From sequence record OR896834.1: a stretch of 64,000 nt of DNA, one strand, 5' to 3'. Source of the DNA: Escherichia phage Baret. This document shows, piece by piece, positions 1 to 64,000 of the stretch. A model generated the notes under the pieces. That model worked only from the letters and a program-made list of their open reading frames with translations. It was not told the origin of the DNA and made no database searches. How positions within the stretch are numbered: position 1 is the stretch's first letter; every line of letters starts with the position of its first letter. The translations under genes and the position numbers were made by a program.

Positions 1-2721
1 AGGCATAAACTTATAAGGAATTGGCATACACTCGATTTTACAATAGGTTCTGTACCAGTCTACAATATTTTCAGTGTTCATATCCTTACCAATACCCATC
101 ATACCAAGATACATTCTAGCATATTTTGGGTTAGCACTCTGACCTGTTTTAAGGAAGAAGTCCTTCTTCTTACCTTTCAGAGCTTCTATGAATGGTTTGA
201 TAGTGACGTTTGAACACTTCTTAATATCTTCCCAAAACATCTCGTGCATTTTATGGAAGAATGCCGCTCGATCATTAGGTTTATCCTTGATATATTGTTC
301 AACATGCTCAACTGTTACATCTTTAATAGACTCAAGATGATAATAGCGAACAAGAAGTAGTTTAGCTTCATACGCATCCGCATGACGTGGAGCACAATAA
401 TCAGGAGTTGAATGTAGAATAGCTTTGATTCGCTCTTCCATATATTCTTTCCCTGCACCTTCAATAGTTCCCCAGCTTTCGCTGAAAATATCAATAGTTG
501 CACCCTGATCAAGCAAGTAATAACGTAAAGTACTAGTATAATTTCTAGATTCCAGCTCTCTACGACGTGCATATAATTGCTGTGCTAACTCCAGCCAGCC
601 CTCATCAATATTATATTGTTCAGAACCTGCAGAGAATCCACTCGTAGATTTATCAATAAAATAATAGATATTCTGAGCACCACGGTCGCGCCTGATTGCT
701 TGAAAACGCATGTTTGGCGCTTGGTTACTGGTTCTAGTAATAACGAATACGTTATCAAAATAGTTGAAGTCAACCCCACTCGTTACGGATGGACTACATA
801 ATAAGCAATCAATTTGTTGATCAATCAGCTCATTAGTTGTGTAATCCAGAATACGTCTAATATCCACATCAGACGTAGAATTTGAGTGGATTTCCTTAAC
901 TAACGCACCCGTATTACGACGTAATGCCATACCCTTCTCATTCAGCTCATCAGGGGCACAATCAGATACCAGAATAGATTTCTCACCCATCTCTAGAGAA
1001 GTCTGAAGTGCAACCCAAATACTGGATTCATCAGGAAACTCATAAGCATGAGCTTTTGACAGCATTTTACGGTGATGATTATAAAATGCAACCGGTTTAT
1101 CAAACTCGATCAAAGAACCATATGCTTCAATTGTTTCTGCACTAATATCACCATCTGATAATATAATGATTTTTGCAGTTGCAAGAATATCCCGAAGAAC
1201 CTGAATACATTCACGACGTTGTTTAACAACCGGGGCGAATAGTAGGTCATTCATTACTGCATCACATTCATCTATAAAGATTGCATCAATTTGACCAATA
1301 AAACTCTTGAACTTATGCAAAGAGTGAATAGTTGTGGACATACGGTCAATAGCACCACGCTTAAAATTAAGCATATCTACAGACTTATCATATTGTCCTG
1401 CACTAAATTTCTTAGCATTGGAAGATACCAGTGCTCGAGTATTGGTAATTGCTAAGAAATTACCTTTAATAACTCTTGAATCTAACCAACGCACAACCGC
1501 TGTAGTTTTACCTGTACCTAGACTCGCTTTTACAAAAGTCATATAACCTTCTGGTGGCACAGTATTTAATTTCAAGAAGTTATCAGTCTCTAAAGAGTTA
1601 GTTTCTAGCTTTTTGAGTGGAATACCTTTTAAAACATCCGGTATATCACGTTTAGAATTATTAACAAATGCTTTTAGAGCCTGTTTACGACCATTATTAA
1701 AGTAGTCTTGAATATTACGACTATTATCTTTAGTTGCAATATATTCTGATAAGGCTGGACGGATTTCTTTTTCTAGCCATGCAAAATCAACACCATCCTC
1801 TAAAGCCCTGTGATAGAGTTTAGGAATAATACGTAGATACACTCCATCCTCAGCTTCTTCTAGTTCGCTGATGGTTTCTTCTACTTTATCAGAGGCAGCT
1901 TTTTTACCCTTAATTTGGTCGAGTAAAGAGTAGAACTCTTCTTTAAACTCACCTCTAGTTGTTTCATAGTCAACCAGATTATTGGGTAAATTTACTTTAG
2001 AACCCTTAACAAATACCAGACGTGAAGCACCCTCCGCTTTAAACGGATCTACTATACCATCGGTAAATAACGGATCTGCAAAATAATGGAGCTGTACGGA
2101 AGAGTAATAAGCTAAGTCGGCAATATCAAAGCCATACTTTTGTCTACTACTTTCGTTGATAGATGTAAATAAGAATTTGATTTGACCCTGAGTTACTTTA
2201 ACATTAGATTCTAGTATTAAGTGCATTCGGATACCTGGTTTTAGCCCAGCCGAAGATGATGCATGAGCGATAAACCCTGCATCAAGAGGAAACATATCCT
2301 CACTAATACTATTTAACATTCTAATAATATGTCGAGCCATGCCAACAAGATCAAACTTGTTACAACCACCTGTATCTACAATACCATCCACGTCCATTGC
2401 AATTATATGACTTGGGTTAGATACATTAAAGTTGCCCTTCTTACGTCGCACATTATTTTTAGGTGCAAGACATCGACCTCGTACCGCAACGATATGAGGG
2501 TCAGACGTTAAACGTCTCATAAGAGGAAGCATTTCTACTAGGGTTTGAGGATCAACTTCGTCAATTACATCAAACTTGAAGGGCATTGAAGCTGGTTTAC
2601 CTTCAGGATGCTTTGAGGAAAATCTTTTAGCAAAAAGATAATCTTCTGCTTTAACTTCTCGCCAATTGCCTGTGGCTAAATCGCGATGAAATCCTGCATG
2701 ACCTTGTAGGATTGAAAACAC
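1..2721 (-). CDS. putative primase/helicase-like replication protein, partial (C-terminus beyond window start)
   Basis: Absent from ORF track because the stop lies outside the window; hand translation from GTG 2719-2721 (AGGAG 2729-2733) appears open to the window start (stop-freeness not exhaustively verified); Walker A GTGKTT (~1504-1518) in frame, FIDECD Walker-B-like motif, N-terminal AMDVDG acidic primase-like motif. Confidence 0.55.
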   Translation of the reverse strand, partial: MFSILQGHAGFHRDLATGNWREVKAEDYLFAKRFSSKHPEGKPASMPFKFDVIDEVDPQTLVEMLPLMRRLTSDPHIVAVRGRCLAPKNNVRRKKGNFNVSNPSHIIAMDVDGIVDTGGCNKFDLVGMARHIIRMLNSISEDMFPLDAGFIAHASSSAGLKPGIRMHLILESNVKVTQGQIKFLFTSINESSRQKYGFDIADLAYYSSVQLHYFADPLFTDGIVDPFKAEGASRLVFVKGSKVNLPNNLVDYETTRGEFKEEFYSLLDQIKGKKAASDKVEETISELEEAEDGVYLRIIPKLYHRALEDGVDFAWLEKEIRPALSEYIATKDNSRNIQDYFNNGRKQALKAFVNNSKRDIPDVLKGIPLKKLETNSLETDNFLKLNTVPPEGYMTFVKASLGTGKTTAVVRWLDSRVIKGNFLAITNTRALVSSNAKKFSAGQYDKSVDMLNFKRGAIDRMSTTIHSLHKFKSFIGQIDAIFIDECDAVMNDLLFAPVVKQRRECIQVLRDILATAKIIILSDGDISAETIEAYGSLIEFDKPVAFYNHHRKMLSKAHAYEFPDESSIWVALQTSLEMGEKSILVSDCAPDELNEKGMALRRNTGALVKEIHSNSTSDVDIRRILDYTTNELIDQQIDCLLCSPSVTSGVDFNYFDNVFVITRTSNQAPNMRFQAIRRDRGAQNIYYFIDKSTSGFSAGSEQYNIDEGWLELAQQLYARRRELESRNYTSTLRYYLLDQGATIDIFSESWGTIEGAGKEYMEERIKAILHSTPDYCAPRHADAYEAKLLLVRYYHLESIKDVTVEHVEQYIKDKPNDRAAFFHKMHEMFWEDIKKCSNVTIKPFIEALKGKKKDFFLKTGQSANPKYARMYLGMMGIGKDMNTENIVDWYRTYCKIECMPIPYKFMP

Positions 2722-3292
2722 AACAATACTCCTGTGTTGAAAATGAAATAAGTTTTCTTTAGGACTATTCAGAAAGAATAGAACAACTGTTACTGTCAAT
2801 TTCTCAACAAATTAATCGCAAATACTGAAGGGGGGTGGCAACTTCCCCTTTCACGCTACACTGCCGCTTCACTATACCGCACAAATCCTTGAGGATGGCC
2901 GCTAAGCCAGATTTGCTCACCTAATGCTTCATGTACTAGCTCATACTAGATGCAGTATACCTTACGTCATCACTTCTCAGAGTTTTTCACTCTTCCCGTC
3001 TCACTTCACAACCACCTCACACTAGGTTGCTTCGAGGCCTTACCAGGGTTCCTACGGGATGTAGATCGCTAAGTATTCTATTAACTATTTGTTTAAAAAC
3101 TAACACGTAACAGTTAAAACAACCCTTAATGGGGCAGCCTAACTGTTCCGTATCGCGGATTGTAAACAAGAAAAATTAGCAAAATCAATTTTTACTAATG
3201 TCTCTCAATTCAATATAAATATTATATCAAGATTTTGGGCATCCTGCAAGTAAAATTTTCCGGATGGTGCTATCATTGGTCTTGAGTACGGA

Positions 3293-3320
3293 TAAAACCG
3301 AGCCAAAATGACTCGGTTAT
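3293..3320 (-). terminator. hairpin plus T-run after the 65-aa ORF (minus strand)
   Basis: minus-strand CCGAGTCATTTTGGCTCGG followed by TTTT. Confidence 0.45.
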
Positions 3321-3325
3321 GTGGA

Positions 3326-3523
3326 TTAGACGCTTAAAATACTTCTAATCTCTTCTATATACTTACCTACTTTTTTAGCATCTACTTTACTTAGTTTTCC
3401 TATATCAAAATCAGGATCAGTAAACATTCTAGCTATCTCTATCTCTAGAGACTTACTAATTTTCCCGGTAGTATTCCACTTAGAAATCTTACCTTTTATT
3501 TTCCAAAATTCCTTATTCATCAT
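3326..3523 (-). CDS. hypothetical protein (65 aa)
   Basis: ORF track; co-directional tight operon. Confidence 0.4.
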   Translation of the reverse strand: MMNKEFWKIKGKISKWNTTGKISKSLEIEIARMFTDPDFDIGKLSKVDAKKVGKYIEEIRSILSV

Positions 3524-3905
3524 TTAGGCCTGGAACATAAATCCCAACACGGTTTAATTGTTCTTTAGCTTCTTTGAGAATATCTGGAGTGTACTCCCAA
3601 ATATCATCTTCTACCTGTAAAAGATGGGGCGAACAACCGTCATCAGGCACACGACATATGGCCAAACCACGTGGATGGAATATAGAGAAGTTTAGGGCAA
3701 CAATTAAACCCATAGCAGACAATTCATTCCAATCCAATTCCCATTCCCTAGCGTAGCCTGATAGGAAAACACCAACACAGGGATCATCTATTTGCTGCTC
3801 TGGAAAAGTGAAGGAGGCTTGTCTTACCCCCAACCAACGTTGTAGCAGCTTCTCAGCACGCTTCACCAAACTAGGATCAATCTGACGCCAATATACTTGT
3901 TCCAT
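3513..3905 (-). CDS. hypothetical protein (130 aa), paralog of adjacent 142-aa ORF
   Basis: ORF track; shares ...WxELDxMGLxxALN...YxPGL pattern with 3915-4343 product. Confidence 0.5.
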   Translation of the reverse strand: MEQVYWRQIDPSLVKRAEKLLQRWLGVRQASFTFPEQQIDDPCVGVFLSGYAREWELDWNELSAMGLIVALNFSIFHPRGLAICRVPDDGCSPHLLQVEDDIWEYTPDILKEAKEQLNRVGIYVPGLNDE

Positions 3906-3914
3906 TCTGCCTCC

Positions 3915-4343
3915 TTAAGCAGTTAAACCTGGGATCATATACCCGAAATGGCGAAGTTTCTGAATCCCCTCATTCACTTCTTCCGGTGAGTAAGACCAAC
4001 CATAACGTTCATTAACCTGAAAACCAGGAGATTCACTAGTTTTATAGTTAACAACTAGGCGATGCTTAGCAGGCATAAACAGCTTATAGTTTAACGCAAA
4101 AACTAAGCCCATTTCGTCTAACTCTTTCCAGCCCACAATCTCTTCAAGACCATCCTCTACCTGCACAATTAAACCAATACAGGGGGCCTCATCAATATCA
4201 TCCTTAAAAGCAAAGGAGATTTCGTTATTCTCACACCATATTTTCAAAGAGTTAATAGCCTCATTATACAGGCTAGCTGGGAGAGTACGCCAAAAGTTAA
4301 CCAAAATTGGGTTAGCTTCTTTAGAGAATACATTATTGAACAT
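3915..4343 (-). CDS. hypothetical protein (142 aa), paralog of adjacent 130-aa ORF
   Basis: ORF track; tandem duplicate of 3513-3905. Confidence 0.5.
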   Translation of the reverse strand: MFNNVFSKEANPILVNFWRTLPASLYNEAINSLKIWCENNEISFAFKDDIDEAPCIGLIVQVEDGLEEIVGWKELDEMGLVFALNYKLFMPAKHRLVVNYKTSESPGFQVNERYGWSYSPEEVNEGIQKLRHFGYMIPGLTA

Positions 4344-4345
4344 AT

Positions 4346-4852
4346 TTACACCTTAAATTGTTGTAAGGATTTACACATTTCAATATCTGGGCTAAATTCT
4401 AGCATATAGCTAACAGCTTTTAAATCTTGAAGATTTATCCCAGTCCTACCGTTGACTATAACCGTTGGATACTGATACATCATAGCACCAGCATCATCAA
4501 GCACACACCAATGTTTGAGCTTATGCTTTTCAACGAAACGGAGAACAGAATTACCTCTAGATAGCCCACCCCCAGTAAAATCAGTTGTACCAAGAAAACG
4601 ATCGATAAGACCTAATCCGGTCATAATCTGAACGTTCTCCATCTCATTCCTGACAGAGAACCATGAGGATACTCCAACAATCATTATCGGAGAAGGACGA
4701 ATAAAATCCTGAAAAGCCTTGAGAAGCGGTTTGAAAACCCAGTCACTTCCAAAGAAAATCTTTTCATTATCAGGTGCATGATGATGGGAGATGCTCGAAT
4801 TGAGCACCCCATCAATGTCTAGAAAAATAATTGGAGTATTACTTATTTCCAT
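4346..4852 (-). CDS. HAD-superfamily phosphatase-like protein
   Basis: N-terminal IFLDIDGVL (DxDG motif I of HAD hydrolases); 168 aa. Confidence 0.5.
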   Translation of the reverse strand: MEISNTPIIFLDIDGVLNSSISHHHAPDNEKIFFGSDWVFKPLLKAFQDFIRPSPIMIVGVSSWFSVRNEMENVQIMTGLGLIDRFLGTTDFTGGGLSRGNSVLRFVEKHKLKHWCVLDDAGAMMYQYPTVIVNGRTGINLQDLKAVSYMLEFSPDIEMCKSLQQFKV

Positions 4853-5021
4853 TTTTGTTCCTTTCTAAGAACGTATCATACTCAACCGTATCAACATATA
4901 TAACACCATAGTCATCAGATTTATAGTCCATTTCCCACAGCTCACAACGATAGCACCAACTACCGTCCGCCCATACAAATATATCATCAGGGTGTGTATA
5001 CACAGATTTAATTATGGACAT
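4839..5021 (-). CDS. hypothetical protein (60 aa)
   Basis: ORF track; overlaps neighbours by a few nt in operon-like fashion. Confidence 0.35.
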   Translation of the reverse strand: MSIIKSVYTHPDDIFVWADGSWCYRCELWEMDYKSDDYGVIYVDTVEYDTFLERNKNGNK

Positions 5022-5866
5022 ATTTGTTTCCCCGGCACATAAGGTCTACCCTCTAAATGGGCTTCTACACGAGCGATAAAATCAGGGTCATTGAAAGCAT
5101 CTACCGCACCTTTACTCCAGTAAGAGATACCACGTTCTTCCAGCTGGTACATCTCACTACGAGTCATACCTTGATAGCCAGGTTCCGCTGCGAGGGCACT
5201 ATCATAGTAGTTAACAACCATAAGTTTCGCAGCAGTCAAATTAAGAACAGGAAATAATTCCCAGTAGAAGTTAATTACTTGGTTAGAGCAACCAACCACA
5301 ATGATCATATCTTGACTGGTAATACCATCAAAAATATTGTACATTTCTGCATACGCTGGAGCATGCTCCCCAAAGAAGATTACATTAGGTTTAACCCATT
5401 TATAATCATCTGGATCAATAGAAGTGTACCCTACATCAATAATCCGTTTATTGCTACTATTGTAGCTATCAGCTACAACAACCTCTTTTAAATATCCGTG
5501 AATGTGCAGAATGTCACTATGTGGAACGCCAGCACGCTCAATAAGGTCATCAACGTTGGTAGTCAAGTTTACTACCTGACCTGGATATTGTTTATACCAT
5601 TCACCAATACGCAAATGTGCAAGATTGGGTTCAACAGTTTTTAGCTCTTCACGACGTTTGTTGTAAAACATATGGGTTTTATGGTAAAAATTACCACGAA
5701 AGGCATGAATATTACATACTTCTTCTAGATCATAATCATCCCACAGTGCTTTACCACTAGCAGTATCAGTACGAAAAGCTCGTACACCACTTTCAACACT
5801 CAAACCCGCACCGCTAATAATAATTAATCTACGCATTTTCCACCTGTTCTCTGAAGTTTTGCCCAA
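5012..5866 (-). CDS. Sir2-family (sirtuin-like) NAD-dependent protein
   Basis: IISGAGLSVESGVRAFR (sirtuin GAGIS..SGIP.FR motif) and NVDDLIERAG...HIHG; true start may be the internal Met (MRRLII...). Confidence 0.6.
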   Translation of the reverse strand: MGKTSENRWKMRRLIIISGAGLSVESGVRAFRTDTASGKALWDDYDLEEVCNIHAFRGNFYHKTHMFYNKRREELKTVEPNLAHLRIGEWYKQYPGQVVNLTTNVDDLIERAGVPHSDILHIHGYLKEVVVADSYNSSNKRIIDVGYTSIDPDDYKWVKPNVIFFGEHAPAYAEMYNIFDGITSQDMIIVVGCSNQVINFYWELFPVLNLTAAKLMVVNYYDSALAAEPGYQGMTRSEMYQLEERGISYWSKGAVDAFNDPDFIARVEAHLEGRPYVPGKQICP

Positions 5867-6050
5867 TACTGTCTAATAGCTCAGCTAATTCTTTATTGCC
5901 TTTCTCCATTAAGGTATTAGCAATAACTTCTAGCATATTAGCGCAGGATTCAACACCATCCTTATAGCCAGTTTCCCAATACTGCATTAATGCGTTTTCC
6001 AAAGCGGCATTTAAACCCTTATCTGGTAGCATCGGCTTCGAGAATGCCAT
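5829..6050 (-). CDS. hypothetical protein (73 aa)
   Basis: ORF track. Confidence 0.4.
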   Translation of the reverse strand: MAFSKPMLPDKGLNAALENALMQYWETGYKDGVESCANMLEVIANTLMEKGNKELAELLDSIGQNFREQVENA

Positions 6051-6243
6051 AAAGTTTCTCCTCTAGTTCCATAACACGATTTTCATAAGAAGCACGCAAC
6101 TTTTCAATTGCCAGCGCACGCACTGTAACCTCATTAGAATTAATAGCTAACTGGGCTAGGTCTTCTGTTTCCATACGTCCGTTGTAAATTAAGCGATATT
6201 TAAGGTGTTTCACATTCTTAGTCATTATTAAACTCCACTGCAA
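6019..6243 (-). CDS. hypothetical protein (74 aa)
   Basis: ORF track. Confidence 0.4.
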   Translation of the reverse strand: MQWSLIMTKNVKHLKYRLIYNGRMETEDLAQLAINSNEVTVRALAIEKLRASYENRVMELEEKLYGILEADATR

Positions 6244-6598
6244 CTGTTTCTAGGTCTTCATCAGAAAAACTAGAGTATACATCTTTAAGATATTGTTTAA
6301 TACTCCAAGTAATATCTTCGTACCCATGGGGGCTACGTTGGTACACTTTTAGCACTCTATTATACACAAATTCAAGATTACATTTTACTTCATCTCTGTC
6401 TTCATCAAACAAGCAATATGGATTATAAGGTGATACATCTAGATTTGTTCCCACCCAATCGCCAATAATTGATGAATATCCAATACCCTCTAGATGGGAA
6501 TAATCTCCAGTAGATGCAAAAATAGCTTCTCTAAGATCGTCTACGCCAAGATGGAAACTACCACATGTAGACTCAACTATATAGGGCTTTAATTCCAT
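6218..6598 (-). CDS. hypothetical protein (126 aa)
   Basis: ORF track; immediately downstream of nrdD; no radical-SAM CxxxCxxC motif, so not an NrdG activase. Confidence 0.45.
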   Translation of the reverse strand: MELKPYIVESTCGSFHLGVDDLREAIFASTGDYSHLEGIGYSSIIGDWVGTNLDVSPYNPYCLFDEDRDEVKCNLEFVYNRVLKVYQRSPHGYEDITWSIKQYLKDVYSSFSDEDLETVAVEFNND

Positions 6599-6697
6599 AC
6601 CTTTCTCCTATCAAATTTATAAATCTATTATATATAAATTTTTGGCTGAAAGCAAATAAAATAAAAGCCAGGTCGACTAGCAACCCGGCTGATTAGC

Positions 6698-8572
6698 TTA
6701 CTTAGCTCGAATATCCTGATGCTTCACCCTGCCCATCACCTCGTGCTGTTTGCCAGGGTTAAATGGACGAGCACCCGGATTTCCAAGATACCCACAAACC
6801 CGACGAGTTACTTCAAGAGTTTCAGGGTCATGATTACCACAGATAGGGCACTTGAATCCATCTTCGGATGCTACTGTTTCACCTAAGAATCCACATTTAC
6901 CACAAGAATCCACTGGAGTATTAATACCAAAGTAATGAACCTTACTAGCAGCATAATTAATAACCCATTCCAGTGCATCTGGGAATCGTTTCATATCCGG
7001 TAGTTCTACATAGGAAATGCACCCACCAGAAGCAATCGGAGTAAAGTTAGATTCATAATCAAATTTGACGTTAGGAGCAACTTTACGTTCCACATCAAGG
7101 TGGTGAGAGTTAGTGTAGTAACCTTTGGACAGAATATCTTCATGCTCCGGGAAATATTCACGGTCTAGACGACAAAAGCGATCACATAGGGACTCTGATG
7201 GTGTAGCATACAGACTATAGCCTAACTGAGTCTCTTCCTTCTTCTGATCGACTCTATCTCGCATGTACTGCAATACACGCTGAACAAACTTGATGCAGGT
7301 CTCGGACATTGTATCTACATCTTTGCCAAACATGAACTGTAGCATTTCATGGCAACCAATATACCCTAGAGATACAGAAGCACGGTTATAGAAATGATCG
7401 AATACATATTCATCAGGCCCCAAGCGTAACCCAAAGGCTCCTGACATATAGAGGATGGGTGCAGCTTTAGCTTGAATGTATTTTAAGCGATCAACTCTCC
7501 ACTCCAACGCTTTTAATGCTGTATCCACACGTAGCTCAAGCAAATCAAAGAATAGATCAATATTTCCTTCAGCTTCGATAGCAATTCTAGGCAAGTTTAC
7601 AGAAACAACACCTAAGTTATTACGACCGGCAGTTTCACCATCTTCTGTAGCAGCTAGGAATGAACGGCAGCCCATAGAAACTTTGTAGTCTCCAGTAACC
7701 TCTACAACTTTGTCATAGCTGATATAATCTGGATACATACGTTCAGCAGTACATTTCATAGATAACTTCTTGATGTCATAATTAACATCTCCTGGTTTCA
7801 TATTAACGCCATCACGAAGTACAAATACCAGTTTCGGGAAGATAGCTGTACGTTTATTGATACCTAAACCATCCATGCGTACTTTCAGTATTGCCCTCTG
7901 TACTAGACGTGCTTCCCAAGAAGTTCCTAGACCAAAACCAAAGGTAATAAATGGGCTCTGACCATTAGAGTTGAACATGGTATTGATTTCATATTCTAAA
8001 CCCTGACAAGCGTCATAGACTTCTTTTTCAGTCATCTCCGTAGCCATTACGGATGCTTTGGCTTCATCCTTAGTCCAACGTTTTGCAAACGCATGATTTT
8101 TATCATAGGATTTACGAACATAAGGTGCTAATACTTCATCAAGGCGATCTACAGAAGTACCACCATACTGATGGGAGCTAACTTGAGTGATAATCTGAGC
8201 AGTGATAGCCGCCGCAGTAGTGATAGAGTTTGGAGTGCTAATTTCAGCATTACCAACCTTCATACCATTCTTCAACATATCTTCCAGAGCTACCAGGCAA
8301 CAGTTAGTCATGCCTAATGCAGCATAATCAGCATCATGGAAATGAATATCCCCAATCATATGAGCATTTCGAATCTGAATTGGCATTTCTTCTAGAATCA
8401 GATACTTACTCAATTCACCTGCAAGCATATCCCTTTGTGTAGGGAAACGTTCTGAGGGTTTATTGGCATTATTAAACAGCAGCTCTTCATCTGCTGACCC
8501 TTCGATAATCTCTTTGCAGTTTCTAATTAACGCCTGCATTTCTTTATACTTTAGTTCTTCATTGCGATTCAT
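6698..8572 (-). CDS. nrdD: anaerobic ribonucleoside-triphosphate reductase (class III RNR)
   Basis: 624 aa; C-terminal glycyl-radical motif RVCGYLG preceded by Zn-ribbon CGKCGF...CPICG. Confidence 0.9.
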   Translation of the reverse strand: MNRNEELKYKEMQALIRNCKEIIEGSADEELLFNNANKPSERFPTQRDMLAGELSKYLILEEMPIQIRNAHMIGDIHFHDADYAALGMTNCCLVALEDMLKNGMKVGNAEISTPNSITTAAAITAQIITQVSSHQYGGTSVDRLDEVLAPYVRKSYDKNHAFAKRWTKDEAKASVMATEMTEKEVYDACQGLEYEINTMFNSNGQSPFITFGFGLGTSWEARLVQRAILKVRMDGLGINKRTAIFPKLVFVLRDGVNMKPGDVNYDIKKLSMKCTAERMYPDYISYDKVVEVTGDYKVSMGCRSFLAATEDGETAGRNNLGVVSVNLPRIAIEAEGNIDLFFDLLELRVDTALKALEWRVDRLKYIQAKAAPILYMSGAFGLRLGPDEYVFDHFYNRASVSLGYIGCHEMLQFMFGKDVDTMSETCIKFVQRVLQYMRDRVDQKKEETQLGYSLYATPSESLCDRFCRLDREYFPEHEDILSKGYYTNSHHLDVERKVAPNVKFDYESNFTPIASGGCISYVELPDMKRFPDALEWVINYAASKVHYFGINTPVDSCGKCGFLGETVASEDGFKCPICGNHDPETLEVTRRVCGYLGNPGARPFNPGKQHEVMGRVKHQDIRAK

Positions 8573-8822
8573 TATACTCTCCTTCTCTAACTAAGACTAC
8601 TATTATAACTCATTCGAGGGCGGATGTCAACAATATTTTACTATAAAGTTCTGTAACATGATCTGAGTCAAAAAATTTTATTTGCCAATCTCTATTAAAA
8701 ATTGTATAATCACGCACTCGTACACGCGATATAAAATGATTATCTAGTATCACACATCTCACGTTAAAAGCAAGCAAATTTTTTATTTAAATGCAATATC
8801 ATAGGCTTATTTAAAATTGTAG

Positions 8823-8851
8823 TTGCTTTTTACTGTATATATTGGTATAAT
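8823..8851 (+). promoter_or_regulatory. early promoter (TTGCTT-17-TATAAT)
   Basis: -35 8823-8828, -10 8846-8851; upstream of phoH. Confidence 0.6.
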
Positions 8852-8924
8852 ATATTTGTAAGTTGATAAACAAGATCTTTTTGTTGATCCTCTGTTAGCG
8901 AAGTACACTATAGGAGTGTTATTT

Positions 8925-9677
8925 ATGGGAAAAGCACGTCAAAAAAGAGAGAACCGCAATGGTTCAAGAAAGCGTGGCAACAAATATGAGAATAACGTAA
9001 TTCAGGCTGATTTTTCTAATGATTACGCTAACCCAGTTGCTAAATCCCTAGTAGGTAAAAACCGCGAGCAAAAATCATATATCAATATGATCAAGAACAA
9101 CACAGTGACTGTGGGTATCGGTGAGCCAGGTACTGGTAAAACCTTTATTCCGTCCGTTCTTGCAGCTCAGGAACTCGTAGACATTCACTCAGATATTGAG
9201 CAAGTGATTCTCGTACGTCCTAATGAACCTCTAGGTAAGTCTCTTGGTATGCTTCCTGGTGATCTGGCGGAAAAGCTAGAGCCTTGGTTAGAGCCAATAG
9301 CTGATGGTATGAAATGGGCCATCGGCGATCATGCCTATAAGGGATATGTCGAACGTCAGAAAATTAAATTTTTGGCTGTCGAACATGCTCGTGGCAGAAC
9401 TTTCAACAACTCCTATGTAATTGTCGATGAAGCTCAGAATATTTCCGTTGAGGCAATGATTTGTCTCCTAACTCGTGTAGGGCAAGACTGCCGTTTAATT
9501 ATCTGTGGAGATATAGCTCAGAAAGACATTAAAGGTGACTCAGGTCTAGCACTCCTTATGGAAGTCTATGAGAAATATGAAAATGCCCCATTCTCAATGA
9601 TCGAATTGATTGATAACGTTCGTTCTGTTGAGTCTAAAGCATTCTATGATATTTTTAAAGATATGGGAAAGGTGTAA
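8925..9677 (+). CDS. phoH: PhoH-like ATPase
   Basis: Walker A GEPGTGKT; ATG 8925 with TAGGAG 8 nt upstream (track GTG 8916 start less likely). Confidence 0.85.
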   Translation: MGKARQKRENRNGSRKRGNKYENNVIQADFSNDYANPVAKSLVGKNREQKSYINMIKNNTVTVGIGEPGTGKTFIPSVLAAQELVDIHSDIEQVILVRPNEPLGKSLGMLPGDLAEKLEPWLEPIADGMKWAIGDHAYKGYVERQKIKFLAVEHARGRTFNNSYVIVDEAQNISVEAMICLLTRVGQDCRLIICGDIAQKDIKGDSGLALLMEVYEKYENAPFSMIELIDNVRSVESKAFYDIFKDMGKV

Positions 9678-9678
9678 T

Positions 9679-9921
9679 ATGGGAAACGTCGTTCATCTGA
9701 GCCGTAAAACTAAAATACATCGTACTTCACTGAGTGCTGCTAATATGATTACACGTAAGGAAGGGGAAGAAAGTCCTAAGACAACCCTAGCGTGGAAAAT
9801 TGTAACCTCAAATCCAAATAAACCATTCAATTATAACGAGCTGAGCACCTCTATAGATATTCTATTAAAAGAAGTAGCTAGAGCTAAAGTAATTGAACAA
9901 GCTAAAAAGCTAGACTGGTAA
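9679..9921 (+). CDS. hypothetical protein (80 aa)
   Basis: ATG 9679 directly after phoH stop; track ORF 9610-9921 trimmed. Confidence 0.4.
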   Translation: MGNVVHLSRKTKIHRTSLSAANMITRKEGEESPKTTLAWKIVTSNPNKPFNYNELSTSIDILLKEVARAKVIEQAKKLDW

Positions 9922-10042
9922 TATACAGGGCCTGGGTATGAAAATACTCGGGCCTTTTCTATCAGAAAATTTTATTTGCCTAATGACAGATAATAAAGTA
10001 GAATATTCCTTAAATCCTGATAACTATAAAAAGGAAAGCCAA

Positions 10043-12373
10043 ATGAGCCATCGCATTGAAAAAGTAATTAAACGTGACGGTACTGTAGAAGACTTTGCTC
10101 CTGAAAAACTCAATGGTTGGGCAGAGTATGGTTGCAAAACAGTTGATGTAAGTTGGTCAGCCATTACTATGGCTGCTCAAAAAACTCTGCCTAAGGGGGT
10201 TGTAGATTCCGACACTCTGATGGACGCATTAATTAAAGCTGCTGAAAGTCTTATCAAAGATAACCCAGCATACGATGTGCCAGCAAAGGAATTACGTCTT
10301 GCGCAAATGCGTAAACGCCTTTACGACTCTTTCGAACCACCTTCTCTACGCTTCTTCCATGACCATATGGTTAGCGTAGGTGCATGGGAAGACATGAGTG
10401 CATGGATTACCGATGAGCAGTTCGAAGCTCTGAATCAGGTTATCGACCATGATCGTGACCGTCTTTTTACTAGTGGTGGACTGAAACAGTTCTTTGATAA
10501 GTATTCCCGTCGTAACATAGCCACTGGTGAAATTTATGAAACTCCGCAGTTTGCCTACATGGGTATGGCAATGGCGATGTTATCTCAACCTAGCTGGACA
10601 ATTCTAGATGCAATCGACCTCTACAACGCAATGTCACTCCACAAAATCAACGTTCCTACGCCGCCACTGGTTGGTCTGCGCTCTAGTGACCGTGGATTTG
10701 CTAGTTGCTGCCTCGTGGATTCCACTGACACGTTGGATTCAATCGACACCGCCGAGCACATCGTCTTCAAAATGGTCGCAGCCAGAGCGGGAATCGGGTA
10801 TCATCTTGAAAGCCGATCAATTGCTGATCCGGTGCGAAATGGGGCATTCCCGCATTCCGGAAAACTGCCATATTATCGACACATTGACCGCTCAGTAAAG
10901 GCCAATACTCAGCAAACTCGTGGTGGTTCTGCCACAGTGTCTTATCCGTACTTCGACCCTGAAATCATTCAATTGATGCAGGTTAAGCAACAACGTGCTA
11001 CAGATGAGAATAAAATCGATAAGATGGATTATTCTCTGAGCTTTAACAATCTTTTGTTAAAACGTTATCTTAAAAACGAAGATATTACGCTAATGTCATA
11101 CTTCTATGCTCCAGAAGTTCATGAAGCGTTTTATAGTGATGACGAGGCTAAATTTGAAGAAATCTACGTGGCAGCGGAGAAACGTGTGGCATCTCTTACA
11201 AAGATCGACCACGAAGGAAAAACAGTTCCAGCAGCTCCTAAAGTCTCTGCAAAAGAAATCCTAGATACTTGGCTACGTATCCGAATGGAAACAGGACGTA
11301 TGTATGCGCATCACATCGGGGAATCTAATCGTCACGGTAATTTCCTTGATCCGATCCGTATGACAAACCTTTGTGTTGAGATTACTCAGCCTACACGCCC
11401 GTTCCACCATATCACGGAACTGTATAAAACAAAAGAACAACTTGATCAAATGAAGCCGGAGGATATTGGTGAAGTATCTCTGTGTAACTTAGGTGGTGTT
11501 GTACTTGGACGCATGGAATCTCTGGCTGAGTGGGAAAAAACTTGCTACATCCTCCTGAAATTCGTTGATACAATTATTGAAATCCAGGATTATCCGTTCC
11601 CAACTATGGAATATACGGCTAAGAAACGTCGTAATGTTGGTATTGGACTGATGAACGCAGCAGGTGCAATGGCAGCAGAAGGTCTGGCTTATGAAGGTAT
11701 TGAAGCCCGTAACTGGATTCACCGTGAGGCTGAAAAACTGTCTTACTTCCTGCATAAAGCCTCTGTACGCCTAGCTAAAGAACAGGGTGCATGTGAGTGG
11801 TTTGATCGTACTAAACCATCTAAAGGAATTCTGGTAATCGACACGTACAAGAAAACTGTTGATGAGCTGGTATCCGTAGGTCTAGAAATGGATTGGGAGT
11901 CTCTACGTGCAGATATTCTGAAATATGGTATGCGTAACTCTGTTCTGACTGCTCAGATGCCGGGAGAAAGTTCTTCTGTTCTGTTAGGTGTTACTAACTC
12001 TATTGAACCACCTCGTAAGATTGTATCTATCAAGGGTAGTGCAGTAAATAAAGTAATTGCAATTGCTCCAGGTGCAACCGATTGGGAAACGTTAATGAGC
12101 TATAAACTGGCCTATGATGTAGATCGTATCGAGTGGATCAAGTGGGTAGCAACTATGCAGAAATTCTTCAGTCAGTCTATCAGTACTAATATGTACTATG
12201 ACTACACCAAGTTTGAGAATGAAATCATTCCTGGCCCAGTAGTAGTTCGTGATTTCATGACTGCTGTTAAGTATGGGTGGAAAACTTGGTATTATGCTAA
12301 CTTCAATACCGCAAATGGTGGAGGTGCTGGAGAAGAAGCAGCCGGTTGTGCATCCGGTGGTTGTACTATTTAA
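10043..12373 (+). CDS. nrdA: ribonucleoside-diphosphate reductase large subunit (class Ia)
   Basis: 776 aa from ATG 10043 (SD AAAGGAAAG); RNR alpha motifs, C-terminal CASGGC; track start 9938 is probably an upstream extension. Confidence 0.9.
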   Translation: MSHRIEKVIKRDGTVEDFAPEKLNGWAEYGCKTVDVSWSAITMAAQKTLPKGVVDSDTLMDALIKAAESLIKDNPAYDVPAKELRLAQMRKRLYDSFEPPSLRFFHDHMVSVGAWEDMSAWITDEQFEALNQVIDHDRDRLFTSGGLKQFFDKYSRRNIATGEIYETPQFAYMGMAMAMLSQPSWTILDAIDLYNAMSLHKINVPTPPLVGLRSSDRGFASCCLVDSTDTLDSIDTAEHIVFKMVAARAGIGYHLESRSIADPVRNGAFPHSGKLPYYRHIDRSVKANTQQTRGGSATVSYPYFDPEIIQLMQVKQQRATDENKIDKMDYSLSFNNLLLKRYLKNEDITLMSYFYAPEVHEAFYSDDEAKFEEIYVAAEKRVASLTKIDHEGKTVPAAPKVSAKEILDTWLRIRMETGRMYAHHIGESNRHGNFLDPIRMTNLCVEITQPTRPFHHITELYKTKEQLDQMKPEDIGEVSLCNLGGVVLGRMESLAEWEKTCYILLKFVDTIIEIQDYPFPTMEYTAKKRRNVGIGLMNAAGAMAAEGLAYEGIEARNWIHREAEKLSYFLHKASVRLAKEQGACEWFDRTKPSKGILVIDTYKKTVDELVSVGLEMDWESLRADILKYGMRNSVLTAQMPGESSSVLLGVTNSIEPPRKIVSIKGSAVNKVIAIAPGATDWETLMSYKLAYDVDRIEWIKWVATMQKFFSQSISTNMYYDYTKFENEIIPGPVVVRDFMTAVKYGWKTWYYANFNTANGGGAGEEAAGCASGGCTI

Positions 12374-12382
12374 TAAAAACAA

Positions 12383-12406
12383 GGAGATCTTCGGGTCTCC
12401 TTTTTC
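12383..12406 (+). terminator. intrinsic terminator after nrdA
   Basis: GGAGATC-TTCG-GGTCTCC hairpin followed by TTTTT. Confidence 0.65.
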
Positions 12407-12419
12407 TTTGAAATTTTAC

Positions 12420-12448
12420 TTGCTAATCGCTACCAGATTTGCTATAAT
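12420..12448 (+). promoter_or_regulatory. early promoter (TTGCTA-17-TATAAT)
   Basis: -35 12420-12425, -10 12443-12448; upstream of nrdB. Confidence 0.6.
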
Positions 12449-12479
12449 ATTCCTGAAATAGTGAGAAAGAGGAAAATCA

Positions 12480-13625
12480 ATGACTACTTTACTAAACCTG
12501 AATTGGGATCATACTAACGCTGACCTTTTCCTGGGAGATTCTCTCGGTATCGCAGATTATGTACGTGTAGCACATCCAGAACTAGAACGTCTGGCACTTC
12601 TGCAACGCTCTCAATTTTGGACTGAAACTGAAATTAGTCTGGAAGCAGATAAGAAACAGTGGCCTAATCTCCCGCGTGAAATTCAGGAAATTACACTCCT
12701 GAACTTAGCATGGCAGACTCAAACAGATTCCTTTATCAGTCGTGCCCCTGAAGCAGCTATTATGCCGCTTGTAAGTCGTCCAGAGTTGGAAGGTATGCTC
12801 AAGCAGTGGAGCTACTTCGAAGATCTGCATAGCCGTGCATATAGTAATATTATTCGTAATGTGCTGACTGATCCAGCAGAATTTATTGATTCTGTAACCA
12901 AAAACCAAGAAGCATTCGCACGCATCGCTGATTCTGTTGAACTATTCGATGAACTGTACCAGTTAGGTCAGTATTTCATCGCAGTACGCGATCATCGTGG
13001 CGACAATACATATCCAGAAACTGAGTTCCCTGAAGTTAAACGTGAAACTCAGGCTAAGCTATTAGATGCTTACTTTGCGATCTATGGTCTGGAAGCAATG
13101 CAGTTTTACGCATCCTTTGCATGTACCTTTGCATTAGCAGAGAACGATATTCTGCAAGGTATTGCTAAAAATCTGCAATTAATCGCTAAAGATGAAGCTC
13201 TGCACACTCAGATGTCCAAAGCAATCATCCAGATTATGTTTCAACAATTTGACAAAGATCTGGTAGATGAAGCAGTGGCTAAAGCACCAGCACAGCTCCT
13301 GAAAACTCTGAAAACTGAAATTGAATGGGGTCATTTCATTTTCAAAGGTCGTAGTCTGATTGGTTTGAACGCAGAACTTCTAGAAGAGTATCTATATTTT
13401 GTGGGGCGTAATGCGTTTATGCACATTGGTGTAGAATGGCCTAGTCATTTACCAGTAATCACCAAAAACCCTATTCCGTGGATCATGAACTGGTTGGATA
13501 CCACTTCTTTACAGCCTGCTCCACAAGAAATCCAGATTGGTGCAGCCTACCGTGTGGGTCAGGTAACTGAGACCTCTACTGATACTCTGAAAGATCTGGG
13601 TAATGAATTTGGAGATTTCTTATGA
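12480..13625 (+). CDS. nrdB: ribonucleoside-diphosphate reductase small subunit
   Basis: 381 aa; ferritin-like di-iron RNR beta pattern; follows nrdA. Confidence 0.85.
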   Translation: MTTLLNLNWDHTNADLFLGDSLGIADYVRVAHPELERLALLQRSQFWTETEISLEADKKQWPNLPREIQEITLLNLAWQTQTDSFISRAPEAAIMPLVSRPELEGMLKQWSYFEDLHSRAYSNIIRNVLTDPAEFIDSVTKNQEAFARIADSVELFDELYQLGQYFIAVRDHRGDNTYPETEFPEVKRETQAKLLDAYFAIYGLEAMQFYASFACTFALAENDILQGIAKNLQLIAKDEALHTQMSKAIIQIMFQQFDKDLVDEAVAKAPAQLLKTLKTEIEWGHFIFKGRSLIGLNAELLEEYLYFVGRNAFMHIGVEWPSHLPVITKNPIPWIMNWLDTTSLQPAPQEIQIGAAYRVGQVTETSTDTLKDLGNEFGDFL

Positions 13626-14155
13626 TAACGGCATTATATGCAGTTGGGCCGAATGGGGAGTTCGGCCTCCGAGGTAAACTCCCTTGGGGTTCCTTCAAAG
13701 AAGAACTAGATGCTTTCTACTCTCAACTGGACGTGTTGAACCCAGATAACATCATCATTGGTGCGGGTACTTATTTAGCACTTCCAGAAGTTATTCGGCA
13801 ACGTATGATTGGAGAATCTGACCTCTTTATTCGTGCGGATCGTCCTCTGCCTGATGATATTAAACATGGTATCTATACCCCAATTTCTAAGATTGGGGAT
13901 ACATTACCTACGTTCTTAAAAGATCAGCAAACAGTAGTTCTAGGCGGAGCTAATCTTCTCCTAGAAATGTATCAGCATGGACATATAGAAAGTGCTTTTG
14001 TATCTACAATCTTTAGCGAGCAGAAGCTAGAGGCGGATATACACCTAGATAGTATGATACTGGATTATAACTACGAATCCACTCGATTAGTCTATGCAGT
14101 TGGCGCAAACAGTGATAACAGCCTGCGATTTGTACAGGAATTGGTTACTTATTAA
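13622..14155 (+). CDS. frd: dihydrofolate reductase
   Basis: 177 aa; GLRGKLPWG DHFR motif; start overlaps nrdB stop. Confidence 0.8.
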   Translation: MITALYAVGPNGEFGLRGKLPWGSFKEELDAFYSQLDVLNPDNIIIGAGTYLALPEVIRQRMIGESDLFIRADRPLPDDIKHGIYTPISKIGDTLPTFLKDQQTVVLGGANLLLEMYQHGHIESAFVSTIFSEQKLEADIHLDSMILDYNYESTRLVYAVGANSDNSLRFVQELVTY

Positions 14156-14994
14156 TGCAACAATACTTAAAAATTTTGACAGATGTAATTTTACTAGGTG
14201 AACCCCGTAATGACCGTACAGGAACAGGCACAGTTTCAATTTTTGATTCCTATGCTAAATTCGACCTACGTGAGGGGTTTCCGGCTGTAACTACCAAACG
14301 TCTAGCTTGGAAATCCGTAGTAGGAGAACTCTTATGGTTCTTGTCTGGTTCCACAAATCTCCATGATCTACGTGTATTCACATTTGGTCGTGACGAAGGA
14401 CAGTGGACCATCTGGACTCCAAATTATGAAGATCAAGCTATAAGTATGGGGTATGATAAGGGTAATCTAGGACCGGTATATGGTAAACAGTGGCGTAACT
14501 TTGGTGGGCGAGATCAGATTCTAGAACTTATTGAAGGACTCAAGAATAATCCTCATGGCCGCAGACATCTAGTTTCTGCGTGGAACGTAGCTGAACTTGA
14601 TAAAATGGCATTACCACCTTGTCACTACGGCTTCCAGTGCTATGTAAGTAACGATGGATACCTAGATCTTAAATGGACACAACGCTCTGTGGATTGTTTC
14701 CTCGGTTTACCTTTCAATATTGCTAGTTATGCTTTATTAACACATATCCTGGCAAAACTGACTGGATTAAAACCTCGCTACCTTATCTTTAGTGGCGGTG
14801 ATACTCATATCTATAATGACCATATGGAACAGGTAGAAGAACAGGTAAAACGTAAACCTCGTTCTTTACCAACTCTAGTAATGCCAGAATTTGTAGATCT
14901 CTACGATTTACTGGAGAATAATACTGCAGCTTGGTCATTCCATTTAGAGGGGTACGATCCTCACCCAGCTCTTAAAGCTAAGATGTCTTCTTAA
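14155..14994 (+). CDS. thyA: thymidylate synthase
   Basis: 279 aa; active-site region LPPCHYGFQCYV; start overlaps frd stop. Confidence 0.9.
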   Translation: MQQYLKILTDVILLGEPRNDRTGTGTVSIFDSYAKFDLREGFPAVTTKRLAWKSVVGELLWFLSGSTNLHDLRVFTFGRDEGQWTIWTPNYEDQAISMGYDKGNLGPVYGKQWRNFGGRDQILELIEGLKNNPHGRRHLVSAWNVAELDKMALPPCHYGFQCYVSNDGYLDLKWTQRSVDCFLGLPFNIASYALLTHILAKLTGLKPRYLIFSGGDTHIYNDHMEQVEEQVKRKPRSLPTLVMPEFVDLYDLLENNTAAWSFHLEGYDPHPALKAKMSS

Positions 14995-15000
14995 CTCAAA

Positions 15001-15024
15001 TAGCCCTTCGGGGCTATTATATTT
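15001..15024 (+). terminator. intrinsic terminator after thyA
   Basis: TAGCCC-TTCG-GGGCTA hairpin then T-rich run. Confidence 0.6.
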
Positions 15025-15033
15025 AAATTTCAT

Positions 15034-15062
15034 TTGCTTACTGAGTGAAATTTAGATATAAT
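15034..15062 (+). promoter_or_regulatory. early promoter (TTGCTT-17-TATAAT)
   Basis: -35 15034-15039, -10 15057-15062. Confidence 0.6.
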
Positions 15063-15086
15063 ATATTTTATAAATCGGAGACAACT

Positions 15087-15341
15087 ATGGGACTATTTAA
15101 AAAGAAAGTTTATTTAACACAAAGTCAAGAACGTAGGTTCTTAGCTCTGTCTCAGTATTATCACTTACCTTTCGATCATTTTGTAGAACGGGCGTTAGAA
15201 CAATTCATAGAAAAGGAATTAAAGGCAATTAGACCTGAACCGCCAAGAGTACTAAATGATGCACAGAGAGGTCAACCATGTATTCCTCCTATGCCGCCAA
15301 TTCCTCCAGCGACTAGGGTAATTATAGAAGGCGAAAACTAA
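15087..15341 (+). CDS. hypothetical protein (84 aa), Pro-rich C-terminus
   Basis: ATG 15087 with SD GGAG; track ORF 15045 trimmed. Confidence 0.45.
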   Translation: MGLFKKKVYLTQSQERRFLALSQYYHLPFDHFVERALEQFIEKELKAIRPEPPRVLNDAQRGQPCIPPMPPIPPATRVIIEGEN

Positions 15342-15610
15342 TGTCTATTCTTTTATCTGCTTTAGAAGCAAAACAAAATACTATTGCTGTTATTAAACAG
15401 GAAGTACTTAATCTAGAGTCACTTATTGCCGTAGAGATTGATAAAGCAATCAAAGAAAAAGAATTTAACTGCCATATTCAGGGATTAACTGAATATTCAG
15501 AAAACGCCAGAAACAGCGTTATGCAACGACTCACTAAACTAGGCTACGTCGTAGAAGCTAAGTATGAGCAGCGTGAAGGTTTTTGGCTTGAAATTGACTG
15601 GAGCAAATAA
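15341..15610 (+). CDS. hypothetical protein (89 aa)
   Basis: ORF track; ATGA start/stop overlap. Confidence 0.4.
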   Translation: MSILLSALEAKQNTIAVIKQEVLNLESLIAVEIDKAIKEKEFNCHIQGLTEYSENARNSVMQRLTKLGYVVEAKYEQREGFWLEIDWSK

Positions 15611-16086
15611 TGTCGGTTTTCCACATTTACACAGATGGTGCTTGTAAGTCTAACCCAGGTCCAGGTGCTTGGGGATTTATTGTCTATGATGATAACGATG
15701 ATCGTTTAGGTTCTAAATCTGGATATAGTCCTAAAACTACAAATAATGAGATGGAACTCACGGCTATTGTAGAGGCTCTACGTTGGTCAGTTAAAAAAGA
15801 TAATAGACCAATTGTTATCTATACTGATTCTGCTTATTGCAAAAATGGTATGGAAAGTTGGATGTTTTCTTGGCAAAGGAAAGGCTGGAAGAAAGCAGAT
15901 GGTGAAGTTCCTCTTAATCTAGAACTTTGGCAGGAAGCATTTAAATTAACACAGCAGTATATCAACTTTCATAATACTAACCCTACCTTTATTAAGGTTA
16001 AAGGACATTCTGGTATTAGTGGTAATGAAGCTGTAGACGCCTTATGTAACACAGTTATTACTGAAGCTGAAATGGCTGAGATGTGA
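15610..16086 (+). CDS. rnh: ribonuclease H
   Basis: 158 aa; IYTDGAC...ELTAIVEAL...IYTDSAY RNase HI motifs. Confidence 0.85.
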   Translation: MSVFHIYTDGACKSNPGPGAWGFIVYDDNDDRLGSKSGYSPKTTNNEMELTAIVEALRWSVKKDNRPIVIYTDSAYCKNGMESWMFSWQRKGWKKADGEVPLNLELWQEAFKLTQQYINFHNTNPTFIKVKGHSGISGNEAVDALCNTVITEAEMAEM

Positions 16087-16107
16087 TAAATAAATTAAAA
16101 AATTTTC

Positions 16108-16136
16108 TTGCTTAAAGCCCTCTAATTTAGTATAAT
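16108..16136 (+). promoter_or_regulatory. early promoter (TTGCTT-17-TATAAT)
   Basis: -35 16108-16113, -10 16131-16136. Confidence 0.6.
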
Positions 16137-16163
16137 ATTCGTATTGAAAGTGAGGAGGGCTTT

Positions 16164-16442
16164 ATGAGAATTTATAACTCAAATTCATTAGGATTTAAAC
16201 CGTTGAGAAAACGTGCACAATCACCTCGTCAAATAAGAAAGGCTAATATTGGTGAGCCAGAAACACGTCTTCCACCTCCTCCGGAACAACGTTTAGTTTA
16301 TCTGGATGAAGAATTAGCTGAACGCGAAAGAAAAGCTCAAGAAGAGATTGAGCGTAAGAAAATGTGTACTGCTCCAGCATATAATAAAGGAGCGTATCAA
16401 TATGTTTCCGATGCAGAACAAGCCAAGATGGTTGGTAGATAA
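16164..16442 (+). CDS. hypothetical protein (92 aa)
   Basis: ORF track; SD GAGGAGG upstream. Confidence 0.45.
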   Translation: MRIYNSNSLGFKPLRKRAQSPRQIRKANIGEPETRLPPPPEQRLVYLDEELAERERKAQEEIERKKMCTAPAYNKGAYQYVSDAEQAKMVGR

Positions 16443-16458
16443 TTTTTAAAAAATTCAT

Positions 16459-16487
16459 TTGCTAAACGCTTCAAATTCTCGTATAAT
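16459..16487 (+). promoter_or_regulatory. early promoter (TTGCTA-17-TATAAT-CATAAATT)
   Basis: -35 16459-16464, -10 16482-16487. Confidence 0.65.
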
Positions 16488-16525
16488 ATACTTCATAAAT
16501 TGATAAACAAAAAGGAAAATAAATA

Positions 16526-17041
16526 ATGGCTAAGCAGAAAAACGCAAAAACTCAAGCAGCCCCGGCAGTTAAAACTTTCCCTCAGACTGAGGCTAACCGC
16601 AAAGCTCGTCTGGAACGCCACCTGCGCAAGCACCCTACTGATGCTCAAGCTGCACAGGCACTGAATCGTCCGGCTCCGATTCGTCAAAAGCCGAAGGCTA
16701 AGAATACCACTCGTTCTGTAGCCCGCCTTGTGACCTATGTACAGGGTTATGGTCACAAATCTGTTCCAGTAGCACTGAGTTTCAATGCTGGAGCAGAATT
16801 GTTCCCTCGTAATGGCATGGCCATGAAAGATTACGAGAAAGCAGTTAACCAGAAACGCAAACCAACGGCAGATGTATTGCGTGATACTCGTGGACAGTTT
16901 GGTTCTGTTAAGCCAAATATCTTCGGTGTAGGGTATAGCAAAGATAATGTTCGTGCTCTATGTTACGGTGTAGGCATTAAGTTCACGGGTGATTCTGCTC
17001 GTAAATCTGCTAAACCAGCTCGTAAACGTAAAGCGAAGTAA
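16526..17041 (+). CDS. highly basic putative nucleic-acid-binding protein
   Basis: 171 aa, Lys/Arg-rich; host-like high-expression codon choice (CGT, CTG, GCT). Confidence 0.5.
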   Translation: MAKQKNAKTQAAPAVKTFPQTEANRKARLERHLRKHPTDAQAAQALNRPAPIRQKPKAKNTTRSVARLVTYVQGYGHKSVPVALSFNAGAELFPRNGMAMKDYEKAVNQKRKPTADVLRDTRGQFGSVKPNIFGVGYSKDNVRALCYGVGIKFTGDSARKSAKPARKRKAK

Positions 17042-17050
17042 TAGATAAAT

Positions 17051-17066
17051 AGGGGCAGAAGCCCCT
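17051..17066 (+). terminator. stem-loop after basic-protein gene
   Basis: AGGGGC-AGAA-GCCCCT hairpin; weak T-run. Confidence 0.4.
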
Positions 17067-17104
17067 ACAATCTACTAATTCTCTAACTAATCAAGGATAT
17101 TTTT

Positions 17105-17320
17105 ATGTTCTCTAAGAAACCACGTTCCGTTACTGAAATCGTTGCTTCCTTTACCACTATCACTGATGAGCTTCAAGCTCGTATTGAGGCTGATCAAAAA
17201 ATTGCGGCGGATATTCAGAAACAGCAGGAAGAACTCGCTTTAAAGTTGGCTGAAACCAACAAGAGTGAAAAATCTGCCCAAACTATTATGGAAAATATCC
17301 TTAAACTGCTGGGCAAGTGA
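17105..17320 (+). CDS. hypothetical protein (71 aa)
   Basis: ORF track. Confidence 0.45.
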   Translation: MFSKKPRSVTEIVASFTTITDELQARIEADQKIAADIQKQQEELALKLAETNKSEKSAQTIMENILKLLGK

Positions 17321-17329
17321 TTTAAATCA

Positions 17330-17352
17330 GGGGGCGAAAGCCCCTCTTATTT
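17330..17352 (+). terminator. intrinsic terminator
   Basis: GGGGC-GAAA-GCCCC hairpin followed by TCTTATTT. Confidence 0.6.
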
Positions 17353-17361
17353 GGAGAAACT

Positions 17362-17598
17362 ATGCGTAATTTTGTAGCAAAGAATGATTTTAACCGTGCT
17401 AGCACTCATAAGTCCGCTAGAGATTATACACGACTTTCTAGTCATGAGGTAATGGACACCTGTTATGAAGAGCTGGAAGGTAGCTGGAATGAATGGCCCG
17501 ACTTCTCTATGGAAGAGAACTGGGATGTCAGTGAGGATATGCTTCCTGGCTTTAAAGACCCCAAGAAGTGGGAGTCTATTAAAGAGACAGCTCTTTAA
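17362..17598 (+). CDS. hypothetical acidic protein (78 aa)
   Basis: ORF track. Confidence 0.4.
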   Translation: MRNFVAKNDFNRASTHKSARDYTRLSSHEVMDTCYEELEGSWNEWPDFSMEENWDVSEDMLPGFKDPKKWESIKETAL

Positions 17599-17626
17599 TA
17601 GTTTTCTACACAGTAAAGGATAAGTT

Positions 17627-18328
17627 ATGAAAGTAAAACCATTTGGTATGCTAGATATTGAATCTCTAGGAACTCCAGGAGATTGTGGTACTACTCATAT
17701 CGTAATGCCTTCTTTCGCTTTTGTGGCTATGCATGGGGTTGATAAAGACCCTGATCTAGTATTTGTTACTTTGGATGTGCAGGATCAGCTTAATTCTGGT
17801 GCCAAAGTTACAGCATCTACTCTAGCATTCTGGATGGATCAAGCTAAAAATAGCCCCTCTGCTATCCACATTATGGAAGCTATGAAGGAACGTAATACAA
17901 AACTGATTGCCTTCCAAAATGGTAAACATCATTGCACTAATAAATTAGGCTCAAACTATGCTGCCTTCTCTATGGCTCAAAATATTATGGAGTTGGCTCT
18001 AGGCGAAAATGCTTTGTATTATGGCAATGGCCCAGAGTTTGATATGACTATCTACTCTGCAAACACGTTCCATGCTGGAACCAATGAAGAGGTAGTTCCA
18101 TGGAAATTCTGGAATTTGGGTAATGTTCGATCTCTTCGTAATCTCTGGATGCAAGCTGGATACAGTTATAAGGCTCTAGAGACCGAAGGTATTAGCTGGG
18201 CAATAGCTAAAATGGAGAAGATGGACACCATTCGTTATGGGATCTATCCGGTTAAGCACGACCCAGCATTCGATGCCCTAGTTGAGAGTTATTGTGTTGC
18301 AGCTATGATCGAAAAAATGAAAATTTGA
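17627..18328 (+). CDS. DEDD-family 3'-5' exonuclease-like protein
   Basis: 233 aa; MLDIESLG (Exo I DxE) and HDPAFDALV (Exo III H..D) motifs. Confidence 0.55.
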   Translation: MKVKPFGMLDIESLGTPGDCGTTHIVMPSFAFVAMHGVDKDPDLVFVTLDVQDQLNSGAKVTASTLAFWMDQAKNSPSAIHIMEAMKERNTKLIAFQNGKHHCTNKLGSNYAAFSMAQNIMELALGENALYYGNGPEFDMTIYSANTFHAGTNEEVVPWKFWNLGNVRSLRNLWMQAGYSYKALETEGISWAIAKMEKMDTIRYGIYPVKHDPAFDALVESYCVAAMIEKMKI

Positions 18329-18329
18329 T

Positions 18330-18358
18330 TTGCTTCCGGCTCCAAAATTCTGTATAAT
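18330..18358 (+). promoter_or_regulatory. early promoter (TTGCTT-17-TATAAT)
   Basis: -35 18330-18335, -10 18353-18358. Confidence 0.6.
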
Positions 18359-18398
18359 ATATTCATAAATTTGAGAAAACAATAAAAGGAAAACAAAT

Positions 18399-18581
18399 AT
18401 GCCAGTATCTAAAAATGTTCGTAAAAATGGTAAGAAAGCTACTCGTAATCTGGGTATCCGTCGTATGGCTGAACGTCAATCAGGTATCCAGAAAATCTTT
18501 GATCTGCTAAATCGTGCTAATCCTAAAATTGATAACAGTAATGATACTGTTCTGCGCACTCTGCTGGCAATTGGTCTGTAA
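18399..18581 (+). CDS. hypothetical protein (60 aa)
   Basis: ORF track. Confidence 0.4.
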   Translation: MPVSKNVRKNGKKATRNLGIRRMAERQSGIQKIFDLLNRANPKIDNSNDTVLRTLLAIGL

Positions 18582-18634
18582 TAGACCAAATTTAAACAAA
18601 TTCAAATCTCAAACTTCATATAAGGAAGCAAATA

Positions 18635-19273
18635 ATGACTACTCGTATCTCTAAAACTCGCGCTCTAGCAACTATCAAATCTCTGGAAGCTAAAATCCGT
18701 AAAGCTACTGAACAACAGCTTCTGATCGCTGTTGGTGAAGGTAAGGATAAAAATAAGGTTGTAGTTGGCGCTGCAATCGAAGTAGATGATTTATCTGAGC
18801 GTATTAAGACAGATTTCCAGTCTCTGCTGGATATGATGTCTCAGCGTGATCGTATCAAAGCTGCTCTGATTAAGAGCAATGCGGAAACAGTAGTTGAGAT
18901 TGGCTCTCGTAAGATGACTGTTGCGGAAGCAATTGAAGCTAAGCGTTCTATGGAGCTTAAAGCTCAACTGCTGGCTAACATGCGTAAGCAGTTCCATGCC
19001 GCTACGGTTAAATTTAATACGCAGAAAGCACAGTTTGATGCTAAATATGAGCGTTTGCAGGATAGCATGGCTACCCGCGATAAGAAAACTTCCGAAGATG
19101 AAGTTAAAATGCAGCTCAACCTGCTGGAACTCAAGAATACTCCATTCTTGATTGATCCGCTGGAACTGGAGAAGCTGATTAAGCAGCATGACGAGGAATA
19201 CCAGGACTTTGCAACAAATGTTGACTTTGTTCTGTCCGAGTCTAACGCCTCTACCTTCATTGAAGTAGAGTAA
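18635..19273 (+). CDS. hypothetical coiled-coil protein (212 aa)
   Basis: ORF track; high-expression-like codon usage; antisense ORFs 18791-19315 etc. judged spurious. Confidence 0.5.
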   Translation: MTTRISKTRALATIKSLEAKIRKATEQQLLIAVGEGKDKNKVVVGAAIEVDDLSERIKTDFQSLLDMMSQRDRIKAALIKSNAETVVEIGSRKMTVAEAIEAKRSMELKAQLLANMRKQFHAATVKFNTQKAQFDAKYERLQDSMATRDKKTSEDEVKMQLNLLELKNTPFLIDPLELEKLIKQHDEEYQDFATNVDFVLSESNASTFIEVE

Positions 19274-19656
19274 TAATTTAAAAGCTAGTAAATCGGTAGA
19301 CGAAAGCCCAAGCATCTTACCTCGCAGCAGCGGTTGAAATACGAGGTTAAATAAGACCGCTGACCATACTATAAAGTATAATCTATTGGAGATTATGTTT
19401 ATTACACCAGCCTTTTAAGCTGACACGTAAGAACAAAGCGTCGTTGATATTACCGACACAACTTCAAAGATCAACATTTAAGTATGAAAGCTGAAAAGTT
19501 TAAAGAACTCAAACTTCTAAACTTCTAAAGCTAAAAGATGCAAAGTATTCGTTGATGATTCAAACCCTAGATCAAAGGTACATGGCTCATAAGATATGGC
19601 CTGTGGCGCCTCTAGGCTGTTTATCGGTTTACTAGTTTCACAATTTAAAAATGTAT

Positions 19657-19685
19657 TTGCTAATCCACTAAATTATATGTATAAT
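19657..19685 (+). promoter_or_regulatory. early promoter (TTGCTA-17-TATAAT)
   Basis: -35 19657-19662, -10 19680-19685. Confidence 0.6.
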
Positions 19686-19715
19686 ATATTTTTAAATTGA
19701 TGAAACGAGGCTATT

Positions 19716-20033
19716 ATGACTTTTCATATTTTGATTGATGATGTGCGTAATCTTCATGGAATGGACATTATCATTCGAACCCCAGAAGCCGCTGTAGAGT
19801 TTCTGAATAAAACTGATACCACAGGCCATTTCGTTTATATGGATAATGACTTGGCTGTAGATGGTATGGAAGGTTATCAAATTCTTCGTTTACTCTTAGA
19901 ATTTGGGCAGAGACCAAAGAAAGTGGTACTAGTAACCTCGAACCCAGTAGCTAAGCAAAATATGCGTAATGATTTGCTTGACTTAGGGTATAAAGAAAAT
20001 CCCAATCGTGTTGAATATGATTGGCAGGAGTAA
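19716..20033 (+). CDS. hypothetical protein (105 aa)
   Basis: ORF track. Confidence 0.45.
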   Translation: MTFHILIDDVRNLHGMDIIIRTPEAAVEFLNKTDTTGHFVYMDNDLAVDGMEGYQILRLLLEFGQRPKKVVLVTSNPVAKQNMRNDLLDLGYKENPNRVEYDWQE

Positions 20034-20038
20034 AAAGA

Positions 20039-20488
20039 ATGAAGGCAGCTTTGCTTTTAGTAGCTGCCCTTACCTTCAGCTTTAGTAGTCAGGCATCGCA
20101 CGATGCAAAAGAAATAGATTGCATTGCTAAAAATATCTATTTCGAAAGTCGTGGTGAGGGCATAAAGGGAATGACGGCGATTGCACATGTTACTAAAAAC
20201 CGTGTAAACTCCGGTAAATTCCCAGATTCCTACTGTAAAGTAGTATATCAGTCTAACCAGTTCTCTTGGGTATCTAAGAGACCAAAAGTTGATAAAACTG
20301 ATGAGGCTTGGCAAACCGCCAAGAATTTAGCTAGAGTGATATACTACGTTGATTTACCACAAGATCCTACACATGGAGCACTATACTTCCATAGTGGTAA
20401 AGATAAACCTTACTGGACAAAGAAGTTTAAGAAAACAACTAAGATTAAGGGACATACGTTTTATAAACCTGTTGTCACTAAAACTTAA
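20039..20488 (+). CDS. secreted SleB-like cell-wall hydrolase-like protein
   Basis: ATG 20039; signal peptide MKAALLLVAALTFSFSSQA; NIYFESRGEG...AHVTKNR resembles SleB/Hydrolase_2 family. Confidence 0.5.
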   Translation: MKAALLLVAALTFSFSSQASHDAKEIDCIAKNIYFESRGEGIKGMTAIAHVTKNRVNSGKFPDSYCKVVYQSNQFSWVSKRPKVDKTDEAWQTAKNLARVIYYVDLPQDPTHGALYFHSGKDKPYWTKKFKKTTKIKGHTFYKPVVTKT

Positions 20489-20496
20489 AAATTTAC

Positions 20497-20525
20497 TTGC
20501 TTAAATACTTAAATTTCCGTATAAT
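20497..20525 (+). promoter_or_regulatory. early promoter (TTGCTT-17-TATAAT)
   Basis: -35 20497-20502, -10 20520-20525. Confidence 0.6.
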
Positions 20526-20556
20526 ACTTCCATAAATTAATGAGAGGAAGCGAAAT

Positions 20557-20727
20557 ATGAAATCAGTTGTAATTATTGGTGTTAACACTCGCGGTATTCG
20601 TACTACGAAAACTGTTAAAACTTCTAACGTTGCTGAGATCACTACGAACCCTAAAAAGTTTGATTTCGCCAAAGTCTCAGCAGTTATGACAGAACGATCT
20701 TTTAACCAAGCGTTAGGAATGAAATAA
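20557..20727 (+). CDS. hypothetical small protein (56 aa)
   Basis: ATG 20557 with SD GAGAGGAAG after promoter; below ORF-track size cut-off. Confidence 0.35.
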   Translation: MKSVVIIGVNTRGIRTTKTVKTSNVAEITTNPKKFDFAKVSAVMTERSFNQALGMK

Positions 20728-21170
20728 TGGAAGAGAATATTTTAGATGTTTTGCGTAGAGCTTTGCAGGATTCTAAGTTTAATGGTTCTGATAAAGAAGT
20801 CGCTAAAAGCTATCAGACCATAATCGGGGATCTTCAGCGTATTAATAAAGATTTCATCACTTCTGAACAATTTGTGTCTTATCTCAAAGCTCAACTAAAA
20901 AGCATTAACCAGATGAAAGCTAAACTTCATGGTCAAGATCTTGATAGTTATAGCTTGCAGTCCGCTCAGTATGAATACATTCTAAATAAGTGGTTGCAGG
21001 AGTATCTGCCTCCTCAGTTATCTGATACTGAGATTCGTAAATACTTTGCAGAATTAGTTAAGCTAAACCCTGGAATTACAAAAGGTATGCTAATGAAAGC
21101 GATTAAGGAAGAATTTCCTGGGCGTTATGATGGTGGTACTGCTGCTCAGATTGCTGGCGAATTTAATTAA
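20727..21170 (+). CDS. hypothetical protein (147 aa)
   Basis: ORF track. Confidence 0.45.
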   Translation: MEENILDVLRRALQDSKFNGSDKEVAKSYQTIIGDLQRINKDFITSEQFVSYLKAQLKSINQMKAKLHGQDLDSYSLQSAQYEYILNKWLQEYLPPQLSDTEIRKYFAELVKLNPGITKGMLMKAIKEEFPGRYDGGTAAQIAGEFN

Positions 21171-21178
21171 AAATTTAT

Positions 21179-21207
21179 TTGCTAAATGCTTATAAATTCT
21201 GTATAAT
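21179..21207 (+). promoter_or_regulatory. early promoter followed by ~800 nt without ORF
   Basis: -35 21179-21184, -10 21202-21207; reads into non-coding stretch then tRNA-Arg. Confidence 0.6.
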
Positions 21208-22019
21208 ATATTCATAAATTAGAGAACAGCGAGCCGATTACGCTGAACTTGTCTTAATGTAAGATGCGTCAAGCACTAAGATTCGTTGAATAGAGTCGGT
21301 GGGTTAGTTGTAAAACTAGTACACAGGGGGCGGCAATCCCGGTTAGTGGCTAGAACGTGTAAAATGAGGCGTCTGAAACCTCTCCCCTAAACTCTTCTCT
21401 AATTTATAAATAGTGGGGTGTGGAAATCACTTATGTAGTAACACTGCCGTCCTAGTATAATTGGTATTATCAAGCCGTAACTGGTGGAAGATGTAGGTTC
21501 GAATCCTACGGTCGGTAAGAACTGGATAACTGATGCTTTTAACGTAAAAGCTTCCGAGGTTAGTTGCGCACTGCCTAAACCACGCGGTAGTTGGTTCCAG
21601 ACTAACCAACCAGTCTGCTGAATAGTTTTATTACGATTTAACTATGCCCAGGCTAAAGAAGAACTTTAGAAGGTATTCTAGGGTAGTGAAGTTCTTTCTC
21701 CATATCGGAGTAGTTTTTCAAGCTATCCACAAAGTGGGAAATGCTGACATGAGAGATGTCACTAATGGTGCACAATAGCACAGGTAATTCGCGATAACTC
21801 CTGTTGAGTAGCAGCAAAAGGTGGGAAGTCATGACCCCAAGCCTAACCGAGTCCTCAATATACCGCAGGACATAACCACTAAGTCACCCTGACTTAAACT
21901 GGAAAATAATAGACGTTACCGTATTTTGTCTTGAAATACTTAATGAGTGAGACTTATGACTCTCCCGGTATCGTCTGTATTTTTAAGAGTTTTTACGAGA
22001 GTTCTTAAAAATACTTAAA

Positions 22020-22094
22020 CGGGGTGTAGTCTAAGGGATAGGCAGGAGTCTTCTAAATTCCTTTATGCAGGTTCGAATCCTGTCACCTCGGCCA
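22020..22094 (+). tRNA. tRNA-Arg (anticodon TCT)
   Basis: Hand-folded: 7-bp acceptor, anticodon loop CTTCTAA, T-arm GCAGG-TTCGAAT-CCTGT, encoded CCA. Confidence 0.8.
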
Positions 22095-22128
22095 ATTTTA
22101 TTAACTGTAACTAAAACAAAGGAAATAT

Positions 22129-23076
22129 ATGTTTAATACTAAAAATATGAAAGAACTAACTTCTGAGCAGAAAGTAATTCGTACTATTAAACGTTGGGGG
22201 ATTGGTGCTGTAGTTGGTTTAGCAGGTTTAATCCTAGCTTTTAATTCATATACTATTGTTTCTGATGGTACGGTTAAAACCCAAACATTTCTTGGTAAAG
22301 TAGATCCTAACCCAGTATTACCTGGTTTCCATCCTGTAAACCCATTTGCATCTTTCGATACTTTTAGTACAAAAGATATTGCTGTAAAATTAGATAAACT
22401 TCAGGTTCCTAGCCAGGATAAGTTTAAATCCACTGTTGACCTGACTGTTATGTTGCAGTTTGATGGTTCTAAGGCACCGATTAACCGTATTAATGCAGGT
22501 ACTCAGGATCAAGCATTAGACAAATATGTAACTGAAAAATTACTGTCTACTATTCGTGAGTTTGGTAAGTCTGTACCTAAAGCACAAGATTTATTTGATG
22601 CTAAAATTCAGGCTCAATTGCAAACTGCAATTCAACAGGAAGTTGAAGAGTATGCACGCCCATATGGCTACACAGTTAAGCAGGTGTTTCTTCAGGATAT
22701 TACTTTGCCACCAGTAATCATGGAACAGGTACAGAATACCAAAGTTCGTGAAGAGCAAGTTAATGCTGCAAAAGCTGAACTGGCTCGCGTTGAACAAGAA
22801 GCTCAGCAGAAAGTTAAACAAGCAGAAGCAGACCGTGAAGCTCGTAATAACCAAGCTATTGCTAACGAACGCGACGCAGATGCTAAACTGTATGCAGCTA
22901 AGAAAGAAGCTGAAGCTAACGCCGCGCTGCAACGTACCATTACTCCTGAGATGATTCGCTGGAAGCAACTAGAAGTTGAAATGATTCGTGCTCAGAAGTA
23001 TCAAGGTGGTGTACCGCAGACTGTGGTTGGCACTGGTTACGATGGCCAGATGATTATGGATATGCGTAATAAGTAA
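22129..23076 (+). CDS. SPFH/band-7 (stomatin/prohibitin-like) membrane protein
   Basis: 315 aa; N-terminal TM helix, SPFH-like core, long Ala/Glu/Gln-rich coiled coil. Confidence 0.65.
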   Translation: MFNTKNMKELTSEQKVIRTIKRWGIGAVVGLAGLILAFNSYTIVSDGTVKTQTFLGKVDPNPVLPGFHPVNPFASFDTFSTKDIAVKLDKLQVPSQDKFKSTVDLTVMLQFDGSKAPINRINAGTQDQALDKYVTEKLLSTIREFGKSVPKAQDLFDAKIQAQLQTAIQQEVEEYARPYGYTVKQVFLQDITLPPVIMEQVQNTKVREEQVNAAKAELARVEQEAQQKVKQAEADREARNNQAIANERDADAKLYAAKKEAEANAALQRTITPEMIRWKQLEVEMIRAQKYQGGVPQTVVGTGYDGQMIMDMRNK

Positions 23077-23100
23077 TATCCACGCGTAATATTCGAAGTA

Positions 23101-23133
23101 AGCCCTGTGTTTCCTGGAGAGCGCAGGGCTTTT
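23101..23133 (+). terminator. intrinsic terminator after SPFH gene
   Basis: AGCCCTG...CAGGGCT hairpin followed by TTTT. Confidence 0.6.
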
Positions 23134-23173
23134 CTGTATAATGTATTTATACAACTAACTAGGGGATCAAATA

Positions 23174-23692
23174 ATGACTGTTGATGAACTAACAGAACAT
23201 CTCTTATCTAGAGGGTTTGATACAGATAAATATCACTGCTGGCTAAGCCCAGAAGGATGGCTAACAGTCCCATTGTATGACTTCTCTGGGATGTTGAGAG
23301 GCTATCAGACTTATAATCCTTCTGCTCCAAAAGGTCATGGTAAATGCCCCTTTGAAGCTAGATATTTTACTTATTCTACTACACAGTGTGTATGGGGACT
23401 AGAAACTCTCAATGGAGACGAAAAAGTAGTATTGATTGCTGAATCTGTATTTAAGGCAGTTGCGTTACATAACGCTGGTTATCCAGCCCTGGCAATGTTG
23501 GGTTCTTCCCCCGGAAAAGCGTTGTTAAAGCAATTGAAATTACTACCTTTTAAATTGGTAGCTGTTGGGGATAATGATCCTGCTGGTGAAAAATTTGCTA
23601 GACAATTAAATGGATTTGTTTCTCCTGTAGATGTGGATGAGATGTCTACCGAAAACTTGAAAAATTTTCTTGCTATGAAGCTAAATTTCTAA
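23174..23692 (+). CDS. Toprim-domain protein (172 aa)
   Basis: VVLIAESVFKAV...LVAVGDNDPAGEKFA matches Toprim E...DxD core. Confidence 0.5.
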   Translation: MTVDELTEHLLSRGFDTDKYHCWLSPEGWLTVPLYDFSGMLRGYQTYNPSAPKGHGKCPFEARYFTYSTTQCVWGLETLNGDEKVVLIAESVFKAVALHNAGYPALAMLGSSPGKALLKQLKLLPFKLVAVGDNDPAGEKFARQLNGFVSPVDVDEMSTENLKNFLAMKLNF

Positions 23693-23698
23693 TATAAT
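23670..23698 (+). promoter_or_regulatory. early promoter driving tRNA genes
   Basis: -35 23670-23675, -10 23693-23698; overlaps 3' end of Toprim ORF. Confidence 0.55.
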
Positions 23699-23712
23699 AT
23701 ATTTATAAATTC

Positions 23713-23801
23713 GGAAGAATAGCATAACGGTATTGCAGCAGATTGCTAATCTGTCGGTTTGAAATATAGCCTTGTGGGTTCGATTCCCACTTCTTCCGCC
23801 A
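23713..23801 (+). tRNA. tRNA-Ser (anticodon GCT)
   Basis: Acceptor GGAAGAA/TTCTTCC, loop TTGCTAA, long variable arm, T-arm GTGGG-TTCGATT-CCCAC, CCA. Confidence 0.8.
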
Positions 23802-23807
23802 AATTCT

Positions 23808-23885
23808 GGTTCTCAAGCTCATATGGTATGAGCACCCGGCTCATAACCGGAAGGTACGTAGGTTCGAATCCTCGGGGAGCCACCA
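23808..23885 (+). tRNA. tRNA with CAT anticodon (Met/fMet/Ile2 type)
   Basis: 7-bp acceptor (2 GU), D-stem GCTC/GAGC, loop CTCATAA, CCA; T-stem imperfect. Confidence 0.6.
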
Positions 23886-24101
23886 ACTTAATTAGGGGAT
23901 TACAAGTGGAATTATACATAGTTTATGTTGTGTTTATTCAAGATAGAGAATACCCTGATGAATATAAAAAAGGATATAGGTTAGCCAGAGCTACTTCTGA
24001 AGCCCAAGCTATGGATAAAGTGGCAGATTATATGCTTACAGTAGAAAACGTACACTACATCGACTACCTTGAAGCCTCAAAAGTAATTGACTAAACTACA
24101 C

Positions 24102-24178
24102 GGGGGTGTAATCGAATTGGCATAGGTACTGGACTTAAAATTCAGGTTTTGTGGGTTCGAATCCCACCACCCCTACCA
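24102..24178 (+). tRNA. tRNA-like gene, anticodon loop CTTAAAA (TAA, Leu-type) with short variable loop
   Basis: 7-bp acceptor, AC stem CTGGA/TTCAG, T-arm GTGGG-TTCGAAT-CCCAC, CCA; type-I architecture unusual for Leu. Confidence 0.55.
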
Positions 24179-24353
24179 AATTAAGGAAATAAGATGTATA
24201 GACACCCACCTCCGCCAACACGTCGTTCTAGAGAAGTTATCCTCATGGAATTGACTAAAAACTTCAAGGCAACTCTTGAGGATAGAGATTTAGGCACGGA
24301 TGAAGACATTGATTTTATTTGTAGACTATTAAAGATGAAACTGGAGAAACAAC

Positions 24354-24560
24354 ATGGCTAATCCTGAAATTACCATGCAACGATTCATGGCTAAAGGCAT
24401 GATAGCTGAGGCAGGCATTGAACAAGAAGTAAAAAGTTATTACGAACAGATTAAGGGTATTGTAGACTCGGCTAAAAACACCGGAGAAAAAGAACATGGT
24501 GCGGCAATTATGGCTATAACTCTTATTAGTCTAGACTTGGCCGAAGAATCTGGAGTTTAG
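24354..24560 (+). CDS. hypothetical protein (68 aa)
   Basis: ORF track. Confidence 0.35.
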   Translation: MANPEITMQRFMAKGMIAEAGIEQEVKSYYEQIKGIVDSAKNTGEKEHGAAIMAITLISLDLAEESGV

Positions 24561-24590
24561 CTCCTCCAAACAGAATTTTTAAAAATGTAC

Positions 24591-24620
24591 TTGCCTTTTG
24601 CCTTAAATTTCTGATATAAT
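24591..24620 (+). promoter_or_regulatory. early promoter (TTGCCT-18-TATAAT)
   Basis: -35 24591-24596, -10 24615-24620. Confidence 0.55.
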
Positions 24621-24650
24621 AATTATATAAATTGATGGAGGAGTTAACGA

Positions 24651-24926
24651 ATGCAAAATCGTGTTGTAGCAACTGGTATTGAAAGTGCAATCTGTAAATC
24701 CTGGGAAGGCTGGGAAGGTGAGATTGAATGGCTTTATTTCTATGATGTAGAACTTCTACCGGAAGTTAAAGCTAAATGTATTGAAGCTGGCATGGCTCCA
24801 GATGCAAAAGCTGATATTGATATTTTAATGTCTGAACTTAAAGGTCGTGTAGTTACCGTTAGTAATGAGGGCGAAGAAGTTTTCGAACTTCCATTTTCCT
24901 TAACTGTCACTCCTAAGTTCGACTAA
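24651..24926 (+). CDS. hypothetical protein (91 aa)
   Basis: ORF track; SD GGAGGAG. Confidence 0.45.
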   Translation: MQNRVVATGIESAICKSWEGWEGEIEWLYFYDVELLPEVKAKCIEAGMAPDAKADIDILMSELKGRVVTVSNEGEEVFELPFSLTVTPKFD

Positions 24927-24962
24927 CTAATACAGCACTGAGCAAGTTCTTTAAAATTTGAC

Positions 24963-24991
24963 TTGCTCAGTGCCTTAAAACTTGATATAAT
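24963..24991 (+). promoter_or_regulatory. early promoter driving tRNA genes
   Basis: -35 TTGCTC 24963-24968, -10 TATAAT 24986-24991. Confidence 0.55.
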
Positions 24992-25007
24992 AGTTATCTA
25001 ATTCGGA

Positions 25008-25057
25008 AACATATTTAAAAGTGTTTAAACTAGTATTTGAATACTTTTAAATATGTT
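25008..25057. repeat. 14-bp inverted repeat between promoter and tRNA-Tyr
   Basis: AACATATTTAAAAG ... CTTTTAAATATGTT, arms ~22 nt apart. Confidence 0.6.
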
Positions 25058-25145
25058 GGATTAGTATCGTAGAGGTAGCGAAGCAGACTGTAAATCTGCC
25101 GACTCGGAAGGGTCTCGGGTGGTTCGACTCCATCATCCAACACCA
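25055..25145 (+). tRNA. tRNA-Tyr (anticodon GTA)
   Basis: Acceptor GTTGGAT/ATCCAAC, AC stem GCAGA/TCTGC loop CTGTAAA, long variable arm, CCA. Confidence 0.85.
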
Positions 25146-25152
25146 AATTTAA

Positions 25153-25229
25153 GTCCTGTTAGACAAACTGGTAAAGTCACTACCCTTTCAAGGTAGGGTT
25201 TGCGGGTTCGATCCCCGCACAGGACGCCA
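25153..25229 (+). tRNA. tRNA-Glu (anticodon TTC)
   Basis: Acceptor GTCCTGT/ACAGGAC, AC stem CTACC/GGTAG loop CTTTCAA, T-arm GCGGG-TTCGATC-CCCGC, CCA. Confidence 0.85.
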
Positions 25230-25238
25230 ATTAATAAT

Positions 25239-25309
25239 TGGGGTACGCATAGGTTGCAAATGGGCCTCCAAAACCCATGAAAAGGTTTCGAATACCTTTA
25301 CCCCTGCCA
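25239..25309 (+). tRNA. tRNA-Trp (anticodon CCA), U1-U72 mismatch
   Basis: 6/7 acceptor pairs, loop CTCCAAA, T-arm AAGGT-TTCGAAT-ACCTT, CCA. Confidence 0.6.
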
Positions 25310-25315
25310 AAATTT

Positions 25316-25390
25316 GCACCTTTAGCTGAGATGGATTAGCGCTTGCCTGAAGAGCTTGAGAGGTTCGTTCGATACGAACAGGGTGCACCA
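25316..25390 (+). tRNA. atypical tRNA-like gene (possible Phe GAA; non-canonical T-arm)
   Basis: Acceptor GCACCTT/AGGGTGC pairs and CCA present, loop CTGAAGA possible, but T-arm does not fold canonically. Confidence 0.35.
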
Positions 25391-25407
25391 AATTGAAGGA
25401 GATGCTG

Positions 25408-25677
25408 ATGCATCCTGAAAACTTCTTTATTTACTGCGCGGATAAGTTGCTGAAACGTAGAATTAACAAAGTCTATCATTATCGTGTTAGTCAACAGCCT
25501 TATGTATACGCTTTTGACGGTGATCACATTTCATTAGAACAATTATCTTGTGATTACATGATATTGAAGAACTTTGACGAGACGAAGATCTCAAGCGTTC
25601 ACAATCGACAGAATCCATTAACGTGGAAATATAAGAAAAAGAAAGGCATCAAATTCTTAAAAAATGTAGTTGCTTAG
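25408..25677 (+). CDS. hypothetical protein (89 aa)
   Basis: ATG 25408 with AAGGAG 6 nt upstream; track TTG 25393 trimmed. Confidence 0.4.
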   Translation: MHPENFFIYCADKLLKRRINKVYHYRVSQQPYVYAFDGDHISLEQLSCDYMILKNFDETKISSVHNRQNPLTWKYKKKKGIKFLKNVVA

Positions 25678-25698
25678 TTTCCAAAAGTTCTGTATAAT
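25670..25698 (+). promoter_or_regulatory. early promoter (TTGCTT-17-TATAAT)
   Basis: -35 25670-25675, -10 25693-25698. Confidence 0.55.
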
Positions 25699-25727
25699 AA
25701 ATACATAAATTGAACTGGAGAAGCAAC

Positions 25728-25946
25728 ATGACAGAACAAGAATTGAATGAACGTAAGCTAGTAATGCTTCGCTTACTAAATATTTTCTCTGGTATGGACG
25801 GTGGTGGTGATTTCTTAAGACTTAAGGTATTTACAGAAACTGCCGAAGGTGATGCAATCTCTAGAGTTATTAGGAACATGGGAAGCCTGCTAGATGTGGC
25901 TGGAGTAGCTACTCAATACACCTTAGATAATCCTACTGGAGAATAA
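25728..25946 (+). CDS. hypothetical protein (72 aa)
   Basis: ATG 25728 with SD GGAGAAG. Confidence 0.4.
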   Translation: MTEQELNERKLVMLRLLNIFSGMDGGGDFLRLKVFTETAEGDAISRVIRNMGSLLDVAGVATQYTLDNPTGE

Positions 25947-26138
25947 ATGAGAAGATTAGTTAGATTTAAGTGTTGTAGTTCTGAACATATTTTCACACAT
26001 CTTCGTGAATTTAAAATGTGTGATTGTGGTAAATCAGGCTATGACTCTGGAAATGGGTTCTACACCCGTACTCTAGGGAACTTCAATGATTTAGAATTTG
26101 AAGATCTCGAAAAACAAGATAAACCGACCGTTGGCTGA
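25947..26138 (+). CDS. small Cys-rich (zinc-finger-like) protein
   Basis: 63 aa; CC...CDC cysteines; 3' end overlaps tRNA-Cys. Confidence 0.4.
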   Translation: MRRLVRFKCCSSEHIFTHLREFKMCDCGKSGYDSGNGFYTRTLGNFNDLEFEDLEKQDKPTVG

Positions 26139-26200
26139 ATGGCTTAGGCGAAGGATTGCAAATCCTTTTTATGTGAGTTCAAATCTCATGCGGTCGTCCA
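26125..26200 (+). tRNA. tRNA-Cys (anticodon GCA)
   Basis: Acceptor CGACCGT/GCGGTCG, AC stem AAGGA/TCCTT loop TTGCAAA, T-arm GTGAG-TTCAAAT-CTCAT, CCA. Confidence 0.8.
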
Positions 26201-26221
26201 AATTACTAAAGGAAAGAAGTA

Positions 26222-26740
26222 GTGCATACAAAAGTTTTTGATAGTTTGGTAAAGAAAGGCGTTGTTACTAACGAGCCCTTCTATATAACCGCAGAACTAA
26301 TCCAGAGATTTATGGAAGAATATATAAATCTTTCAGGAACCAATGGTAATACCAAAAAGAATACAAATACTATGTATTCGAGAAAACTTGCTGCACTTTC
26401 CTTTATAAAGTTTAAGCAGGAAAATAAACTTCCTATTTCTGAAGGTTTTGTATACTGTATTAGTAATCCTGCATGGAAAAATCAGTATAAAATAGGTATG
26501 AGTCAAAATCCAAAAGAGAGATTAGCTCAATATCAGACTTATTCCCCTTATAGGGATTATAAGTTAGAGCATTGGTCTTTTTGGTTTGACAAACGAAAAG
26601 GTGAAAAACTAATTCACCAGTATTTCAAAGATTTAAAAGAACATGAGTGGTTTAGTATAAATTCTAGGGATCTTAGTAAATATCTAGAACGTATTAACTC
26701 TAGTTCTGACTTATATGGTTCCTTAGCTCTAATTGGTTAG
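26222..26740 (+). CDS. T5orf172-type GIY-YIG-like nuclease-domain protein
   Basis: 172 aa; GFVYCISNP...YKIGMSQNPKER motif; true start may be internal Met; last ~24 nt overlap tRNA-Asn. Confidence 0.55.
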   Translation: MHTKVFDSLVKKGVVTNEPFYITAELIQRFMEEYINLSGTNGNTKKNTNTMYSRKLAALSFIKFKQENKLPISEGFVYCISNPAWKNQYKIGMSQNPKERLAQYQTYSPYRDYKLEHWSFWFDKRKGEKLIHQYFKDLKEHEWFSINSRDLSKYLERINSSSDLYGSLALIG

Positions 26741-26794
26741 AGCGGCATCTTGTTAAGTTGAGGGTTGCTGGTTCGAATCCAACAGGAACCGCCA
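26717..26794 (+). tRNA. tRNA-Asn (anticodon GTT)
   Basis: Acceptor GGTTCCT/AGGAACC, D-stem GCTC/GAGC, loop TTGTTAA, CCA; AC stem has 2 mismatches. Confidence 0.7.
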
Positions 26795-26896
26795 AATTCT
26801 GTGTAGAGTTAAGTAAACCGGTAGCCAACCAGCTATCATTGCTGACATCGAATTCAGCCATAGATACCATTTTCGTTAATAACTGAGGAAACAAGC

Positions 26897-27082
26897 ATGT
26901 CCAAGAATGTAATTGCGCAGCTAGAAGTTCATCGTGATAGCACTATCAACAATATTGAAGTTGAGAAGAAATACATAGAAGAACTTAAACATGATATACT
27001 GGTAAGTCTCAACCGTCTTAATGTACGAAAAGAGTTTCTTAAAGAACTTAATGCAGCTATTGAAAAACTCAAAGCTGAGTAA
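26897..27082 (+). CDS. hypothetical coiled-coil protein (61 aa)
   Basis: ORF track. Confidence 0.35.
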   Translation: MSKNVIAQLEVHRDSTINNIEVEKKYIEELKHDILVSLNRLNVRKEFLKELNAAIEKLKAE

Positions 27083-27091
27083 ATGAATTAT

Positions 27092-27168
27092 GCGACCGGG
27101 GCTGGCTTGGTAATGGTACTCCCCTGTCACGGGAGAGAATGTGGGTTCAAATCCCATCGGTCGCGCCA
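27092..27168 (+). tRNA. tRNA-Asp (anticodon GTC)
   Basis: Acceptor GCGACCG/CGGTCGC, AC stem CTCCC/GGGAG loop CTGTCAC, T-arm GTGGG-TTCAAAT-CCCAT, CCA. Confidence 0.85.
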
Positions 27169-27185
27169 AATAAGGTAGGTTAGCT

Positions 27186-27344
27186 ATGGAACGTAGGGAG
27201 TTTACTCCAGAAGAGATAGAGCAGATAAAAGAATCTGCTATGAAAAATGCTAGAATATCTCTGTCACTGGAAGGTATCATTATTAGTGATGTAAACTTTG
27301 AAAAAATCAAAGCCATAGCTGATGAACTGGAAAAAGTAATTTAA
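27186..27344 (+). CDS. hypothetical small protein (52 aa)
   Basis: ATG 27186 with SD AAGGTAGG; below ORF-track cut-off. Confidence 0.3.
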   Translation: MERREFTPEEIEQIKESAMKNARISLSLEGIIISDVNFEKIKAIADELEKVI

Positions 27345-27345
27345 T

Positions 27346-27421
27346 ACATCCATAGCTCAATGGTTAGAGCTACCGCCTCTTAAGCGGAGGGTTCTAGGTT
27401 CAAGTCCTAGTGGGTGTACCA
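27346..27421 (+). tRNA. tRNA-Lys (anticodon CTT)
   Basis: Acceptor ACATCCA/TGGGTGT, D-stem GCTC/GAGC, loop CTCTTAA, T-arm CTAGG-TTCAAGT-CCTAG, CCA. Confidence 0.75.
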
Positions 27422-27447
27422 AATTAAACTAGCACGAGAAATATGCT

Positions 27448-27795
27448 ATGATTAATGCTAAAGAAGAATTGTTACTTGCCCTAAAGAATACTAATTCTGA
27501 AGTTAAGTGTATTAAGATAGAATTCGGTTATTATGGGGATAAAGAAGTTTGGGTATTACCCGTAGGTTATACAGAAAAAGATATTGAAGATTTTCTAGAT
27601 AATCTAGACTTTAAATATGATTCTGGTTTCGGCGGACAATTGCTTTATGGTAACGTATGGTTTACCGATGGAACTTGGTTAGAACGTGGTGAATATGATG
27701 GTTCTGAATGGTGGGAATATAAGACTACACCAGCAATCCCAGAAGAATGCCGAACAATTAATGGTGAAGTAGATCGTACTTTACTATTAAATTAA
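27448..27795 (+). CDS. hypothetical protein (115 aa)
   Basis: ORF track. Confidence 0.45.
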   Translation: MINAKEELLLALKNTNSEVKCIKIEFGYYGDKEVWVLPVGYTEKDIEDFLDNLDFKYDSGFGGQLLYGNVWFTDGTWLERGEYDGSEWWEYKTTPAIPEECRTINGEVDRTLLLN

Positions 27796-28187
27796 CAAAA
27801 TTTCAGTGCAGAACACGGAGCTAGCAATTCGGAAGTGCTGACTCATGATAAGCTGCCTATGTACTTGCGAAGCGGTCGTGTCCAAGACTCGGACTCTTGC
27901 ACTGAAAACAATCAAACATTCTAGCGTGGTTGATGGGGAAACCAGCTTGGCGAGGGCAGAAGCTCGTTCGATTCGAGTGAAAGAATGGTTCTCGTAAGTC
28001 CGCACAAGTGATAACAGGTTCGAGTCCTGTCTAGAATGACACTATAAAGTTTACTTATTATGTAGGTTCCGATAGACCGGCGGGTCTATTCTGGCATTTA
28101 AGAGAGGTCTCGCAAACTTCTTTGTCAGCCGTGGGGTTGGTAGCCTCCAGGTGGCCTACACAATAAGTAAATTTATTAAAAATTCAT

Positions 28188-28216
28188 TTGCTATTCTGCT
28201 TTATTATCTGTATAAT
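28188..28216 (+). promoter_or_regulatory. early promoter (TTGCTA-17-TATAAT)
   Basis: -35 28188-28193, -10 28211-28216. Confidence 0.6.
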
Positions 28217-28248
28217 ATATTTTATAAAGTGAAGAGAAGGAAAGCAAA

Positions 28249-28407
28249 ATGAAACACAAGATAGCTCAAGTTTTTATGGCATTATGGTGTATACCAATAG
28301 CTATAACAGCATTTAATCTAGATACTTTTACTATAGAAGAAAAATGTATCGGATTAGTTAGCGGTTTTAGTATGCTGGGCTTATCTTTGCTGTGGTTAAA
28401 GAAATAA
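28249..28407 (+). CDS. small hydrophobic membrane protein (52 aa)
   Basis: ATG 28249 with SD GAAGGAAAG after promoter; below ORF-track cut-off. Confidence 0.35.
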   Translation: MKHKIAQVFMALWCIPIAITAFNLDTFTIEEKCIGLVSGFSMLGLSLLWLKK

Positions 28408-28411
28408 TATT

Positions 28412-28489
28412 CTCCGTGTAGCTCAGTTTGGCCAGAGCGTTTCGTTTGGGGCGATAGGGTCGGGGGTTCAAATCCTCCCACGGAGACCA
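28412..28489 (+). tRNA. tRNA-Pro (anticodon TGG)
   Basis: Acceptor CTCCGTG/CACGGAG, D-stem GCTC/GAGC, loop TTTGGGG, T-arm GGGGG-TTCAAAT-CCTCC, CCA. Confidence 0.8.
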
Positions 28490-28495
28490 AACAAT

Positions 28496-28573
28496 TGCGG
28501 GTTAGATCTCTGGTAGAGATCGCTAGTCTCATAAGCTAGAAAGAGGTAGGTTCGATTCCTGCACCCGCTTCCA
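28496..28573 (+). tRNA. tRNA with CAT anticodon (Met/Ile2 type), U1-U72 mismatch
   Basis: D-stem GATC/GATC, AC stem CTAGT/GCTAG loop CTCATAA, T-arm GTAGG-TTCGATT-CCTGC, CCA. Confidence 0.7.
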
Positions 28574-28593
28574 CTTTAATAGAGGATTTCGAA

Positions 28594-28761
28594 ATGAAAG
28601 TATTTCGATTAGTAGTAAGTGACAAACGTTTAGGTAAGAATACCTCAAAATCCTTACTTGCTCATTATGGAAAAGATGAGAAAGAAGTAATGGCGGAGTT
28701 TGGGATTAATCACCCTTACTTGAAAGTTCACTCTATTAAAGAAGTATATAATGGTTACTAA
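28594..28761 (+). CDS. hypothetical small protein (55 aa)
   Basis: ATG 28594; between tRNAs; below ORF-track cut-off. Confidence 0.3.
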   Translation: MKVFRLVVSDKRLGKNTSKSLLAHYGKDEKEVMAEFGINHPYLKVHSIKEVYNGY

Positions 28762-28762
28762 T

Positions 28763-28841
28763 AGATCGCTAGCTCAATAGGTTTAGTAGCATCCGACTTT
28801 TAATCGGAAGGTTCTGGGTTCGAGTCCCAGGCGATCTACCA
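28763..28841 (+). tRNA. tRNA-Lys (anticodon TTT)
   Basis: Acceptor AGATCGC/GCGATCT, AC stem TCCGA/TCGGA loop CTTTTAA, T-arm CTGGG-TTCGAGT-CCCAG, CCA. Confidence 0.85.
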
Positions 28842-28859
28842 ATTTCAAGAAAAACGCAG

Positions 28860-28888
28860 TTGCTTGATGCTTAATTTCTTGTTATAAT
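28860..28888 (+). promoter_or_regulatory. early promoter followed by non-coding leader then tRNA-Ala
   Basis: -35 TTGCTT 28860-28865, -10 TATAAT 28883-28888. Confidence 0.6.
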
Positions 28889-29126
28889 ATTTATATAAAT
28901 TGATGAGGATTTCTCCTCATCATAGTTCACTAAGGTATTAGCTCGACCTAGGACTGGCTGCCAAAAAGCACGATCCCTACGATTCGGGAGGAGTTCTAGA
29001 TTAGTCCACTAGATTCAGCGGCAACTGAATAGTGTATTGGGTTTGCGAGATGACGCGGTTCCTTCCGCTCGAAGCGAAGGTGCTGTAGTTACGCCGAGCT
29101 AATAGCCTTAGTAAACTAAAGAATTT

Positions 29127-29205
29127 GGGGGATGGGTCTGCTAGGGGTGGACACCTCGCTTGCACCGAGGACATCAGAACGATTCGAATTCGTTATCCTC
29201 CACCA
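29127..29205 (+). tRNA. tRNA-Ala (anticodon TGC)
   Basis: Acceptor GGGGGAT/ATCCTCC, AC stem CCTCG/CGAGG loop CTTGCAC, T-arm AACGA-TTCGAAT-TCGTT, CCA. Confidence 0.7.
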
Positions 29206-29210
29206 AATAC

Positions 29211-29287
29211 GCGTGATTGATGGAATTGGCATACATACCGTCCTTAGAAGTCGGGTTTTGAGGGTTCGAATCCCTTGTCACGCACCA
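29211..29287 (+). tRNA. tRNA-like gene, anticodon loop CTTAGAA (TAG, Leu-type) with short variable loop
   Basis: Acceptor GCGTGAT/GTCACGC, T-arm GAGGG-TTCGAAT-CCCTT, CCA; type-I architecture unusual for Leu. Confidence 0.55.
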
Positions 29288-29412
29288 AATTTGATGGTCA
29301 GAGTAAATTAAACCTACTATCTCGGTTGAGCTGTTTTAATGGGTTCGAATCCCAGCGAGGCGTAACTGCCTGGTGTGATAGAGGCATCATTCCACTAACA
29401 TTGGAAAAACTA

Positions 29413-29643
29413 ATGAAACGAAAATTAAAAAAGTCTTATATAATTAAGATAAATAAGCTACGAAGTAGGGCAAAAGGATGGCCACTTCGAATATTAATTG
29501 CGGATAACCATACTAGATACCATGCGGAACAACGTCATTACAAACAGTGGGAGTCATACTGCCGCTCAAAAGCAGGTCGTTTAGATGGATCTTATGAGTT
29601 TCTATTTGGTAAGAAGCCTACTAGAGTAGCTTTAGGTAATTAA
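29413..29643 (+). CDS. hypothetical basic protein (76 aa)
   Basis: Internal ATG of track ORF 29275-29643, whose 5' part overlaps tRNA sequence. Confidence 0.3.
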   Translation: MKRKLKKSYIIKINKLRSRAKGWPLRILIADNHTRYHAEQRHYKQWESYCRSKAGRLDGSYEFLFGKKPTRVALGN

Positions 29644-29648
29644 TACTT

Positions 29649-29739
29649 GGAAGAGCAAATCGAATTGGCGACGAAAACCGCTTGGAAAGTGGCTGACTGG
29701 TAAAACGGCTTGAGAGTTCAAATCTCTCCTCTTCCGCCA
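29649..29739 (+). tRNA. tRNA-Ser (anticodon GGA)
   Basis: Acceptor GGAAGAG/CTCTTCC, loop TTGGAAA, long variable arm, T-arm GAGAG-TTCAAAT-CTCTC, CCA. Confidence 0.75.
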
Positions 29740-29751
29740 AACAATTTATAT

Positions 29752-29846
29752 GGTAGGTCAATCCAACGGCTGGCGCTGGACTCCGACTTGAAATCGGTTG
29801 ATCGTAGTGATACGGTGTAAGGGTTCGATCCCCTTACCTACCTCCA
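29752..29846 (+). tRNA. tRNA-Ser (anticodon TGA)
   Basis: Acceptor GGTAGGT/ACCTACC, AC stem CCGA/TCGG loop CTTGAAA, long variable arm, T-arm AAGGG-TTCGATC-CCCTT, CCA. Confidence 0.75.
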
Positions 29847-29851
29847 AATCT

Positions 29852-29980
29852 TGGAATATGCCGGAATTGGTAGACGGGACTGCCGAATAGGTTTACTAGG
29901 AACATCCACTCCTAGAAATATACCTTAAAAGCGGTTGAGTTAAATGGTCTAACTCATGAAGGTTCAAGCCCTTCTATTCC
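29852..29980 (+). ncRNA. atypical ~127-nt tRNA-like RNA with Leu-type D-arm
   Basis: 5' TGGAATA + D-arm CCGG-AATTGGTAGA-CGGG, two extra hairpins, T-arm GAAGG-TTCAAGC-CCTTC and 3' TATTCCT pairing with the 5' end; no canonical anticodon arm. Confidence 0.3.
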
Positions 29981-30211
29981 TTGATACATCAATGGCTCAA
30001 AGTGTAACGGTGCTATTTGATGCTCTTGGAAAGACTTTCCCGACATGCGTTCGGGGGTAAGCTTCTGAGGCTAGAATAGAAGAGTTTCTGAGAGCCGCCA
30101 CAATTGAAAATTCGTACTCGTCTTGAGCTGCGTGCAATAGGAGATAACTTGATTAGTATTCTAGAACATGCTAATTGAGGATGGTTTCGCTAACCCTGCG
30201 AGTTTTCAATT

Positions 30212-30289
30212 GTGGCTATATCATAATTGGTTAATGATCCTGATTGTGAATCAGGCCTATGTGGATTCGAATTCCACTAGCCACCCCCA
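30212..30289 (+). tRNA. tRNA-His (anticodon GTG)
   Basis: Acceptor GTGGCTA/TAGCCAC, AC stem CCTGA/TCAGG loop TTGTGAA, T-arm GTGGA-TTCGAAT-TCCAC. Confidence 0.8.
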
Positions 30290-30314
30290 AATTAACTTAA
30301 ATAGGAAATAAAAT

Positions 30315-30509
30315 ATGGCTGATTTCTGCAAACAATGCTCCATTGATATGTGGGGCAGAGATACTGGTGATCTTTCTGGGCTGATTACAGAAGCCGAAGT
30401 CAAAGAAGGTTATGGTGCAGTTGTGGTTTGTGAAGGATGCGGAGTCATTCGAGTAGATCATGAGGGTAAGCGCCTTGAAGAATCTGAGCCAGTTACCCTA
30501 TTTCCCTAA
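30315..30509 (+). CDS. small zinc-ribbon-like protein (64 aa)
   Basis: ORF track; CKQC...CEGC cysteine pairs. Confidence 0.4.
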   Translation: MADFCKQCSIDMWGRDTGDLSGLITEAEVKEGYGAVVVCEGCGVIRVDHEGKRLEESEPVTLFP

Positions 30510-30522
30510 AGTAAAGAATTAT

Positions 30523-30598
30523 TGGGATGTAGATCAATTGGCAGATCGTCGGCCTCTGACTCCGAAGGTTCCACGTTCGATCCGTGGCATCCCAGCCA
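30523..30598 (+). tRNA. tRNA-Gln (anticodon CTG)
   Basis: Acceptor TGGGATG/CATCCCA, D-stem GATC/GATC, loop CTCTGAC, T-arm CCACG-TTCGATC-CGTGG, CCA. Confidence 0.75.
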
Positions 30599-30604
30599 AA
30601 TACT

Positions 30605-30680
30605 TGGAGAGTAGTGTAACGGTTAGCACAACGGCCTTTGACTCCGTTAATGGTAGGTTCGATTCCTCCTTCTCCAGCCA
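30605..30680 (+). tRNA. tRNA-Gln (anticodon TTG)
   Basis: Acceptor TGGAGAG/TTCTCCA, D-stem GTGT/GCAC, loop CTTTGAC, CCA. Confidence 0.75.
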
Positions 30681-30687
30681 AATTAAT

Positions 30688-30762
30688 GCGTGATTAGTTC
30701 AGTGGCTAGAATAACTGGCTTCCAACCAGTAGACACGAGTTCGACTCTCGTATCCCGCACCA
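30688..30762 (+). tRNA. tRNA-Gly (anticodon TCC)
   Basis: AC stem ACTGG/CCAGT loop CTTCCAA, T-arm ACGAG-TTCGACT-CTCGT, CCA; one acceptor mismatch. Confidence 0.8.
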
Positions 30763-30776
30763 AATAAGGAAACACT

Positions 30777-31028
30777 ATGCACGTTTTTGAGTTTCGTAAT
30801 AAAAGTACTGATAAGCGAGTTATCATTATTGGAGAAACATATCGAGCATATGAACAAACTGATGGCTCTGTTATCTTGAATGATGAGAAAGGAGGTTTTA
30901 GCTTTTATCCAGAAGAACCTTATGAAGAGTTTCGAAAACAATTTAACCTAGACTGGAGAAAGCATTTAAACACTGTTGCTTCATCTGTAGTATTGCCAAC
31001 TACCAGTACTGTACTCTCTAATGGCTGA
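30777..31028 (+). CDS. hypothetical protein (83 aa)
   Basis: ORF track; SD AAGGAAAC. Confidence 0.4.
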   Translation: MHVFEFRNKSTDKRVIIIGETYRAYEQTDGSVILNDEKGGFSFYPEEPYEEFRKQFNLDWRKHLNTVASSVVLPTTSTVLSNG

Positions 31029-31187
31029 CAACCTAAAAGTAAAGATTGATAAACAAAAGAAACGTGTAGAAGTAGAGATTGGTGAAGAACGTGTTGCCTT
31101 TACTTTTGAATTTCTACAGCAAATGGCAATGGCAGTTATGACTGATAAGTCTCCTGTTATTGAAAAAGAAATCCCGTTGAAATAACG
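31023..31187 (+). CDS. hypothetical small protein (54 aa)
   Basis: ATG overlapping upstream stop (ATGGCTGA); below ORF-track cut-off. Confidence 0.3.
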
Positions 31188-31195
31188 GGATCATC

Positions 31196-31270
31196 GCTCC
31201 TAAAGCATTGCTGGCGATGCAGTTGCCTTGTAAGCATCTGAACCGGGTTCGATTCCTGGTGGGAGCACCA
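31196..31270 (+). tRNA. tRNA-Thr (anticodon TGT)
   Basis: Acceptor GCTCCTA/TGGGAGC, D-stem GCAT/ATGC, loop CTTGTAA, T-arm CCGGG-TTCGATT-CCTGG, CCA. Confidence 0.8.
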
Positions 31271-31285
31271 AATTTAAAAATTCAT

Positions 31286-31314
31286 TTGCCTTCTCTCTTA
31301 TTTATTGTTATAAT
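31286..31314 (+). promoter_or_regulatory. early promoter (TTGCCT-17-TATAAT)
   Basis: -35 31286-31291, -10 31309-31314. Confidence 0.6.
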
Positions 31315-31344
31315 ATTCATATAAATTAATGAGAGGGAAACCAA

Positions 31345-31635
31345 ATGAAACGTTATCTTTCTATTGTATTCCAAACTGGTGGTCAAAGATATACCTATGA
31401 ATTTCCATCTTCTTGGAAAATCAAAGAAGGTGATCAAGTAGTAGTGTTAACACCGCGTGAAGGGTATAAAGTAGTAATGGTTAAACAAGTATTCCCAAAA
31501 GATCATGAACCAGCTAAAGGCATTCGCTATAAGATGATTCATGGTGTGGTCCGTCAAGTACCACGAACTGAGGTAGAAGTAGATAAGACTGGAGAAACTA
31601 AATTCCATTATACTTCTTACTTAGATAGTGTGTGA
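31345..31635 (+). CDS. hypothetical protein (96 aa)
   Basis: ORF track; SD GAGAGGGAAAC. Confidence 0.45.
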   Translation: MKRYLSIVFQTGGQRYTYEFPSSWKIKEGDQVVVLTPREGYKVVMVKQVFPKDHEPAKGIRYKMIHGVVRQVPRTEVEVDKTGETKFHYTSYLDSV

Positions 31636-31650
31636 TGTAAATATTCTAAT

Positions 31651-31727
31651 ACTTCGGTAGCTTAGCGATCTAAAGCACCCGGCTGATAACCGAGAGATCG
31701 GGGGTTTAAATCCCTCCCGGAGTACCA
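31651..31727 (+). tRNA. tRNA-Ile (anticodon GAT)
   Basis: Acceptor ACTTCGG/CCGGAGT, D-stem GCTT/AAGC, loop CTGATAA, T-arm GGGGG-TTTAAAT-CCCTC (variant T-loop), CCA. Confidence 0.8.
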
Positions 31728-31826
31728 AATTTAGGAATTAAGACTATGCGTCCAGGAAAGTTTAAAAAAGCTAATTGGTCTAAAGAGTATAAAGAATACT
31801 TACTTAGTCTAGTAAAACATAACAGT

Positions 31827-31902
31827 TAGTTGGCAGAGTGGTTATGCACCTCCTTCATACGGAGCGACTACAGTGGTTCAAATCCACTACTAACTACCAT
31901 TA
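31827..31902 (+). tRNA. tRNA with CAT anticodon (Met/fMet/Ile2 type)
   Basis: Acceptor AGTTAGT/ACTAACT, loop TTCATAC, T-arm AGTGG-TTCAAAT-CCACT, CCA. Confidence 0.7.
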
Positions 31903-31936
31903 AAATAGCTAGAGATAGCTAAATTTAGGAGCAGCT

Positions 31937-32131
31937 ATGTTAACAATTAAAATAATGTCAGCCAAGAATGGTGAACATATCCATACAGGCAAAAGCGTAA
32001 GCTTTAATCCTAGAAATAAGAGATTGGCTATAGTTGGAGTAGATCAAGCCATCTTTTTAAAAGAAGATGAAGTAGCATACGTCATGAACCAAACTGGTAA
32101 GACAGTTTCCGTATACTATGGAAAAGTATAA
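31937..32131 (+). CDS. hypothetical protein (64 aa)
   Basis: ORF track. Confidence 0.4.
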   Translation: MLTIKIMSAKNGEHIHTGKSVSFNPRNKRLAIVGVDQAIFLKEDEVAYVMNQTGKTVSVYYGKV

Positions 32132-32173
32132 AGAATAAAGAGCTGAGCCAAATTCTAGCATCGTGGAGATCTA

Positions 32174-32542
32174 ATGAAAGCATATCAAAATCTTAAGTCT
32201 GGCGTAATTAATCTTGTTCATGATAATCAGATTATTCAACTGTACTCTAAAAATGGCGAACTTAAACAAAAAGTTCTGGTTGAGGATCTAGAGGGTATTA
32301 CACCCCATTTTGACCCCGAGTCCTTTCGTGAAGTCAAGGTGGAAGTCGCCCCTCAAATTGAAGGTGGTCAGCACCTAAATGTCAATGTGTTAAGTCGTGA
32401 TCAGCTTTTGGATGCACAGAAACATCCTGAAAAATACCCTCAATTAACTATCCGTGTTTCAGGGTACGCTGTGCGTTTTAACGCACTGACGCGTGAACAG
32501 CAGAACGACGTTATTAGTCGTACATTTACTCAGGCGATGTAA
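32174..32542 (+). CDS. grcA: autonomous glycyl-radical cofactor GrcA(YfiD)-like protein
   Basis: 122 aa; C-terminal [11 protein letters not shown]...[21 protein letters not shown] closely matches the GrcA/PFL glycyl-radical domain (RVSGYAV). Confidence 0.8.
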
Positions 32543-32623
32543 TGGGGCTTGGATACGGTTTCTACGAACTACGTAAGGTAGTCGAGCAAACTCCATTTAT
32601 CTCCCAAGTTTTAGGAGAAATGT

Positions 32624-32938
32624 GTGGATCGAGCATTAAGACGTCATCACCGGCAACGTGTAAAGAACAACCGCAAGAAGTATTGGACAGTCTTCCCACA
32701 TGAAGAAAGCCCTAAACGGTTAGGTATTATCACTACTACTCCTTGTATCTGTTCTTGTTGGATGTGCGGGAATCCTCGCAAATACTTTAAGAATAGTAAA
32801 GCAGGGATGAAAACCTCGGAGATTAGGAAAATGGAAGCAATGATTACGGATATTTCAAATGATGAATTTGATGGCTTTGTAGGATTCGGAGAAGGAATTA
32901 GCTCAGGCTGTTTCGAAGATGTACGCCCCGATTTGTAA
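32624..32938 (+). CDS. hypothetical Cys-rich basic protein (104 aa)
   Basis: ORF track. Confidence 0.4.
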   Translation: MDRALRRHHRQRVKNNRKKYWTVFPHEESPKRLGIITTTPCICSCWMCGNPRKYFKNSKAGMKTSEIRKMEAMITDISNDEFDGFVGFGEGISSGCFEDVRPDL

Positions 32939-32947
32939 TTAATAACA

Positions 32948-32982
32948 AACCCCAGCTATTGAATAGGTAGTCTGGGGTTTTT
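32948..32982 (+). terminator. intrinsic terminator
   Basis: CCCCAG...CTGGGG hairpin followed by TTTTT. Confidence 0.6.
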
Positions 32983-33059
32983 CTGTATACAGGTAGATAA
33001 TTTATGTATAATAAAATTCATCCACATTAGGTTAATTTAAAAAACTTAATGGAGGTAAT

Positions 33060-33407
33060 ATGAGCCGTACTTATCGTAAACAATCTGGTGATCAGTGGTG
33101 GAAGTCTAAAGAACAATTCTCTCAAGAATATTCTTTCATCAAAGAAAATGGCTACTGGATTCGTGTTATTTATGCCAAATCTTGGGACGACATCAAAAAA
33201 GAAATGAAGGAAGCAACCATTCGTAATGAGAAAAAGGATGGTTATAACTGGAATTCTGTTAGTAAGAATGTTAAGTGGCATTCTAATAAAATGGTTCGTC
33301 AAGGGAATCGTCAAGAACTCCACCGCGTGATGAAAGATCCAGAAAATTACGACTATAATCGCGATCATGACATGCGTAAGCGTGGATTATGGTGGTGCTA
33401 TGACTAA
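33060..33407 (+). CDS. hypothetical protein (115 aa)
   Basis: ORF track; SD GGAGG. Confidence 0.45.
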   Translation: MSRTYRKQSGDQWWKSKEQFSQEYSFIKENGYWIRVIYAKSWDDIKKEMKEATIRNEKKDGYNWNSVSKNVKWHSNKMVRQGNRQELHRVMKDPENYDYNRDHDMRKRGLWWCYD

Positions 33408-33424
33408 ATTCTGAAATAATTCAT

Positions 33425-33453
33425 TTGCTAAACCTCTCTTTTCTTGCTATAAT
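33425..33453 (+). promoter_or_regulatory. early promoter (TTGCTA-17-TATAAT)
   Basis: -35 33425-33430, -10 33448-33453. Confidence 0.6.
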
Positions 33454-33483
33454 ATATTTATAAATTGATGAGAGAGGTTTGAA

Positions 33484-33765
33484 ATGAAAAATCGCCTAGA
33501 CTGTGCCATTCATGTTCTTGAACATGATGTTGTGGGAACCTGTATGTCTTACCACGAAGCAGGTCCTTTAATTAAAGAACGTGTGGCAGATGTGTGTGGA
33601 TTGAAGATTACTGCTGAGGAAGCTGATGATCTTTTAGGTCAAGCACTGGAAAAAACCGAAATGTTCCTATGCGATTCTTGTTCTTGGTGGTGTGAAGCTC
33701 ACGAACGTTCTTTCAACGATTATGATGTATGTCGTGATTGTAGTGGGGAGGATGAAGATGAATAA
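33484..33765 (+). CDS. hypothetical Cys-rich acidic protein (93 aa)
   Basis: ORF track. Confidence 0.4.
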   Translation: MKNRLDCAIHVLEHDVVGTCMSYHEAGPLIKERVADVCGLKITAEEADDLLGQALEKTEMFLCDSCSWWCEAHERSFNDYDVCRDCSGEDEDE

Positions 33766-34057
33766 GTTTATTATTGCACTGATGATCTCCGCAGTTAGTT
33801 TCGGTTCTCTGGCATCTACCAAAGTTTCTATGAAAAACGGTAATGTTAAAGTCCAACAAAACGGCATCATTACTGAATATGGTAAAGTGCGTGATGTTAA
33901 GGAACGTAATGGCAAAGTAGAAATATATACTAATAAAAACTTCTCTACTCCGGCTGTTACTGTTAGCAAACGTGGTGAGATAACTACTCAACGTACTAAT
34001 AGCTCTAGTTCTTTTACTTGTCGTTATGATTGCGACTTTGAAGGTGAAGATGAATAA
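33758..34057 (+). CDS. small secreted protein with signal peptide (99 aa)
   Basis: ATG 33758 overlapping upstream stop; N-terminal MNKFIIALMISAVSFGSLAS. Confidence 0.4.
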   Translation: MNKFIIALMISAVSFGSLASTKVSMKNGNVKVQQNGIITEYGKVRDVKERNGKVEIYTNKNFSTPAVTVSKRGEITTQRTNSSSSFTCRYDCDFEGEDE

Positions 34058-34442
34058 TTTAGATCCTAGAATTAAATTTGCAATTACAGAAATCCAAGAT
34101 CAAATTGATGAAGACTTCACTATTTGGTCAAGATCTGGTAATGGGGAATACTGCCAGCTTTACAGCATGAAAATGGGTATCTCAATTGAGCTTAATATCA
34201 ACTCTGAAGGTAGGGTAGAAGCCCAACCCATGTTCAGTGTTCCAGGCTTCTCTGGGTTTGTTGCGGGTATGAAATTATGCCTACCAAATAACCATCTTCA
34301 TCGAGTTATTTGTCAGCTAGAGACTATTAAGCATTTCTTGCCAGAAGATAATATTAATGACTACTACCATGAAGTTGTAGCAGCTCATATGATGAAAGAA
34401 TGCAAACGTCGGAGAGAAGAACGTGAAAAGACTAAATATTAA
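34050..34442 (+). CDS. hypothetical protein (130 aa)
   Basis: ATG 34050 overlapping upstream stop; track ORF 34026 trimmed. Confidence 0.4.
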   Translation: MNNLDPRIKFAITEIQDQIDEDFTIWSRSGNGEYCQLYSMKMGISIELNINSEGRVEAQPMFSVPGFSGFVAGMKLCLPNNHLHRVICQLETIKHFLPEDNINDYYHEVVAAHMMKECKRRREEREKTKY

Positions 34443-34719
34443 TAGCACAGTGCAGATCCCAGCAACTAAGGATATTTTAACATTCCTACGTAGTGAGAAT
34501 GCCCAGTTTTGGCATGACTATATCCAGAAAAATAAAAATAACCCAGATGTAGTTGCCTTTGCCAAAAAACGTATCGAAGAATATAAAGATCCAGAGATTA
34601 AAGATGGGATGATCACTATGCAATTGTGGGTAGCCATGAATACGTTTGGACCTACTATGAGTCTAGGATTTACTCCGCTGTTTACAAATATTCTAATTAA
34701 TGAAAAGGATCTGAAATGA
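34423..34719 (+). CDS. hypothetical protein (98 aa)
   Basis: ORF track. Confidence 0.4.
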   Translation: MKRLNINSTVQIPATKDILTFLRSENAQFWHDYIQKNKNNPDVVAFAKKRIEEYKDPEIKDGMITMQLWVAMNTFGPTMSLGFTPLFTNILINEKDLK

Positions 34720-35000
34720 TTATCTCTCCCTTTGCTCTTTGGTTCGTCATTGGATCCATAGTAGCTATTTATAGCTTGGTTGATGATCTGTATATTTCTA
34801 AGAACAAAGATGTAATATTATATGTTATACATAAAACCCGACCGTTAGACCTACCACCTCTTGATGATAAAACATTACTCAGATGTGCTAGATCTGTGAT
34901 ATTTATTATGGATATTCTTCTAGGCCCAACATCTGTATTTTTCTATTACCGAAAAACTCGTAATATGAAAAAATTTAAAGCAGAAATGCAGAATAATTAA
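34716..35000 (+). CDS. hypothetical membrane protein (94 aa)
   Basis: ORF track; hydrophobic segments. Confidence 0.4.
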   Translation: MIISPFALWFVIGSIVAIYSLVDDLYISKNKDVILYVIHKTRPLDLPPLDDKTLLRCARSVIFIMDILLGPTSVFFYYRKTRNMKKFKAEMQNN

Positions 35001-35074
35001 AGAACTCGCGTAGGACCGAGTTGCGTCACCTGCAACTGTTACGGATAAGGGAGTCGTGCCCCTTAGTGCGGTAA

Positions 35075-35455
35075 GTGGTGAGGTGGCTGCTAGCCCTAAC
35101 TGGAGATGATATGACTATATTACTAATTCTTGTTACTACCTGGTTTTTAATCGGTGCTGGATATGCGATAGCTATTATTAGACATTTGGACGAATATTCT
35201 GCTGAATGGTTTATTAAGTATCTACGTATTGATGATAAAGAACAGAAGTTTAAAGATGAAAAGCAGAAAAAAGCAGTAAATAATATGACAGCCAAAGAAT
35301 GCTTGTTCTACATGCGTATTGTAGGGTTCTTTGGACTATTAGTTGCTGGCCCAATTGGTTCTACCATTGCTCCATATAAAGAAACAGTTGCTGACATCAA
35401 ATTGTGGAGAAATGCAGGGGTACTGCGTAAAGCTAGAGAAACCAATATTACATAA
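35075..35455 (+). CDS. hypothetical membrane protein (126 aa)
   Basis: ORF track; two hydrophobic helices. Confidence 0.4.
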   Translation: MVRWLLALTGDDMTILLILVTTWFLIGAGYAIAIIRHLDEYSAEWFIKYLRIDDKEQKFKDEKQKKAVNNMTAKECLFYMRIVGFFGLLVAGPIGSTIAPYKETVADIKLWRNAGVLRKARETNIT

Positions 35456-35500
35456 GATTGATACTAAATCAACTTACTAGCAAAAGCAAATAATGACAAA

Positions 35501-35535
35501 GCCCAGCCTGCACTTTTGCGACTGGGCTATTTTTA
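35501..35535 (+). terminator. intrinsic terminator
   Basis: GCCCAGC...GCTGGGC-like hairpin followed by TATTTTT. Confidence 0.6.
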
Positions 35536-35549
35536 TAATAAAATTTTAA

Positions 35550-35578
35550 TTGCTTAGATGCCCAAACTTTTGTATAAT
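35550..35578 (+). promoter_or_regulatory. early promoter (TTGCTT-17-TATAAT)
   Basis: -35 35550-35555, -10 35573-35578. Confidence 0.6.
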
Positions 35579-35609
35579 ATGTTTATAGATTGAGGCAAGA
35601 GGATTAAAT

Positions 35610-36308
35610 ATGAGGATTATTTCTAAGTTCGCCGATGTGTATGATTTGCAGAACAGTTTGTTCGACCCAGATCGTGTGTGGGAACGTAAAACTGAGGAGT
35701 TACTGGTTAAAGTAACCGATGATGCAGAAAAGAACATTGTGCATACTCGCCAGGTATTTCGTGATGGTTCGCTATCTTTCCGTGGTGATTTCGAATACTT
35801 CGTAAACCCCCTATTTGTTGCAGGTGAAGTTTACTGGTTACACGAGCTGTACTGCTGGCATCCAGCATTTAGCTTCAAAACGTTTAATCTCGACACTATG
35901 TTCGATAAAATGGAAGAGATGGGATTACATGCTCGCTCTTACTTAAGGGATAAGAGTCGTGGAGATGTTCGTGAAACAATGCGTGATCTGCTAGCTGAAG
36001 CAAAACCTAAAGCAGAACGTATCTTATCCGAACTGCGTGTACCGATTGCATATGTGAAAGGTATTAAAAAGAACGATAACGATGATGTTCGTAACTTCGT
36101 AATTCAGACTAACATTCGTTTCCATCAGTCCGGTATTCCGTGGCAGGAAATTGAAAGTAACTTATACCGTTTACACCAAGTTCTCGAACAGTATATCTTC
36201 GGTGTACTAGGAACTGGTGAGCCTGATATGATTAAAGTATCAGATAAAGACAGGTTAGCAGCGCATGGATTTGATACAAAAACTTCTTTCAGGAATATGG
36301 CGCGGTAA
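35610..36308 (+). CDS. hypothetical protein (232 aa)
   Basis: ORF track; SD AGAGGA. Confidence 0.5.
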   Translation: MRIISKFADVYDLQNSLFDPDRVWERKTEELLVKVTDDAEKNIVHTRQVFRDGSLSFRGDFEYFVNPLFVAGEVYWLHELYCWHPAFSFKTFNLDTMFDKMEEMGLHARSYLRDKSRGDVRETMRDLLAEAKPKAERILSELRVPIAYVKGIKKNDNDDVRNFVIQTNIRFHQSGIPWQEIESNLYRLHQVLEQYIFGVLGTGEPDMIKVSDKDRLAAHGFDTKTSFRNMAR

Positions 36309-36714
36309 GTGGTATATCCTGGGAGCAGGTCTAGCGATAGGCATCGGGTTCGGTGCTTATCACTTAATAAATAAAGTGGAGACTTTGTCGGGAGATCTTG
36401 CGGTAGCTACTAAAAAGATCTCTTCTCTAGAGACTTCCCTTAACAAGGTGAAAGCTGAGAGTGAACTTCGCGAGACTCGTATGAATCAGTATTTCACAAT
36501 GAATAATGTTTCCCAAGCAGATCTAGATAAGAAAATTAGTCAGCTTGATAAAGCACTTAGTCGTCAAGACATTATAGCTGCAAAGCCTGGATTGGTAACA
36601 TTAATTGCTAAAAAGCAGAGTAAGGAGTTCGAGGAAAGATTAGCATGTTTAACTGGAAACTTGGAATACTGCTCGCAGCCGCAATCACAATCACAGGCTG
36701 TGCACAAGAAATAA
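36265..36714 (+). CDS. putative i-spanin-like protein (TM helix plus coiled coil)
   Basis: 149 aa; TM segment WYILGAGLAIGIGFGAYHLI then coiled-coil region. Confidence 0.4.
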   Translation: MDLIQKLLSGIWRGKWYILGAGLAIGIGFGAYHLINKVETLSGDLAVATKKISSLETSLNKVKAESELRETRMNQYFTMNNVSQADLDKKISQLDKALSRQDIIAAKPGLVTLIAKKQSKEFEERLACLTGNLEYCSQPQSQSQAVHKK

Positions 36715-36998
36715 AGACAGAATCTACACATGAGCTACCAACAGCTCATGTAGACTGGCCCAAAGGACTTCAACCTTGTAGCTTTGACTTTAAGTTTGAA
36801 AAGAAATTAGCTACAAATGGAGAAGATGGTGTAGTAGTTGTTGTACCATATAAAGATTGGAATATGTTGGCAAAATGCCGTGAGGCAGAATATTCATATA
36901 TTTCACGACTGACAAGTATGGTTTGCTTCTATCGCCAAGATTTACAAGAAAAACGTTGCTTAGTTTACTATCCACCCATTACAAATAGGAAAGATTAA
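36645..36998 (+). CDS. putative o-spanin-like lipoprotein
   Basis: 117 aa; signal peptide with lipobox ITGC; start overlaps 3' end of the i-spanin-like ORF in another frame. Confidence 0.4.
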   Translation: MFNWKLGILLAAAITITGCAQEIKTESTHELPTAHVDWPKGLQPCSFDFKFEKKLATNGEDGVVVVVPYKDWNMLAKCREAEYSYISRLTSMVCFYRQDLQEKRCLVYYPPITNRKD

Positions 36999-37750
36999 TG
37001 TCAGTATTAGTCGGTTTACATGGTGAAGCTGGTTCGGGAAAAGATACCGTTGCAAAATTAATTATCGATTGGTGTAATGACACGTATCCAACGTGTTTAC
37101 CCCGTCGTTATAGTTTTGCTAAGCCCGTTTATGAACTTGCATCCGTAATCCTCGGTGTAACTCCAGAGTTTCTAGGAGAGCGCAGGGGAAAAGAGGTTGA
37201 CCAATGGTTTACGATCACACAATCTCAATTGGAGCGAGCCAGAGATGTGTGGGTTAAGTATGGTATCGATAAGTTTGAAGACTTCTCGTACGTTTGGCCT
37301 ATTTTTGAGGAAAAATATCTTAATCCCCAACAACTTATCTCAGAGAGTAAAGAAGATGGTCTTTATAGTTTATTTATTTCTCCGAGAAAAATGTTACAGC
37401 TCGTAGGAACAGAGCTAGGAAGGCAGCTGGTGCATGAACGCATTTGGCTCATAATTCTGGAGCAATCCATCGCTAAAGACGACCCAGACGTCGCTGTAAT
37501 AACAGATGTTAGATTCCCCAATGAAGGAGAGCTACTCAGAGAAACAAACCATTTAGATATGGATTCTTTGATAGTAAATGTAGTACCAGCTGAGCAGAAG
37601 TTCACTATTAAATCAGATCATCCATCTGAAAGGGGTATTCCTGCAAAATATATTACTCACGAATTAGTTAATAAATTCGATGGTATCAATAACCTTAAAC
37701 TAGAAGTTTATAACTTCTGTGACTTAGAGCTAGAACCACTAGTTGGATAA
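36998..37750 (+). CDS. dnk: deoxynucleoside monophosphate kinase
   Basis: 250 aa; P-loop GEAGSGKDT; T5 dNMP-kinase-like. Confidence 0.7.
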   Translation: MSVLVGLHGEAGSGKDTVAKLIIDWCNDTYPTCLPRRYSFAKPVYELASVILGVTPEFLGERRGKEVDQWFTITQSQLERARDVWVKYGIDKFEDFSYVWPIFEEKYLNPQQLISESKEDGLYSLFISPRKMLQLVGTELGRQLVHERIWLIILEQSIAKDDPDVAVITDVRFPNEGELLRETNHLDMDSLIVNVVPAEQKFTIKSDHPSERGIPAKYITHELVNKFDGINNLKLEVYNFCDLELEPLVG

Positions 37751-37762
37751 TCAAGGATCGCT

Positions 37763-38362
37763 ATGACTAATAAAAAAGAAGAAAAGACTAACCTGTTTCA
37801 CTCCATTCGCCAATCTAATGAGTATACCTTTTTCTTTGATGAAGAACTCGGTCCGCCGGATGAATACCGTGATTTATCAATGGTACTTATGCAAGCAAAT
37901 GAGGACGACGAAATTAATCTGATGATTAATGGTCCAGGTGGTTATGTTGATACTGCTGCACAGTTATCTAACTTAATTGCTAATTGCCGTGGAACAGTTA
38001 TAGGACATCTGGTTGGTCCTAGTGCTTCTGCTTACTGCACAATTTTCCTATCCTGTCATGGATGGGTAGTACATCCACATGCTACGCTAATGGGACACAC
38101 GTTCTCTGGCGGATTCTGTGAGAAAGGTCAAGAAATCAAGAAAGCCTATGAATCTTACAACAAGTTCGTAGAAGATATGATGCTAGATGTCTACTATCCG
38201 TTCTTCTCAATAGATGAAATAGACGAGATGGTAAAAGACAACAAAAATATCTATCTAGATAGCAAGGAAATCCATAAGCGTATTGAAATCTTGGCGAAAT
38301 ATAGATCTGAGCAATATAATAAAATGCAGTTAACTCAATCTGAGGAGCACAACGAAGAGTAA
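37763..38362 (+). CDS. ClpP-like (S14 family) serine protease-like protein
   Basis: 199 aa; INGPGGYVDTAAQL...GPSASAY...MGH pattern resembles ClpP catalytic core. Confidence 0.5.
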   Translation: MTNKKEEKTNLFHSIRQSNEYTFFFDEELGPPDEYRDLSMVLMQANEDDEINLMINGPGGYVDTAAQLSNLIANCRGTVIGHLVGPSASAYCTIFLSCHGWVVHPHATLMGHTFSGGFCEKGQEIKKAYESYNKFVEDMMLDVYYPFFSIDEIDEMVKDNKNIYLDSKEIHKRIEILAKYRSEQYNKMQLTQSEEHNEE

Positions 38363-38370
38363 GTAATTTT

Positions 38371-38400
38371 AAGCCAGGGTTAAGTACCCTGGCTTTTCTT
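38371..38400 (+). terminator. intrinsic terminator
   Basis: AAGCCAGGG...CCCTGGCTT hairpin followed by TTCTTTT. Confidence 0.6.
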
Positions 38401-38464
38401 TTATCTAAAATTCTTCTTGACAACGACATAATTTTATGCTCCAAGTGTAACATTTAAAAACCCA

Positions 38465-38493
38465 TTGAAATTTTCCTCCAAAATTAGTATAAT
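38465..38493 (+). promoter_or_regulatory. promoter upstream of holin (TTGAAA-17-TATAAT)
   Basis: -35 38465-38470, -10 38488-38493. Confidence 0.5.
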
Positions 38494-38518
38494 GGTACTG
38501 GTTAGAGGAGGTTACAAA

Positions 38519-39175
38519 TTGGAAAAGTTCTTACAATTATTAACAGTACTGCTCCAAGAAGCGAAAGACCCAGCATCGCTTCTTAAACGTCTGCTAACTA
38601 TCTTAGTTGCTGTCATTATTTTCTTATTTGTTAGTAATACTAGTGAAGTAATGTCATTCTTAAAGACTTTTTCCACGTCTGCAGTTTTACAGGATTTACA
38701 AACCCAGAGGATAGATAACTTCCCTAATGTGGCGAGGGAAAAGAGCATGGTTCTCTTCTCTCAGACGGGTGCAGATGCTGTTTTTGTAGTCAAGTATAAA
38801 CCAGATGCTATCAATGATTATTCCAATATTATTGCATGGGAAAGTAATGCGCAATTAGATAGGGCTGACTTGGCCGATAAAGCGGTAAATAAAACGTCTG
38901 AATTATACAGACGTCATTTAGAGGGCTTTAACTACGCATCGGATTTAAGTGTAAGAGTAAATAAATATATGGGGTTAAATATACCTGCGTTTAAAAACGT
39001 TACTTTTAATTACATATACACTTGTCCATACTTCAATCTAAAAAATATCTATGCTGGGTACATTGGTATTGCTTGGAAAGATAATCCGGTAGATACAGCT
39101 GATTCTGAACAGTTCAAGGAATATTTAGCAAAGCTCTGTTCCCCACAACAGAGATCTTTAGGTAGGTCAATATGA
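38519..39175 (+). CDS. holin (T5-type large holin)
   Basis: 218 aa from TTG 38519 (SD GAGGAGG 7 nt upstream); one TM helix; immediately upstream of and overlapping endolysin. Confidence 0.55.
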   Translation: MEKFLQLLTVLLQEAKDPASLLKRLLTILVAVIIFLFVSNTSEVMSFLKTFSTSAVLQDLQTQRIDNFPNVAREKSMVLFSQTGADAVFVVKYKPDAINDYSNIIAWESNAQLDRADLADKAVNKTSELYRRHLEGFNYASDLSVRVNKYMGLNIPAFKNVTFNYIYTCPYFNLKNIYAGYIGIAWKDNPVDTADSEQFKEYLAKLCSPQQRSLGRSI

Positions 39176-39585
39176 GTTTTAAATTTGGTAAAAATAGCGA
39201 AAAACAATTAGCTACCGTTAAGCCCGAGCTACAAAAAGTAGCTCGTAGGGCTTTAGAATTATCTCCGTATGATTTCACAATCGTGCAAGGTATTCGTACA
39301 GTAGCACAAAGTGCCCAGAACATTGCTAATGGTACTTCATTTCTAAAAGATCCTAGTAAAAGCAAACATATTACTGGGGATGCTATTGATTTTGCTCCAT
39401 ATATTAATGGCAAAATTGATTGGAATGACTTAGAAGCATTTTGGGCGGTTAAAAAGGCTTTTGAACAAGCTGGTAAAGAACTAGGCATTAAACTTCGTTT
39501 TGGTGCTGATTGGAATGCTTCAGGAGACTATCACGATGAAATAAAACGTGGTACCTATGATGGCGGTCATGTCGAACTAGTTTAA
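39172..39585 (+). CDS. endolysin, L-alanyl-D-glutamate peptidase (M15 family)
   Basis: 137 aa; HITGDAIDF...DYHDEIKRGTYDGGHVEL zinc-ligand pattern typical of T5-type endolysin. Confidence 0.75.
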   Translation: MSFKFGKNSEKQLATVKPELQKVARRALELSPYDFTIVQGIRTVAQSAQNIANGTSFLKDPSKSKHITGDAIDFAPYINGKIDWNDLEAFWAVKKAFEQAGKELGIKLRFGADWNASGDYHDEIKRGTYDGGHVELV

Positions 39586-39595
39586 TTAATAACTG

Positions 39596-39620
39596 AGGCG
39601 GGAATATTCCCGCCTTTTTA
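39596..39620 (+). terminator. intrinsic terminator after endolysin
   Basis: GGCGGGAATATTCCCGCC hairpin followed by TTTTT. Confidence 0.65.
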
Positions 39621-39663
39621 GGCAAAGGGGGCTTTAATAATTTTTTGAAGATAGGAGAAAGCC

Positions 39664-40080
39664 ATGTTTGCAGAGCTATTCACTATGATGCTGCTAGGTA
39701 TCTGGAAAATAAGTCTAGTAGTATTCGTTTTAATGATAGTCTTTACTATCATTGCATTAACTACCCGAAATAGCTTATTAATAAAGGTTATTCACGGACT
39801 AGAGTATATAATTATGGGTTCATTCGGCGTTTGTAAATGCAATTGCCATAGAGATACGAAATATTGTTGGTTATGGATGGAACTAGAGAATCCCATATCC
39901 ATAGCTTTGGCTGTTTCATTCGGTATGATTCTTATGGCCCTTACTCTAGCATTAATACCTTTAATGTTAGCTGGGGGAGTTACAGCGTATTTCACCCTTT
40001 TCTCCCCGATACTTATGTACTCAATTTACCCAATAACTATGTATCTAGTTAGGAAAAGATTTATACATGCAGTAGATTAA
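39664..40080 (+). CDS. hypothetical multi-pass membrane protein (138 aa)
   Basis: ORF track; several hydrophobic helices. Confidence 0.4.
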   Translation: MFAELFTMMLLGIWKISLVVFVLMIVFTIIALTTRNSLLIKVIHGLEYIIMGSFGVCKCNCHRDTKYCWLWMELENPISIALAVSFGMILMALTLALIPLMLAGGVTAYFTLFSPILMYSIYPITMYLVRKRFIHAVD

Positions 40081-40093
40081 TATAAAAAAGTAG

Positions 40094-40122
40094 TTGACTT
40101 TTAGCCCTAGTTATTATATAAT
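40094..40122 (+). promoter_or_regulatory. early promoter (TTGACT-17-TATAAT)
   Basis: -35 40094-40099, -10 40117-40122. Confidence 0.6.
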
Positions 40123-40155
40123 ATATACATAAATTAGTTAAGAGAGGTATATATT

Positions 40156-40587
40156 ATGTCTGATCGTTTCTACACTCAAATGGCGGAACATTTTCGTATA
40201 CCACATTACGAGCTAAACATTGCACTCCGTGATCATGACTCTCCTGAGTACAAAAAGCTCGAAAAGAAAGCGGAAAAATCTATTGATACAAAGGTAGGTG
40301 CATCTATGTCTAAGGGCAAAAAGTTAACTCGTCTTGATCTTAATAAAATTTTAACTGAACTTTTGGGTACTGATATTGAAGGTGCTAAATTACCACTTCT
40401 TGTACTAGAGACTATGATTAAAAAGGTCAAAAATAAAGAATATAAGAAGGTAGAAGTCCCAGAGGGCAGATTAAAGGCTCCTTATCAGGAAGCATTAACC
40501 GAGTGTTTGGGTGTAAATCTTGATCTGAGCACCGCAACCGTAAAAACTATGAAAAACTTCTTAGAGGCCATTAATAACTATGAGTAA
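40156..40587 (+). CDS. hypothetical protein (143 aa)
   Basis: ORF track. Confidence 0.45.
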   Translation: MSDRFYTQMAEHFRIPHYELNIALRDHDSPEYKKLEKKAEKSIDTKVGASMSKGKKLTRLDLNKILTELLGTDIEGAKLPLLVLETMIKKVKNKEYKKVEVPEGRLKAPYQEALTECLGVNLDLSTATVKTMKNFLEAINNYE

Positions 40588-40870
40588 ATTAGTATATCTA
40601 TTAAAAGGTTCTACTTGCAATCCTTGCAAAATGTTTGAGCCAGTATTTGATAAAGTAGTCAATGAATATAATTTGGAAGTCCATAAAGAGACTGATAATG
40701 CAGAATTAATGCAGAAATTTGGTGTGCGCCAAGTACCTGTAGTAGTTCTGGCGGATCGCTTACCTAATGGTCGAGTAGAAGCTAATCATATTTTGATTGG
40801 ACGTCAGCTTCGTAAAGAAACTATGCACGAAGCTATTAAAAATTTCCTGGATGATAATCCAGAGGATTAA
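40580..40870 (+). CDS. thioredoxin/glutaredoxin-like protein
   Basis: 96 aa; CNPC CxxC motif near N-terminus. Confidence 0.5.
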   Translation: MSKLVYLLKGSTCNPCKMFEPVFDKVVNEYNLEVHKETDNAELMQKFGVRQVPVVVLADRLPNGRVEANHILIGRQLRKETMHEAIKNFLDDNPED

Positions 40871-40876
40871 TAAACC

Positions 40877-40908
40877 AAGCCTGATCTTAGCGGATCAGGC
40901 TTTTATTT
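40877..40908 (+). terminator. intrinsic terminator
   Basis: AGCCTGATC...GATCAGGCT hairpin followed by TTTTATTTT. Confidence 0.6.
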
Positions 40909-40912
40909 TACT

Positions 40913-40940
40913 TGCTTTTTGCTAAAAATTTTGGTATAAT
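40913..40940 (+). promoter_or_regulatory. early promoter (TTGCTT-16-TATAAT)
   Basis: -35 40913-40918, -10 40935-40940. Confidence 0.55.
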
Positions 40941-40997
40941 ACTTATATAAATTGATGAGAAGGCTATCTACGCACTACAAGAAATAGGGGTATTCCA

Positions 40998-41375
40998 ATG
41001 AACTATGCATATCTAATTATTAATAATAACGTAGTTTGTGGTACTCGCGCTGTTGAGATGGGTATTACAGAAGAAAAGTATAAGTCACTTCCAGAAAAGG
41101 AACAACAATATTATGTTGAAGAAGCTGCTTGGGAGTATGCTGAGGTTTATCCCGAAGAACGTGAAGATCGTCTTACTCTTGTTGTGTCTCTGGGTTTGGT
41201 TGGCTGTGATACCGAAGTTGATACAGACTTAGAGACTTTGGAAGAGTGGGAAGAGTTAGATATCTCAGCTAAAAACTCCTTAATCCGTGAAGCCTTTTGG
41301 GAAGCTGTAGATTGCCACGTAGTATTTGAGCCTAATGATGAAGAGGCTGAAAAACATACCAACCATTGGAGATAA
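40998..41375 (+). CDS. hypothetical acidic protein (125 aa)
   Basis: ORF track. Confidence 0.4.
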   Translation: MNYAYLIINNNVVCGTRAVEMGITEEKYKSLPEKEQQYYVEEAAWEYAEVYPEEREDRLTLVVSLGLVGCDTEVDTDLETLEEWEELDISAKNSLIREAFWEAVDCHVVFEPNDEEAEKHTNHWR

Positions 41376-41379
41376 TTAA

Positions 41380-41625
41380 ATGTTAGCGGAACAAGCAAAA
41401 CGTTTAGCTAGGATAAATAGAGCCGCGTCCCTTAAGAGCCGAAAGAAAACGTATAGATGGGTTAAGCGGAGGATAGTATCTTCTGTAGAGATTGGAGGTT
41501 CTTTTGTACAGCTTAATCGTGACGAAATTAGTTATGAAGCTATAAAAGCCCTCAATAAAGAGGGTTATACTCTAAAACTATCAAATAATTATGGTACAAC
41601 TATTTTAAATGTTATTTGGGAATAA
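41380..41625 (+). CDS. hypothetical protein (81 aa)
   Basis: ORF track. Confidence 0.35.
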   Translation: MLAEQAKRLARINRAASLKSRKKTYRWVKRRIVSSVEIGGSFVQLNRDEISYEAIKALNKEGYTLKLSNNYGTTILNVIWE

Positions 41626-42491
41626 TTATGAAAAAAGAATTTAATGTGCATAAAACACTAGTAGTACCTGATGATGTTAACTTATTCTTTGTTGGTGATA
41701 TTCATGGATGCAACGATTTGCTAGAAGATGCACTACAATTAGCTGGCTATAACGGCAAGAAAGATTGCGTTGTATGCGTGGGAGATTTAATTGATCGAGG
41801 CACACAGAATCTGCAAGTTTTAGCCAAATTCCTGTATAATCCACGCTTTATCAGTGTCCGTGGTAATCATGACCAATTTATGATTGTGGGAGATTGGGCT
41901 AACTGGATGTATAACGGTGGTATGTGGGCTATGAATGAACTAGATGCAGATACCATTAAAAATATTGCCGAAGACATGGCTGAAAAAATGCCAGTATTCC
42001 TAACTGTTAAACATCGTGGCAAGAAGTATGGTGTTGTTCATGGTGGTGTACCTTTTACGTACAAAGAATGTGGTAACGAAGTAGAAACCCCAGTGTGGGA
42101 TAACCTTATTGCACAAGTAGAAGCAGCTAAGGAAGACCCACATGACCACCCCGGATACCATGTTGAACCATACTTATGGGATCGAGATGTAATCCAAGAA
42201 ATAGGTTTTCACTTAGCTAAAAATGGTGAAGAACACTCACATTTCCAGCGTTATGCAGGGTTTAAAGAGAAATACATGGTAGAAGTACCTCCGGTTAATG
42301 GAGTAGACTTTGTATTTCATGGGCATACCGGAGTACCTTACCCGATTTTATACCAGAACCGTGTTTACCTAGATACTGGCGGTGTTTTCAACGGGCAGTT
42401 GACGGTTGCGCAGGTTAACGATGAAACTGGCAAAATCACCACATTTACCACAGACAAAAATGATAGCTGCGGTGTACAGAGGATCCTTTAA
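41616..42491 (+). CDS. Ser/Thr protein phosphatase (calcineurin-like metallophosphatase)
   Basis: 291 aa; GDIHG...GDLIDRG...GNHD motifs. Confidence 0.75.
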   Translation: MGIIMKKEFNVHKTLVVPDDVNLFFVGDIHGCNDLLEDALQLAGYNGKKDCVVCVGDLIDRGTQNLQVLAKFLYNPRFISVRGNHDQFMIVGDWANWMYNGGMWAMNELDADTIKNIAEDMAEKMPVFLTVKHRGKKYGVVHGGVPFTYKECGNEVETPVWDNLIAQVEAAKEDPHDHPGYHVEPYLWDRDVIQEIGFHLAKNGEEHSHFQRYAGFKEKYMVEVPPVNGVDFVFHGHTGVPYPILYQNRVYLDTGGVFNGQLTVAQVNDETGKITTFTTDKNDSCGVQRIL

Positions 42492-42778
42492 TGAATGATA
42501 GAATGAAAGAAGTACAAGAAGAATTACGAGCAATGCGTATTGATGCCCTTCGTTGGAGGGCATTAGCTAATGCTTTCGTCAAAGGAGATACCGGAGTAAT
42601 ATATTCTGGAATAGCAGTCAATTTTTGTTTTAATTCTCCTGCTGAAATAGAGATAGAAACAAGGCTTACTACCTACCTTAATGAGGTAGACCTTAAGGAA
42701 GGAGAGACTCCAAAGGAGTTTAAAACTAGAGTATTAACTACCTGGGTTGATAATTTAATACAAAAAAGGAGTAAGTGA
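42491..42778 (+). CDS. hypothetical protein (95 aa)
   Basis: ORF track. Confidence 0.4.
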   Translation: MNDRMKEVQEELRAMRIDALRWRALANAFVKGDTGVIYSGIAVNFCFNSPAEIEIETRLTTYLNEVDLKEGETPKEFKTRVLTTWVDNLIQKRSK

Positions 42779-43368
42779 TGAAGGTTAAATTCTGGTCAGA
42801 CTTGCACTTAGACCACCCTGGAGCACTACGTTTCCGTCCGTGGTTTAAGAACATGAAAGAGCACGATGAGTATATTCTAGATACTTTGTCCAAGCATATT
42901 GGTAAACGAACAAAACTTATTTTGCTAGGAGATATTGCAGTAGGTCGTGAAGGTCTGGCCAAGTTAAAGTCGGTTATCCACAATGTCCCTAATCAACTCA
43001 TTATGGGTAATCATGATGCGGAGCGTCAAGGACTGAGTATTAGGGACTTAGCGGAAGTTTATGACGATATTCAAGCTCTAGGCAAACAGACTGGAGGTGG
43101 CAAAAAGTTTTGGCTATCTCACTGCCCTTTGCATCCCAATGAACTTCGTGGCAAACTAAATATTCACGGACATGTACATACTACTTCTTTACGTGACCCA
43201 CGTTATATTAATGTCTCATTTGAAATGAGTAGAACTCCAATTCCACTAGAGGATATTGTGTCTGGTAAGTTTACTAGTTACGATAGAGTGGTTAATTGTA
43301 CTACCGGCGAGGTATTACAAATAGGAGAAGACGTAGCTGCTGTATTGCGTGGCGATATAAATGTCTAA
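42775..43368 (+). CDS. calcineurin-like metallophosphoesterase
   Basis: 197 aa; DLHLDH...GDIAVG...GNHD motifs. Confidence 0.65.
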   Translation: MMKVKFWSDLHLDHPGALRFRPWFKNMKEHDEYILDTLSKHIGKRTKLILLGDIAVGREGLAKLKSVIHNVPNQLIMGNHDAERQGLSIRDLAEVYDDIQALGKQTGGGKKFWLSHCPLHPNELRGKLNIHGHVHTTSLRDPRYINVSFEMSRTPIPLEDIVSGKFTSYDRVVNCTTGEVLQIGEDVAAVLRGDINV

Positions 43369-43476
43369 GTATATAGCTGAGGTTATTATTAAACGAATCA
43401 TACAGGCGATAGCAATACTTATAATCATTTGTATTGCTGTTGGCACAGGATTAGGCATTTTAATTAAAAGTTTTAT

Positions 43477-43505
43477 TTGCTAAAATGCTTAAGTTTCTGT
43501 ATAAT
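43477..43505 (+). promoter_or_regulatory. early promoter (TTGCTA-17-TATAAT)
   Basis: -35 43477-43482, -10 43500-43505. Confidence 0.6.
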
Positions 43506-43535
43506 TACTGTATAAATTGATGAGAAGGAATCAAA

Positions 43536-43967
43536 ATGAACAAAGTTGATAAAGCTCTAGTTTTTGCAGCAGCAGATAAGTTTGAACAAGTTAAAGCTAC
43601 TTTCAGAACCCTGTTTCAGTCCTACGTTCAGGATAAGTCTAATCCTATTTCTGAACGCTTGATGGTTTGGGAGTGTCATGCTTGTAATGCCCTGCTAATT
43701 GCTGATTACCGTAGTGATATAGATAAAGATCTTTGTGAAATCCTTATCCCCGAGGAAGCAGAACGTTATCAGTTAATCTCTTTTCAAGATTTAGCAGAAC
43801 ACATCATCCCAGATGATCTTTGGGACAAGTATTATGGTGATCCTGAAGACGAAGGAATGGCTCCAGAAGCATGTATTGAGTTAATCTGTAAAGATCATCC
43901 TGAAATTGCAGAAAAATTTGAAAAAGTTTTTGCTTCTGAGTTCTCAGGTTTCGTTAACGATTGGTAA
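43536..43967 (+). CDS. hypothetical acidic protein (143 aa)
   Basis: ORF track. Confidence 0.45.
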   Translation: MNKVDKALVFAAADKFEQVKATFRTLFQSYVQDKSNPISERLMVWECHACNALLIADYRSDIDKDLCEILIPEEAERYQLISFQDLAEHIIPDDLWDKYYGDPEDEGMAPEACIELICKDHPEIAEKFEKVFASEFSGFVNDW

Positions 43968-43984
43968 GTAATTAAAAAATTCAG

Positions 43985-44013
43985 TTGCTTTAAGCCTTAA
44001 AATTCTGTATAAT
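43985..44013 (+). promoter_or_regulatory. early promoter (TTGCTT-17-TATAAT)
   Basis: -35 43985-43990, -10 44008-44013. Confidence 0.6.
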
Positions 44014-44027
44014 AAGTTCATAAATTA

Positions 44028-44297
44028 ATGAGAGAGGAAATTCTAATGGAAAACATGACTAAAAATGAAATGGCTAACGTTCTGGCAATTCTCCTCGACA
44101 TGCAAGGATTTGAGGGGCAACTGATGAAAATGTCTATTCCGGCGATGAAGAAGATGTATGATTCCCTGAATAAGAATGCTATGGCATTCAACCTTGCAAA
44201 ACAAGAAGCACGTTTTGCTAAAGAGCATCAGGCAACTGCCGAACGTCGTGCAGCATCTTTTGAGCGTGAAGTTAAGCAACTGAAAGGTAAGAAATAA
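44028..44297 (+). CDS. hypothetical protein (89 aa)
   Basis: ORF track. Confidence 0.4.
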   Translation: MREEILMENMTKNEMANVLAILLDMQGFEGQLMKMSIPAMKKMYDSLNKNAMAFNLAKQEARFAKEHQATAERRAASFEREVKQLKGKK

Positions 44298-44460
44298 TGG
44301 AAAGAATATCCATTTTTATGCTATCACTCCTTTTAGGAGTGTTAATATATAGTATAGTTTCTCTTCACATACGTTTAGCAGAACTAGACAATTCTATCCA
44401 CGAGTTAAATGTGGAGATGTGTAAACTAGTTCCAAACAATGAAAAATGTAAGGATATTTA

Positions 44461-44742
44461 ATGTTGGTTGAAATTCTTATTGGGTTACTAATTCTTACTA
44501 CGCTAGTAGCGATTGGTGGAGTTATTGGAGTTGTAAACGCACGAAAAAACATGGAAAGTATGCTCATTACTAATGATGGGCTACACCACCGTTTGCTAGA
44601 GCAAGAGCAAGATATTGAAATAGCCCAAAGACGCTCGGATATTCTTAAGGAAAAATTAAATAATATAGAAGCAATAGTTGGGAATAATAAATTACCTGCT
44701 AAAGTAATGCGTACACAGATAATCACGGAGATTAAAAAATGA
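44461..44742 (+). CDS. hypothetical membrane protein (93 aa)
   Basis: ORF track; N-terminal TM helix. Confidence 0.4.
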   Translation: MLVEILIGLLILTTLVAIGGVIGVVNARKNMESMLITNDGLHHRLLEQEQDIEIAQRRSDILKEKLNNIEAIVGNNKLPAKVMRTQIITEIKK

Positions 44743-44984
44743 TGATGTTTATTCTAGCATTTTATCTAATCGTGGTGGGAGTTCTAGTTACTAAGTACCA
44801 TACATGGGCACCAAAGAATGTAGTTAAGGTAGCACTATTTGTTATCCCAGTTCCACTTATTATACTTTCTATGTTACTGGTGATGTTAATCGGTAAAGTA
44901 ACAAAAACAGATGTTAAGCGCATTGCTGACGAATTGCAACAGTCCTGTGATATGATTGAGGATATTCTTAAAGATGAAACTTAA
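44739..44984 (+). CDS. hypothetical membrane protein (81 aa)
   Basis: ORF track; two hydrophobic helices. Confidence 0.4.
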   Translation: MMMFILAFYLIVVGVLVTKYHTWAPKNVVKVALFVIPVPLIILSMLLVMLIGKVTKTDVKRIADELQQSCDMIEDILKDET

Positions 44985-45300
44985 TTTTAACGAATTAAAT
45001 ACTTTGCATGAGCTGTTACAGTTTGTAAATAATAATATTAGTATTCCAGATGACACACTAGAAGTTCTCATGGTAATCGAGAAAAAGGTAGGAAATGAAA
45101 TTGAGGACTCTTGGAAACCGCTCTCTGAACTGACACCTCTCAAAATGAAGGTGGTTGTTAAAAATATTGAAACTGGAGAAGAACGTGAGATGGTTCGTAC
45201 AGAACTGGCGAATAGTTACTCTCCAACGTCTGTAGTGATGCAACATGATGATGTTTCCGAAGTTCTACAGACAGCTAATTACGTATGGCGTCTCCCATGA
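44974..45300 (+). CDS. hypothetical protein (108 aa)
   Basis: ATG 44974; track ORF 44956 trimmed. Confidence 0.4.
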   Translation: MKLNFNELNTLHELLQFVNNNISIPDDTLEVLMVIEKKVGNEIEDSWKPLSELTPLKMKVVVKNIETGEEREMVRTELANSYSPTSVVMQHDDVSEVLQTANYVWRLP

Positions 45301-45399
45301 TTGATTTAGTACCAATTACTGCGTGGCTAATAGCACTATTAGTGCTCGCAGTTTTCATTATTGTGGAGCAGGCCAAAGTAATAAGGAGACTTAAAAACA

Positions 45400-45600
45400 A
45401 TGATAAAACGTCTTGTTTATCAGGCACCAAAGATTGTAACTGAGTATTTTGTATTACTGCCTAAGATTGTATTTCTAACAGCATTATTTAATATACTTTT
45501 TCGACATCTAGGAATAACGGAAAATATCTTCTACACTTCTGGACTACTTCCTTTTATGTACGAAGGCATCATCGTGGCAATTAACGGAGTTCGTAAATGA
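45400..45600 (+). CDS. hypothetical membrane protein (66 aa)
   Basis: ORF track. Confidence 0.35.
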   Translation: MIKRLVYQAPKIVTEYFVLLPKIVFLTALFNILFRHLGITENIFYTSGLLPFMYEGIIVAINGVRK

Positions 45601-46058
45601 CAGCACTACAACAACTACAGAATTACTGGTTTGATAACCAATTTAATGATCTCTTCATCCAGTTGTTTGTCGAAACGAACGGACGCTTCAACTACCGATT
45701 CTTTAATAAGTTTCACGAAACAAAATTCTCGCATACAGAAATTAATGCAGCGATCCAAGACCTAACTGGTTCTAAAGTAGTTCAATATCGTGAAGTAGAC
45801 TTTACACCAGATTGTTTTGGATTTGAATTGTTTAAGAAAGCGTATAAATTTGGTAAGTTTGAAGACGCTCGTCAATGGGTTCACGATTTTTGGTATAACA
45901 CCGATATTGTCCCTAGTCGCGTGCTGATTCTTAACTGGATTGCTAAGCAACATCCACCTAAAACGCAATCATCCTTCTTACCGACTGACACAGGAAACCT
46001 CTACCATGACAGAAAAGAAAAATCCATTATTGGAGCAGATGAAGGAGTGGGAGAGTAA
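45597..46058 (+). CDS. hypothetical protein (153 aa)
   Basis: ORF track. Confidence 0.45.
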   Translation: MTALQQLQNYWFDNQFNDLFIQLFVETNGRFNYRFFNKFHETKFSHTEINAAIQDLTGSKVVQYREVDFTPDCFGFELFKKAYKFGKFEDARQWVHDFWYNTDIVPSRVLILNWIAKQHPPKTQSSFLPTDTGNLYHDRKEKSIIGADEGVGE

Positions 46059-46377
46059 TATTGAAACTGGTCTAATAGACGGTGAAGATATTGTCAACTC
46101 CATGCTAGAAGTAACAGTAGATAATATTAATCCTATTTTGGCTGGAGAAACCTCAGATCTTATAGGACTCTCTAGCACATTTGATTCTTTGGCTAAATTA
46201 GCTTTAGACGATGAAGAGATAACCAAAGAAGATCTCGCTACAGCTATGAATATGGCTATTAATGCTTACATCGGTAAACGTACTGATGAACTTGGTAAAC
46301 AGATCAATAAGCGTGATGCTACGCTAGGTCTTATGGAAACGGCCACTATGTTAAGAAGTGGTAAACAACTTCATTAA
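46006..46377 (+). CDS. hypothetical acidic protein (123 aa)
   Basis: Internal ATG of track ORF 45940-46377. Confidence 0.4.
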   Translation: MTEKKNPLLEQMKEWESNIETGLIDGEDIVNSMLEVTVDNINPILAGETSDLIGLSSTFDSLAKLALDDEEITKEDLATAMNMAINAYIGKRTDELGKQINKRDATLGLMETATMLRSGKQLH

Positions 46378-46385
46378 TTTTAGGA

Positions 46386-46414
46386 GGCCAGGACTTAATT
46401 GTTCTGGCCTTTTA
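46386..46414 (+). terminator. intrinsic terminator
   Basis: GGCCAGGA...TTCTGGCC hairpin followed by TTTT. Confidence 0.6.
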
Positions 46415-46433
46415 TGTTTTCAAGGAATATAAT

Positions 46434-46631
46434 ATGAAAGCACTAGATAATTACTTAAAGGCTAAATATAGTCCTACAGAAGATCAATCTGCTGTAACTT
46501 GTGAAATAAGTCGAAATAATACAGTACGATTGGCTCAAAAAGGCGGGGGAACATCTGCCAGTATTATTTGGCTATCCGAAGAACAAGCAAAAGACTTGTA
46601 CCATAAACTAGACAAGTTATTTAACAGGTAG
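46434..46631 (+). CDS. hypothetical protein (65 aa)
   Basis: ORF track. Confidence 0.4.
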   Translation: MKALDNYLKAKYSPTEDQSAVTCEISRNNTVRLAQKGGGTSASIIWLSEEQAKDLYHKLDKLFNR

Positions 46632-46632
46632 T

Positions 46633-47079
46633 ATGAGAGAAAAAGTAAATGAATTATTAATCGAGGAAGCTAACAACTTTCCAATAAATAGGTTCATCAA
46701 ATCGGATGGATCTATTAATAGAACTAAAATTAAACAGCTACATCCCGACTTCCAACAAGAAGCACTAAACCTTATATTTATCAAGAAAGCTGTTGCAGCT
46801 CATGGAGCTTTCTTCGGGTATGAGCGTGTAAATTATAAGACAATGCAACAGCAAGTTGAGATCTATTGTCCAGATCACGATGGTTATTACTGGCAGACTG
46901 CTAGATCTCATTTAGAAGGGCATGGTTGCCGACTGTGTGCACACAAGGTTGTGCAGCGTGTCACGGATTATGGAACTTATACCGTACCAGCATGTTACCA
47001 TAAATTTGTAATTGACGATAATCATATAGTTTGGTATAATAAGTTTTCAAAGCTAAGAATGGAGATAAGTAGTGAGTAG
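46633..47079 (+). CDS. paralog of N-terminal domain of the 49088-49816 protein (truncated homing-endonuclease-like family member)
   Basis: 148 aa; shares KQLHPDFQQEALNLIFI...YERVNYKT...QTARSHLEGHGC block with 49088-49816 product but lacks its C-terminal nuclease-like domain. Confidence 0.45.
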   Translation: MREKVNELLIEEANNFPINRFIKSDGSINRTKIKQLHPDFQQEALNLIFIKKAVAAHGAFFGYERVNYKTMQQQVEIYCPDHDGYYWQTARSHLEGHGCRLCAHKVVQRVTDYGTYTVPACYHKFVIDDNHIVWYNKFSKLRMEISSE

Positions 47080-47362
47080 CTATATTGTATGGTCAAACCC
47101 ACTAGCAGCACTTAGTAACAAACTATTTAAAACAACGTGGGGATATAATGAAATAGACTTAGGTAGTCGCCCAATACCAAACAAACACCCCTTAGTTCCA
47201 GAGCTGTATAGGGTAGGGATAAATGGCACGGAGTATTTGGTTGATAAATTTGACAGAAAACGTCTACTAGAGGGTATCTACGATAATTCTACATCGATAA
47301 ATGAATTAGTAGAACATGCCCAAATATATGATAAAAGCTGGATGTTAATATGGAGATCATAG
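47072..47362 (+). CDS. hypothetical protein (96 aa)
   Basis: ORF track (GTG start). Confidence 0.35.
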   Translation: MSSYIVWSNPLAALSNKLFKTTWGYNEIDLGSRPIPNKHPLVPELYRVGINGTEYLVDKFDRKRLLEGIYDNSTSINELVEHAQIYDKSWMLIWRS

Positions 47363-47574
47363 TAATTATTTTAGCAGTTATGTTATTTATTGTAACATTT
47401 GCTATTATGCGCAGAGCTAGAGAACTAGCGGAAGATATAACAAAATTACGTGGTGAGTTGGCTGCTCTTAAATTACAGCGAGAGGCTTTAAAGTTGTTTG
47501 TGGTTCAGGGTAGCGTAGAGCATACAGCAGAAGACTTCATCATATATCTCAAACGTTACATGGGAGTTAAATAA
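47350..47574 (+). CDS. hypothetical membrane protein (74 aa)
   Basis: ORF track. Confidence 0.35.
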   Translation: MEIIVIILAVMLFIVTFAIMRRARELAEDITKLRGELAALKLQREALKLFVVQGSVEHTAEDFIIYLKRYMGVK

Positions 47575-47759
47575 TGGAAACTCTTTTTCTTTTAATGCTC
47601 GTAGGTTCCTTGCTAGTTATATTAGCACTTCTACTGATCTGCAATATTCTTAATAATAAGAATCTAGAGCTAAAGTGTGAAAACCAAATCCTTAATCGTG
47701 AACTTAAACAATATAACATAGCAGCGCACAAGCTACTAGACAAATTGGAGAATAAGTAA
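47574..47759 (+). CDS. hypothetical membrane protein (61 aa)
   Basis: ORF track. Confidence 0.35.
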   Translation: METLFLLMLVGSLLVILALLLICNILNNKNLELKCENQILNRELKQYNIAAHKLLDKLENK

Positions 47760-48370
47760 TGACTTTATATGCACAACAACCTGTTCAAGTAGTACCAGAC
47801 CATGAATTAAATACATGGGATTATGATTTTAAAGACTTAACTGCCACTGTACAGTTCAAATCTATGAAGCTAACCTTTGCGCACACTAATATTAAAGCAT
47901 GTAAAGATTTTGAAGGTAGGCTCAACAACGCTCGTAAGATTTTTGGCAAGGCTCGCATCCCAGCTGATAATCTAATTAATACACTAATCGATGCTGGTTA
48001 TAAACTTGTAAAGACTGAGGTTAACCGTCCTAGTACTCCTGTGACTATTCGAGATCCGTGGCAGTCAGGGCCAATTACAATGTGGAACAGCCCTAAAATA
48101 ACGTCGGATTTGCACAATGTTCCATGCGGTGGCGTTATAGAAAATAATTCCTCATATCGAGTTGGTGAAGATTATGGACCTTCTGCACAATTGAAACATA
48201 CTCAAGAAGCTTTTGAATCTGATATGAAAAGCGTAGCGCCTGTGGATACTGAAGGTTTTAGAAGTCCCATCTATGTTACTCACTTTAATAATCTTAGGCC
48301 TGGGGGTATAAATGATACTATCCTTGAAGCGTTGGGAGCTGCTATTAATGAAGATAAGAGGGGTAATTAA
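47759..48370 (+). CDS. hypothetical protein (203 aa)
   Basis: ORF track. Confidence 0.45.
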   Translation: MTLYAQQPVQVVPDHELNTWDYDFKDLTATVQFKSMKLTFAHTNIKACKDFEGRLNNARKIFGKARIPADNLINTLIDAGYKLVKTEVNRPSTPVTIRDPWQSGPITMWNSPKITSDLHNVPCGGVIENNSSYRVGEDYGPSAQLKHTQEAFESDMKSVAPVDTEGFRSPIYVTHFNNLRPGGINDTILEALGAAINEDKRGN

Positions 48371-49095
48371 TGAGTATAAAAAAGAATTTAGCAGAGATTA
48401 TTAAGTTAGCTAGAGCTTGTAATGGAAAATGTGTTTCTCAGCTTAATGAACTAGAGGCACATGCAGTAGCGTTTTGTGCAGAGTTTTACCCTGCATATAT
48501 TAACGCTAGTGGACAGCCGAAATATAATAAGGATGCCGAAGAAGTTACGTTAGCTCCTTCATATATTAGCTTGCGTCGTTTAATTCAAACCGTTGATCCT
48601 ACTATTAAAGGATTCTCAGCAGATTCATTCCACGTCTTTGCAGATAAAGAACTCCCGTATTTTAAAGAAGGAAATGCAAAGTCATGTTTAGAATGTTATC
48701 CTAATATACTGATGATTCCTCAAAAGCAATGTAAATACGATCATCTTCCTAGACTTACAAAGAAAGTAGCACCACCTTATTCTTCTCTATCTGAATTAAA
48801 GCTAGGAATTGTATCTACACTTGCGCAGATTCATCTAAGTATAGTTGACGACTCAACAACATCTAACCCTATTCTAGACGCTGCTCACTTTGAAATTTTA
48901 CGTGATCCTGAACAAGCTAGAAAAGTTGCTAAGTCTGTTAAGTTTGATATATCAACAATTCTTGACACTAAACAAGAAACTAGACCTAGAGGAAGTGTAG
49001 ATTATTCTGCGCTAAATTCCGAGTCATCTTACTTAGCAACATTCCTTTTCATGGCGTCAAAAGGGGTTATTCTAAAGGTTAATAAAGATGGATGA
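48370..49095 (+). CDS. hypothetical protein (241 aa)
   Basis: ORF track. Confidence 0.45.
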   Translation: MSIKKNLAEIIKLARACNGKCVSQLNELEAHAVAFCAEFYPAYINASGQPKYNKDAEEVTLAPSYISLRRLIQTVDPTIKGFSADSFHVFADKELPYFKEGNAKSCLECYPNILMIPQKQCKYDHLPRLTKKVAPPYSSLSELKLGIVSTLAQIHLSIVDDSTTSNPILDAAHFEILRDPEQARKVAKSVKFDISTILDTKQETRPRGSVDYSALNSESSYLATFLFMASKGVILKVNKDG

Positions 49096-49816
49096 TTTAC
49101 GTGCTGAAATTAATAAAAAGTTACGAGAGGAAGCCCGGAGGTTTCCTCTTAAAAACTTTTTGAAGTCAAATGGCTCTACTAATATAACGAAGATTAGGCA
49201 ACTTCACCCTGACTTCCAACAAGAGGCCTTAAACCTTATCTTTATTAGGAAAGCTTTAAAAGTCCAGAAAGAAGAGTATGGGTATGAAAGAGTTAATTAT
49301 AAGACAGCCAATCAGTTAGTAGAGATATGGTGCTATAAACATAAAGGATACTTTATGCAAACTGCTAGATCTCACCTAGATGGGCACGGTTGTTTACAAT
49401 GTGCTAGGGAAAGCAACCTAAATACACCTATCGAGAAACCGGAGGTAGAAGAAGATGTTCAGTCCCCCACATATCTCTATATCTTCTCTAATAAAGATCA
49501 GTCTAGGAAGAAATTAAAGACAAAGATTGGGGTTTCTAGAGAGCCACATCAAAGGTTTAAGAATCTAGAGTATGATAAATTGCGTGTGCCGGGTTTTGAA
49601 GATATGGAAGTATTTGGTATCTACCAGTATAAGAAAGGATCGAAAGAACTCGCTTACAAAATAGAACACCAAGCACATAAATTTTTCGAGAATAAATTTG
49701 CTAACCATTATAAATTCGATGGAGCAAAAGAGATATTCAACATTAAAGCTGTAGAGGCAGAAGAATATCTATTAAGTCAAGGTTGCATAAAAATTTACCC
49801 AACTCCAAACTCATGA
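49088..49816 (+). CDS. homing-endonuclease-like protein with C-terminal T5orf172/GIY-YIG-like domain
   Basis: 242 aa; C-terminal YLYIFSNK...KIGVSREPHQRFK resembles the GFVYCISNP...YKIGMS motif of ORF 26222-26740; N-terminal domain paralogous to 46633-47079. Confidence 0.45.
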   Translation: MDDLRAEINKKLREEARRFPLKNFLKSNGSTNITKIRQLHPDFQQEALNLIFIRKALKVQKEEYGYERVNYKTANQLVEIWCYKHKGYFMQTARSHLDGHGCLQCARESNLNTPIEKPEVEEDVQSPTYLYIFSNKDQSRKKLKTKIGVSREPHQRFKNLEYDKLRVPGFEDMEVFGIYQYKKGSKELAYKIEHQAHKFFENKFANHYKFDGAKEIFNIKAVEAEEYLLSQGCIKIYPTPNS

Positions 49817-49843
49817 CAAAAATTTAAAAGTAACGAAATCTGC

Positions 49844-49873
49844 TTGACATTCGTGAGAATAATGTGTTATAAT
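49844..49873 (+). promoter_or_regulatory. consensus sigma70-type promoter (TTGACA-18-TATAAT) reading into the repeat tract
   Basis: -35 49844-49849, -10 49868-49873; no ORF downstream for ~1.7 kb. Confidence 0.55.
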
Positions 49874-50360
49874 AATCTCATAGATTAAAAACATCAACTT
49901 GTTTTTACCTCTAGGCCGTAGATTTACATCATTCCTCGTAGGAAAACACTTGATGACGGTTCTGTTCGCAGGTTCTCGTCAATTGTTCTTCCACACCGAG
50001 ACTTAGGAGGATGTATCAAATCGCACGCGCCTAGAGGGACTAACTCTCATGAAATGGGGGTATATTTACTTTTAAATAACTAAAAAATATTTAAAGGCAA
50101 TATCTGTGTTCAAGATGATACACCTGTTGCCGCTCATCTGCTAGGATGGCACAACACTTTCTTCTAGACTCCTAAGTTTCTAGGAATAGTTGAGCACTAA
50201 CTCTAGAGTTTACATTAAACTTTAAATCTGCTTCTCTAGTTAACTCAGGCGGTTTTCATATTCCTAGAAACTCCAGCAATAGGCGGTTAATACAGGGCGG
50301 TTATAGGGAGGGCGGTTATTTCTAAGAGACATTTTTTGAAAACACATTTCCAGAAATTAC

Positions 50361-50961
50361 TGTCGGATTTGCACATTGTGTTTCTAGAAATTTATGGTCG
50401 GATTTGCACAAACGCCTAAGTTTTTAGGAACTCTTACTCTCCTGAAAATACCAGCATTATTTCGGGCCGAAGGCCCGTGATTGCCTGAGTTTTTAGAGCC
50501 ACAGAAATTTTCACTTGTCAAGCTATTTTGCCACCTTTAGCAAATAAAATCTTACTTTATCTCCACTAATCTCAAATTAACCCAAATCTTCTCAACTCTT
50601 CCCCAAAAACGCAGCAAATCAGGTGCTCCGCACCAAACATGCTGCTCCTCCAGTTTCTCCTCTTATTTTCTCTCGCTCTCTCATCTTCTCCTCAAACCTA
50701 TACAATCACACACTCTCCAATCGAAGTCACAAAAATCTTGTCGGTTTCGCACACCTCAACACATGTCGGATCTGCACATATTCTAGCTAATTCCACAGGA
50801 TTCGAACGCAGTTCGTGATTGCTGGAGTTTCTAGAAAAATTCATTGTCGGATTTGCACACTATAAAAATTTTTCGGGTCGGATTTGCACACTACCAAAAA
50901 TTGTCGGATTCGCACATACACGCCCACACGTAACACCCGTGGAGCAATGTCGGATTTGCAC
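50361..50961. repeat. array of 8 direct copies of a 14-mer (GTCGGATTTGCACA and close variants)
   Basis: Copies at ~50361, 50396, 50739, 50764, 50845, 50876, 50902, 50948, all same orientation, irregular spacing. Confidence 0.85.
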
Positions 50962-50990
50962 AAAAGCGCAGGGCAATTGCCCTGCTCGCC

Positions 50991-51168
50991 TGAATGCGAA
51001 TGATAATGAGAATCAATCTTATTTAAAAAGCGGAATGAGAATGATAATGATTCGCATTTAAGAAAGGGAATGAGAGCTATTCAAGAAGTGAAATGATTCT
51101 CATTTAAGAAAGGAAATGATTATCGGTTAGACAGTGGAATGCGAATGATAATGATTCGCATTTAAAAA
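50991..51168. repeat. three palindromic units of type AATGCGAATGATAATGATTCGCATT
   Basis: Units near 50993-51017 (partial), 51031-51060, 51137-51166, plus degenerate copy ~51066-51106. Confidence 0.75.
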
Positions 51169-51194
51169 CGGAAGTGAGAAACACTGTTATTTAA

Positions 51195-51276
51195 GTTATC
51201 CACAGACTTATCAACAGCACGATTTGACTTGACAGAATCCTAGCCATTTTGAGGCGTTATTAACAGACTTATCCAC
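51195..51276. promoter_or_regulatory. DnaA-box cluster (2 x TTATCCACA)
   Basis: TTATCCACA at ~51195-51203 and ~51268-51276. Confidence 0.6.
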
Positions 51277-51284
51277 AGCTTATC

Positions 51285-51304
51285 CTACTGTATAAATATA
51301 CAGT
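51285..51304. promoter_or_regulatory. SOS-box-like palindrome TACTGTATAAATATACAGTA
   Basis: CTGT-N8-ACAG with AT-rich centre, matching the LexA operator pattern. Confidence 0.5.
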
Positions 51305-51561
51305 ATTCCTATGTAGTGAATAATTCTAATATAGGCCTAAAACGTCCTGAATCGCATTCTAACGCGTTTAATTTTGATGGGGATACTAAAACAAGGGCAA
51401 AATTGGAGGAGGCTTAAAAATTAGTTAGCTTGCTAACGATCACACAAGGCGACATGTAACACCTTAATCATTAGCAGGCTAACCATCGCGGGCGCGGTTA
51501 AATGAGAATCACTCTCATTTGAGAATTGGGGGCACTCCCTGGTAGTTACGCCCCGTTATTA

Positions 51562-51786
51562 TTAGTCTGGTAGTCGATGCGTGATCTTTTCCTCCTCCCC
51601 GTAGGAATCCACCAAATGCTGATAATAACCATCGGCATCATAAATAACGCTATCATATTCGCCACGCTCGACCGCTTGCCGATTCTCCGGCGTATCGGGC
51701 ACGTAAAAAACATCAACCATTGTACTGATTTTGGTTACAACAATTTTATTGTTCATAATAACCCCTAGTAAATATATTTTTGCCAA
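51562..51786 (-). CDS. hypothetical acidic protein (64-74 aa)
   Basis: ORF track; last gene of minus-strand pre-early block. Confidence 0.4.
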   Translation of the reverse strand: MAKIYLLGVIMNNKIVVTKISTMVDVFYVPDTPENRQAVERGEYDSVIYDADGYYQHLVDSYGEEEKITHRLPD

Positions 51787-51856
51787 TAGTGGCGAACGTT
51801 ATCGCCACCAGCGGAATCATTTGCAGCCTCAACATTACCAGCGAAAATATATAATC

Positions 51857-52201
51857 TCATTGCGCCACCTTTCGAAACGCTGTTTCAATACTATCCGCAG
51901 TGGATTGAATATACGCGCCTTTCATTATCAGGCGCTCGGTGCATACCTTGCGGAAAATATTAATAAAATCCTCTTCATTTTCTGCAATCAATGCTTCCCC
52001 CATGACCTGAATATCACAAGATGCAAAGGTCAAAAATTGAAATGCTAGTTCACGGGCAACGACCGCATTGATTTTATAATGCGCCTTGCCCTCATAAATA
52101 TTAATAACGCCCTTGTAAGCTGGGGAAAGCTGATTTAAATAGTTTGCTAATAATGCCGGACGGCAATTAGTAACAAAGCGATTACCTTCATAAATTACCA
52201 T
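51857..52201 (-). CDS. hypothetical protein (114 aa)
   Basis: ATG at 52201 four nt after upstream stop; track ORF 51857-52240 trimmed. Confidence 0.45.
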   Translation of the reverse strand: MVIYEGNRFVTNCRPALLANYLNQLSPAYKGVINIYEGKAHYKINAVVARELAFQFLTFASCDIQVMGEALIAENEEDFINIFRKVCTERLIMKGAYIQSTADSIETAFRKVAQ

Positions 52202-52202
52202 T

Positions 52203-52415
52203 TTATAGCACCCCACGAAAAGCCGCGTAAAAGGTGGCAAAGTGTTTAACTGTTTCAGCGATCACGTTGCCGCGCTTGTCGAATTTTTTCTCGGTAACAC
52301 GAAAGGCATTTTTGTTACGTGCTACATATTCGATTTTACAATCCTCCCGCTCGAACGTGTTAACATCCACCAGCTTAAAGCCTTTCGAACGTGCAAGAGA
52401 AACGTTGCGGATCAT
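52203..52415 (-). CDS. hypothetical basic protein (70 aa)
   Basis: ORF track; SD AAAGGAG upstream. Confidence 0.45.
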   Translation of the reverse strand: MIRNVSLARSKGFKLVDVNTFEREDCKIEYVARNKNAFRVTEKKFDKRGNVIAETVKHFATFYAAFRGVL

Positions 52416-52417
52416 TT

Positions 52418-52573
52418 TTATTCTCCTTTACCAGTCATGCAGCCCAGCAGATAAGAAAATACAGCGATACCCGCGCCGATAATAACAGCGTGAACGCCGA
52501 AAGCTATTGCAAAAAGTGATAAAATAGCGCCCAAGATACCTGCTAGAATAGCTCGAAAAATAACCATTTTCAT
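52418..52573 (-). CDS. small hydrophobic membrane protein (~50 aa)
   Basis: Hand-found minus-strand ORF (MKMVIFRAILAGILGAILSLFAIAFGVHAVIIGAGIAVF...); below ORF-track cut-off; SD AGGAG. Confidence 0.4.
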   Translation of the reverse strand: MKMVIFRAILAGILGAILSLFAIAFGVHAVIIGAGIAVFSYLLGCMTGKGE

Positions 52574-52613
52574 ACTCCTAGTTAATGGGGCGAAAGTAAC
52601 GCCCCATTATTAA

Positions 52614-52877
52614 TTACATTAAAACAATTTTTGCAGCTTGTTTTTTGGTGCAATGTTCCGCCTTCAGGGTATCCAGCAAAAAGCCAGCCGTTTGCTGATC
52701 GATTTTATCGGCGTTATATAGTTCCTGAATGGTATTATAGGTTTTAGCAATACCGAACTCCTGCACCATTTCATAGATGACAGCACGATTAGACACCCAG
52801 CCTTGAGCGGTGAACAGATGACTAGCAGAAGAATAAGCAACCATTTTAAGCCTCCAAATTTTTGGGAAAATTTTCAA
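52614..52877 (-). CDS. hypothetical protein (76-87 aa)
   Basis: ORF track. Confidence 0.4.
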   Translation of the reverse strand: MKIFPKIWRLKMVAYSSASHLFTAQGWVSNRAVIYEMVQEFGIAKTYNTIQELYNADKIDQQTAGFLLDTLKAEHCTKKQAAKIVLM

Positions 52878-52950
52878 CCGTCCTTAAACGGTGTAAAGGC
52901 ATTATAACAAAAAAGGCCACCAATTATGGCGACCTTTACAAAACTTTACA

Positions 52951-53445
52951 TTAAACTACTTGTAATGTTTCAATATTGAAACATCGTTTCAATTCGTCAT
53001 GCAAAACAGCGTATTCCTCCCATCGGGTACTATCAGGAATATAAACAAGCTGTTTTAATCGGTTTGCATATATTACCGCTTTGTTATCAATTATCTCGAC
53101 GCCGCCATATTTAATAATTAATTTCATGACGGAATTAATAGGATCACCGCCGTTTACATATGTGCCGGATTTACTTAACTGATAATGATAAAGGCTTGCA
53201 TATACGTTTTCATTTTCATACCATTCGCCAGTATCCTCGTCTTCATAGCCATCGCTACCAAAACGAGAAGCATTATCAATAGCCATTTCATGAGCGAAAG
53301 CGTCCAGATCCGTACCAGCAGGAACAAAGTATTCCTCGGTATTCCCCTCGCCGCAATAGCCAGTATGGCAATCGACTAAAATGATCATATCATGTTTAGC
53401 CGTGCTCACTTCCCCTAGCGAGAAGCCGTATTTTTCCTCAGCCAT
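52951..53445 (-). CDS. hypothetical acidic protein (164 aa)
   Basis: ORF track; no recognisable motif. Confidence 0.5.
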   Translation of the reverse strand: MAEEKYGFSLGEVSTAKHDMIILVDCHTGYCGEGNTEEYFVPAGTDLDAFAHEMAIDNASRFGSDGYEDEDTGEWYENENVYASLYHYQLSKSGTYVNGGDPINSVMKLIIKYGGVEIIDNKAVIYANRLKQLVYIPDSTRWEEYAVLHDELKRCFNIETLQVV

Positions 53446-53510
53446 TAGTTAGCCTCCTATTAATTAACAAGGGAATAGTAAAGCGGGGTAACAATCCCCG
53501 CTTAATATTA

Positions 53511-54503
53511 TTACTCGCTTTCGGTGTTAGTGGTAAAAGTAGAAATATCGATACCTTTTACCATTTCATCAATCATTTCAGCGATGTTAAAACTTTGCAC
53601 CATTTCCAGCATTGCCGCTTCCATAGCTGCGCCTGCTACCGCTTTCGCTTTCTGGTTATTCGGGGCGTACTGGTCAACCGCTACGCTCAGCAGGTTAGCA
53701 ATAACTACCCGACCAATCGGCGTATCAATATAACCTTTGATCATGAATGGTGCTTTTTTAGCCGCTACTTTCGTAATTTGAGTTAATGCAATTTTGCCAG
53801 CTTCCAGTTTTGCAGCATTTACAACAGCGGATTTATTAGCGGCAACGATATTAGCGATCTTGGTCATGGTATTATTTCCTTTGTTTTCAGTAGTTTGAGT
53901 GTTAACGCTTTGAGTGTTAGAATTTACAGCATGTTTTTCCGTGTTGTCAATAGGCTGATCTTCCTCCTTCCAGAAAGAAAAGCCCGCGCTTTCAATATCC
54001 CCATCATATACATAAGGGTACACTTCCGACGGTAACAAAAAATTACCGTTATCATCAAAGGCCATTACAGCCGCGAAACGATACCCGTCACAATCCGACC
54101 GATTCCAGCCAACTGATAAATAACGCCAAAATGAATCAAGAAAATTTTCAATATCATAAAGATCATTGGGGTTGGCTTCATAATTTTCTATTGAAAAAAC
54201 TTCTAAGCCTGCCCCAGTATCATAGGCTTTTACTGTGCTACCTTTTACGATTATGAAATCAGTATCCGGCCCTCGACTAGTGAGCAATTGATAATCTTGA
54301 TTATATAAAACAAGCGTTGCCCCTTGTTTATATAACGGTAGAAAACTATTCATATCATAGGCATCGAAATCACCAAAAAAGTTTTGGTGAATAGTTTCAG
54401 CCTTGTTAATAAAATGTTTAATGCTGGTTGTTCTGCTACCGTCCAGCAGGTTACGCAGCGCACCTTTTAAGACGGTTGCGTTATCTGGTTTATATAGCCT
54501 CAT
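53511..54503 (-). CDS. hypothetical protein (330 aa) with Asn/Thr-rich linker and Ala-rich helical C-terminus
   Basis: ORF track; SD GAGGGAGG before ATG 54503; first gene of minus-strand pre-early block. Confidence 0.55.
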   Translation of the reverse strand: MRLYKPDNATVLKGALRNLLDGSRTTSIKHFINKAETIHQNFFGDFDAYDMNSFLPLYKQGATLVLYNQDYQLLTSRGPDTDFIIVKGSTVKAYDTGAGLEVFSIENYEANPNDLYDIENFLDSFWRYLSVGWNRSDCDGYRFAAVMAFDDNGNFLLPSEVYPYVYDGDIESAGFSFWKEEDQPIDNTEKHAVNSNTQSVNTQTTENKGNNTMTKIANIVAANKSAVVNAAKLEAGKIALTQITKVAAKKAPFMIKGYIDTPIGRVVIANLLSVAVDQYAPNNQKAKAVAGAAMEAAMLEMVQSFNIAEMIDEMVKGIDISTFTTNTESE

Positions 54504-54769
54504 TTGTTGGCCTCCCTCGTTAATCGGTGAGTGAATGATAAAGGCAATTTTCTAGCATAGGCAAATATTATTTTACCTTTTTATTTTCCTTGCCTAGCGC
54601 CTAGTTTTATGCTAACCGCGCAGCGGTACAGTAAAGAGCAAAACACGGTGAAGCCACCAGGGCGACGGGTGAAGGCTTTACTTTAATATTACCCCACCGC
54701 ATTTAGCTCGTTAGAAAGCGTTTTAGGCCGCTTAAAATTGATTGCAGTTGTTAACACTACCCATTTACC

Positions 54770-54785
54770 CTGTATATTTATACAG
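54770..54785. promoter_or_regulatory. SOS-box-like palindrome CTGTATATTTATACAG
   Basis: CTGT-N8-ACAG; inverted counterpart of the element at 51285-51304. Confidence 0.5.
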
Positions 54786-54795
54786 TAGGATAACA

Positions 54796-54879
54796 TGTGG
54801 ATAAGTCTGTGGATAAGTCCTTATATCGCCGCCTATCGTGTCAAATCATTTTGTGCTGTTAATAACATTGTGGATAACT
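54796..54879. promoter_or_regulatory. DnaA-box cluster (3 x TGTGGATAA)
   Basis: TGTGGATAA at ~54796-54804, ~54808-54816 and TTGTGGATAAC ~54868-54878. Confidence 0.6.
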
Positions 54880-54911
54880 TAAATGATAGTGGTTCTCACT
54901 TAGGACGATAG

Positions 54912-54963
54912 TTTCTTATAGTTATTATTTCTATCGGTTACGATTTCTTATAATTATTATTTC
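54912..54963. repeat. two direct ~20-bp repeats (TTTCTTATAGTTATTATTTCT / TTTCTTATAATTATTATTTCT)
   Basis: Copies at ~54912-54931 and ~54944-54963 in the divergent control region. Confidence 0.6.
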
Positions 54964-55160
54964 TCATTAATTTATAAGTATATTATATATCATGAAATAG
55001 TTAGTTGGCTAATGAGATTTTCCGTGATTAATAGTCTGCTAATAGTTCCGGCTGTTACAATCCACCAGCATGATTATCATCCTAGCAACTATTAGTCTGC
55101 TATCTTTCCGATGCATACTAACAAATAAAAGTCAATTAATTTATTTCATAAAATAAGTAG

Positions 55161-55236
55161 TTATCCACTGGAAAATAAAAGTCAAGTGGATAACTAGGAA
55201 AATTTCATTTTTGCTTTTGGGGATAAGTTATCAACA
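55161..55236. promoter_or_regulatory. DnaA-box-like cluster
   Basis: TTATCCACT ~55161, GTGGATAAC ~55187, GGATAAGTTATCAACA ~55221. Confidence 0.5.
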
Positions 55237-55649
55237 AGGCTAGAATGCACCTAAAACGCCCTAGAACGCGATGAAAGTTTTAGCCATGCCATTGCATTGC
55301 CTACCCTCGTTTATCGCTACCACGAGCTTTTTAGTTTTTGTCAAGTAGGGCAAGGCAAATATAAATGAAAAAATTACTTGCCAACCTGCTGGGTTTTATG
55401 GTATTCGCGCGCCCGTTTCCTTTAATTTTAGTGCGCCGCGCCCAGGTCGCCGCACGGTGTCCGGTGGCATTTTGTCTTTACGTTTCTTTACAAAAATAAG
55501 GTTGCGCCATTTTTACTATTTGCTATTATTTATCTCGTAGGGCGGCAATGACGAACTACACGGCGGGAAGTTTACCGCCGCGCTCTTTAAAAATTGGGTA
55601 CATCTTAAAGTCTATCGGCGGTAAACTTATATTATAAGGAATCGCAGAT

Positions 55650-55853
55650 ATGAAACAAACTTTATTGATCACTGGTAAACCAGCTAAAAAATTAGATGGT
55701 ACTACTAAAAAATTGTTGACAATAGCCCAGCAATCCGTAAAATACCGATTTGCTCAGTACAAGAAAGGCCGCCAGCAGGGTTTAGAAATGATCTGGCGTA
55801 ATATTATGATCGACCTGAAAGAAAATCATAAAAAACTGCAAAAAACAGTTTGA
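55650..55853 (+). CDS. pre-early hypothetical protein (67 aa)
   Basis: ORF track; SD AGGAATCG. Confidence 0.45.
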   Translation: MKQTLLITGKPAKKLDGTTKKLLTIAQQSVKYRFAQYKKGRQQGLEMIWRNIMIDLKENHKKLQKTV

Positions 55854-56083
55854 CACCCTAGCCGATAGGCTTTAAGATGTACCCAGTTCGATGAGAGCGA
55901 TAACTTGATACAATTTGACGGTTAGGTGATTCCCCATAAATCATCCTGCCCCCTAACTGGGATATAGCAGCCTGCGTGGAGTTCCTTAAATTGATTATAG
56001 CGGTGAGCGGATTGTTGCTTATTACCTGCTACTTTCTAGCAGGTAATGCGGAACAATCCCCTAAATAACTTGGAGTTTATACT

Positions 56084-56335
56084 ATGCAAAACGTTATTAC
56101 CGCGCCTAAAATTGGTCAATCCGTTTTTATTCCTTTCGTTACTAAAACGGATGAACTAACCGGAAAAGCCGAACGTATTAAAGGTGCGGCGCTTATGCCG
56201 TTTGATACAATCGACGCGGTATACGCTGAAAATGAACGTAGTAACAACGGCAAAACCGTTTTTAGCGTTCGCGTTAAATCCGGCGACGTTGTAAAGGTTG
56301 TACAGCGTAACGAAAAATGGGAAGCTGTAGCGTAA
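56084..56335 (+). CDS. pre-early hypothetical protein (83 aa)
   Basis: ORF track; SD GGAG. Confidence 0.45.
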   Translation: MQNVITAPKIGQSVFIPFVTKTDELTGKAERIKGAALMPFDTIDAVYAENERSNNGKTVFSVRVKSGDVVKVVQRNEKWEAVA

Positions 56336-56431
56336 TAGTGTTACTTTTATATCCCCCAGTAGTTCGGGGGATATAACGATTAACATTATGTTAATCTTAT
56401 CCCTTAAATTAAACTAATAGGAGTTTTTACC

Positions 56432-56839
56432 ATGACTAACGTTAAAACCGCAAAATTTGCTTGGAATGAAGAAAACACTCAAAAAGCTGTTTCTATGTAC
56501 CAGCAGTTAATTAATGAAAACGGTTTAGATTTCGCAAATAGCGACGGTTTAAAAGAGATTGCAAAAGCAGTGGGCGCGTCTTCTCCCGTGTCTGTTCGCT
56601 CAAAATTGACCAGCGCAAAAGCGTATCAGAAAAGCGATAAGCCTCGCAAAGTTGGCGGCGGTAGCTCAATCCGCAAAGCTCACTATGTACGCGTTATCGC
56701 TAAACATGCTATTGATTCCGGCATTATTAAAGACGCCGACGATCTGGCAAGTCTGGAAAGTGCAAAACTTGAAACGCTGGACGCCGTAGCGCAACTGTTA
56801 GGCGTTGCCGATGAAGTAAAACAGGCCGCAGGTGAATAA
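56432..56839 (+). CDS. pre-early hypothetical protein (135 aa)
   Basis: ORF track; SD AGGAG. Confidence 0.5.
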   Translation: MTNVKTAKFAWNEENTQKAVSMYQQLINENGLDFANSDGLKEIAKAVGASSPVSVRSKLTSAKAYQKSDKPRKVGGGSSIRKAHYVRVIAKHAIDSGIIKDADDLASLESAKLETLDAVAQLLGVADEVKQAAGE

Positions 56840-56895
56840 ATTTAATTAGTGGGGAATATTCCCCACTATAATTTCCCTTTGACTGGAGTTTTAAA

Positions 56896-57093
56896 ATGAT
56901 CTTTTACCCCACTGAATCGTTAATTCTAGGCTTATTTATTATGGCGGCCTCGTTATTATTCGCTTATTTTCAAAATGATTTAGACTCATATTATTTTAAA
57001 CGTAAGTCTAAATTGGCAAAGCGTTTAGGTCTGATTTGTTTTATTGCCGCCATTGCTTGTGGTGTTAGTTCTAGCCTTATGCCTTTAAATTAA
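56896..57093 (+). CDS. pre-early small membrane protein (65 aa)
   Basis: ORF track; two hydrophobic helices. Confidence 0.4.
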   Translation: MIFYPTESLILGLFIMAASLLFAYFQNDLDSYYFKRKSKLAKRLGLICFIAAIACGVSSSLMPLN

Positions 57094-57190
57094 TGTTGCA
57101 AATTATAACGCCTATTATTCAAGGCGTTATATTTGGCAATATTTGCCAATAACAAACGTTTTTTAATCCCTTTAATGGAGTTTTATTAAT

Positions 57191-58855
57191 ATGATTATTT
57201 CCGCAGAAAAACAAACCGTTATCCTGAAAATGGCCGCTGACTTTAATTTCTATGGTAAACGTCTGCGCGCTACTAAACTGGAGGTCTGCGACGATATATC
57301 AAAAGCGGTCTACGATACAACAAAACACTCGACCGCTATCTGCGACTGGTTGGAAGCAAATAAACCAGCTAAACCGAAAGCGGCGAAAGTAGCAAAAGCC
57401 ATTAAAAACGATGAGCGTCCAGAAGCGGCGGGGATTGTTTCTAGCACGGTTGAGCAATGGGAAGTAAAGCAGGGTAAACGCTTTATTATTACGTCGATTC
57501 AGAATAATACTTTCCCGCATAAAAACTTTTTAGCCTCATTGGAGCAATTTGCTAAATATATCGGCGCTGATTTGCTGGTTAGCAAGTTTATTTATAACAA
57601 AAACGGTTTTCAAAATGGCGAGGGTGCAGAAGGAATAAAATATGATTCCGCATTTGACAAATATATCTGCAATAAAAACGTGTTTTTAAATAACCGCCGT
57701 TTTGCTTTCATGGCTGAAATTAACGTTTTGCCAACCGCAGATTATCCGCTTTCTGGATTCGCTGAAACTGCAACGGCGCTTAATCTGGAAGGTCTGGCAA
57801 TTGGTCACGCTAAAATTACCGCTGAAAGCGTGCCAGCTTTAAAAGGTGAAGTAGTGCGCCGTATGTACTCAACCGGAACGGCAACGCTCAAAAACTACAT
57901 TCAGCAGAAAGCAGGACAAAAGGCCGAGGCGCTGCATAACTTCGGTGCGCTAATTGTCGAGTTCGACGAGGACGGGGAATTTTTTGTACGCCAGCTCGAA
58001 ACGATGGACGAAAGCGGGGTATTTTATGATCTGAATGTGTGCGCTACTCCTGCCGGATGCTATGAGACATCGGGGCATGTTTTAGGCTTGCAATACGGCG
58101 ATATTCACGCAGAAAAATTAGATGATGATTGTGCCGTTGCGTCATGGGCTGGCGAAAATAGCTTGCTTGATATTCTTAAACCAAAATATCAATTCGTACA
58201 CGACGTGCATGATTTTACATCACGCAACCATCACAACCGCGCATCCGGTGTATTCCTAGCAAAACAATACGCCGCCGGACGTGATAAGGTATTAGATGAT
58301 CTTATCGATACGGGGCGCGTGCTGGAATCAATGGAACGTGATTTCTCGCAAACAATCATTGTTGAATCTAATCACGATTTGGCGCTATCCCGTTGGCTTG
58401 ATGATCGTAATGCTAACATTAAAGACGATCCAGCAAACGCGGAACTATATCACCGCCTAAATGCCGCGATTTATGGAGCTATTGCAGAAAAAGACGATAC
58501 TTTCAACGTGCTAGATTATGCGCTGCGCAAGGTTGCAGGTTGTGAGTTTAACGCCATTTTTCTAACTACTGACCAATCTTTCAAGATTGCAGGCATTGAA
58601 TGCGGCGTACACGGTCACAACGGCATTAACGGCAGCCGTGGCAATCCTAAACAATTTAAGAAATTGGGCAAATTAAACACCGGACACACTCACACCGCCA
58701 GCATTTATGGCGGCGTGTATACCGCTGGCGTAGCTGGTAGTCTGGACATGGGTTACAACGTTGGCGCGTCAAGCTGGACACAAACGCATTTAATTACCTA
58801 TGCAAACGGTCAGCGCACTTTGATTGACTTTAAAAACGGTAAATTCTTTGCGTAA
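57191..58855 (+). CDS. A1: A1-like pre-early protein (metallophosphatase-fold nuclease)
   Basis: 554 aa; GDIHAE, GHNG, GHTH calcineurin-like motifs; size and position relative to dmp as for T5 A1. Confidence 0.7.
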   Translation: MIISAEKQTVILKMAADFNFYGKRLRATKLEVCDDISKAVYDTTKHSTAICDWLEANKPAKPKAAKVAKAIKNDERPEAAGIVSSTVEQWEVKQGKRFIITSIQNNTFPHKNFLASLEQFAKYIGADLLVSKFIYNKNGFQNGEGAEGIKYDSAFDKYICNKNVFLNNRRFAFMAEINVLPTADYPLSGFAETATALNLEGLAIGHAKITAESVPALKGEVVRRMYSTGTATLKNYIQQKAGQKAEALHNFGALIVEFDEDGEFFVRQLETMDESGVFYDLNVCATPAGCYETSGHVLGLQYGDIHAEKLDDDCAVASWAGENSLLDILKPKYQFVHDVHDFTSRNHHNRASGVFLAKQYAAGRDKVLDDLIDTGRVLESMERDFSQTIIVESNHDLALSRWLDDRNANIKDDPANAELYHRLNAAIYGAIAEKDDTFNVLDYALRKVAGCEFNAIFLTTDQSFKIAGIECGVHGHNGINGSRGNPKQFKKLGKLNTGHTHTASIYGGVYTAGVAGSLDMGYNVGASSWTQTHLITYANGQRTLIDFKNGKFFA

Positions 58856-58911
58856 ATAATTAATCCCCTAGCGGCTTGAAATATAGCCGCTATTACAGGA
58901 GCTAAATTAGA

Positions 58912-59169
58912 ATGAAAGTTACATTACCCAAAACGCTAGACGAAAAAGCATTTATTTCACCGGATGAAATGGAATCCGATAAAGTTTACAGCTTCGGGCC
59001 TATTCTAGCCGCCAAAACTAATACTGATGGGATTATTACGGTCGATTATCGTGATAATGATATTGTACCCTTTGACGATGATGGTGCTTTTTATGAGTGG
59101 CTAAGCGATAATAATTTACCCGTAAACGGTGAATTAACGCCGTACCAGATGCAGATTATTATCAAATAA
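58912..59169 (+). CDS. pre-early hypothetical protein (85 aa)
   Basis: ORF track. Confidence 0.45.
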   Translation: MKVTLPKTLDEKAFISPDEMESDKVYSFGPILAAKTNTDGIITVDYRDNDIVPFDDDGAFYEWLSDNNLPVNGELTPYQMQIIIK

Positions 59170-59207
59170 ATTAAATCCATTATTAAACTAATTGGAGTTT
59201 TATAAAC

Positions 59208-59600
59208 ATGAAAAAGCAAAATATTCCATTTGACCGCGCTCAATCCTCAATTGTTCTGGTTTATTCTAATGGTGAGCGTTACCACGTCGAGGCGGGGCAC
59301 GTTATTGATGAATTGCTAGATTTCAATGACGCTTTGCAGGTTACAACATTTGCATATATGCAAGGCAAACTAACTAGCCATATTAAAGCAAAAGGCGTTT
59401 ATGTTGACACGGTGAAACAAGAAACGATTATCATCGACGCAGTAAAATCCGGTCTAGCCTTTGCAGTTGTCGCGCCTTGCCCCGCTTGCCTTGATGATCA
59501 ATTGATTTCTGCAAAAGTATATACTTGTGCGGGGATTCGTTCCCATGTATCAGGTGAGGATGTTAGTTTTATCGCCGATGCGTTGGCTTATGGTCTTTAA
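59208..59600 (+). CDS. A2-like pre-early protein (130 aa)
   Basis: About 14 kDa and located between A1 and dmp; assignment by position and size only. Confidence 0.4.
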   Translation: MKKQNIPFDRAQSSIVLVYSNGERYHVEAGHVIDELLDFNDALQVTTFAYMQGKLTSHIKAKGVYVDTVKQETIIIDAVKSGLAFAVVAPCPACLDDQLISAKVYTCAGIRSHVSGEDVSFIADALAYGL

Positions 59601-59679
59601 TAGTTAATTTATTATTACCCGCTTATAAATAGCGGGTAATGCTGAATTAATCTAATCCCTTAAATGGAGAACGTAACAA

Positions 59680-60414
59680 ATGAATAAAGCTATCATGAAT
59701 CTTTCCCGCAGCTTCCCGCATATTTCCCGCGTCATGATTTGGGATTTAGACGGCACTATCATTAATTCTTTCCATCGTGTAGCACCCTGCTTTGATAGCG
59801 AGGGCAATTTAGATTTAAATAAGTATAAAAATGAAGCGTGTAAACACCATTTAATAATGCAAGATACTTTATTGCCATTGGTTGAATATATGCGCCAGTG
59901 CATGAATGACGCAAATACTTTAAACATTATTTGCACCGCTCGACTGATGAGTAAGTCGGACTATTATTTCTTGCGTAAACAAGGGTTGCGCGGTCGTGGT
60001 AATAGTAATATCCGCGTATTTTCCCGCGATACACTACACAAATATTTTAAAGCTGATAAGGTTAGCGAAATATACCACAGCAAAGACGCAGTATATAAAT
60101 CTTATTATTTTGAATTATTTAAACAGTTATATCCTAACGCTGATTTTACAATGATTGATGATCATAAAGGCGTGCTATCAGCGGCAGCGTCATACGGATT
60201 TAAAACGCTGGACGCACAAGCCGTTAATGATATTCTATCAATCGGCGTGGCATTGATAGGTGAAACCTTTATTGATGAATCTCTCGACGATGATAATGAT
60301 TATCAATTCCTAGCTGACCGTTTAAAATTATGCTGGGAAGGTATGACCGAGGAAGAACGCGCAGAATATAGTTGCAGTCCTCAACAATATATTGAGAAAT
60401 TAAAAGTTGCCTAA
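59680..60414 (+). CDS. dmp: 5'-deoxyribonucleotidase (HAD family)
   Basis: 244 aa; N-terminal MIWDLDGTI HAD motif I. Confidence 0.8.
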   Translation: MNKAIMNLSRSFPHISRVMIWDLDGTIINSFHRVAPCFDSEGNLDLNKYKNEACKHHLIMQDTLLPLVEYMRQCMNDANTLNIICTARLMSKSDYYFLRKQGLRGRGNSNIRVFSRDTLHKYFKADKVSEIYHSKDAVYKSYYFELFKQLYPNADFTMIDDHKGVLSAAASYGFKTLDAQAVNDILSIGVALIGETFIDESLDDDNDYQFLADRLKLCWEGMTEEERAEYSCSPQQYIEKLKVA

Positions 60415-60566
60415 CAATTAAAGTTGAAATAGTCACGGTGTGTAATGATACCATGCCGTGACTATTAGCCTGCTAAGTACCGGGCGGTAATGAGACTCAT
60501 TCTCATCTGGGGGGCCACTGGACACACCCACGCGTACGTAATCCAAAGAAATTGGCAAAAGTCAAA

Positions 60567-60812
60567 TTAGCGCATAGAAGGGTCATCAAACCTGTATTCT
60601 GGTCTGAACTCACGGAATCTCTTCCGCGACGCCCGAGATCCATCCGACCACTCCCGCTCAAACTCCGCACGTTTCTCGTCAAACTTCCGCTCCCTTTCCG
60701 CAATCTCCCTCGTCACTCCCGCAATATATTTACGATGCTTATTGATTGCCGCAGTCGTCCCGAAAACTCCCGCGAGTATCCCGATAATAAAAGCAATTAC
60801 AATACTAAACAT
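60567..60812 (-). CDS. hypothetical membrane protein (81 aa)
   Basis: ORF track; N-terminal TM helix then charged tail. Confidence 0.4.
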   Translation of the reverse strand: MFSIVIAFIIGILAGVFGTTAAINKHRKYIAGVTREIAERERKFDEKRAEFEREWSDGSRASRKRFREFRPEYRFDDPSMR

Positions 60813-60999
60813 CTAATTCCCTCTCAATTTGCAGAATACGGGTACTATCACAGCGTTGAAGCTCTACTAATTTTTCTAGTGCAAATTGTTGCTGCTTTAC
60901 CTGGGCCTCTAGAGTTTTTAGGCGAACATACGCGGTATAAGAAACAATGAAAATTGCCCAGATTAATATTACTATTAATGTAGCTGCCACTTCCATCAT
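60805..60999 (-). CDS. hypothetical membrane protein (64 aa)
   Basis: ORF track; N-terminal TM helix. Confidence 0.4.
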   Translation of the reverse strand: MMEVAATLIVILIWAIFIVSYTAYVRLKTLEAQVKQQQFALEKLVELQRCDSTRILQIERELDV

Positions 61000-61398
61000 T
61001 TACGTTTCTCCAGCAATAAAGTTTCAATTCTAGCTAAGTGATTATCTAAAATACATTGCCCAATAATCACAATCCCTAATAGTGCAATAATTACCCATTC
61101 CATTAAATCCACCCCGCCATAGCTGCTAACCAAAAACCTACGAAAATAAAGAATAGGAGAGTTCCGAACCCAAAACTATTTATCCAACTCTCATACACCT
61201 CTCCGCGTCTATTATTTCTTTTGTTTGACATATCTTTCGTGCTCCCATAAATGTGATATTTTAAAATATATGCATAACCAACCGTGCTTGTGGACTCCTA
61301 GAAGGACTTCTACTTTTCTTACATAGTGGTTTCTGCCAATATACCATCCAAGAAATAAAAAATTTAGTTTACTTGGATGTCTTTTTGTTTTATACTAA

Positions 61399-61665
61399 TT
61401 ACAGGTAATTAGATTGCTCTAGTTTAAATTTACAATCACCATATTTAAGGTCAAACTGACTGAGATCCCACCACCCAAATTTAGTACGGAGCTGTACTAC
61501 TGGAAAGCGATCTCCCTTAATACGAACTTTTTGAACCTTGAGACCGTAATGTTCTTCTCCCGCACCACCAAAAGATTTTACAAATCCCGTACAAAATGGT
61601 TTGGGAGCAGGTGCACAACCAGATAACATAATTGTGGCAACTAGTGCAATTACAAACTTTTTCAT
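61399..61665 (-). CDS. llp: Llp-like receptor-blocking lipoprotein
   Basis: 88 aa; signal peptide with lipobox LSGC; divergent from receptor-binding protein gene; early-type promoter upstream. Confidence 0.65.
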   Translation of the reverse strand: MKKFVIALVATIMLSGCAPAPKPFCTGFVKSFGGAGEEHYGLKVQKVRIKGDRFPVVQLRTKFGWWDLSQFDLKYGDCKFKLEQSNYL

Positions 61666-61696
61666 ATTTATCTCTCCATTTCTAATTTATGAATTT

Positions 61697-61725
61697 ATTA
61701 TAGCAAAATAGAGGGATGAAAGCAA
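61697..61725 (-). promoter_or_regulatory. early-type promoter for llp (TTGCTT-17-TATAAT on minus strand)
   Basis: minus-strand -35 at 61720-61725, -10 at 61697-61702, followed by CATAAATT box. Confidence 0.6.
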
Positions 61726-61750
61726 ATACATTTTTATAATAGGAGATTAT

Positions 61751-63508
61751 ATGGGTTTTTTCGCTGGAAAGTATAGCGATGGTAAGACCGTACTATCTTT
61801 AAATACTGAATCTGGGGGTGACATTAATCGTCACTATAGCCCAAATAATAATAGTATTTTTCATAGTGATATGCCATTTGTCCTAGTTGATGGTACTTAT
61901 GAGGCAGGATTAGGTGATGCCGGGAATGGGTTTTTCGTATGTCAGATGCCTCCTGATATAGTAAATATTAAATCTAATGATCCTGGTAGAGTTATACTAA
62001 CTGCTATTGAGATTAATGGTACTCACAGAGCTTTTCTTAATGGTACTCAGAGTAAAGTTGGTCAAACTATAGTTGCCACTCAAGCAGACCCCTTTAGATC
62101 TTTTGCTAGTGTTTCTCAAACCAGTGGATTTGCATTTGGTAATAGTCTAGCATCTGGAACTTATAATTATAACCCATCGATAGGGCACGAAGAATCTATC
62201 TCTAGGAGTGGTACAGGCGGTACTACGTTACATAGTACCTACCATGGGATAGTTAGGCCTGGTGCGGGAGCTCCTGTAGGTGTTACTGTTGCAGAAGCTT
62301 TTGCACAATTAGGGTTCCCTACTAACAGTAGCACAGTACCTGTAGATGGCAATAACCCGTACTATTGGGATCCTGGATGGATGTCACCCCTAGGAGCAGC
62401 GCATAGAGGGCATGATTGGTTTTATGTCTGCAATTCTAATATACGTGGGTACGGTGGGGTTAGACAAGGGCTCCCAGGTAATGTAAATACTATGTACCAC
62501 GATGGTGGGGATAGATTTGTTTGTAGGGGATCTACTACTAATTTAGCTAACCAGTCTGGTAATTCTACAATACTACAGGATGGATATAATATAACTCCTA
62601 CTAAGGTTATTTGGTATGTTCTTAACTTAAGGTACTCGAATGGCGGTATGAGTATTTCCGGCAACCCCTTTACGGGTTCTGATATTCTTATATCTCCTTC
62701 TAATTTTATAATTAAAGGGGTAAGTCTCCCTAATACCGGGTATAAATTTATAAATCAGAATGCTTTTGGTAACCTAGGTTACCGTCCTGATATGGAGTAT
62801 ATAGGGAATAACGCAGCGTATACTGGAGTTTTTGGGGATACCACTGCAAGGTGTGAACTTGTAGGATCTAGTAATGGGGGTTTGTGGTCTCCTGTAGATT
62901 ATGGAGGGGCTAAATCTCAAATTAGTATTTATAAATTTGGGGCAGGTAAACAATGGTATGTAAACTCAAATAATAATACTATTGGTAATGAACATGGGGT
63001 TGTTTGGGGACCCTCAGCAGTTCCACTGCGACTTTTTGGTGGAAATGTAGGTAGTTCTTATATGGGAGATGATATTACTCCCAGCTACCCAGGAACTGGG
63101 GATAGATACGTTGGTTTATCCACTATTGGGCTAGGTATACCGGGTGGCAATGCTACAGTAATTCTTACCACTGAAGTTATATCAGGTAACCTTAACTGTG
63201 CAGGTGTTCCTGCTAATACATGGAATAACGGTGTGTTTCAAGTGCAAGGAAGAAGAGCATATAGCTATAGTAATGGAGATGCAATATTCCACCAGATTTT
63301 AACATTACCAGTAGGGTATTTAGTACCTTTTCATACTACATCTGCTTTTAGGTACACACCTAACAATGCCCTAAGTAGAAATAGTTTTATATATACTGCT
63401 AAAAATCTGGGGAATGGAAATGTAGAGTTAGGGGTAGTTATGCACGTAAGTTTAGGTAGTGCAGTTTTCCTACCGAGATTAAGAGTAACAGTTCAACGCC
63501 TTACCTAA
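61751..63508 (+). CDS. receptor-binding tail protein (pb5/Oad-like)
   Basis: 585 aa; N-terminal M-G-FFAGK and C-terminal ...VQRLT resemble what I recall of T5 pb5; Gly/Asn/Thr-rich; adjacent divergent llp. Confidence 0.6.
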
Positions 63509-63518
63509 AGGAGGAAAT

Positions 63519-64000
63519 ATGGCAAATGATGTATTAGTACCAGATCTTATGTCCCCTGAAGGGATGGATGTAATTGAAGCATATTTACAGTGTGGCAGCG
63601 ATGTGCCTTCTGCCGCACGTAGTCTTGGGATGTCCGAAATTGCTTTTCGAGATATTATGAATCGTAGTGAAGTTAAGAACTACTTAAATGATATTTTTAT
63701 GGAGAGTGGTTTCCGTAACAGAGATCGTTTATTTGGTGTTCTGGATGAAGTTATCAAGTGTAAACTAGAGGAACTAGAAGAAACTGGCATGGGTTCTGAC
63801 CAAGATATTATGGATATTCTCTGGAAAGCACATAAAATGAAAATGGAAGAAATGAAAATGATGGTAGAACTGGAGAAAGTGAAGGCAGCAGCCCGTACTC
63901 CAGCTAACCAGACCAACATCCAGAATAATATTATTGCTGGAGCTGGGGATCAAAACTACATGGACTTAATTACTTCCCTAGCTACTGGAGGTAAGAAGTA
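63519..64000 (+). CDS. terminase small subunit-like protein, partial (runs past window end)
   Basis: Open from ATG 63519 to window end; helix-turn-helix-like [17 protein letters not shown]; not in ORF track because no stop in window. Confidence 0.5.

What the first reader, a model, noticed from the sequence alone, without database searches (positions are those of the whole stretch)
2722..3325. 600-nt ORF-free leader upstream of the primase/helicase-like gene
Between the terminator of the upstream operon (~3293-3320) and the GTG start of the replication ORF (2721) lies ~570 nt with no ORF, including GC-rich patches and a GAAGGGG/CCCCTTC hairpin (~2830-2855). In a tightly packed phage genome this much non-coding DNA suggests a regulatory RNA, a long structured 5' UTR or a replication-origin-associated element.
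Basis: seen in the sequence. Interest (0 to 1): 0.4.

Follow-up and report, generated by a model that had tools for sequence, protein, structure and literature searches.

The report
Conserved structured RNA upstream of D2
The roughly 600-base gene-free stretch ahead of this T5-like phage's replication helicase gene encodes a large folded RNA that all enterobacterial T5 relatives keep and that no RNA family in Rfam 15 matches; its job is unknown but probably concerns the replication genes.

Summary
Window 2722-3325 has no ORF of 60 aa or more, and its short ORFs are not conserved. It lies between a terminator (3318-3291) and the GTG start (2721) of the T5 D2 helicase / "origin-binding protein" homologue.

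The window is a Tequintavirus (99% identical to Salmonella phage FGS017). On the minus, D2-sense strand, a conserved early sigma-70 promoter (3249-3221) drives a ~490-nt leader. This leader holds a ~335-nt multi-helix RNA (3116-2784).

The RNA is closed by a 37-49-bp, G-U-rich long-range helix.

Ten sequences from nine lineages (Escherichia, Salmonella, Yersinia, Klebsiella, Pectobacterium, Providencia and Proteus phages) keep this architecture with different sequences. Covariation tests beat all shuffles. The sense strand folds better than the antisense strand in every lineage tested.

Rfam 15 matches nothing. The T5 reference annotation leaves the stretch blank. Iterons and a GC-skew switch, which would mark an origin, are absent.

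The function is inferred. It is most likely an RNase III-processed, protein-recognised leader of the replication operon, or an excised non-coding RNA.

The parts
3291..3318 (-). Intrinsic terminator of the upstream operon (AACCGAG...CTCGGTT followed by TTTTAT).
   Evidence: Sequence read. Annotated as a terminator at the homologous place in HASG4 and T5. The simple scan did not flag it because the T-run is short.
3221..3249 (-). Conserved early sigma-70 promoter: -35 TTGCAG (3249-3244), 17-bp spacer, extended -10 TGaTATAAT (3229-3221). The predicted start is near 3215.
   Evidence: Read. The homologous 75 bp are annotated 'promoter' in T5 NC_005859. TTGCAA/TTGCCA/TTGACA-17-TATAAT sits at the same place in Providencia, Klebsiella, Pectobacterium and Proteus phages.
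3159..3188 (-). Possible second promoter (TTGATT-18-TACAAT); doubtful.
   Evidence: Promoter scan. In 51 phage records an 88-97-nt insert separates its two hexamers, so it may not be a real promoter.
3117..3153 (-). Conserved 5' leader motif ACGGAACAGUUAGGCUGCCCCAU, with a small hairpin at 3140-3117; it lies outside the closing helix.
   Evidence: Nearly identical in lineages A, B and E, in My1 and DU_PP_V, and recognisable in the Klebsiella lineage. Hairpin predicted.
3072..3116 (-). 5' arm of the long closing helix P1.
   Evidence: RNAalifold. Duplex analysis in 10 sequences from 9 lineages. Anchored shuffle test: z = -6.3, 0 of 300 shuffles as good.
3059..3069 (-). 5' strand of helix P3 (GCG-AU-CUACAU).
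   Evidence: Collinear in 10 sequences from 9 lineages, 99% paired, with several pair types per position; 0 of 2000 shuffles reach it. Compensatory A-U to G-C changes occur within group A.
2995..3058 (-). 5' sub-domain (helix CCCGU/ACGGG enclosing a GGUAA hairpin and a GCAACC/GGUUGU hairpin).
   Evidence: RNAalifold with one compensatory pair. An analogous sub-domain with a GGUAA motif is present in lineages B and E.
2971..2993 (-). Hairpin P6 (2993-2979) followed by the purine-rich joiner GAGAAGUG.
   Evidence: One compensatory pair. A hairpin followed by UGAGAAGUG recurs in My1, DU_PP_V and the Klebsiella lineage.
2918..2952 (-). Helix CAUCUA/UAGGUG with an inner hairpin.
   Evidence: RNAalifold. 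The equivalent helices in group B+E carry compensatory changes.
2880..2917 (-). Element P8: a 7-bp helix, a 3'-side internal loop, and the invariant hairpin GGCU-UAGC-GGCC (CTTAGCGG at 2906-2899).
   Evidence: Hand alignment of 13 sequences from 9 lineages: 91% paired against 61% in shuffles, 0 of 500 shuffles reach the covariation score, and slid controls reach at most 50%. A covariance model built on it finds exactly one hit in the 64-kb window, here (E = 9e-5).
2853..2861 (-). 3' strand of helix P3 (GUGUAG-CGU).
2828..2850 (-). Terminal hairpin P9 (AAGGGG/CCCCUU, loop AAGUUGCCACC).
   Evidence: A compensatory G-C to U-A change occurs within group A. An equivalent hairpin with loop motif GUUGCCA / GUGACCA is present in My1, DU_PP_V and the Klebsiella lineage.
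2784..2826 (-). 3' arm of the closing helix P1.
   Evidence: Within group A, one-sided changes here switch between G-U and A-U and keep the pairs.
2765..2781 (-). Conserved trailer hairpin CUAUUC-UUUCU-GAAUAG, followed by UCCUAAAGAAA.
   Evidence: Invariant in groups A, B and E. A shorter version, CUAUC/GAUAG, is in the Klebsiella lineage.
2719..2733 (-). Shine-Dalgarno AGGAG (2733-2729) and the GTG start (2721-2719) of the D2 / origin-binding-protein helicase gene.

Best explanation
The gap is the ~490-nt 5' leader of the mRNA for the replication-gene operon, which starts with the D2 helicase gene. A conserved early host-type promoter transcribes it on the window's minus strand.

Most of the leader folds into a conserved ~335-nt RNA domain:
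- a long (37-49 bp), A-U/G-U-rich closing helix P1;
- inside P1, a ~210-nt multi-branched core closed by helix P3;
- within that core, the invariant CU-UAGC-GG hairpin element P8; between P3 and P1, the terminal hairpin P9.

Shown here: the structure, its strand, its conservation and its position.

Inferred: the element works at the RNA level and in cis. The closing helix is long enough to be a double-strand-specific RNase III substrate. Cleavage there would detach the leader and core from the D2 message and set its 5' end, which would then sit next to the conserved trailer hairpin. The core, whose sequence type travels with the D2 lineage, would be bound by a phage protein that tunes expression of the replication operon. 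A stable ~300-nt RNA may be released as a by-product.
For: - Identity and context. The window is a T5-like phage. The downstream gene is the D2 / T5.108 homologue with Pfam Herpes_ori_bp. The order terminator, promoter, RNA, D2 holds in all enterobacterial lineages, and no terminator was predicted between the RNA and D2 in the five lineages scanned.
- Structure within group A. 19 sequences give 131 predicted pairs, 5 with compensatory double changes. One-sided changes between G-U and A-U or G-C are common, 10 of them in P1, and almost no pair is broken.
- Structure within group B plus phiR201. 28 of 134 pairs have changes on both sides, against 5.9 +/- 1.8 in shuffles (0 of 500) and at most 6 when the partners are slid.
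- Structure across lineages. P8 is 91% paired against 61% in shuffles, 0 of 500. P3 is 99% paired in 10 sequences from 9 lineages, 0 of 2000. With arms fixed by the P3 anchor, P1 scores z = -4.2 to -9.1 with 0 of 300 shuffles in 9 of 10 sequences.
- Core length. It is constant at 319-353 nt.
- Strand. P1 has 3-10 G-U pairs. The sense duplex is 10-23 kcal/mol more stable than the antisense duplex in 8 of 10 sequences. Whole-core folding and alifold energies favour the sense strand in every case. At the DNA level the arms are only 79% complementary over 19 nt.
- Link to the D2 lineage. The core type (A or B) follows D2 N-terminal identity. Between this phage and T5 the promoter and leader are 100% identical but the core only 59%.
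Against: - No transcript data were available, so the promoter, the read-through and any processing are all predicted.
- RNase III cleavage cannot be tested with these tools.
- An unconstrained search for the best long-range duplex in this A+T-rich region is no better than shuffles (5 of 36 as good). P1 therefore rests on comparative evidence only.
- P1 is weak in the Klebsiella lineage (z = -1.1).
- Leader pairing with the ribosome-binding site is not significant, so no simple translational switch is visible.
- Proteus phages have a perfect consensus promoter between the RNA and D2. There D2 need not depend on the leader, which favours an independent RNA.
- The hand alignments for P8 and P3 were fitted to the proposed pairs.
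Confidence: 0.4

Rival explanations
1. The core is an independent, trans-acting stable non-coding RNA. It would be excised from the leader at the long closing helix, much as ribosomal RNAs are cut from their precursors. It would act elsewhere, for example as a scaffold or decoy for a host or phage protein in take-over, replication or counter-defence. Its position before D2 would then be synteny only.
For: - The closing helix of 37-49 bp is far longer than is needed just to close a fold.
- Core size is constant and a few loop motifs are invariant: CU-UAGC-GG, GUUGCCA and GAGAAGUG.
- Proteus phages carry a consensus promoter for D2 downstream of the RNA and another upstream of it.
- The sharply bounded allelic core (59% identity) between 100%-identical flanks resembles a diversifying specificity module.
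- In Providencia, Proteus and Aeromonas phages the RNA or its P8-like motif lies 166 to about 1100 nt from D2.
Against: - No terminator follows the RNA in any of the five lineages scanned.
- The RNA is always on the D2 strand and directly upstream of D2.
- No stable RNA of this size from this locus turned up in the literature searched.
- No similarity to any host RNA or to any Rfam family.
Confidence: 0.3
2. The locus is, or is part of, the phage's primary replication origin. Transcription from the strong promoter would produce a G-rich RNA that stays hybridised to the template and primes or opens the origin, as in ColE1 RNA II, T4 oriF/oriG or the T7 primary origin. The adjacent D2 origin-binding-type helicase would act on it.
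For: - The adjacent gene belongs to the herpesvirus origin-binding-protein family, and D2 has been proposed as the T5 initiator (PMC3632103).
- The locus lies at 59.0-59.5 kb of the 121.75-kb T5 genome, about 49%. From my own memory of Bourguignon et al. 1976, first-round T5 replication starts mainly near the middle of the molecule. PMC3632103 cites that paper only for 'multiple internal origins'.
- A strong promoter is followed by a 28%-G+C stretch (3150-3249), and the transcript has G in excess of C.
- The core type travels with the D2 lineage.
Against: - There are no iterons or direct repeats, and the DNA-level inverted repeats are short or imperfect.
- The cumulative GC-skew minimum lies at the divergent PhoH/NrdD junction, ~5.5 kb upstream, and simply follows gene direction.
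- G-U-dependent covariation shows selection on the folded single-stranded RNA, which a persistent RNA-DNA hybrid would not need.
- No origin mapped to this locus was found in the papers searched.
Confidence: 0.12
3. The core is a metabolite-sensing riboswitch or another ligand-responsive leader that controls the replication operon.
For: - It is a large structured domain in a 5' UTR, directly upstream of the regulated genes.
- It has a multi-helix junction with purine-rich joiners.
Against: - Very few nucleotides are invariant across lineages, and the core is only 59% identical between close relatives. This is unlike ligand-binding cores.
- No terminator or ribosome-binding-site sequestering helix could serve as an expression platform.
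- No Rfam riboswitch model matches.
Confidence: 0.06
4. The feature acts at the DNA level (a mobile cassette with inverted ends or a protein-binding site array), or it hides a short protein-coding gene, or the apparent structure is chance in A+T-rich DNA.
For: - The core behaves as a swappable cassette between conserved flanks.
- Some GenBank records-50-aa ORFs here.
- The unconstrained duplex energy is not significant.
Against: - The pairing relies on G-U and is strand-asymmetric.
- It is single-copy: one P8 hit per genome, always at this locus.
- The ORFs are not conserved between lineages. Substitutions within group A fall in compensating helix positions.
- Covariation beats shuffled and slid controls.
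Confidence: 0.04

Closest known systems
RNase III processing stems that bracket structured RNAs (16S and 23S rRNA precursors) and RNase III sites in phage early mRNAs or bacterial leaders (T7 R-sites, lambda N leader, E. coli pnp, rnc and adhE leaders); comparison from established knowledge.
   Same: A long double-stranded helix is formed by sequences hundreds of nucleotides apart and encloses a folded RNA. It sits in a phage early transcript, upstream of the first gene of an operon. The helix is two or more turns long in most lineages tested.
   Different: Cleavage has not been shown. T7-type sites are simple hairpins of about 20-25 bp without a 260-nt structured insert. No sequence similarity was found.
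Large 'ornate' phage-associated non-coding RNAs (GOLLD, ROOL) and other large bacterial RNAs of unknown function.
   Same: A phage-borne RNA of more than 300 nt, multi-branched, purine-rich, kept by covariation, with no known function.
   Different: No match to their Rfam models at any threshold tried. It is smaller (~335 nt, against ~580 nt for ROOL and ~800 nt for GOLLD, sizes from my own knowledge). It sits in an mRNA leader of a virulent enterobacterial phage rather than near tRNAs in prophages.
Protein-binding translational operators in phage replication-gene leaders (T4 gene 32 pseudoknot, T4 gene 43 operator).
   Same: A structured 5' leader of a replication gene. Autoregulation by the encoded or a neighbouring protein is a plausible logic. 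The core type co-varies with the downstream gene's lineage.
   Different: Those operators are tens of nucleotides long and overlap the ribosome-binding site. Here the structure is ~335 nt, ends 61 nt before the start codon, and shows no significant pairing with the ribosome-binding site.
Transcription-primed origins: ColE1 RNA II, the T7 primary origin (tandem promoters plus an A+T-rich stretch), T4 oriF/oriG.
   Same: A strong promoter, an A+T-rich stretch, and a long, structured, G-rich transcript next to replication functions.
   Different: No evidence here for a persistent hybrid or for initiation at this site. The skew and repeat signals of an origin are missing.
Herpesvirus oriS/oriL bound by UL9, the family to which D2 is assigned.
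   Same: The neighbouring gene belongs to the UL9 / origin-binding-protein helicase family.
   Different: Herpes origins are near-perfect DNA palindromes with UL9 boxes. Here the DNA-level complementarity is poor, and pairing depends on G-U, so it is RNA pairing.

Membership tests
Any Rfam 15 family (4227 models, including RNase P, tmRNA, 6S, GOLLD, ROOL, OLE, HEARO, riboswitches and self-cleaving ribozymes) | A covariance-model match at or near the family's gathering score. | tested here: not met
   No hit at gathering thresholds in the window except tRNAs. At E up to 10 on 2500-3500 there is only noise, best E = 0.23 and 17 bits against a gathering score of 36. Nothing was found in this region in 11 loci from other lineages, including T5.
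RNase III substrate (rRNA-type processing stem or phage R-site) | A double-stranded RNA helix of about two or more helical turns. | tested here: met
   P1 has 30-47 pairs in 10 sequences from 9 lineages, or 36-49 with anchored arms. It is significant in 9 of 10.
RNase III substrate (rRNA-type processing stem or phage R-site) | Actual staggered cleavage by RNase III in vivo or in vitro. | not testable with these tools
   This needs rnc-mutant transcript mapping or an in-vitro cleavage assay.
Riboswitch | A highly conserved ligand-binding core across distant members. | tested here: not met
   The only motif found invariant across lineages is the 8-nt CUUAGCGG. The core is 59% identical between phages whose flanks are 100% identical.
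Riboswitch | An expression platform: an intrinsic terminator or a helix sequestering the ribosome-binding site. | tested here: not met
   No terminator-like site lies between the RNA and D2. Leader pairing with the ribosome-binding site is not better than shuffles.
Replication origin (iteron / DNA-unwinding-element type, or herpes-type palindrome) | Repeated initiator-binding sites or a DNA palindrome. | tested here: not met
   One 10-nt two-copy direct repeat only. The best long inverted repeat is 19 nt at 79% complementarity.
Replication origin (iteron / DNA-unwinding-element type, or herpes-type palindrome) | A compositional strand-asymmetry switch at the site. | tested here: not met
   The cumulative GC-skew minimum lies ~5.5 kb upstream, at the point where gene direction flips. 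There is no inflection at the D2 leader.
Replication origin (iteron / DNA-unwinding-element type, or herpes-type palindrome) | Mapped initiation of DNA synthesis. | not testable with these tools
   No mapping data were found. The 1976 electron-microscopy paper is not held in the library.
Small protein-coding gene or leader peptide | An ORF conserved in presence, length and frame among relatives. | tested here: not met
   The 50-aa ORF is 50 or 60 aa in group A and absent in group B. Single-base indels occur within the 38-aa ORF. Pfam finds nothing for the 50-aa ORF.
Conserved structured RNA (generic criterion) | Base pairs maintained by compensatory changes beyond phylogenetic and positional controls, on one strand. 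| tested here: met
   See for covariation, and for strand asymmetry.

The most novel reading that the evidence does not exclude
T5-like phages of enterobacteria all carry a previously undescribed class of large (~335 nt) structured RNA. It would be cut out of the replication-operon leader at a ribosomal-RNA-like processing helix. It would then work together with the D2 origin-binding-type helicase in starting phage DNA replication, for example as a lineage-specific RNA cofactor or primer that marks the origin. This would explain why its sequence type travels with D2 and why no DNA-type origin signals are seen.
Probability: 0.15. Interest if true: 0.85.

Novelty: new variant of a known kind. 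Interest (0 to 1): 0.62.

Why it matters
- T5 is a classical model phage, and how it starts DNA replication is still unknown.
- A large RNA fold kept by selection at the head of the replication operon, in several hundred sequenced relatives, gives a concrete and testable handle on control of that operon, and possibly on initiation itself.
- Newly found structured RNAs of more than 300 nt are uncommon (my own knowledge) and often point to new biochemistry.
- This RNA sits in easily manipulated E. coli and Salmonella phages, so genetics, RNase III mutants, probing and cryo-EM are all feasible.
- Practically, annotation pipelines currently either leave this stretch blank or fill it with spurious 30-50-aa 'hypothetical proteins'.

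Tried and rejected
- Rfam at gathering and permissive thresholds, on the window and on 11 related loci: nothing.
- blastn of the RNA against 5,426 complete E. coli genomes: no match, so it is not a copy or mimic of a host sequence detectable by sequence.
- A resemblance I noticed between ACAGAAC..CGGCU in the leader and the conserved RNase P region V: rejected. No RNase P model scores, and the order of elements differs.
- A weak C/D-box-like hit (UGAUGA/CUGA): rejected, because the motif is not conserved within group A.
- A leader hairpin competing with P1 (12-bp inverted repeat 3105-3116 / 3140-3151): not conserved in L026, L015, phiR201 or My1, so it is not proposed as a switch.
- Leader pairing with the ribosome-binding site: not significant.
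- Unconstrained long-range duplex energy: not significant. It was replaced by the anchored test.
- Origin signals (iterons, GC skew): absent.
- IMG/VR and metagenome pattern scans added only chance hits or more members of types A and C.
- The P8 covariance model finds nothing in Vibrio T5-like loci. Their upstream regions also look structured, but too few diverse sequences were in hand.
- The MAFFT alignment of P8 and P3 across lineages was unusable. Padded hand alignments were used instead.
- Literature searches found no description of this RNA. The supplement of the 10,000-candidate viral RNA screen (PMC10690425) is not held, so I cannot exclude that the region appears there as an unnamed candidate.
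Full report
**What the window is.** The stretch 2400-3700 is 99.2% identical to Salmonella phage vB_Si_CECAV_FGS017 and 98.4% to SPC35. It matches 523 T5-like phage records. The window also carries 22-23 tRNA genes at 21.4-31.9 kb, as T5-like genomes do. The ORF starting at GTG 2721 on the minus strand runs off the window's start. It is the homologue of T5.108 / D2, variously annotated "replication origin binding protein" or "5'-3' and 3'-5' helicase". It matches Pfam Herpes_ori_bp at residues 394-533. D2 is a characterised bipolar helicase that has been proposed as the T5 initiator (PMC3632103). Nothing here supports calling it primase-like: its N-terminal 300-400 aa match no Pfam family and no PDB sequence.

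**Checking the observation.** Between the stop of the upstream 65-aa ORF (3326) and GTG 2721, no ORF exceeds 50 aa on either strand. The upstream terminator hairpin lies at 3318-3291, and the GGGG/CCCC hairpin at 2850-2828. G+C rises to 0.42-0.48 over 2800-3100, against 0.28-0.37 around it. The short ORFs are not conserved: the 50-aa ORF is 50 or 60 aa in close relatives and missing in the T5/EPS7 group. The T5 reference annotates a terminator and a promoter here, and then nothing for 470 nt. One recent record fills the gap with three "hypothetical proteins" of 33-50 aa that belong to no PHROG family. The gap is one of 15 stretches of 250 nt or more without an ORF of 60 aa or more in the window, so it is unusual but not unique. 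A gap of 590-730 nt precedes the D2 homologue in most lineages examined, rising to 1.6 kb in an Aeromonas phage.

**Transcription signals (predicted only).** On the minus strand, TTGCAG (3249-3244), a 17-bp spacer and TGaTATAAT (3229-3221) form an extended -10 promoter. The homologous 75 bp are annotated as a promoter in T5. A near-consensus promoter sits at the same place in Providencia, Klebsiella, Pectobacterium and Proteus phages. A second candidate, TTGATT-18-TACAAT at 3188-3159, is doubtful. In 51 phage records an 88-97-nt insert separates its two hexamers. No terminator-like site lies between the promoter and D2. D2 is therefore predicted to have a ~490-nt 5' leader.

**The structure.**
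- I collected the region upstream of D2 from 32 IMG/VR loci, further phage records and a few metagenome contigs.
- Alignment shows nearly identical promoter, leader and trailer sequences, but a central ~330 nt that occurs in sharply different sequence types. Between this phage and T5 the promoter and leader are 100% identical, the core 59%, the trailer 89% and the first 900 nt of D2 86%.
- Despite this, every type folds the same way. The order is: long closing helix P1; helix P3 (3 bp, an AU bulge, 6 bp); a 5' sub-domain with a GGUAA hairpin; a hairpin followed by GAGAAGUG; a helix with an inner hairpin; element P8, which carries the invariant hairpin CU-UAGC-GG; the 3' strand of P3; a terminal hairpin P9 with loop GUUGCCA or GUGACCA; and the 3' arm of P1.
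- In the window these parts lie at 3116-3072 (P1 5' arm), 3069-3059 (P3 5' strand), 3058-2995, 2993-2971, 2952-2918, 2917-2880 (P8), 2861-2853 (P3 3' strand), 2850-2828 (P9) and 2826-2784 (P1 3' arm).
- The P1-to-P1 length is 319-353 nt in eight lineages.

**Is the structure more than chance?**
- Group A (19 sequences): 131 predicted pairs, 5 with compensatory double changes. Many one-sided changes switch between G-U and A-U or G-C, ten of them in P1, and almost no pair is broken.
- Group B plus phiR201: 28 of 134 pairs changed on both sides, against 5.9 +/- 1.8 in column shuffles (0 of 500) and at most 6 when partners are slid by 1-3 columns.
- P8, hand-aligned for 13 sequences from 9 lineages: 91% of cells paired against 61% in shuffles; 0 of 500 shuffles reach the covariation score; slid controls reach at most 50%.
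- P3 in 10 sequences from 9 lineages: 99% paired, with 2-4 pair types per position, 0 of 2000 shuffles.
- These two hand alignments were fitted to the proposed pairs, which inflates them somewhat. They are, however, anchored on an invariant motif and on collinear positions.
- A caution on P1: an unconstrained search for the best long-range duplex in the window's 700 nt is no better than dinucleotide shuffles (-37.1 against -34.2 +/- 3.2 kcal/mol; 5 of 36 as good). When the arms are fixed independently as the segments flanking P3, the duplex scores z = -4.2 to -9.1 with 0 of 300 shuffles in 9 of 10 sequences. The Klebsiella lineage is the exception (z = -1.1).
- A covariance model of P8 finds exactly one hit in the 64-kb window (2880-2917, minus strand) and one per enterobacterial locus.

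**RNA or DNA, and which strand?**
- P1 contains 3-10 G-U pairs per lineage.
- The sense-strand duplex is 10-23 kcal/mol more stable than the antisense duplex in 8 of 10 sequences.
- Core folding energy favours the sense strand in all eight lineages tested. Alifold energies are -115 against -94 (group A) and -112 against -86 (group B).
- The closing pair of the UAGC loop is an invariant U-G. On the other strand it would be a C-A mismatch.
- At the DNA level the P1 arms are 79% complementary over only 19 nt.
- Selection therefore acts on a folded RNA transcribed in the D2 direction.

**What it is not.**
- No Rfam 15 family matches in any lineage.
- Nothing similar exists in 5,426 complete E. coli genomes.
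- No iterons or tandem repeats are present.
- The cumulative GC-skew minimum lies ~5.5 kb upstream, at the divergent PhoH/NrdD junction, and tracks gene direction.
- Leader pairing with the ribosome-binding site is not better than shuffles.
- Only one motif, CUUAGCGG, was found invariant across lineages, which argues against a metabolite-binding riboswitch.

**Mechanism (inference).**
- The helix that closes the fold is far longer than folding requires and is kept at 36-49 bp. From established knowledge, a helix of that length is the kind of substrate RNase III recognises. The geometry, with complementary segments ~300 nt apart enclosing a folded RNA, is that of ribosomal-RNA precursor processing stems.
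- I therefore propose that the primary transcript is cut in P1. This would detach the conserved 5' leader and the core from the D2 message. The new 5' end of that message would lie next to the invariant trailer hairpin (2781-2765).
- The core's few invariant loops, and the way its sequence type travels with the D2 lineage, suggest that a phage protein recognises it.
- The data do not decide whether the element's main role is in cis, setting the stability or translation of the replication operon, or in trans, as a released ~300-nt RNA.
- For cis: it lies directly upstream of D2 on the same strand in every enterobacterial lineage examined, and no terminator was predicted between it and D2 in the five lineages scanned.
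- For trans: Proteus phages place a perfect consensus promoter between the RNA and D2.
- A role in transcription-primed origin firing remains possible. The locus lies at ~49% of the T5 genome, next to the putative initiator. From memory, early electron microscopy placed first-round initiation near the middle of the molecule. No sequence evidence here supports this role.

**Distribution.**
- The 604-nt query matched 535 phage records, nearly all of them enterobacterial T5-like phages (Salmonella, Escherichia, Klebsiella, Proteus and others). In the most divergent lineages (Klebsiella, Proteus, Providencia, Pectobacterium) only the promoter segment matched.
- Structure analysis shows the element in the Escherichia, Salmonella, Yersinia, Klebsiella, Pectobacterium, Providencia and Proteus lineages.
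- An Aeromonas phage has a weak P8-like hit within a 1.6-kb ORF-poor stretch.
- Vibrio relatives lack the motifs. They do have a ~600-nt purine-rich region upstream of the gene that favours the sense strand (-158.6 against -118.6 kcal/mol). It carries its own conserved motif, GUGACUAACCRACC, which resembles the P9 loop. Homology with the enterobacterial RNA is untested.

**Novelty.**
- I found no description of this RNA in the literature searches, in the T5 reference annotation or in Rfam 15.
- A 2023 screen listing more than 10,000 unnamed candidate viral RNA structures could include it. Its tables are not held.
- I rate it a new family within a known kind of feature: a conserved structured leader or non-coding RNA.
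- Confidence that the structured RNA is real is about 0.9. Confidence in any one mechanism is much lower.

Noticed in passing
L012:~1960-2060, L025, L034, L037:~955-1050 (absent from the window; the insertion point corresponds to about window 3170): An optional 88-97-nt insert, flanked by a TTTTTCTT repeat, sits between the conserved promoter and the start of the structured RNA. It is present once per genome, always at this locus, in 51 phage records. It splits the predicted second promoter.
   Followed up: partly
window 2784-3116 compared with L023 (T5), L026 and L028: The RNA core behaves as an allelic cassette. It is 59% identical between phages whose promoter and leader are 100% identical. 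L028 combines a B-type core with an A-type trailer, which implies recombination at the conserved flanks.
   Followed up: partly
L072:1205-1233 and L072:1935-1964: Proteus T5-like phages have two perfect consensus sigma-70 promoters, one upstream of the RNA and one between the RNA and the D2 start. About 210 nt of further non-coding sequence lies between them and contains a second CCUUAGCCG-like motif.
   Followed up: partly
L039:960-1672, L082, L083, L086; L038:1-1041, L084: Vibrio T5-like phages also have a ~600-nt purine-rich, strongly folding region upstream of their origin-binding-protein gene. It partly overlaps small annotated ORFs. Two genera share the motif GUGACUAACCRACC in a hairpin loop, which resembles the P9 loop of the enterobacterial RNA.
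   Followed up: partly
L041:19-1608: Aeromonas phage TS3 has 1.6 kb without any ORF above 55 aa upstream of its origin-binding-protein gene. It contains two CUUAGCGG hairpins, at about 497 and 742.
   Followed up: partly
window 49817-50818, 51062-51561, 54504-55649: Three further stretches of 0.5-1.1 kb have no ORF of 60 aa or more, and they lie outside the tRNA cluster. They were not examined.
   Followed up: no
window 3513-3905, 3915-4343, 4346-4852 (minus strand): The genes just upstream are two tandem DUF7415 paralogues and a protein with the HAD domain of 'Swiss Army Knife' RNA-repair proteins (PF18143). Several records label the latter Sir2.
   Followed up: no
window 21446-31899 (plus strand): A cluster of 22-23 tRNA genes lies on the strand opposite to D2. 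Rfam finds one weak extra tRNA-like hit at 21446-21517 that ARAGORN does not call.
   Followed up: no
L151:19200-19570 (PP429239.1, about 53.2-53.6 kb): The cumulative GC-skew minimum and the switch of gene direction coincide between the PhoH-like gene and the NrdD-like gene, ~5.5 kb upstream of the D2 leader. Two tiny ORFs are annotated in that gap.
   Followed up: no

What the first reader, a model, noticed from the sequence alone, without database searches (positions are those of the whole stretch)
4346..5866. Sir2-like NAD-binding protein adjacent to a HAD-like phosphatase in the replication-gene arm
ORF 5012-5866 has the sirtuin GAGxSxxSGxxxFR and downstream HG motifs; the neighbouring ORF 4346-4852 starts with a HAD DxDG motif. 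Sir2 domains in bacteria often act as NAD-depleting defence effectors; in a phage, a sirtuin plus phosphatase could modify host proteins or manipulate NAD/ADP-ribose pools.
Basis: partly seen in the sequence, partly recalled or inferred. Interest (0 to 1): 0.5.

Follow-up and report, generated by a model that had tools for sequence, protein, structure and literature searches.

The report
Phage T5 sirtuin plus HAD phosphatase
This is the well-conserved early-gene pair of T5-like phages, a zinc-less sirtuin (T5.102) and a small HAD phosphatase (T5.105), which is already annotated and already predicted in print to be an NAD-dependent RNA-repair module, although nobody has tested what it does.

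Summary
The window is a T5-like phage (Tequintavirus). On the minus strand it carries a sirtuin gene at 5012-5836 (Pfam SIR2, E = 1e-24) and a HAD phosphatase gene at 4346-4852 (Pfam HAD_SAK_2, E = 7e-20). A 60-residue ORF lies between them. All three overlap within one early operon.

These genes are orthologues of T5.102, T5.104 and T5.105, at 94-98% amino-acid identity. The sirtuin keeps every catalytic and NAD-binding residue and the class III Y-x-x-R motif. Its closest solved structures are CobB and SIRT5. It has lost all four zinc-binding cysteines. It matches no defence-type SIR2 model.

Iyer et al. 2022 already described this sirtuin + 'Swiss-army-knife' HAD neighbourhood, using the Tequintavirus SP15 as prototype. 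They predicted Tpt1/KptA-like removal of RNA 2'-phosphates.

I confirmed that related phage sirtuins sit beside RNA ligase, cREC, 2H and Nudix genes, and that this window has an unlinked cREC gene. I also found that the closest non-T5 HAD homologues sit directly upstream of the NARP1 NAD+-rebuilding genes. That points to an ADP-ribose-phosphate substrate.

No experimental study was found. A lysine-deacylase role remains a serious rival.

Verdict: already known, low to moderate interest.

The parts
5012..5836 (-). Sirtuin gene (274 aa; the maximal ORF runs to the TTG at 5866). Orthologue of T5.102. A zinc-less clade derived from class III sirtuins.
   Evidence: Pfam SIR2 1.1e-24. PHROG 2162 2e-121. 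93.7% identical to T5.102. AF2 model pLDDT 87.6. Best PDB matches are CobB, Sir2Af1 and SIRT5. Invariant GAGxSxxSG..FR, Y58/R61, N94/D96 and H113, with no Cys ligands.
4839..5021 (-). 60-aa ORF between the two enzymes (orthologue of T5.104), carrying a 'W.DIF....G.WCYR' motif. It overlaps both neighbours.
   Evidence: PHROG 5116 6e-30. Homologues lie directly downstream of Sir2 in the divergent T5-like lineages L010, L011 and L019, and T5 has a tandem paralogue, T5.103. Overlaps read from the sequence.
4346..4852 (-). Small capless HAD phosphatase of the HAD_SAK_2 family (168 aa). Orthologue of T5.105.
6218..6598 (-). First gene of the operon (126 aa, T5.100-like, unknown function). It travels with Sir2 and HAD in other T5-like lineages.
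   Evidence: PHROG 11748. Its homologue is the gene between HAD and Sir2 in L018 (4e-19), L014 (4e-12) and L011 (3e-6).
5829..6243 (-). Two small overlapping ORFs (74 aa at 6019-6243, 73 aa at 5829-6050) upstream of the sirtuin in the same operon. The stop of the 73-aa ORF overlaps the sirtuin ATG by 8 nt.
   Evidence: (PHROGs 5236 and 5827).
3513..4343 (-). Two tandem paralogous DUF7415 genes (142 and 130 aa; T5.106 and T5.107) that close the operon. The first starts 2 nt after the HAD stop codon.
   Evidence: Pfam DUF7415 2.6e-35 and 8.8e-32. They are also present after Sir2 in a Klebsiella T5-like phage that lacks the HAD gene.
6666..6690 (-). Terminator-like hairpin between nrdD and the operon. 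It marks the upstream boundary of the operon.
   Evidence: T5 annotates a terminator and a promoter at the equivalent place, and a terminator after T5.107.
19716..20033 (+). Unlinked cREC_REC (cyclic-phosphate-processing receiver) gene, orthologue of T5.084. A possible pathway partner of the sirtuin.
   Evidence: 96% identical to T5.084, which hits Pfam cREC_REC at 3.4e-15. cREC genes are adjacent to the sirtuin in rV5-like and jumbo phages.

Best explanation
An early-expressed auxiliary module of T5-like phages that couples NAD+-dependent ADP-ribosyl-transfer chemistry to phosphate removal.

Proposed mechanism:
1. The sirtuin binds NAD+, expels nicotinamide and transfers ADP-ribose onto an anionic oxygen. 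The most likely acceptor is a 2'-phosphate left on nuclease-damaged tRNA or RNA. The ribose 2''-OH, activated by the catalytic His, then attacks. This frees the RNA 2'-OH and releases ADP-ribose-1'',2''-cyclic phosphate. The sirtuin would be a non-homologous analogue of Tpt1/KptA.
2. A cyclic-phosphate-processing enzyme opens cyclic phosphates. The candidate is the phage's cREC at 19716-20033.
3. The HAD phosphatase removes the remaining phosphomonoester, either from ADP-ribose-1''-phosphate (a Poa1/Adpp-like step) or from an RNA 2'/3' end.

Shown here: the domain identities, the intact active sites, the operon structure, and the conserved linkage and contexts.

Inferred: the acceptor of the sirtuin, the substrate of the HAD, and any role in countering host anticodon nucleases or NAD-directed defence.
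For: (1) Intact enzymes. All NAD-binding and catalytic residues of the sirtuin, and motifs I, II and IV of the HAD, are invariant across divergent homologues. Both AF2 models are confident.

(2) One translationally coupled operon.

(3) The linkage survives rearrangement and divergence. Four other T5-like lineages have the order HAD-x-Sir2, the reverse of this window, with the HAD only 39-43% identical. All 14 T5-like IMG/VR loci with a full-length HAD match have Sir2 just upstream of the HAD.

(4) Homologous sirtuins keep company with RNA-end and cyclic-phosphate enzymes in unrelated phages:
- Vequintavirus: RNA ligase - cREC - Sir2 (56% identical), next to a polynucleotide kinase, a metallophosphoesterase and a tRNA cluster.
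- Jumbo phage fHe-Yen9-04: a 2H phosphoesterase, then Sir2 (44% identical), then a Nudix+cREC fusion.

(5) The window itself encodes a cREC.

(6) The nearest non-T5 HAD homologues (37-43% identical) lie directly upstream of Adps-like + Namat-like (NARP1) genes in four Vequintavirinae-like phages. Published NARP1 add-on genes are 'feeders' that turn ADP-ribose derivatives into ADP-ribose. Examples are the Poa1-like macro phosphatase Adpp and RyDEP. ADPR-cyclic phosphate, by name the kind of product Tpt1 makes, also arises from the NARP1 intermediate.

(7) Iyer et al. 2022 reached the same RNA-repair prediction from contexts, using the Tequintavirus SP15 as prototype.
Against: - No RNA ligase or polynucleotide kinase is detectable in the window or in T5 positions 1-80 kb. 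T5-like phages therefore cannot complete a heal-and-seal pathway on their own.
- The sirtuin clade is uniformly acidic (median pI 5.3, net charge about -10). That is unusual for an enzyme that grips RNA.
- It is 40-47% identical over its core to ordinary four-cysteine class III sirtuins and keeps their acyl-lysine Y-x-x-R. This fits a deacylase equally well.
- A Klebsiella T5-like phage has the sirtuin but no HAD.
- In Epseptimavirus the sirtuin was swapped (52% identity) while the HAD and nrdD stayed at 90-97%. The two enzymes are therefore not tightly co-evolving.
- All T5-like cases share one syntenic backbone, so they are few independent observations.
- The wider HAD_SAK_2 family shows no recurrent partner.
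- No biochemical or genetic data exist.
Confidence: 0.4

Rival explanations
1. The sirtuin is a genuine NAD+-dependent protein lysine deacylase (CobB/SIRT5-like, probably a desuccinylase/deacetylase). It resets acylation of host or phage proteins early in infection. The HAD phosphatase is either unrelated or a second 'eraser', as a capless HAD protein phosphatase.
For: - The best sequence and fold matches are CobB, Sir2Af1 and SIRT5.
- Y58/R61 align with CobB Y92/R95, the class III acidic-acyl recognition pair. The register was checked against the residue numbers in the PDB titles. The pair is invariant in the phage clade.
- The catalytic His and the FGE-loop Phe and Glu are conserved.
- Four-cysteine class III sirtuins are only 40-47% away in identity.
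- The acidic pI suits a protein-directed enzyme.
- The HAD's nearest folds are capless phosphatases, among them the protein phosphatases Scp1 and UBLCP1; the top hit is MDP-1.
- A deacylase role was proposed earlier for KVP40-like phage sirtuins (PMC5107563).
Against: - All four zinc ligands are lost.
- The protein scores far below every NCBIfam CobB cut-off (100 bits against 243, 89 against 320).
- The Gly of the FGE loop is variable.
- The recurrent partners are RNA-end and cyclic-phosphate enzymes, not macro-type O-acyl-ADPR deacylases.
- From general knowledge, the host already has CobB.
Confidence: 0.3
2. This is an NAD+/ADP-ribose counter-defence function rather than RNA repair. The HAD dephosphorylates a phosphorylated NAD-breakdown product or signal, such as the ADPR-1''-phosphate made by aRES. 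The sirtuin processes another NAD-derived molecule. Together they protect the NAD+ supply that T5's NAD-dependent DNA ligase needs.
For: - HAD homologues sit directly upstream of NARP1 genes in four phages.
- Precedents exist for feeder enzymes at NARP1.
- In the jumbo phage the sirtuin lies among an Acb1-like 2H phosphodiesterase, a Nudix domain and Nampt.
- The sirtuin and its small neighbouring ORFs have been exchanged as a cassette between closely related phages, a pattern common for arms-race genes.
- T5 uses an NAD-dependent ligase, and T5-like phages invest in NAD+ rebuilding through NARP3.
Against: - Neither the window nor T5 positions 1-80 kb has NARP1 genes to use the ADP-ribose.
- No known chemistry lets a sirtuin rebuild NAD+ from free products.
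- The four NARP1-linked cases share flanking genes and probably represent one evolutionary event.
- The capless HAD fold is more typical of enzymes acting on macromolecular substrates.
Confidence: 0.15
3. The sirtuin is an NADase or ADP-ribosyltransferase weapon. It would act in host shut-off or superinfection exclusion, as bacterial defence SIR2 domains do.
For: Sir2 domains can act as NADases. The gene is expressed early (operon position).
Against: - No PADLOC defence SIR2 model matches.
- The nearest relatives are deacylase-type sirtuins.
- There is no sensor or partner domain.
- NAD+ depletion would starve the phage's own NAD-dependent DNA ligase.
Confidence: 0.05
4. There is no functional coupling. 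The two genes are neighbours only because T5-like genomes share a conserved gene order, and each acts alone.
For: - All Sir2-HAD cases lie in the same nrdD-to-origin-binding-protein segment of related phages.
- The HAD is absent from the Klebsiella T5-like phage.
- Evolutionary rates are uncoupled, and the sirtuin was swapped without the HAD.
- None of the 47 distant HAD loci has a sirtuin.
Against: - Adjacency persists through an inversion of gene order and down to about 40% HAD identity.
- Genes overlap within one operon.
- The HAD subfamily's other partner is also an NAD/ADP-ribose pathway.
Confidence: 0.1

Closest known systems
Bacteriophage T5 genes T5.102 ('putative Sir2-like protein'), T5.104 and T5.105 (AY543070)
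   Same: They are orthologues at 93.7%, 96.7% and 97.6% amino-acid identity. Order, strand and operon are the same, lying between nrdD and the origin-binding protein.
   Different: The window lacks T5.103, a tandem paralogue of the small ORF. Otherwise nothing of note differs.
Phage 'RNA-repair' sirtuin clade, neighbourhood type 3 (sirtuin + Swiss-army-knife HAD; prototype Escherichia phage SP15) of Iyer, Burroughs, Anantharaman & Aravind 2022 (PMC9503650)
   Same: The genus is the same (SP15 is a Tequintavirus). The gene pair and the domain families are the same.
   Different: That description is a computational prediction only. I add the unlinked cREC gene, the conserved small ORF, the sirtuin cassette swap and the HAD-NARP1 link.
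E. coli CobB / human SIRT5 / Sir2Af1 (class III sirtuin deacylases)
   Same: The fold matches (Foldseek E = 4e-17, TM-score 0.71 normalised to the query and 0.85 to CobB). The NAD-binding motifs, catalytic His, Y-x-x-R and FGE loop are all present.
   Different: The Cys4 zinc site is missing. Identity to CobB is about 25%. Scores lie far below the NCBIfam equivalog cut-offs. The genomic partners are different. Activity is untested.
Tpt1/KptA RNA 2'-phosphotransferase with Cpd1 and Poa1 (yeast tRNA-splicing by-product pathway)
   Same: The proposed chemistry is the same: NAD+-dependent removal of a 2'-phosphate through an ADP-ribosylated intermediate and a 1'',2''-cyclic product, followed by ring opening and dephosphorylation. 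The proposed counterparts are Sir2, cREC and HAD.
   Different: The resemblance is by analogy only. Tpt1 has an ART fold, Cpd1 is a 2H enzyme and Poa1 is a macro domain, and none is homologous to the proteins here. T5 has no ligase.
NARP1-AP: the Adps-Adpp-Namat operon, whose macro-domain Adpp dephosphorylates ADPR-1''-phosphate (Osterman et al. 2026 preprint, 10.64898/2026.01.28.702374)
   Same: A phosphatase gene sits at a NARP1 operon. HAD_SAK_2 homologues of this window's protein occupy that position in four phages.
   Different: Adpp is a macro domain, not a HAD. T5-like phages pair the HAD with a sirtuin and have no NARP1. The HAD's substrate is untested.
Defence SIR2 NADases (ThsA, DSR1/2, SIR2-HerA, SPARSA)
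   Same: They belong to the same superfamily and bind NAD+.
   Different: No PADLOC model matches. Foldseek's 50 best PDB matches are all deacylase-type sirtuins (CobB, Sir2Af1/Af2, SIRT5, SIRT2, Sir2Tm), with no defence SIR2 among them. The protein has a single domain, is phage-encoded, and has no sensor or partner.

Membership tests
Sirtuin (SIR2, PF02146) superfamily | Pfam SIR2 model above the gathering threshold | tested here: met
   87.8 bits against a cut-off of 24, E = 1.1e-24, covering model positions 1-178 of 180.
Sirtuin (SIR2, PF02146) superfamily | NAD-binding GAGxSxxSGIPxFR loop, the (T)QNID Asn/Asp, and the catalytic His of the HG motif | tested here: met
   GAGLSVESGVRAFR, TTNVDD (N94, D96) and H113-G114 are invariant in 26 phage homologues. 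They are near-invariant in 149 cluster representatives.
Sirtuin (SIR2, PF02146) superfamily | Rossmann domain plus small-domain fold | tested here: met
   AF2 pLDDT 87.6. Foldseek top hits are CobB, Sir2Af1, SIRT5 and SIRT2, all with probability 1.00.
Sirtuin (SIR2, PF02146) superfamily | Cys4 zinc-binding module in the small domain | tested here: not met
   No Cys lies between H113 and F154 in the window protein or in any of the 26 aligned homologues. The nearest ~16 cluster representatives have 0-1 Cys there, whereas more distant ones have 4. The small domain is still modelled confidently as a three-stranded sheet.
Class III sirtuin deacylases (CobB / SIRT5) | Y-x-x-R pair that recognises acidic acyl groups | tested here: met
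   FYNKRR aligns with CobB FYNARR (Y92/R95). Y58 and R61 are invariant in the clade.
Class III sirtuin deacylases (CobB / SIRT5) | Score above the NCBIfam CobB-type subfamily and equivalog cut-offs | tested here: not met
   Best scores are 99.8 bits against 243 (NF001753, a subfamily model) and 89.4 against 320 (NF040867, an equivalog).
Class III sirtuin deacylases (CobB / SIRT5) | NAD+-dependent lysine deacylase activity | not testable with these tools
   This needs enzyme assays. No published assay was found.
Defence-type SIR2 NADase effectors | Match to a defence SIR2 profile, and fusion or operon with a sensor or partner (SLOG, HerA, pAgo, TIR, DSR C-terminal domain) | tested here: not met
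   No PADLOC hit for any gene of the operon. The protein has a single domain, and its neighbours are small phage ORFs and a HAD.
Phage RNA-repair sirtuin clade (Iyer et al. 2022), type 3 neighbourhood | Phage sirtuin of this clade in a conserved neighbourhood with a SAK-type HAD phosphatase | tested here: met
   The domains are confirmed. The prototype SP15 belongs to the same genus. The linkage recurs in five T5-like lineages.
Phage RNA-repair sirtuin clade (Iyer et al. 2022), type 3 neighbourhood | Tpt1-like 2'-phosphotransferase activity on RNA | not testable with these tools
   This is a prediction only. The clade's acidic pI and the absence of a phage ligase are cautions.
HAD superfamily phosphatase, HAD_SAK_2 (PF18143) | Pfam model above threshold, and a HAD Rossmannoid fold | tested here: met
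HAD superfamily phosphatase, HAD_SAK_2 (PF18143) | Catalytic motifs I (DxDx[TV]), II (S/T) and IV (DD) | tested here: met
   D12-I-D14-G-V, S62/S63 and D119-D120 are invariant or nearly so in 18-21 homologues down to 28% identity.
HAD superfamily phosphatase, HAD_SAK_2 (PF18143) | Motif III Lys/Arg | tested here: inconclusive
   R99, in the signature GGGxSRG, is invariant. Its equivalence to motif III was not checked in three dimensions.
NARP1-AP phosphatase Adpp | Macro domain homologous to Poa1 | tested here: not met
   The protein is a HAD, not a macro domain. Only the operon position of its homologues is analogous.

The most novel reading that the evidence does not exclude
HAD_SAK_2 phosphatases of this subfamily are ADP-ribose-phosphate phosphatases acting on ADPR-1''-P, or on opened ADPR-cyclic phosphate. 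They would be non-homologous stand-ins for the macro-domain enzymes Poa1 and Adpp.

Beside NARP1, they would feed ADP-ribose into NAD+ resynthesis, and so could counter aRES-type NAD+ phosphorolysis. Beside the T5 sirtuin, they would clear the by-product of a sirtuin-catalysed, Tpt1-like phosphotransfer. This would make Sir2 -> cREC -> HAD a complete analogue of the yeast Tpt1 -> Cpd1 -> Poa1 route. It would also be the first sirtuin shown to act on a phosphate rather than an acyl-lysine.
Probability: 0.2. Interest if true: 0.65.

Novelty: already known. Interest (0 to 1): 0.3.

Why it matters
The finding matters little as a discovery. The genes are orthologues of long-annotated T5 genes, and the pairing and a functional prediction are already published.

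It matters somewhat as an open problem:
- This sirtuin clade is present in about 1,000 sequenced phage genomes, and no experimental study of it was found in the literature searches.
- If it really transfers ADP-ribose to an RNA phosphate, it would extend sirtuin chemistry beyond acyl-lysine and add an NAD-dependent branch to phage RNA repair.
- The HAD-NARP1 link suggests a cheap, testable candidate for a new 'feeder' enzyme in the NAD+ arms race.

Tried and rejected
(1) Defence-type NADase reading. PADLOC gave no hit, so it was rejected.

There is none in the operon.

(3) A Sir2-HAD fusion, suggested because PHROG 18062 ('Sir2') hits both proteins. That PHROG is the C-terminal half of the HAD protein, mislabelled. 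It causes the HAD gene to be annotated 'Sir2' in RefSeq records. Its weak hit to sirtuin residues 179-226 (E = 1.9e-6) remains unexplained.

(4) Phage-encoded RNA ligase, polynucleotide kinase, Adps or Namat in the window or in T5 positions 1-80 kb. tblastn found none.

(5) NARP3 (PnuC/NadR) around 17-27 kb of the window. It was not found. The ORFs there are an SPFH protein, an exoribonuclease-like protein, a YqeY-like protein, a Toprim protein and a cell-wall hydrolase.

(6) A solved structure homologous in sequence to the HAD. There is none.

(7) A general partner for the wider HAD_SAK_2 family. 47 distant IMG/VR loci were scanned. None has a sirtuin. Two distinct loci have Rnl1, a kinase and a phosphoesterase nearby, and two have a NAPRTase-like gene. 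A Pfam census of the 150 nearest neighbours found no family in more than 2 members.

(8) Contexts of T4-like and Aeromonas phage HAD homologues. They were uninformative.

(9) Experimental literature on T5 or phage sirtuins. Nothing was found.

(10) The original SAK-HAD paper (Burroughs & Aravind 2016) could not be retrieved.

(11) The idea that the sirtuin could run an NAD+ phosphorylase reaction backwards to rebuild NAD+. I rejected it on thermodynamic grounds, from my own estimate and not from a tool result.
Full report
**Identity of the window**

The region 3300-6700 matches 449 phage records. The best matches are 94.8% identical over its full length (Escherichia phage HK6 and phage NBSal005, genus Tequintavirus). 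The window is therefore a T5-like phage read in reverse orientation relative to T5.

Compared with T5 (AY543070), the gene products are:
- sirtuin: 93.7% identical to T5.102;
- 60-aa ORF: 96.7% identical to T5.104;
- HAD: 97.6% identical to T5.105.

In T5 these genes form one early operon, T5.100 to T5.107. It has an annotated promoter after the nrdD terminator and a terminator after T5.107, and it lies between nrdD and the origin-binding protein.

**Checking the observation**

Both ORFs are on the minus strand.

The sirtuin call is solid: Pfam SIR2 at E = 1.1e-24 and PHROG 2162 at 2e-121. The HAD call is equally solid: Pfam HAD_SAK_2 at E = 7.4e-20.

Reading the sequence shows three further points:
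- The true sirtuin start is the ATG at 5836. It is preceded by GGTGG, and the 73-aa ORF upstream overlaps it by 8 nt. The aligned homologues begin at the same point (MRR, or MPRR in three).
- A 60-aa ORF (4839-5021) lies between the two enzymes. It overlaps the sirtuin by 10 nt and the HAD by 14 nt.
- The first DUF7415 gene starts 2 nt after the HAD stop codon.

The whole stretch is a chain of translationally coupled genes.

**What the sirtuin is**

By sequence, its closest solved relatives are E. coli CobB (E = 1e-17), Sir2Af1/Af2 and SIRT5.

An AlphaFold model built on 26 homologues is confident (pLDDT 87.6). Foldseek returns the same proteins: CobB at E = 4e-17, with TM-score 0.71 normalised to the query and 0.85 to CobB. 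The 50 best Foldseek matches are all deacylase-type sirtuins, with no defence-type SIR2 among them. PADLOC gives no hit.

In the 26-sequence alignment the following are invariant:
- the NAD loop;
- N94 and D96;
- the catalytic H113;
- the FGE-loop Phe and Glu;
- the pair Y58/R61.

Y58/R61 aligns with CobB Y92/R95, the class III pair that recognises acidic acyl groups. I checked the alignment register against the mutant names in the PDB titles (A76, Y92, I131).

The four zinc cysteines are missing in every member. The small domain is nevertheless modelled confidently as a three-stranded sheet. Zinc loss was already noted for KVP40-like phage sirtuins (PMC5107563).

An exhaustive phmmer search gives a continuum:
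- The nearest ~16 cluster representatives are zinc-less.
- Ordinary four-cysteine class III sirtuins then appear, at 40-47% identity over residues 1-190.

NCBIfam CobB models hit, but far below their cut-offs. The protein is thus an intact, zinc-less offshoot of class III sirtuins. It is not a CobB equivalog and not a defence NADase.

**What the HAD is**

Motifs I (D12xD14), II (S62/S63) and IV (D119-D120), together with an invariant R99 in a GGGxSRG signature, are conserved down to 28% identity.

There is no sequence-detectable solved homologue.

**Prior knowledge**

T5.102 has been annotated as Sir2-like since the T5 genome record.

Iyer, Burroughs, Anantharaman and Aravind (2022, PMC9503650) describe a distinct phage sirtuin clade with three conserved neighbourhoods. 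[quoted passage not shown] They propose that the sirtuin acts like KptA/Tpt1 and removes RNA 2'-phosphates with NAD+. SP15 is a Tequintavirus.

The finding is therefore already described, as a prediction. I found no experimental work on it.

**Testing the linkage**

The sirtuin clade occurs in 1,007 phage records. The HAD occurs in 500, mostly T5-like.

Evidence that the pairing persists:
- In four further T5-like lineages from metagenomes the order is HAD-x-Sir2, the reverse of the order here. The HAD there is only 39-43% identical.
- The T5.100-like gene (6218-6598) sits between HAD and Sir2 in three of them.
- All 14 T5-like IMG/VR loci with a full-length HAD match have the sirtuin just upstream of the HAD.

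Limits on that evidence:
- All these phages share one syntenic backbone.
- A Klebsiella T5-like phage keeps the sirtuin, the small ORF and the DUF7415 pair but has no HAD.
- Against an Epseptimavirus, nrdD is 97% and the HAD 90% identical. The sirtuin is only 52%, and its small flanking ORFs 35-46%. The sirtuin has been exchanged as a cassette, independently of the HAD.

**Contexts elsewhere**

- In the Vequintavirus phage HeinrichReichert the operon reads RNA ligase - cREC - Sir2 (56% identical) - 237-aa protein. It lies next to a polynucleotide kinase, a metallophosphoesterase and tRNA genes.
- In the jumbo phage fHe-Yen9-04 a 2H/Acb1-like phosphoesterase lies about 0.7 kb upstream of the sirtuin (44% identical), and a Nudix+cREC fusion follows it. 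Nampt lies 2.5 kb upstream.
- T5 and this window also encode a cREC, but about 14 kb away (T5.084; window 19716-20033).
- T5 has two calcineurin-like phosphoesterases but no RNA ligase or kinase.

The recurring partner of this sirtuin clade is therefore a cyclic-phosphate-processing enzyme, not a macro-type O-acyl-ADPR deacylase. This favours the phosphotransferase reading over the deacylase reading.

**A new observation on the HAD**

Outside T5-like phages, the HAD's closest homologues (37-43% identical) lie immediately upstream of a PRPP-synthetase-like gene and a NAPRTase-like gene. This holds in Serratia phage ChuuTotoro, 'Acinetobacter' phage ABPH49 and two metagenomic phages.

That pair of domain annotations (prs-like, Nampt-like) is the one carried by NARP1 (Adps + Namat), which rebuilds NAD+ from ADP-ribose and nicotinamide.

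Two published add-on genes at NARP1 are feeder enzymes that make ADP-ribose:
- a Poa1-like macro phosphatase acting on ADPR-1''-phosphate from the aRES defence;
- the RyDEP glycosidase acting on cyclic ADPR signals.

Those papers do not mention a HAD.

ADPR-cyclic phosphate also forms from the NARP1 intermediate. By name it is the kind of product Tpt1 makes.

The simplest single substrate class that fits both contexts is a phosphorylated ADP-ribose. This is inference. The four NARP1 cases share flanking genes and probably count as one evolutionary event. The wider HAD_SAK_2 family shows no recurrent partner.

**Mechanism and its rivals**

My best reading (confidence 0.4):
- The sirtuin uses NAD+ to ADP-ribosylate and remove a phosphate on damaged RNA, a Tpt1-like step.
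- cREC opens cyclic phosphates.
- The HAD removes the last phosphomonoester, from ADPR-phosphate or from an RNA end.

Points against this reading:
- T5 has no ligase.
- The sirtuin clade is strongly acidic.
- It is close to true deacylases.
- Coupling to the HAD is loose.

Rivals:
- A CobB/SIRT5-like lysine deacylase is a serious rival (0.3).
- An NAD/ADP-ribose counter-defence role (0.15) and simple non-coupling (0.1) remain possible.
- An NADase weapon is unlikely (0.05), because T5 depends on an NAD-dependent DNA ligase.

**Verdict**

The feature is already known and ordinary for a T5-like genome, but its biochemistry is untested. Interest 0.3.

Noticed in passing
L004 5980-9196; L012 7001-10519; L013 7001-10569; L021 5001-8222: In four Vequintavirinae-like phages a HAD_SAK_2 homologue (37-43% identical to the window's HAD) lies directly upstream of Adps-like and Namat-like (NARP1) genes. 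This is the operon position taken by the macro phosphatase Adpp in published NARP1-AP operons. The NARP1 papers I could read do not mention it.
   Followed up: partly
window 19716-20033 (+): A cREC_REC (cyclic-phosphate-processing receiver domain) gene, orthologue of T5.084. cREC genes are adjacent to the homologous sirtuin in rV5-like and jumbo phages but lie about 14 kb away from it here.
   Followed up: partly
window 5012-6050 compared with L025 3628-4845: Local mosaicism. Against an Epseptimavirus, nrdD is 97% and the HAD 90% identical, but the sirtuin is only 52% and its flanking small ORFs 35-46%. The T5.100-like gene is absent there. The sirtuin cassette has been exchanged independently of its neighbours.
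   Followed up: partly
window 4839-5021 (-): The 60-aa ORF with a 'W.DIF....G.WCYR' motif is found immediately after the sirtuin in several divergent T5-like lineages. T5 has a second tandem copy (T5.103) that this window lacks. It could be a partner or regulator of the sirtuin.
   Followed up: partly
window 4346-4852 (-); L001 7047-7553: An annotation error is being propagated. PHROG 18062 is labelled 'Sir2' but is the C-terminal half of the HAD protein, so RefSeq records call the HAD gene 'Sir2 (NAD-dependent deacetylase)'. The same PHROG also hits sirtuin residues 179-226 weakly (E = 1.9e-6), which I could not explain.
   Followed up: partly
window 3513-4343 (-): Two tandem paralogous genes (about 30% identical to each other), each with two DUF7415 repeats, close the operon. 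They persist after the sirtuin in a Klebsiella T5-like phage that lacks the HAD.
   Followed up: no
window 41628-42488 and 42778-43287 (+): Two calcineurin-like phosphoesterase genes (T5.035 and T5.034 orthologues). The first is 95% identical to T5, the second only 52%, so this is another locally swapped gene.
   Followed up: no
window 17627-18328, 20727-21170, 22129-23076 and 23174-23692 (+): Other early-region genes with Pfam hits: a Rv2179c-like 3'-5' exoribonuclease, a YqeY-like protein (just below the Pfam cut-off), an SPFH/Band-7 protein and a Toprim-domain protein.
   Followed up: no
L088 2842-3288 and 4763-5671: In the jumbo Yersinia phage fHe-Yen9-04 the sirtuin is flanked by an Acb1-like 2H phosphodiesterase (the anti-CBASS family) and a Nudt16-like Nudix + cREC fusion, with Nampt 2.5 kb upstream. 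This cluster could be read as RNA repair or as an anti-signalling island.
   Followed up: no
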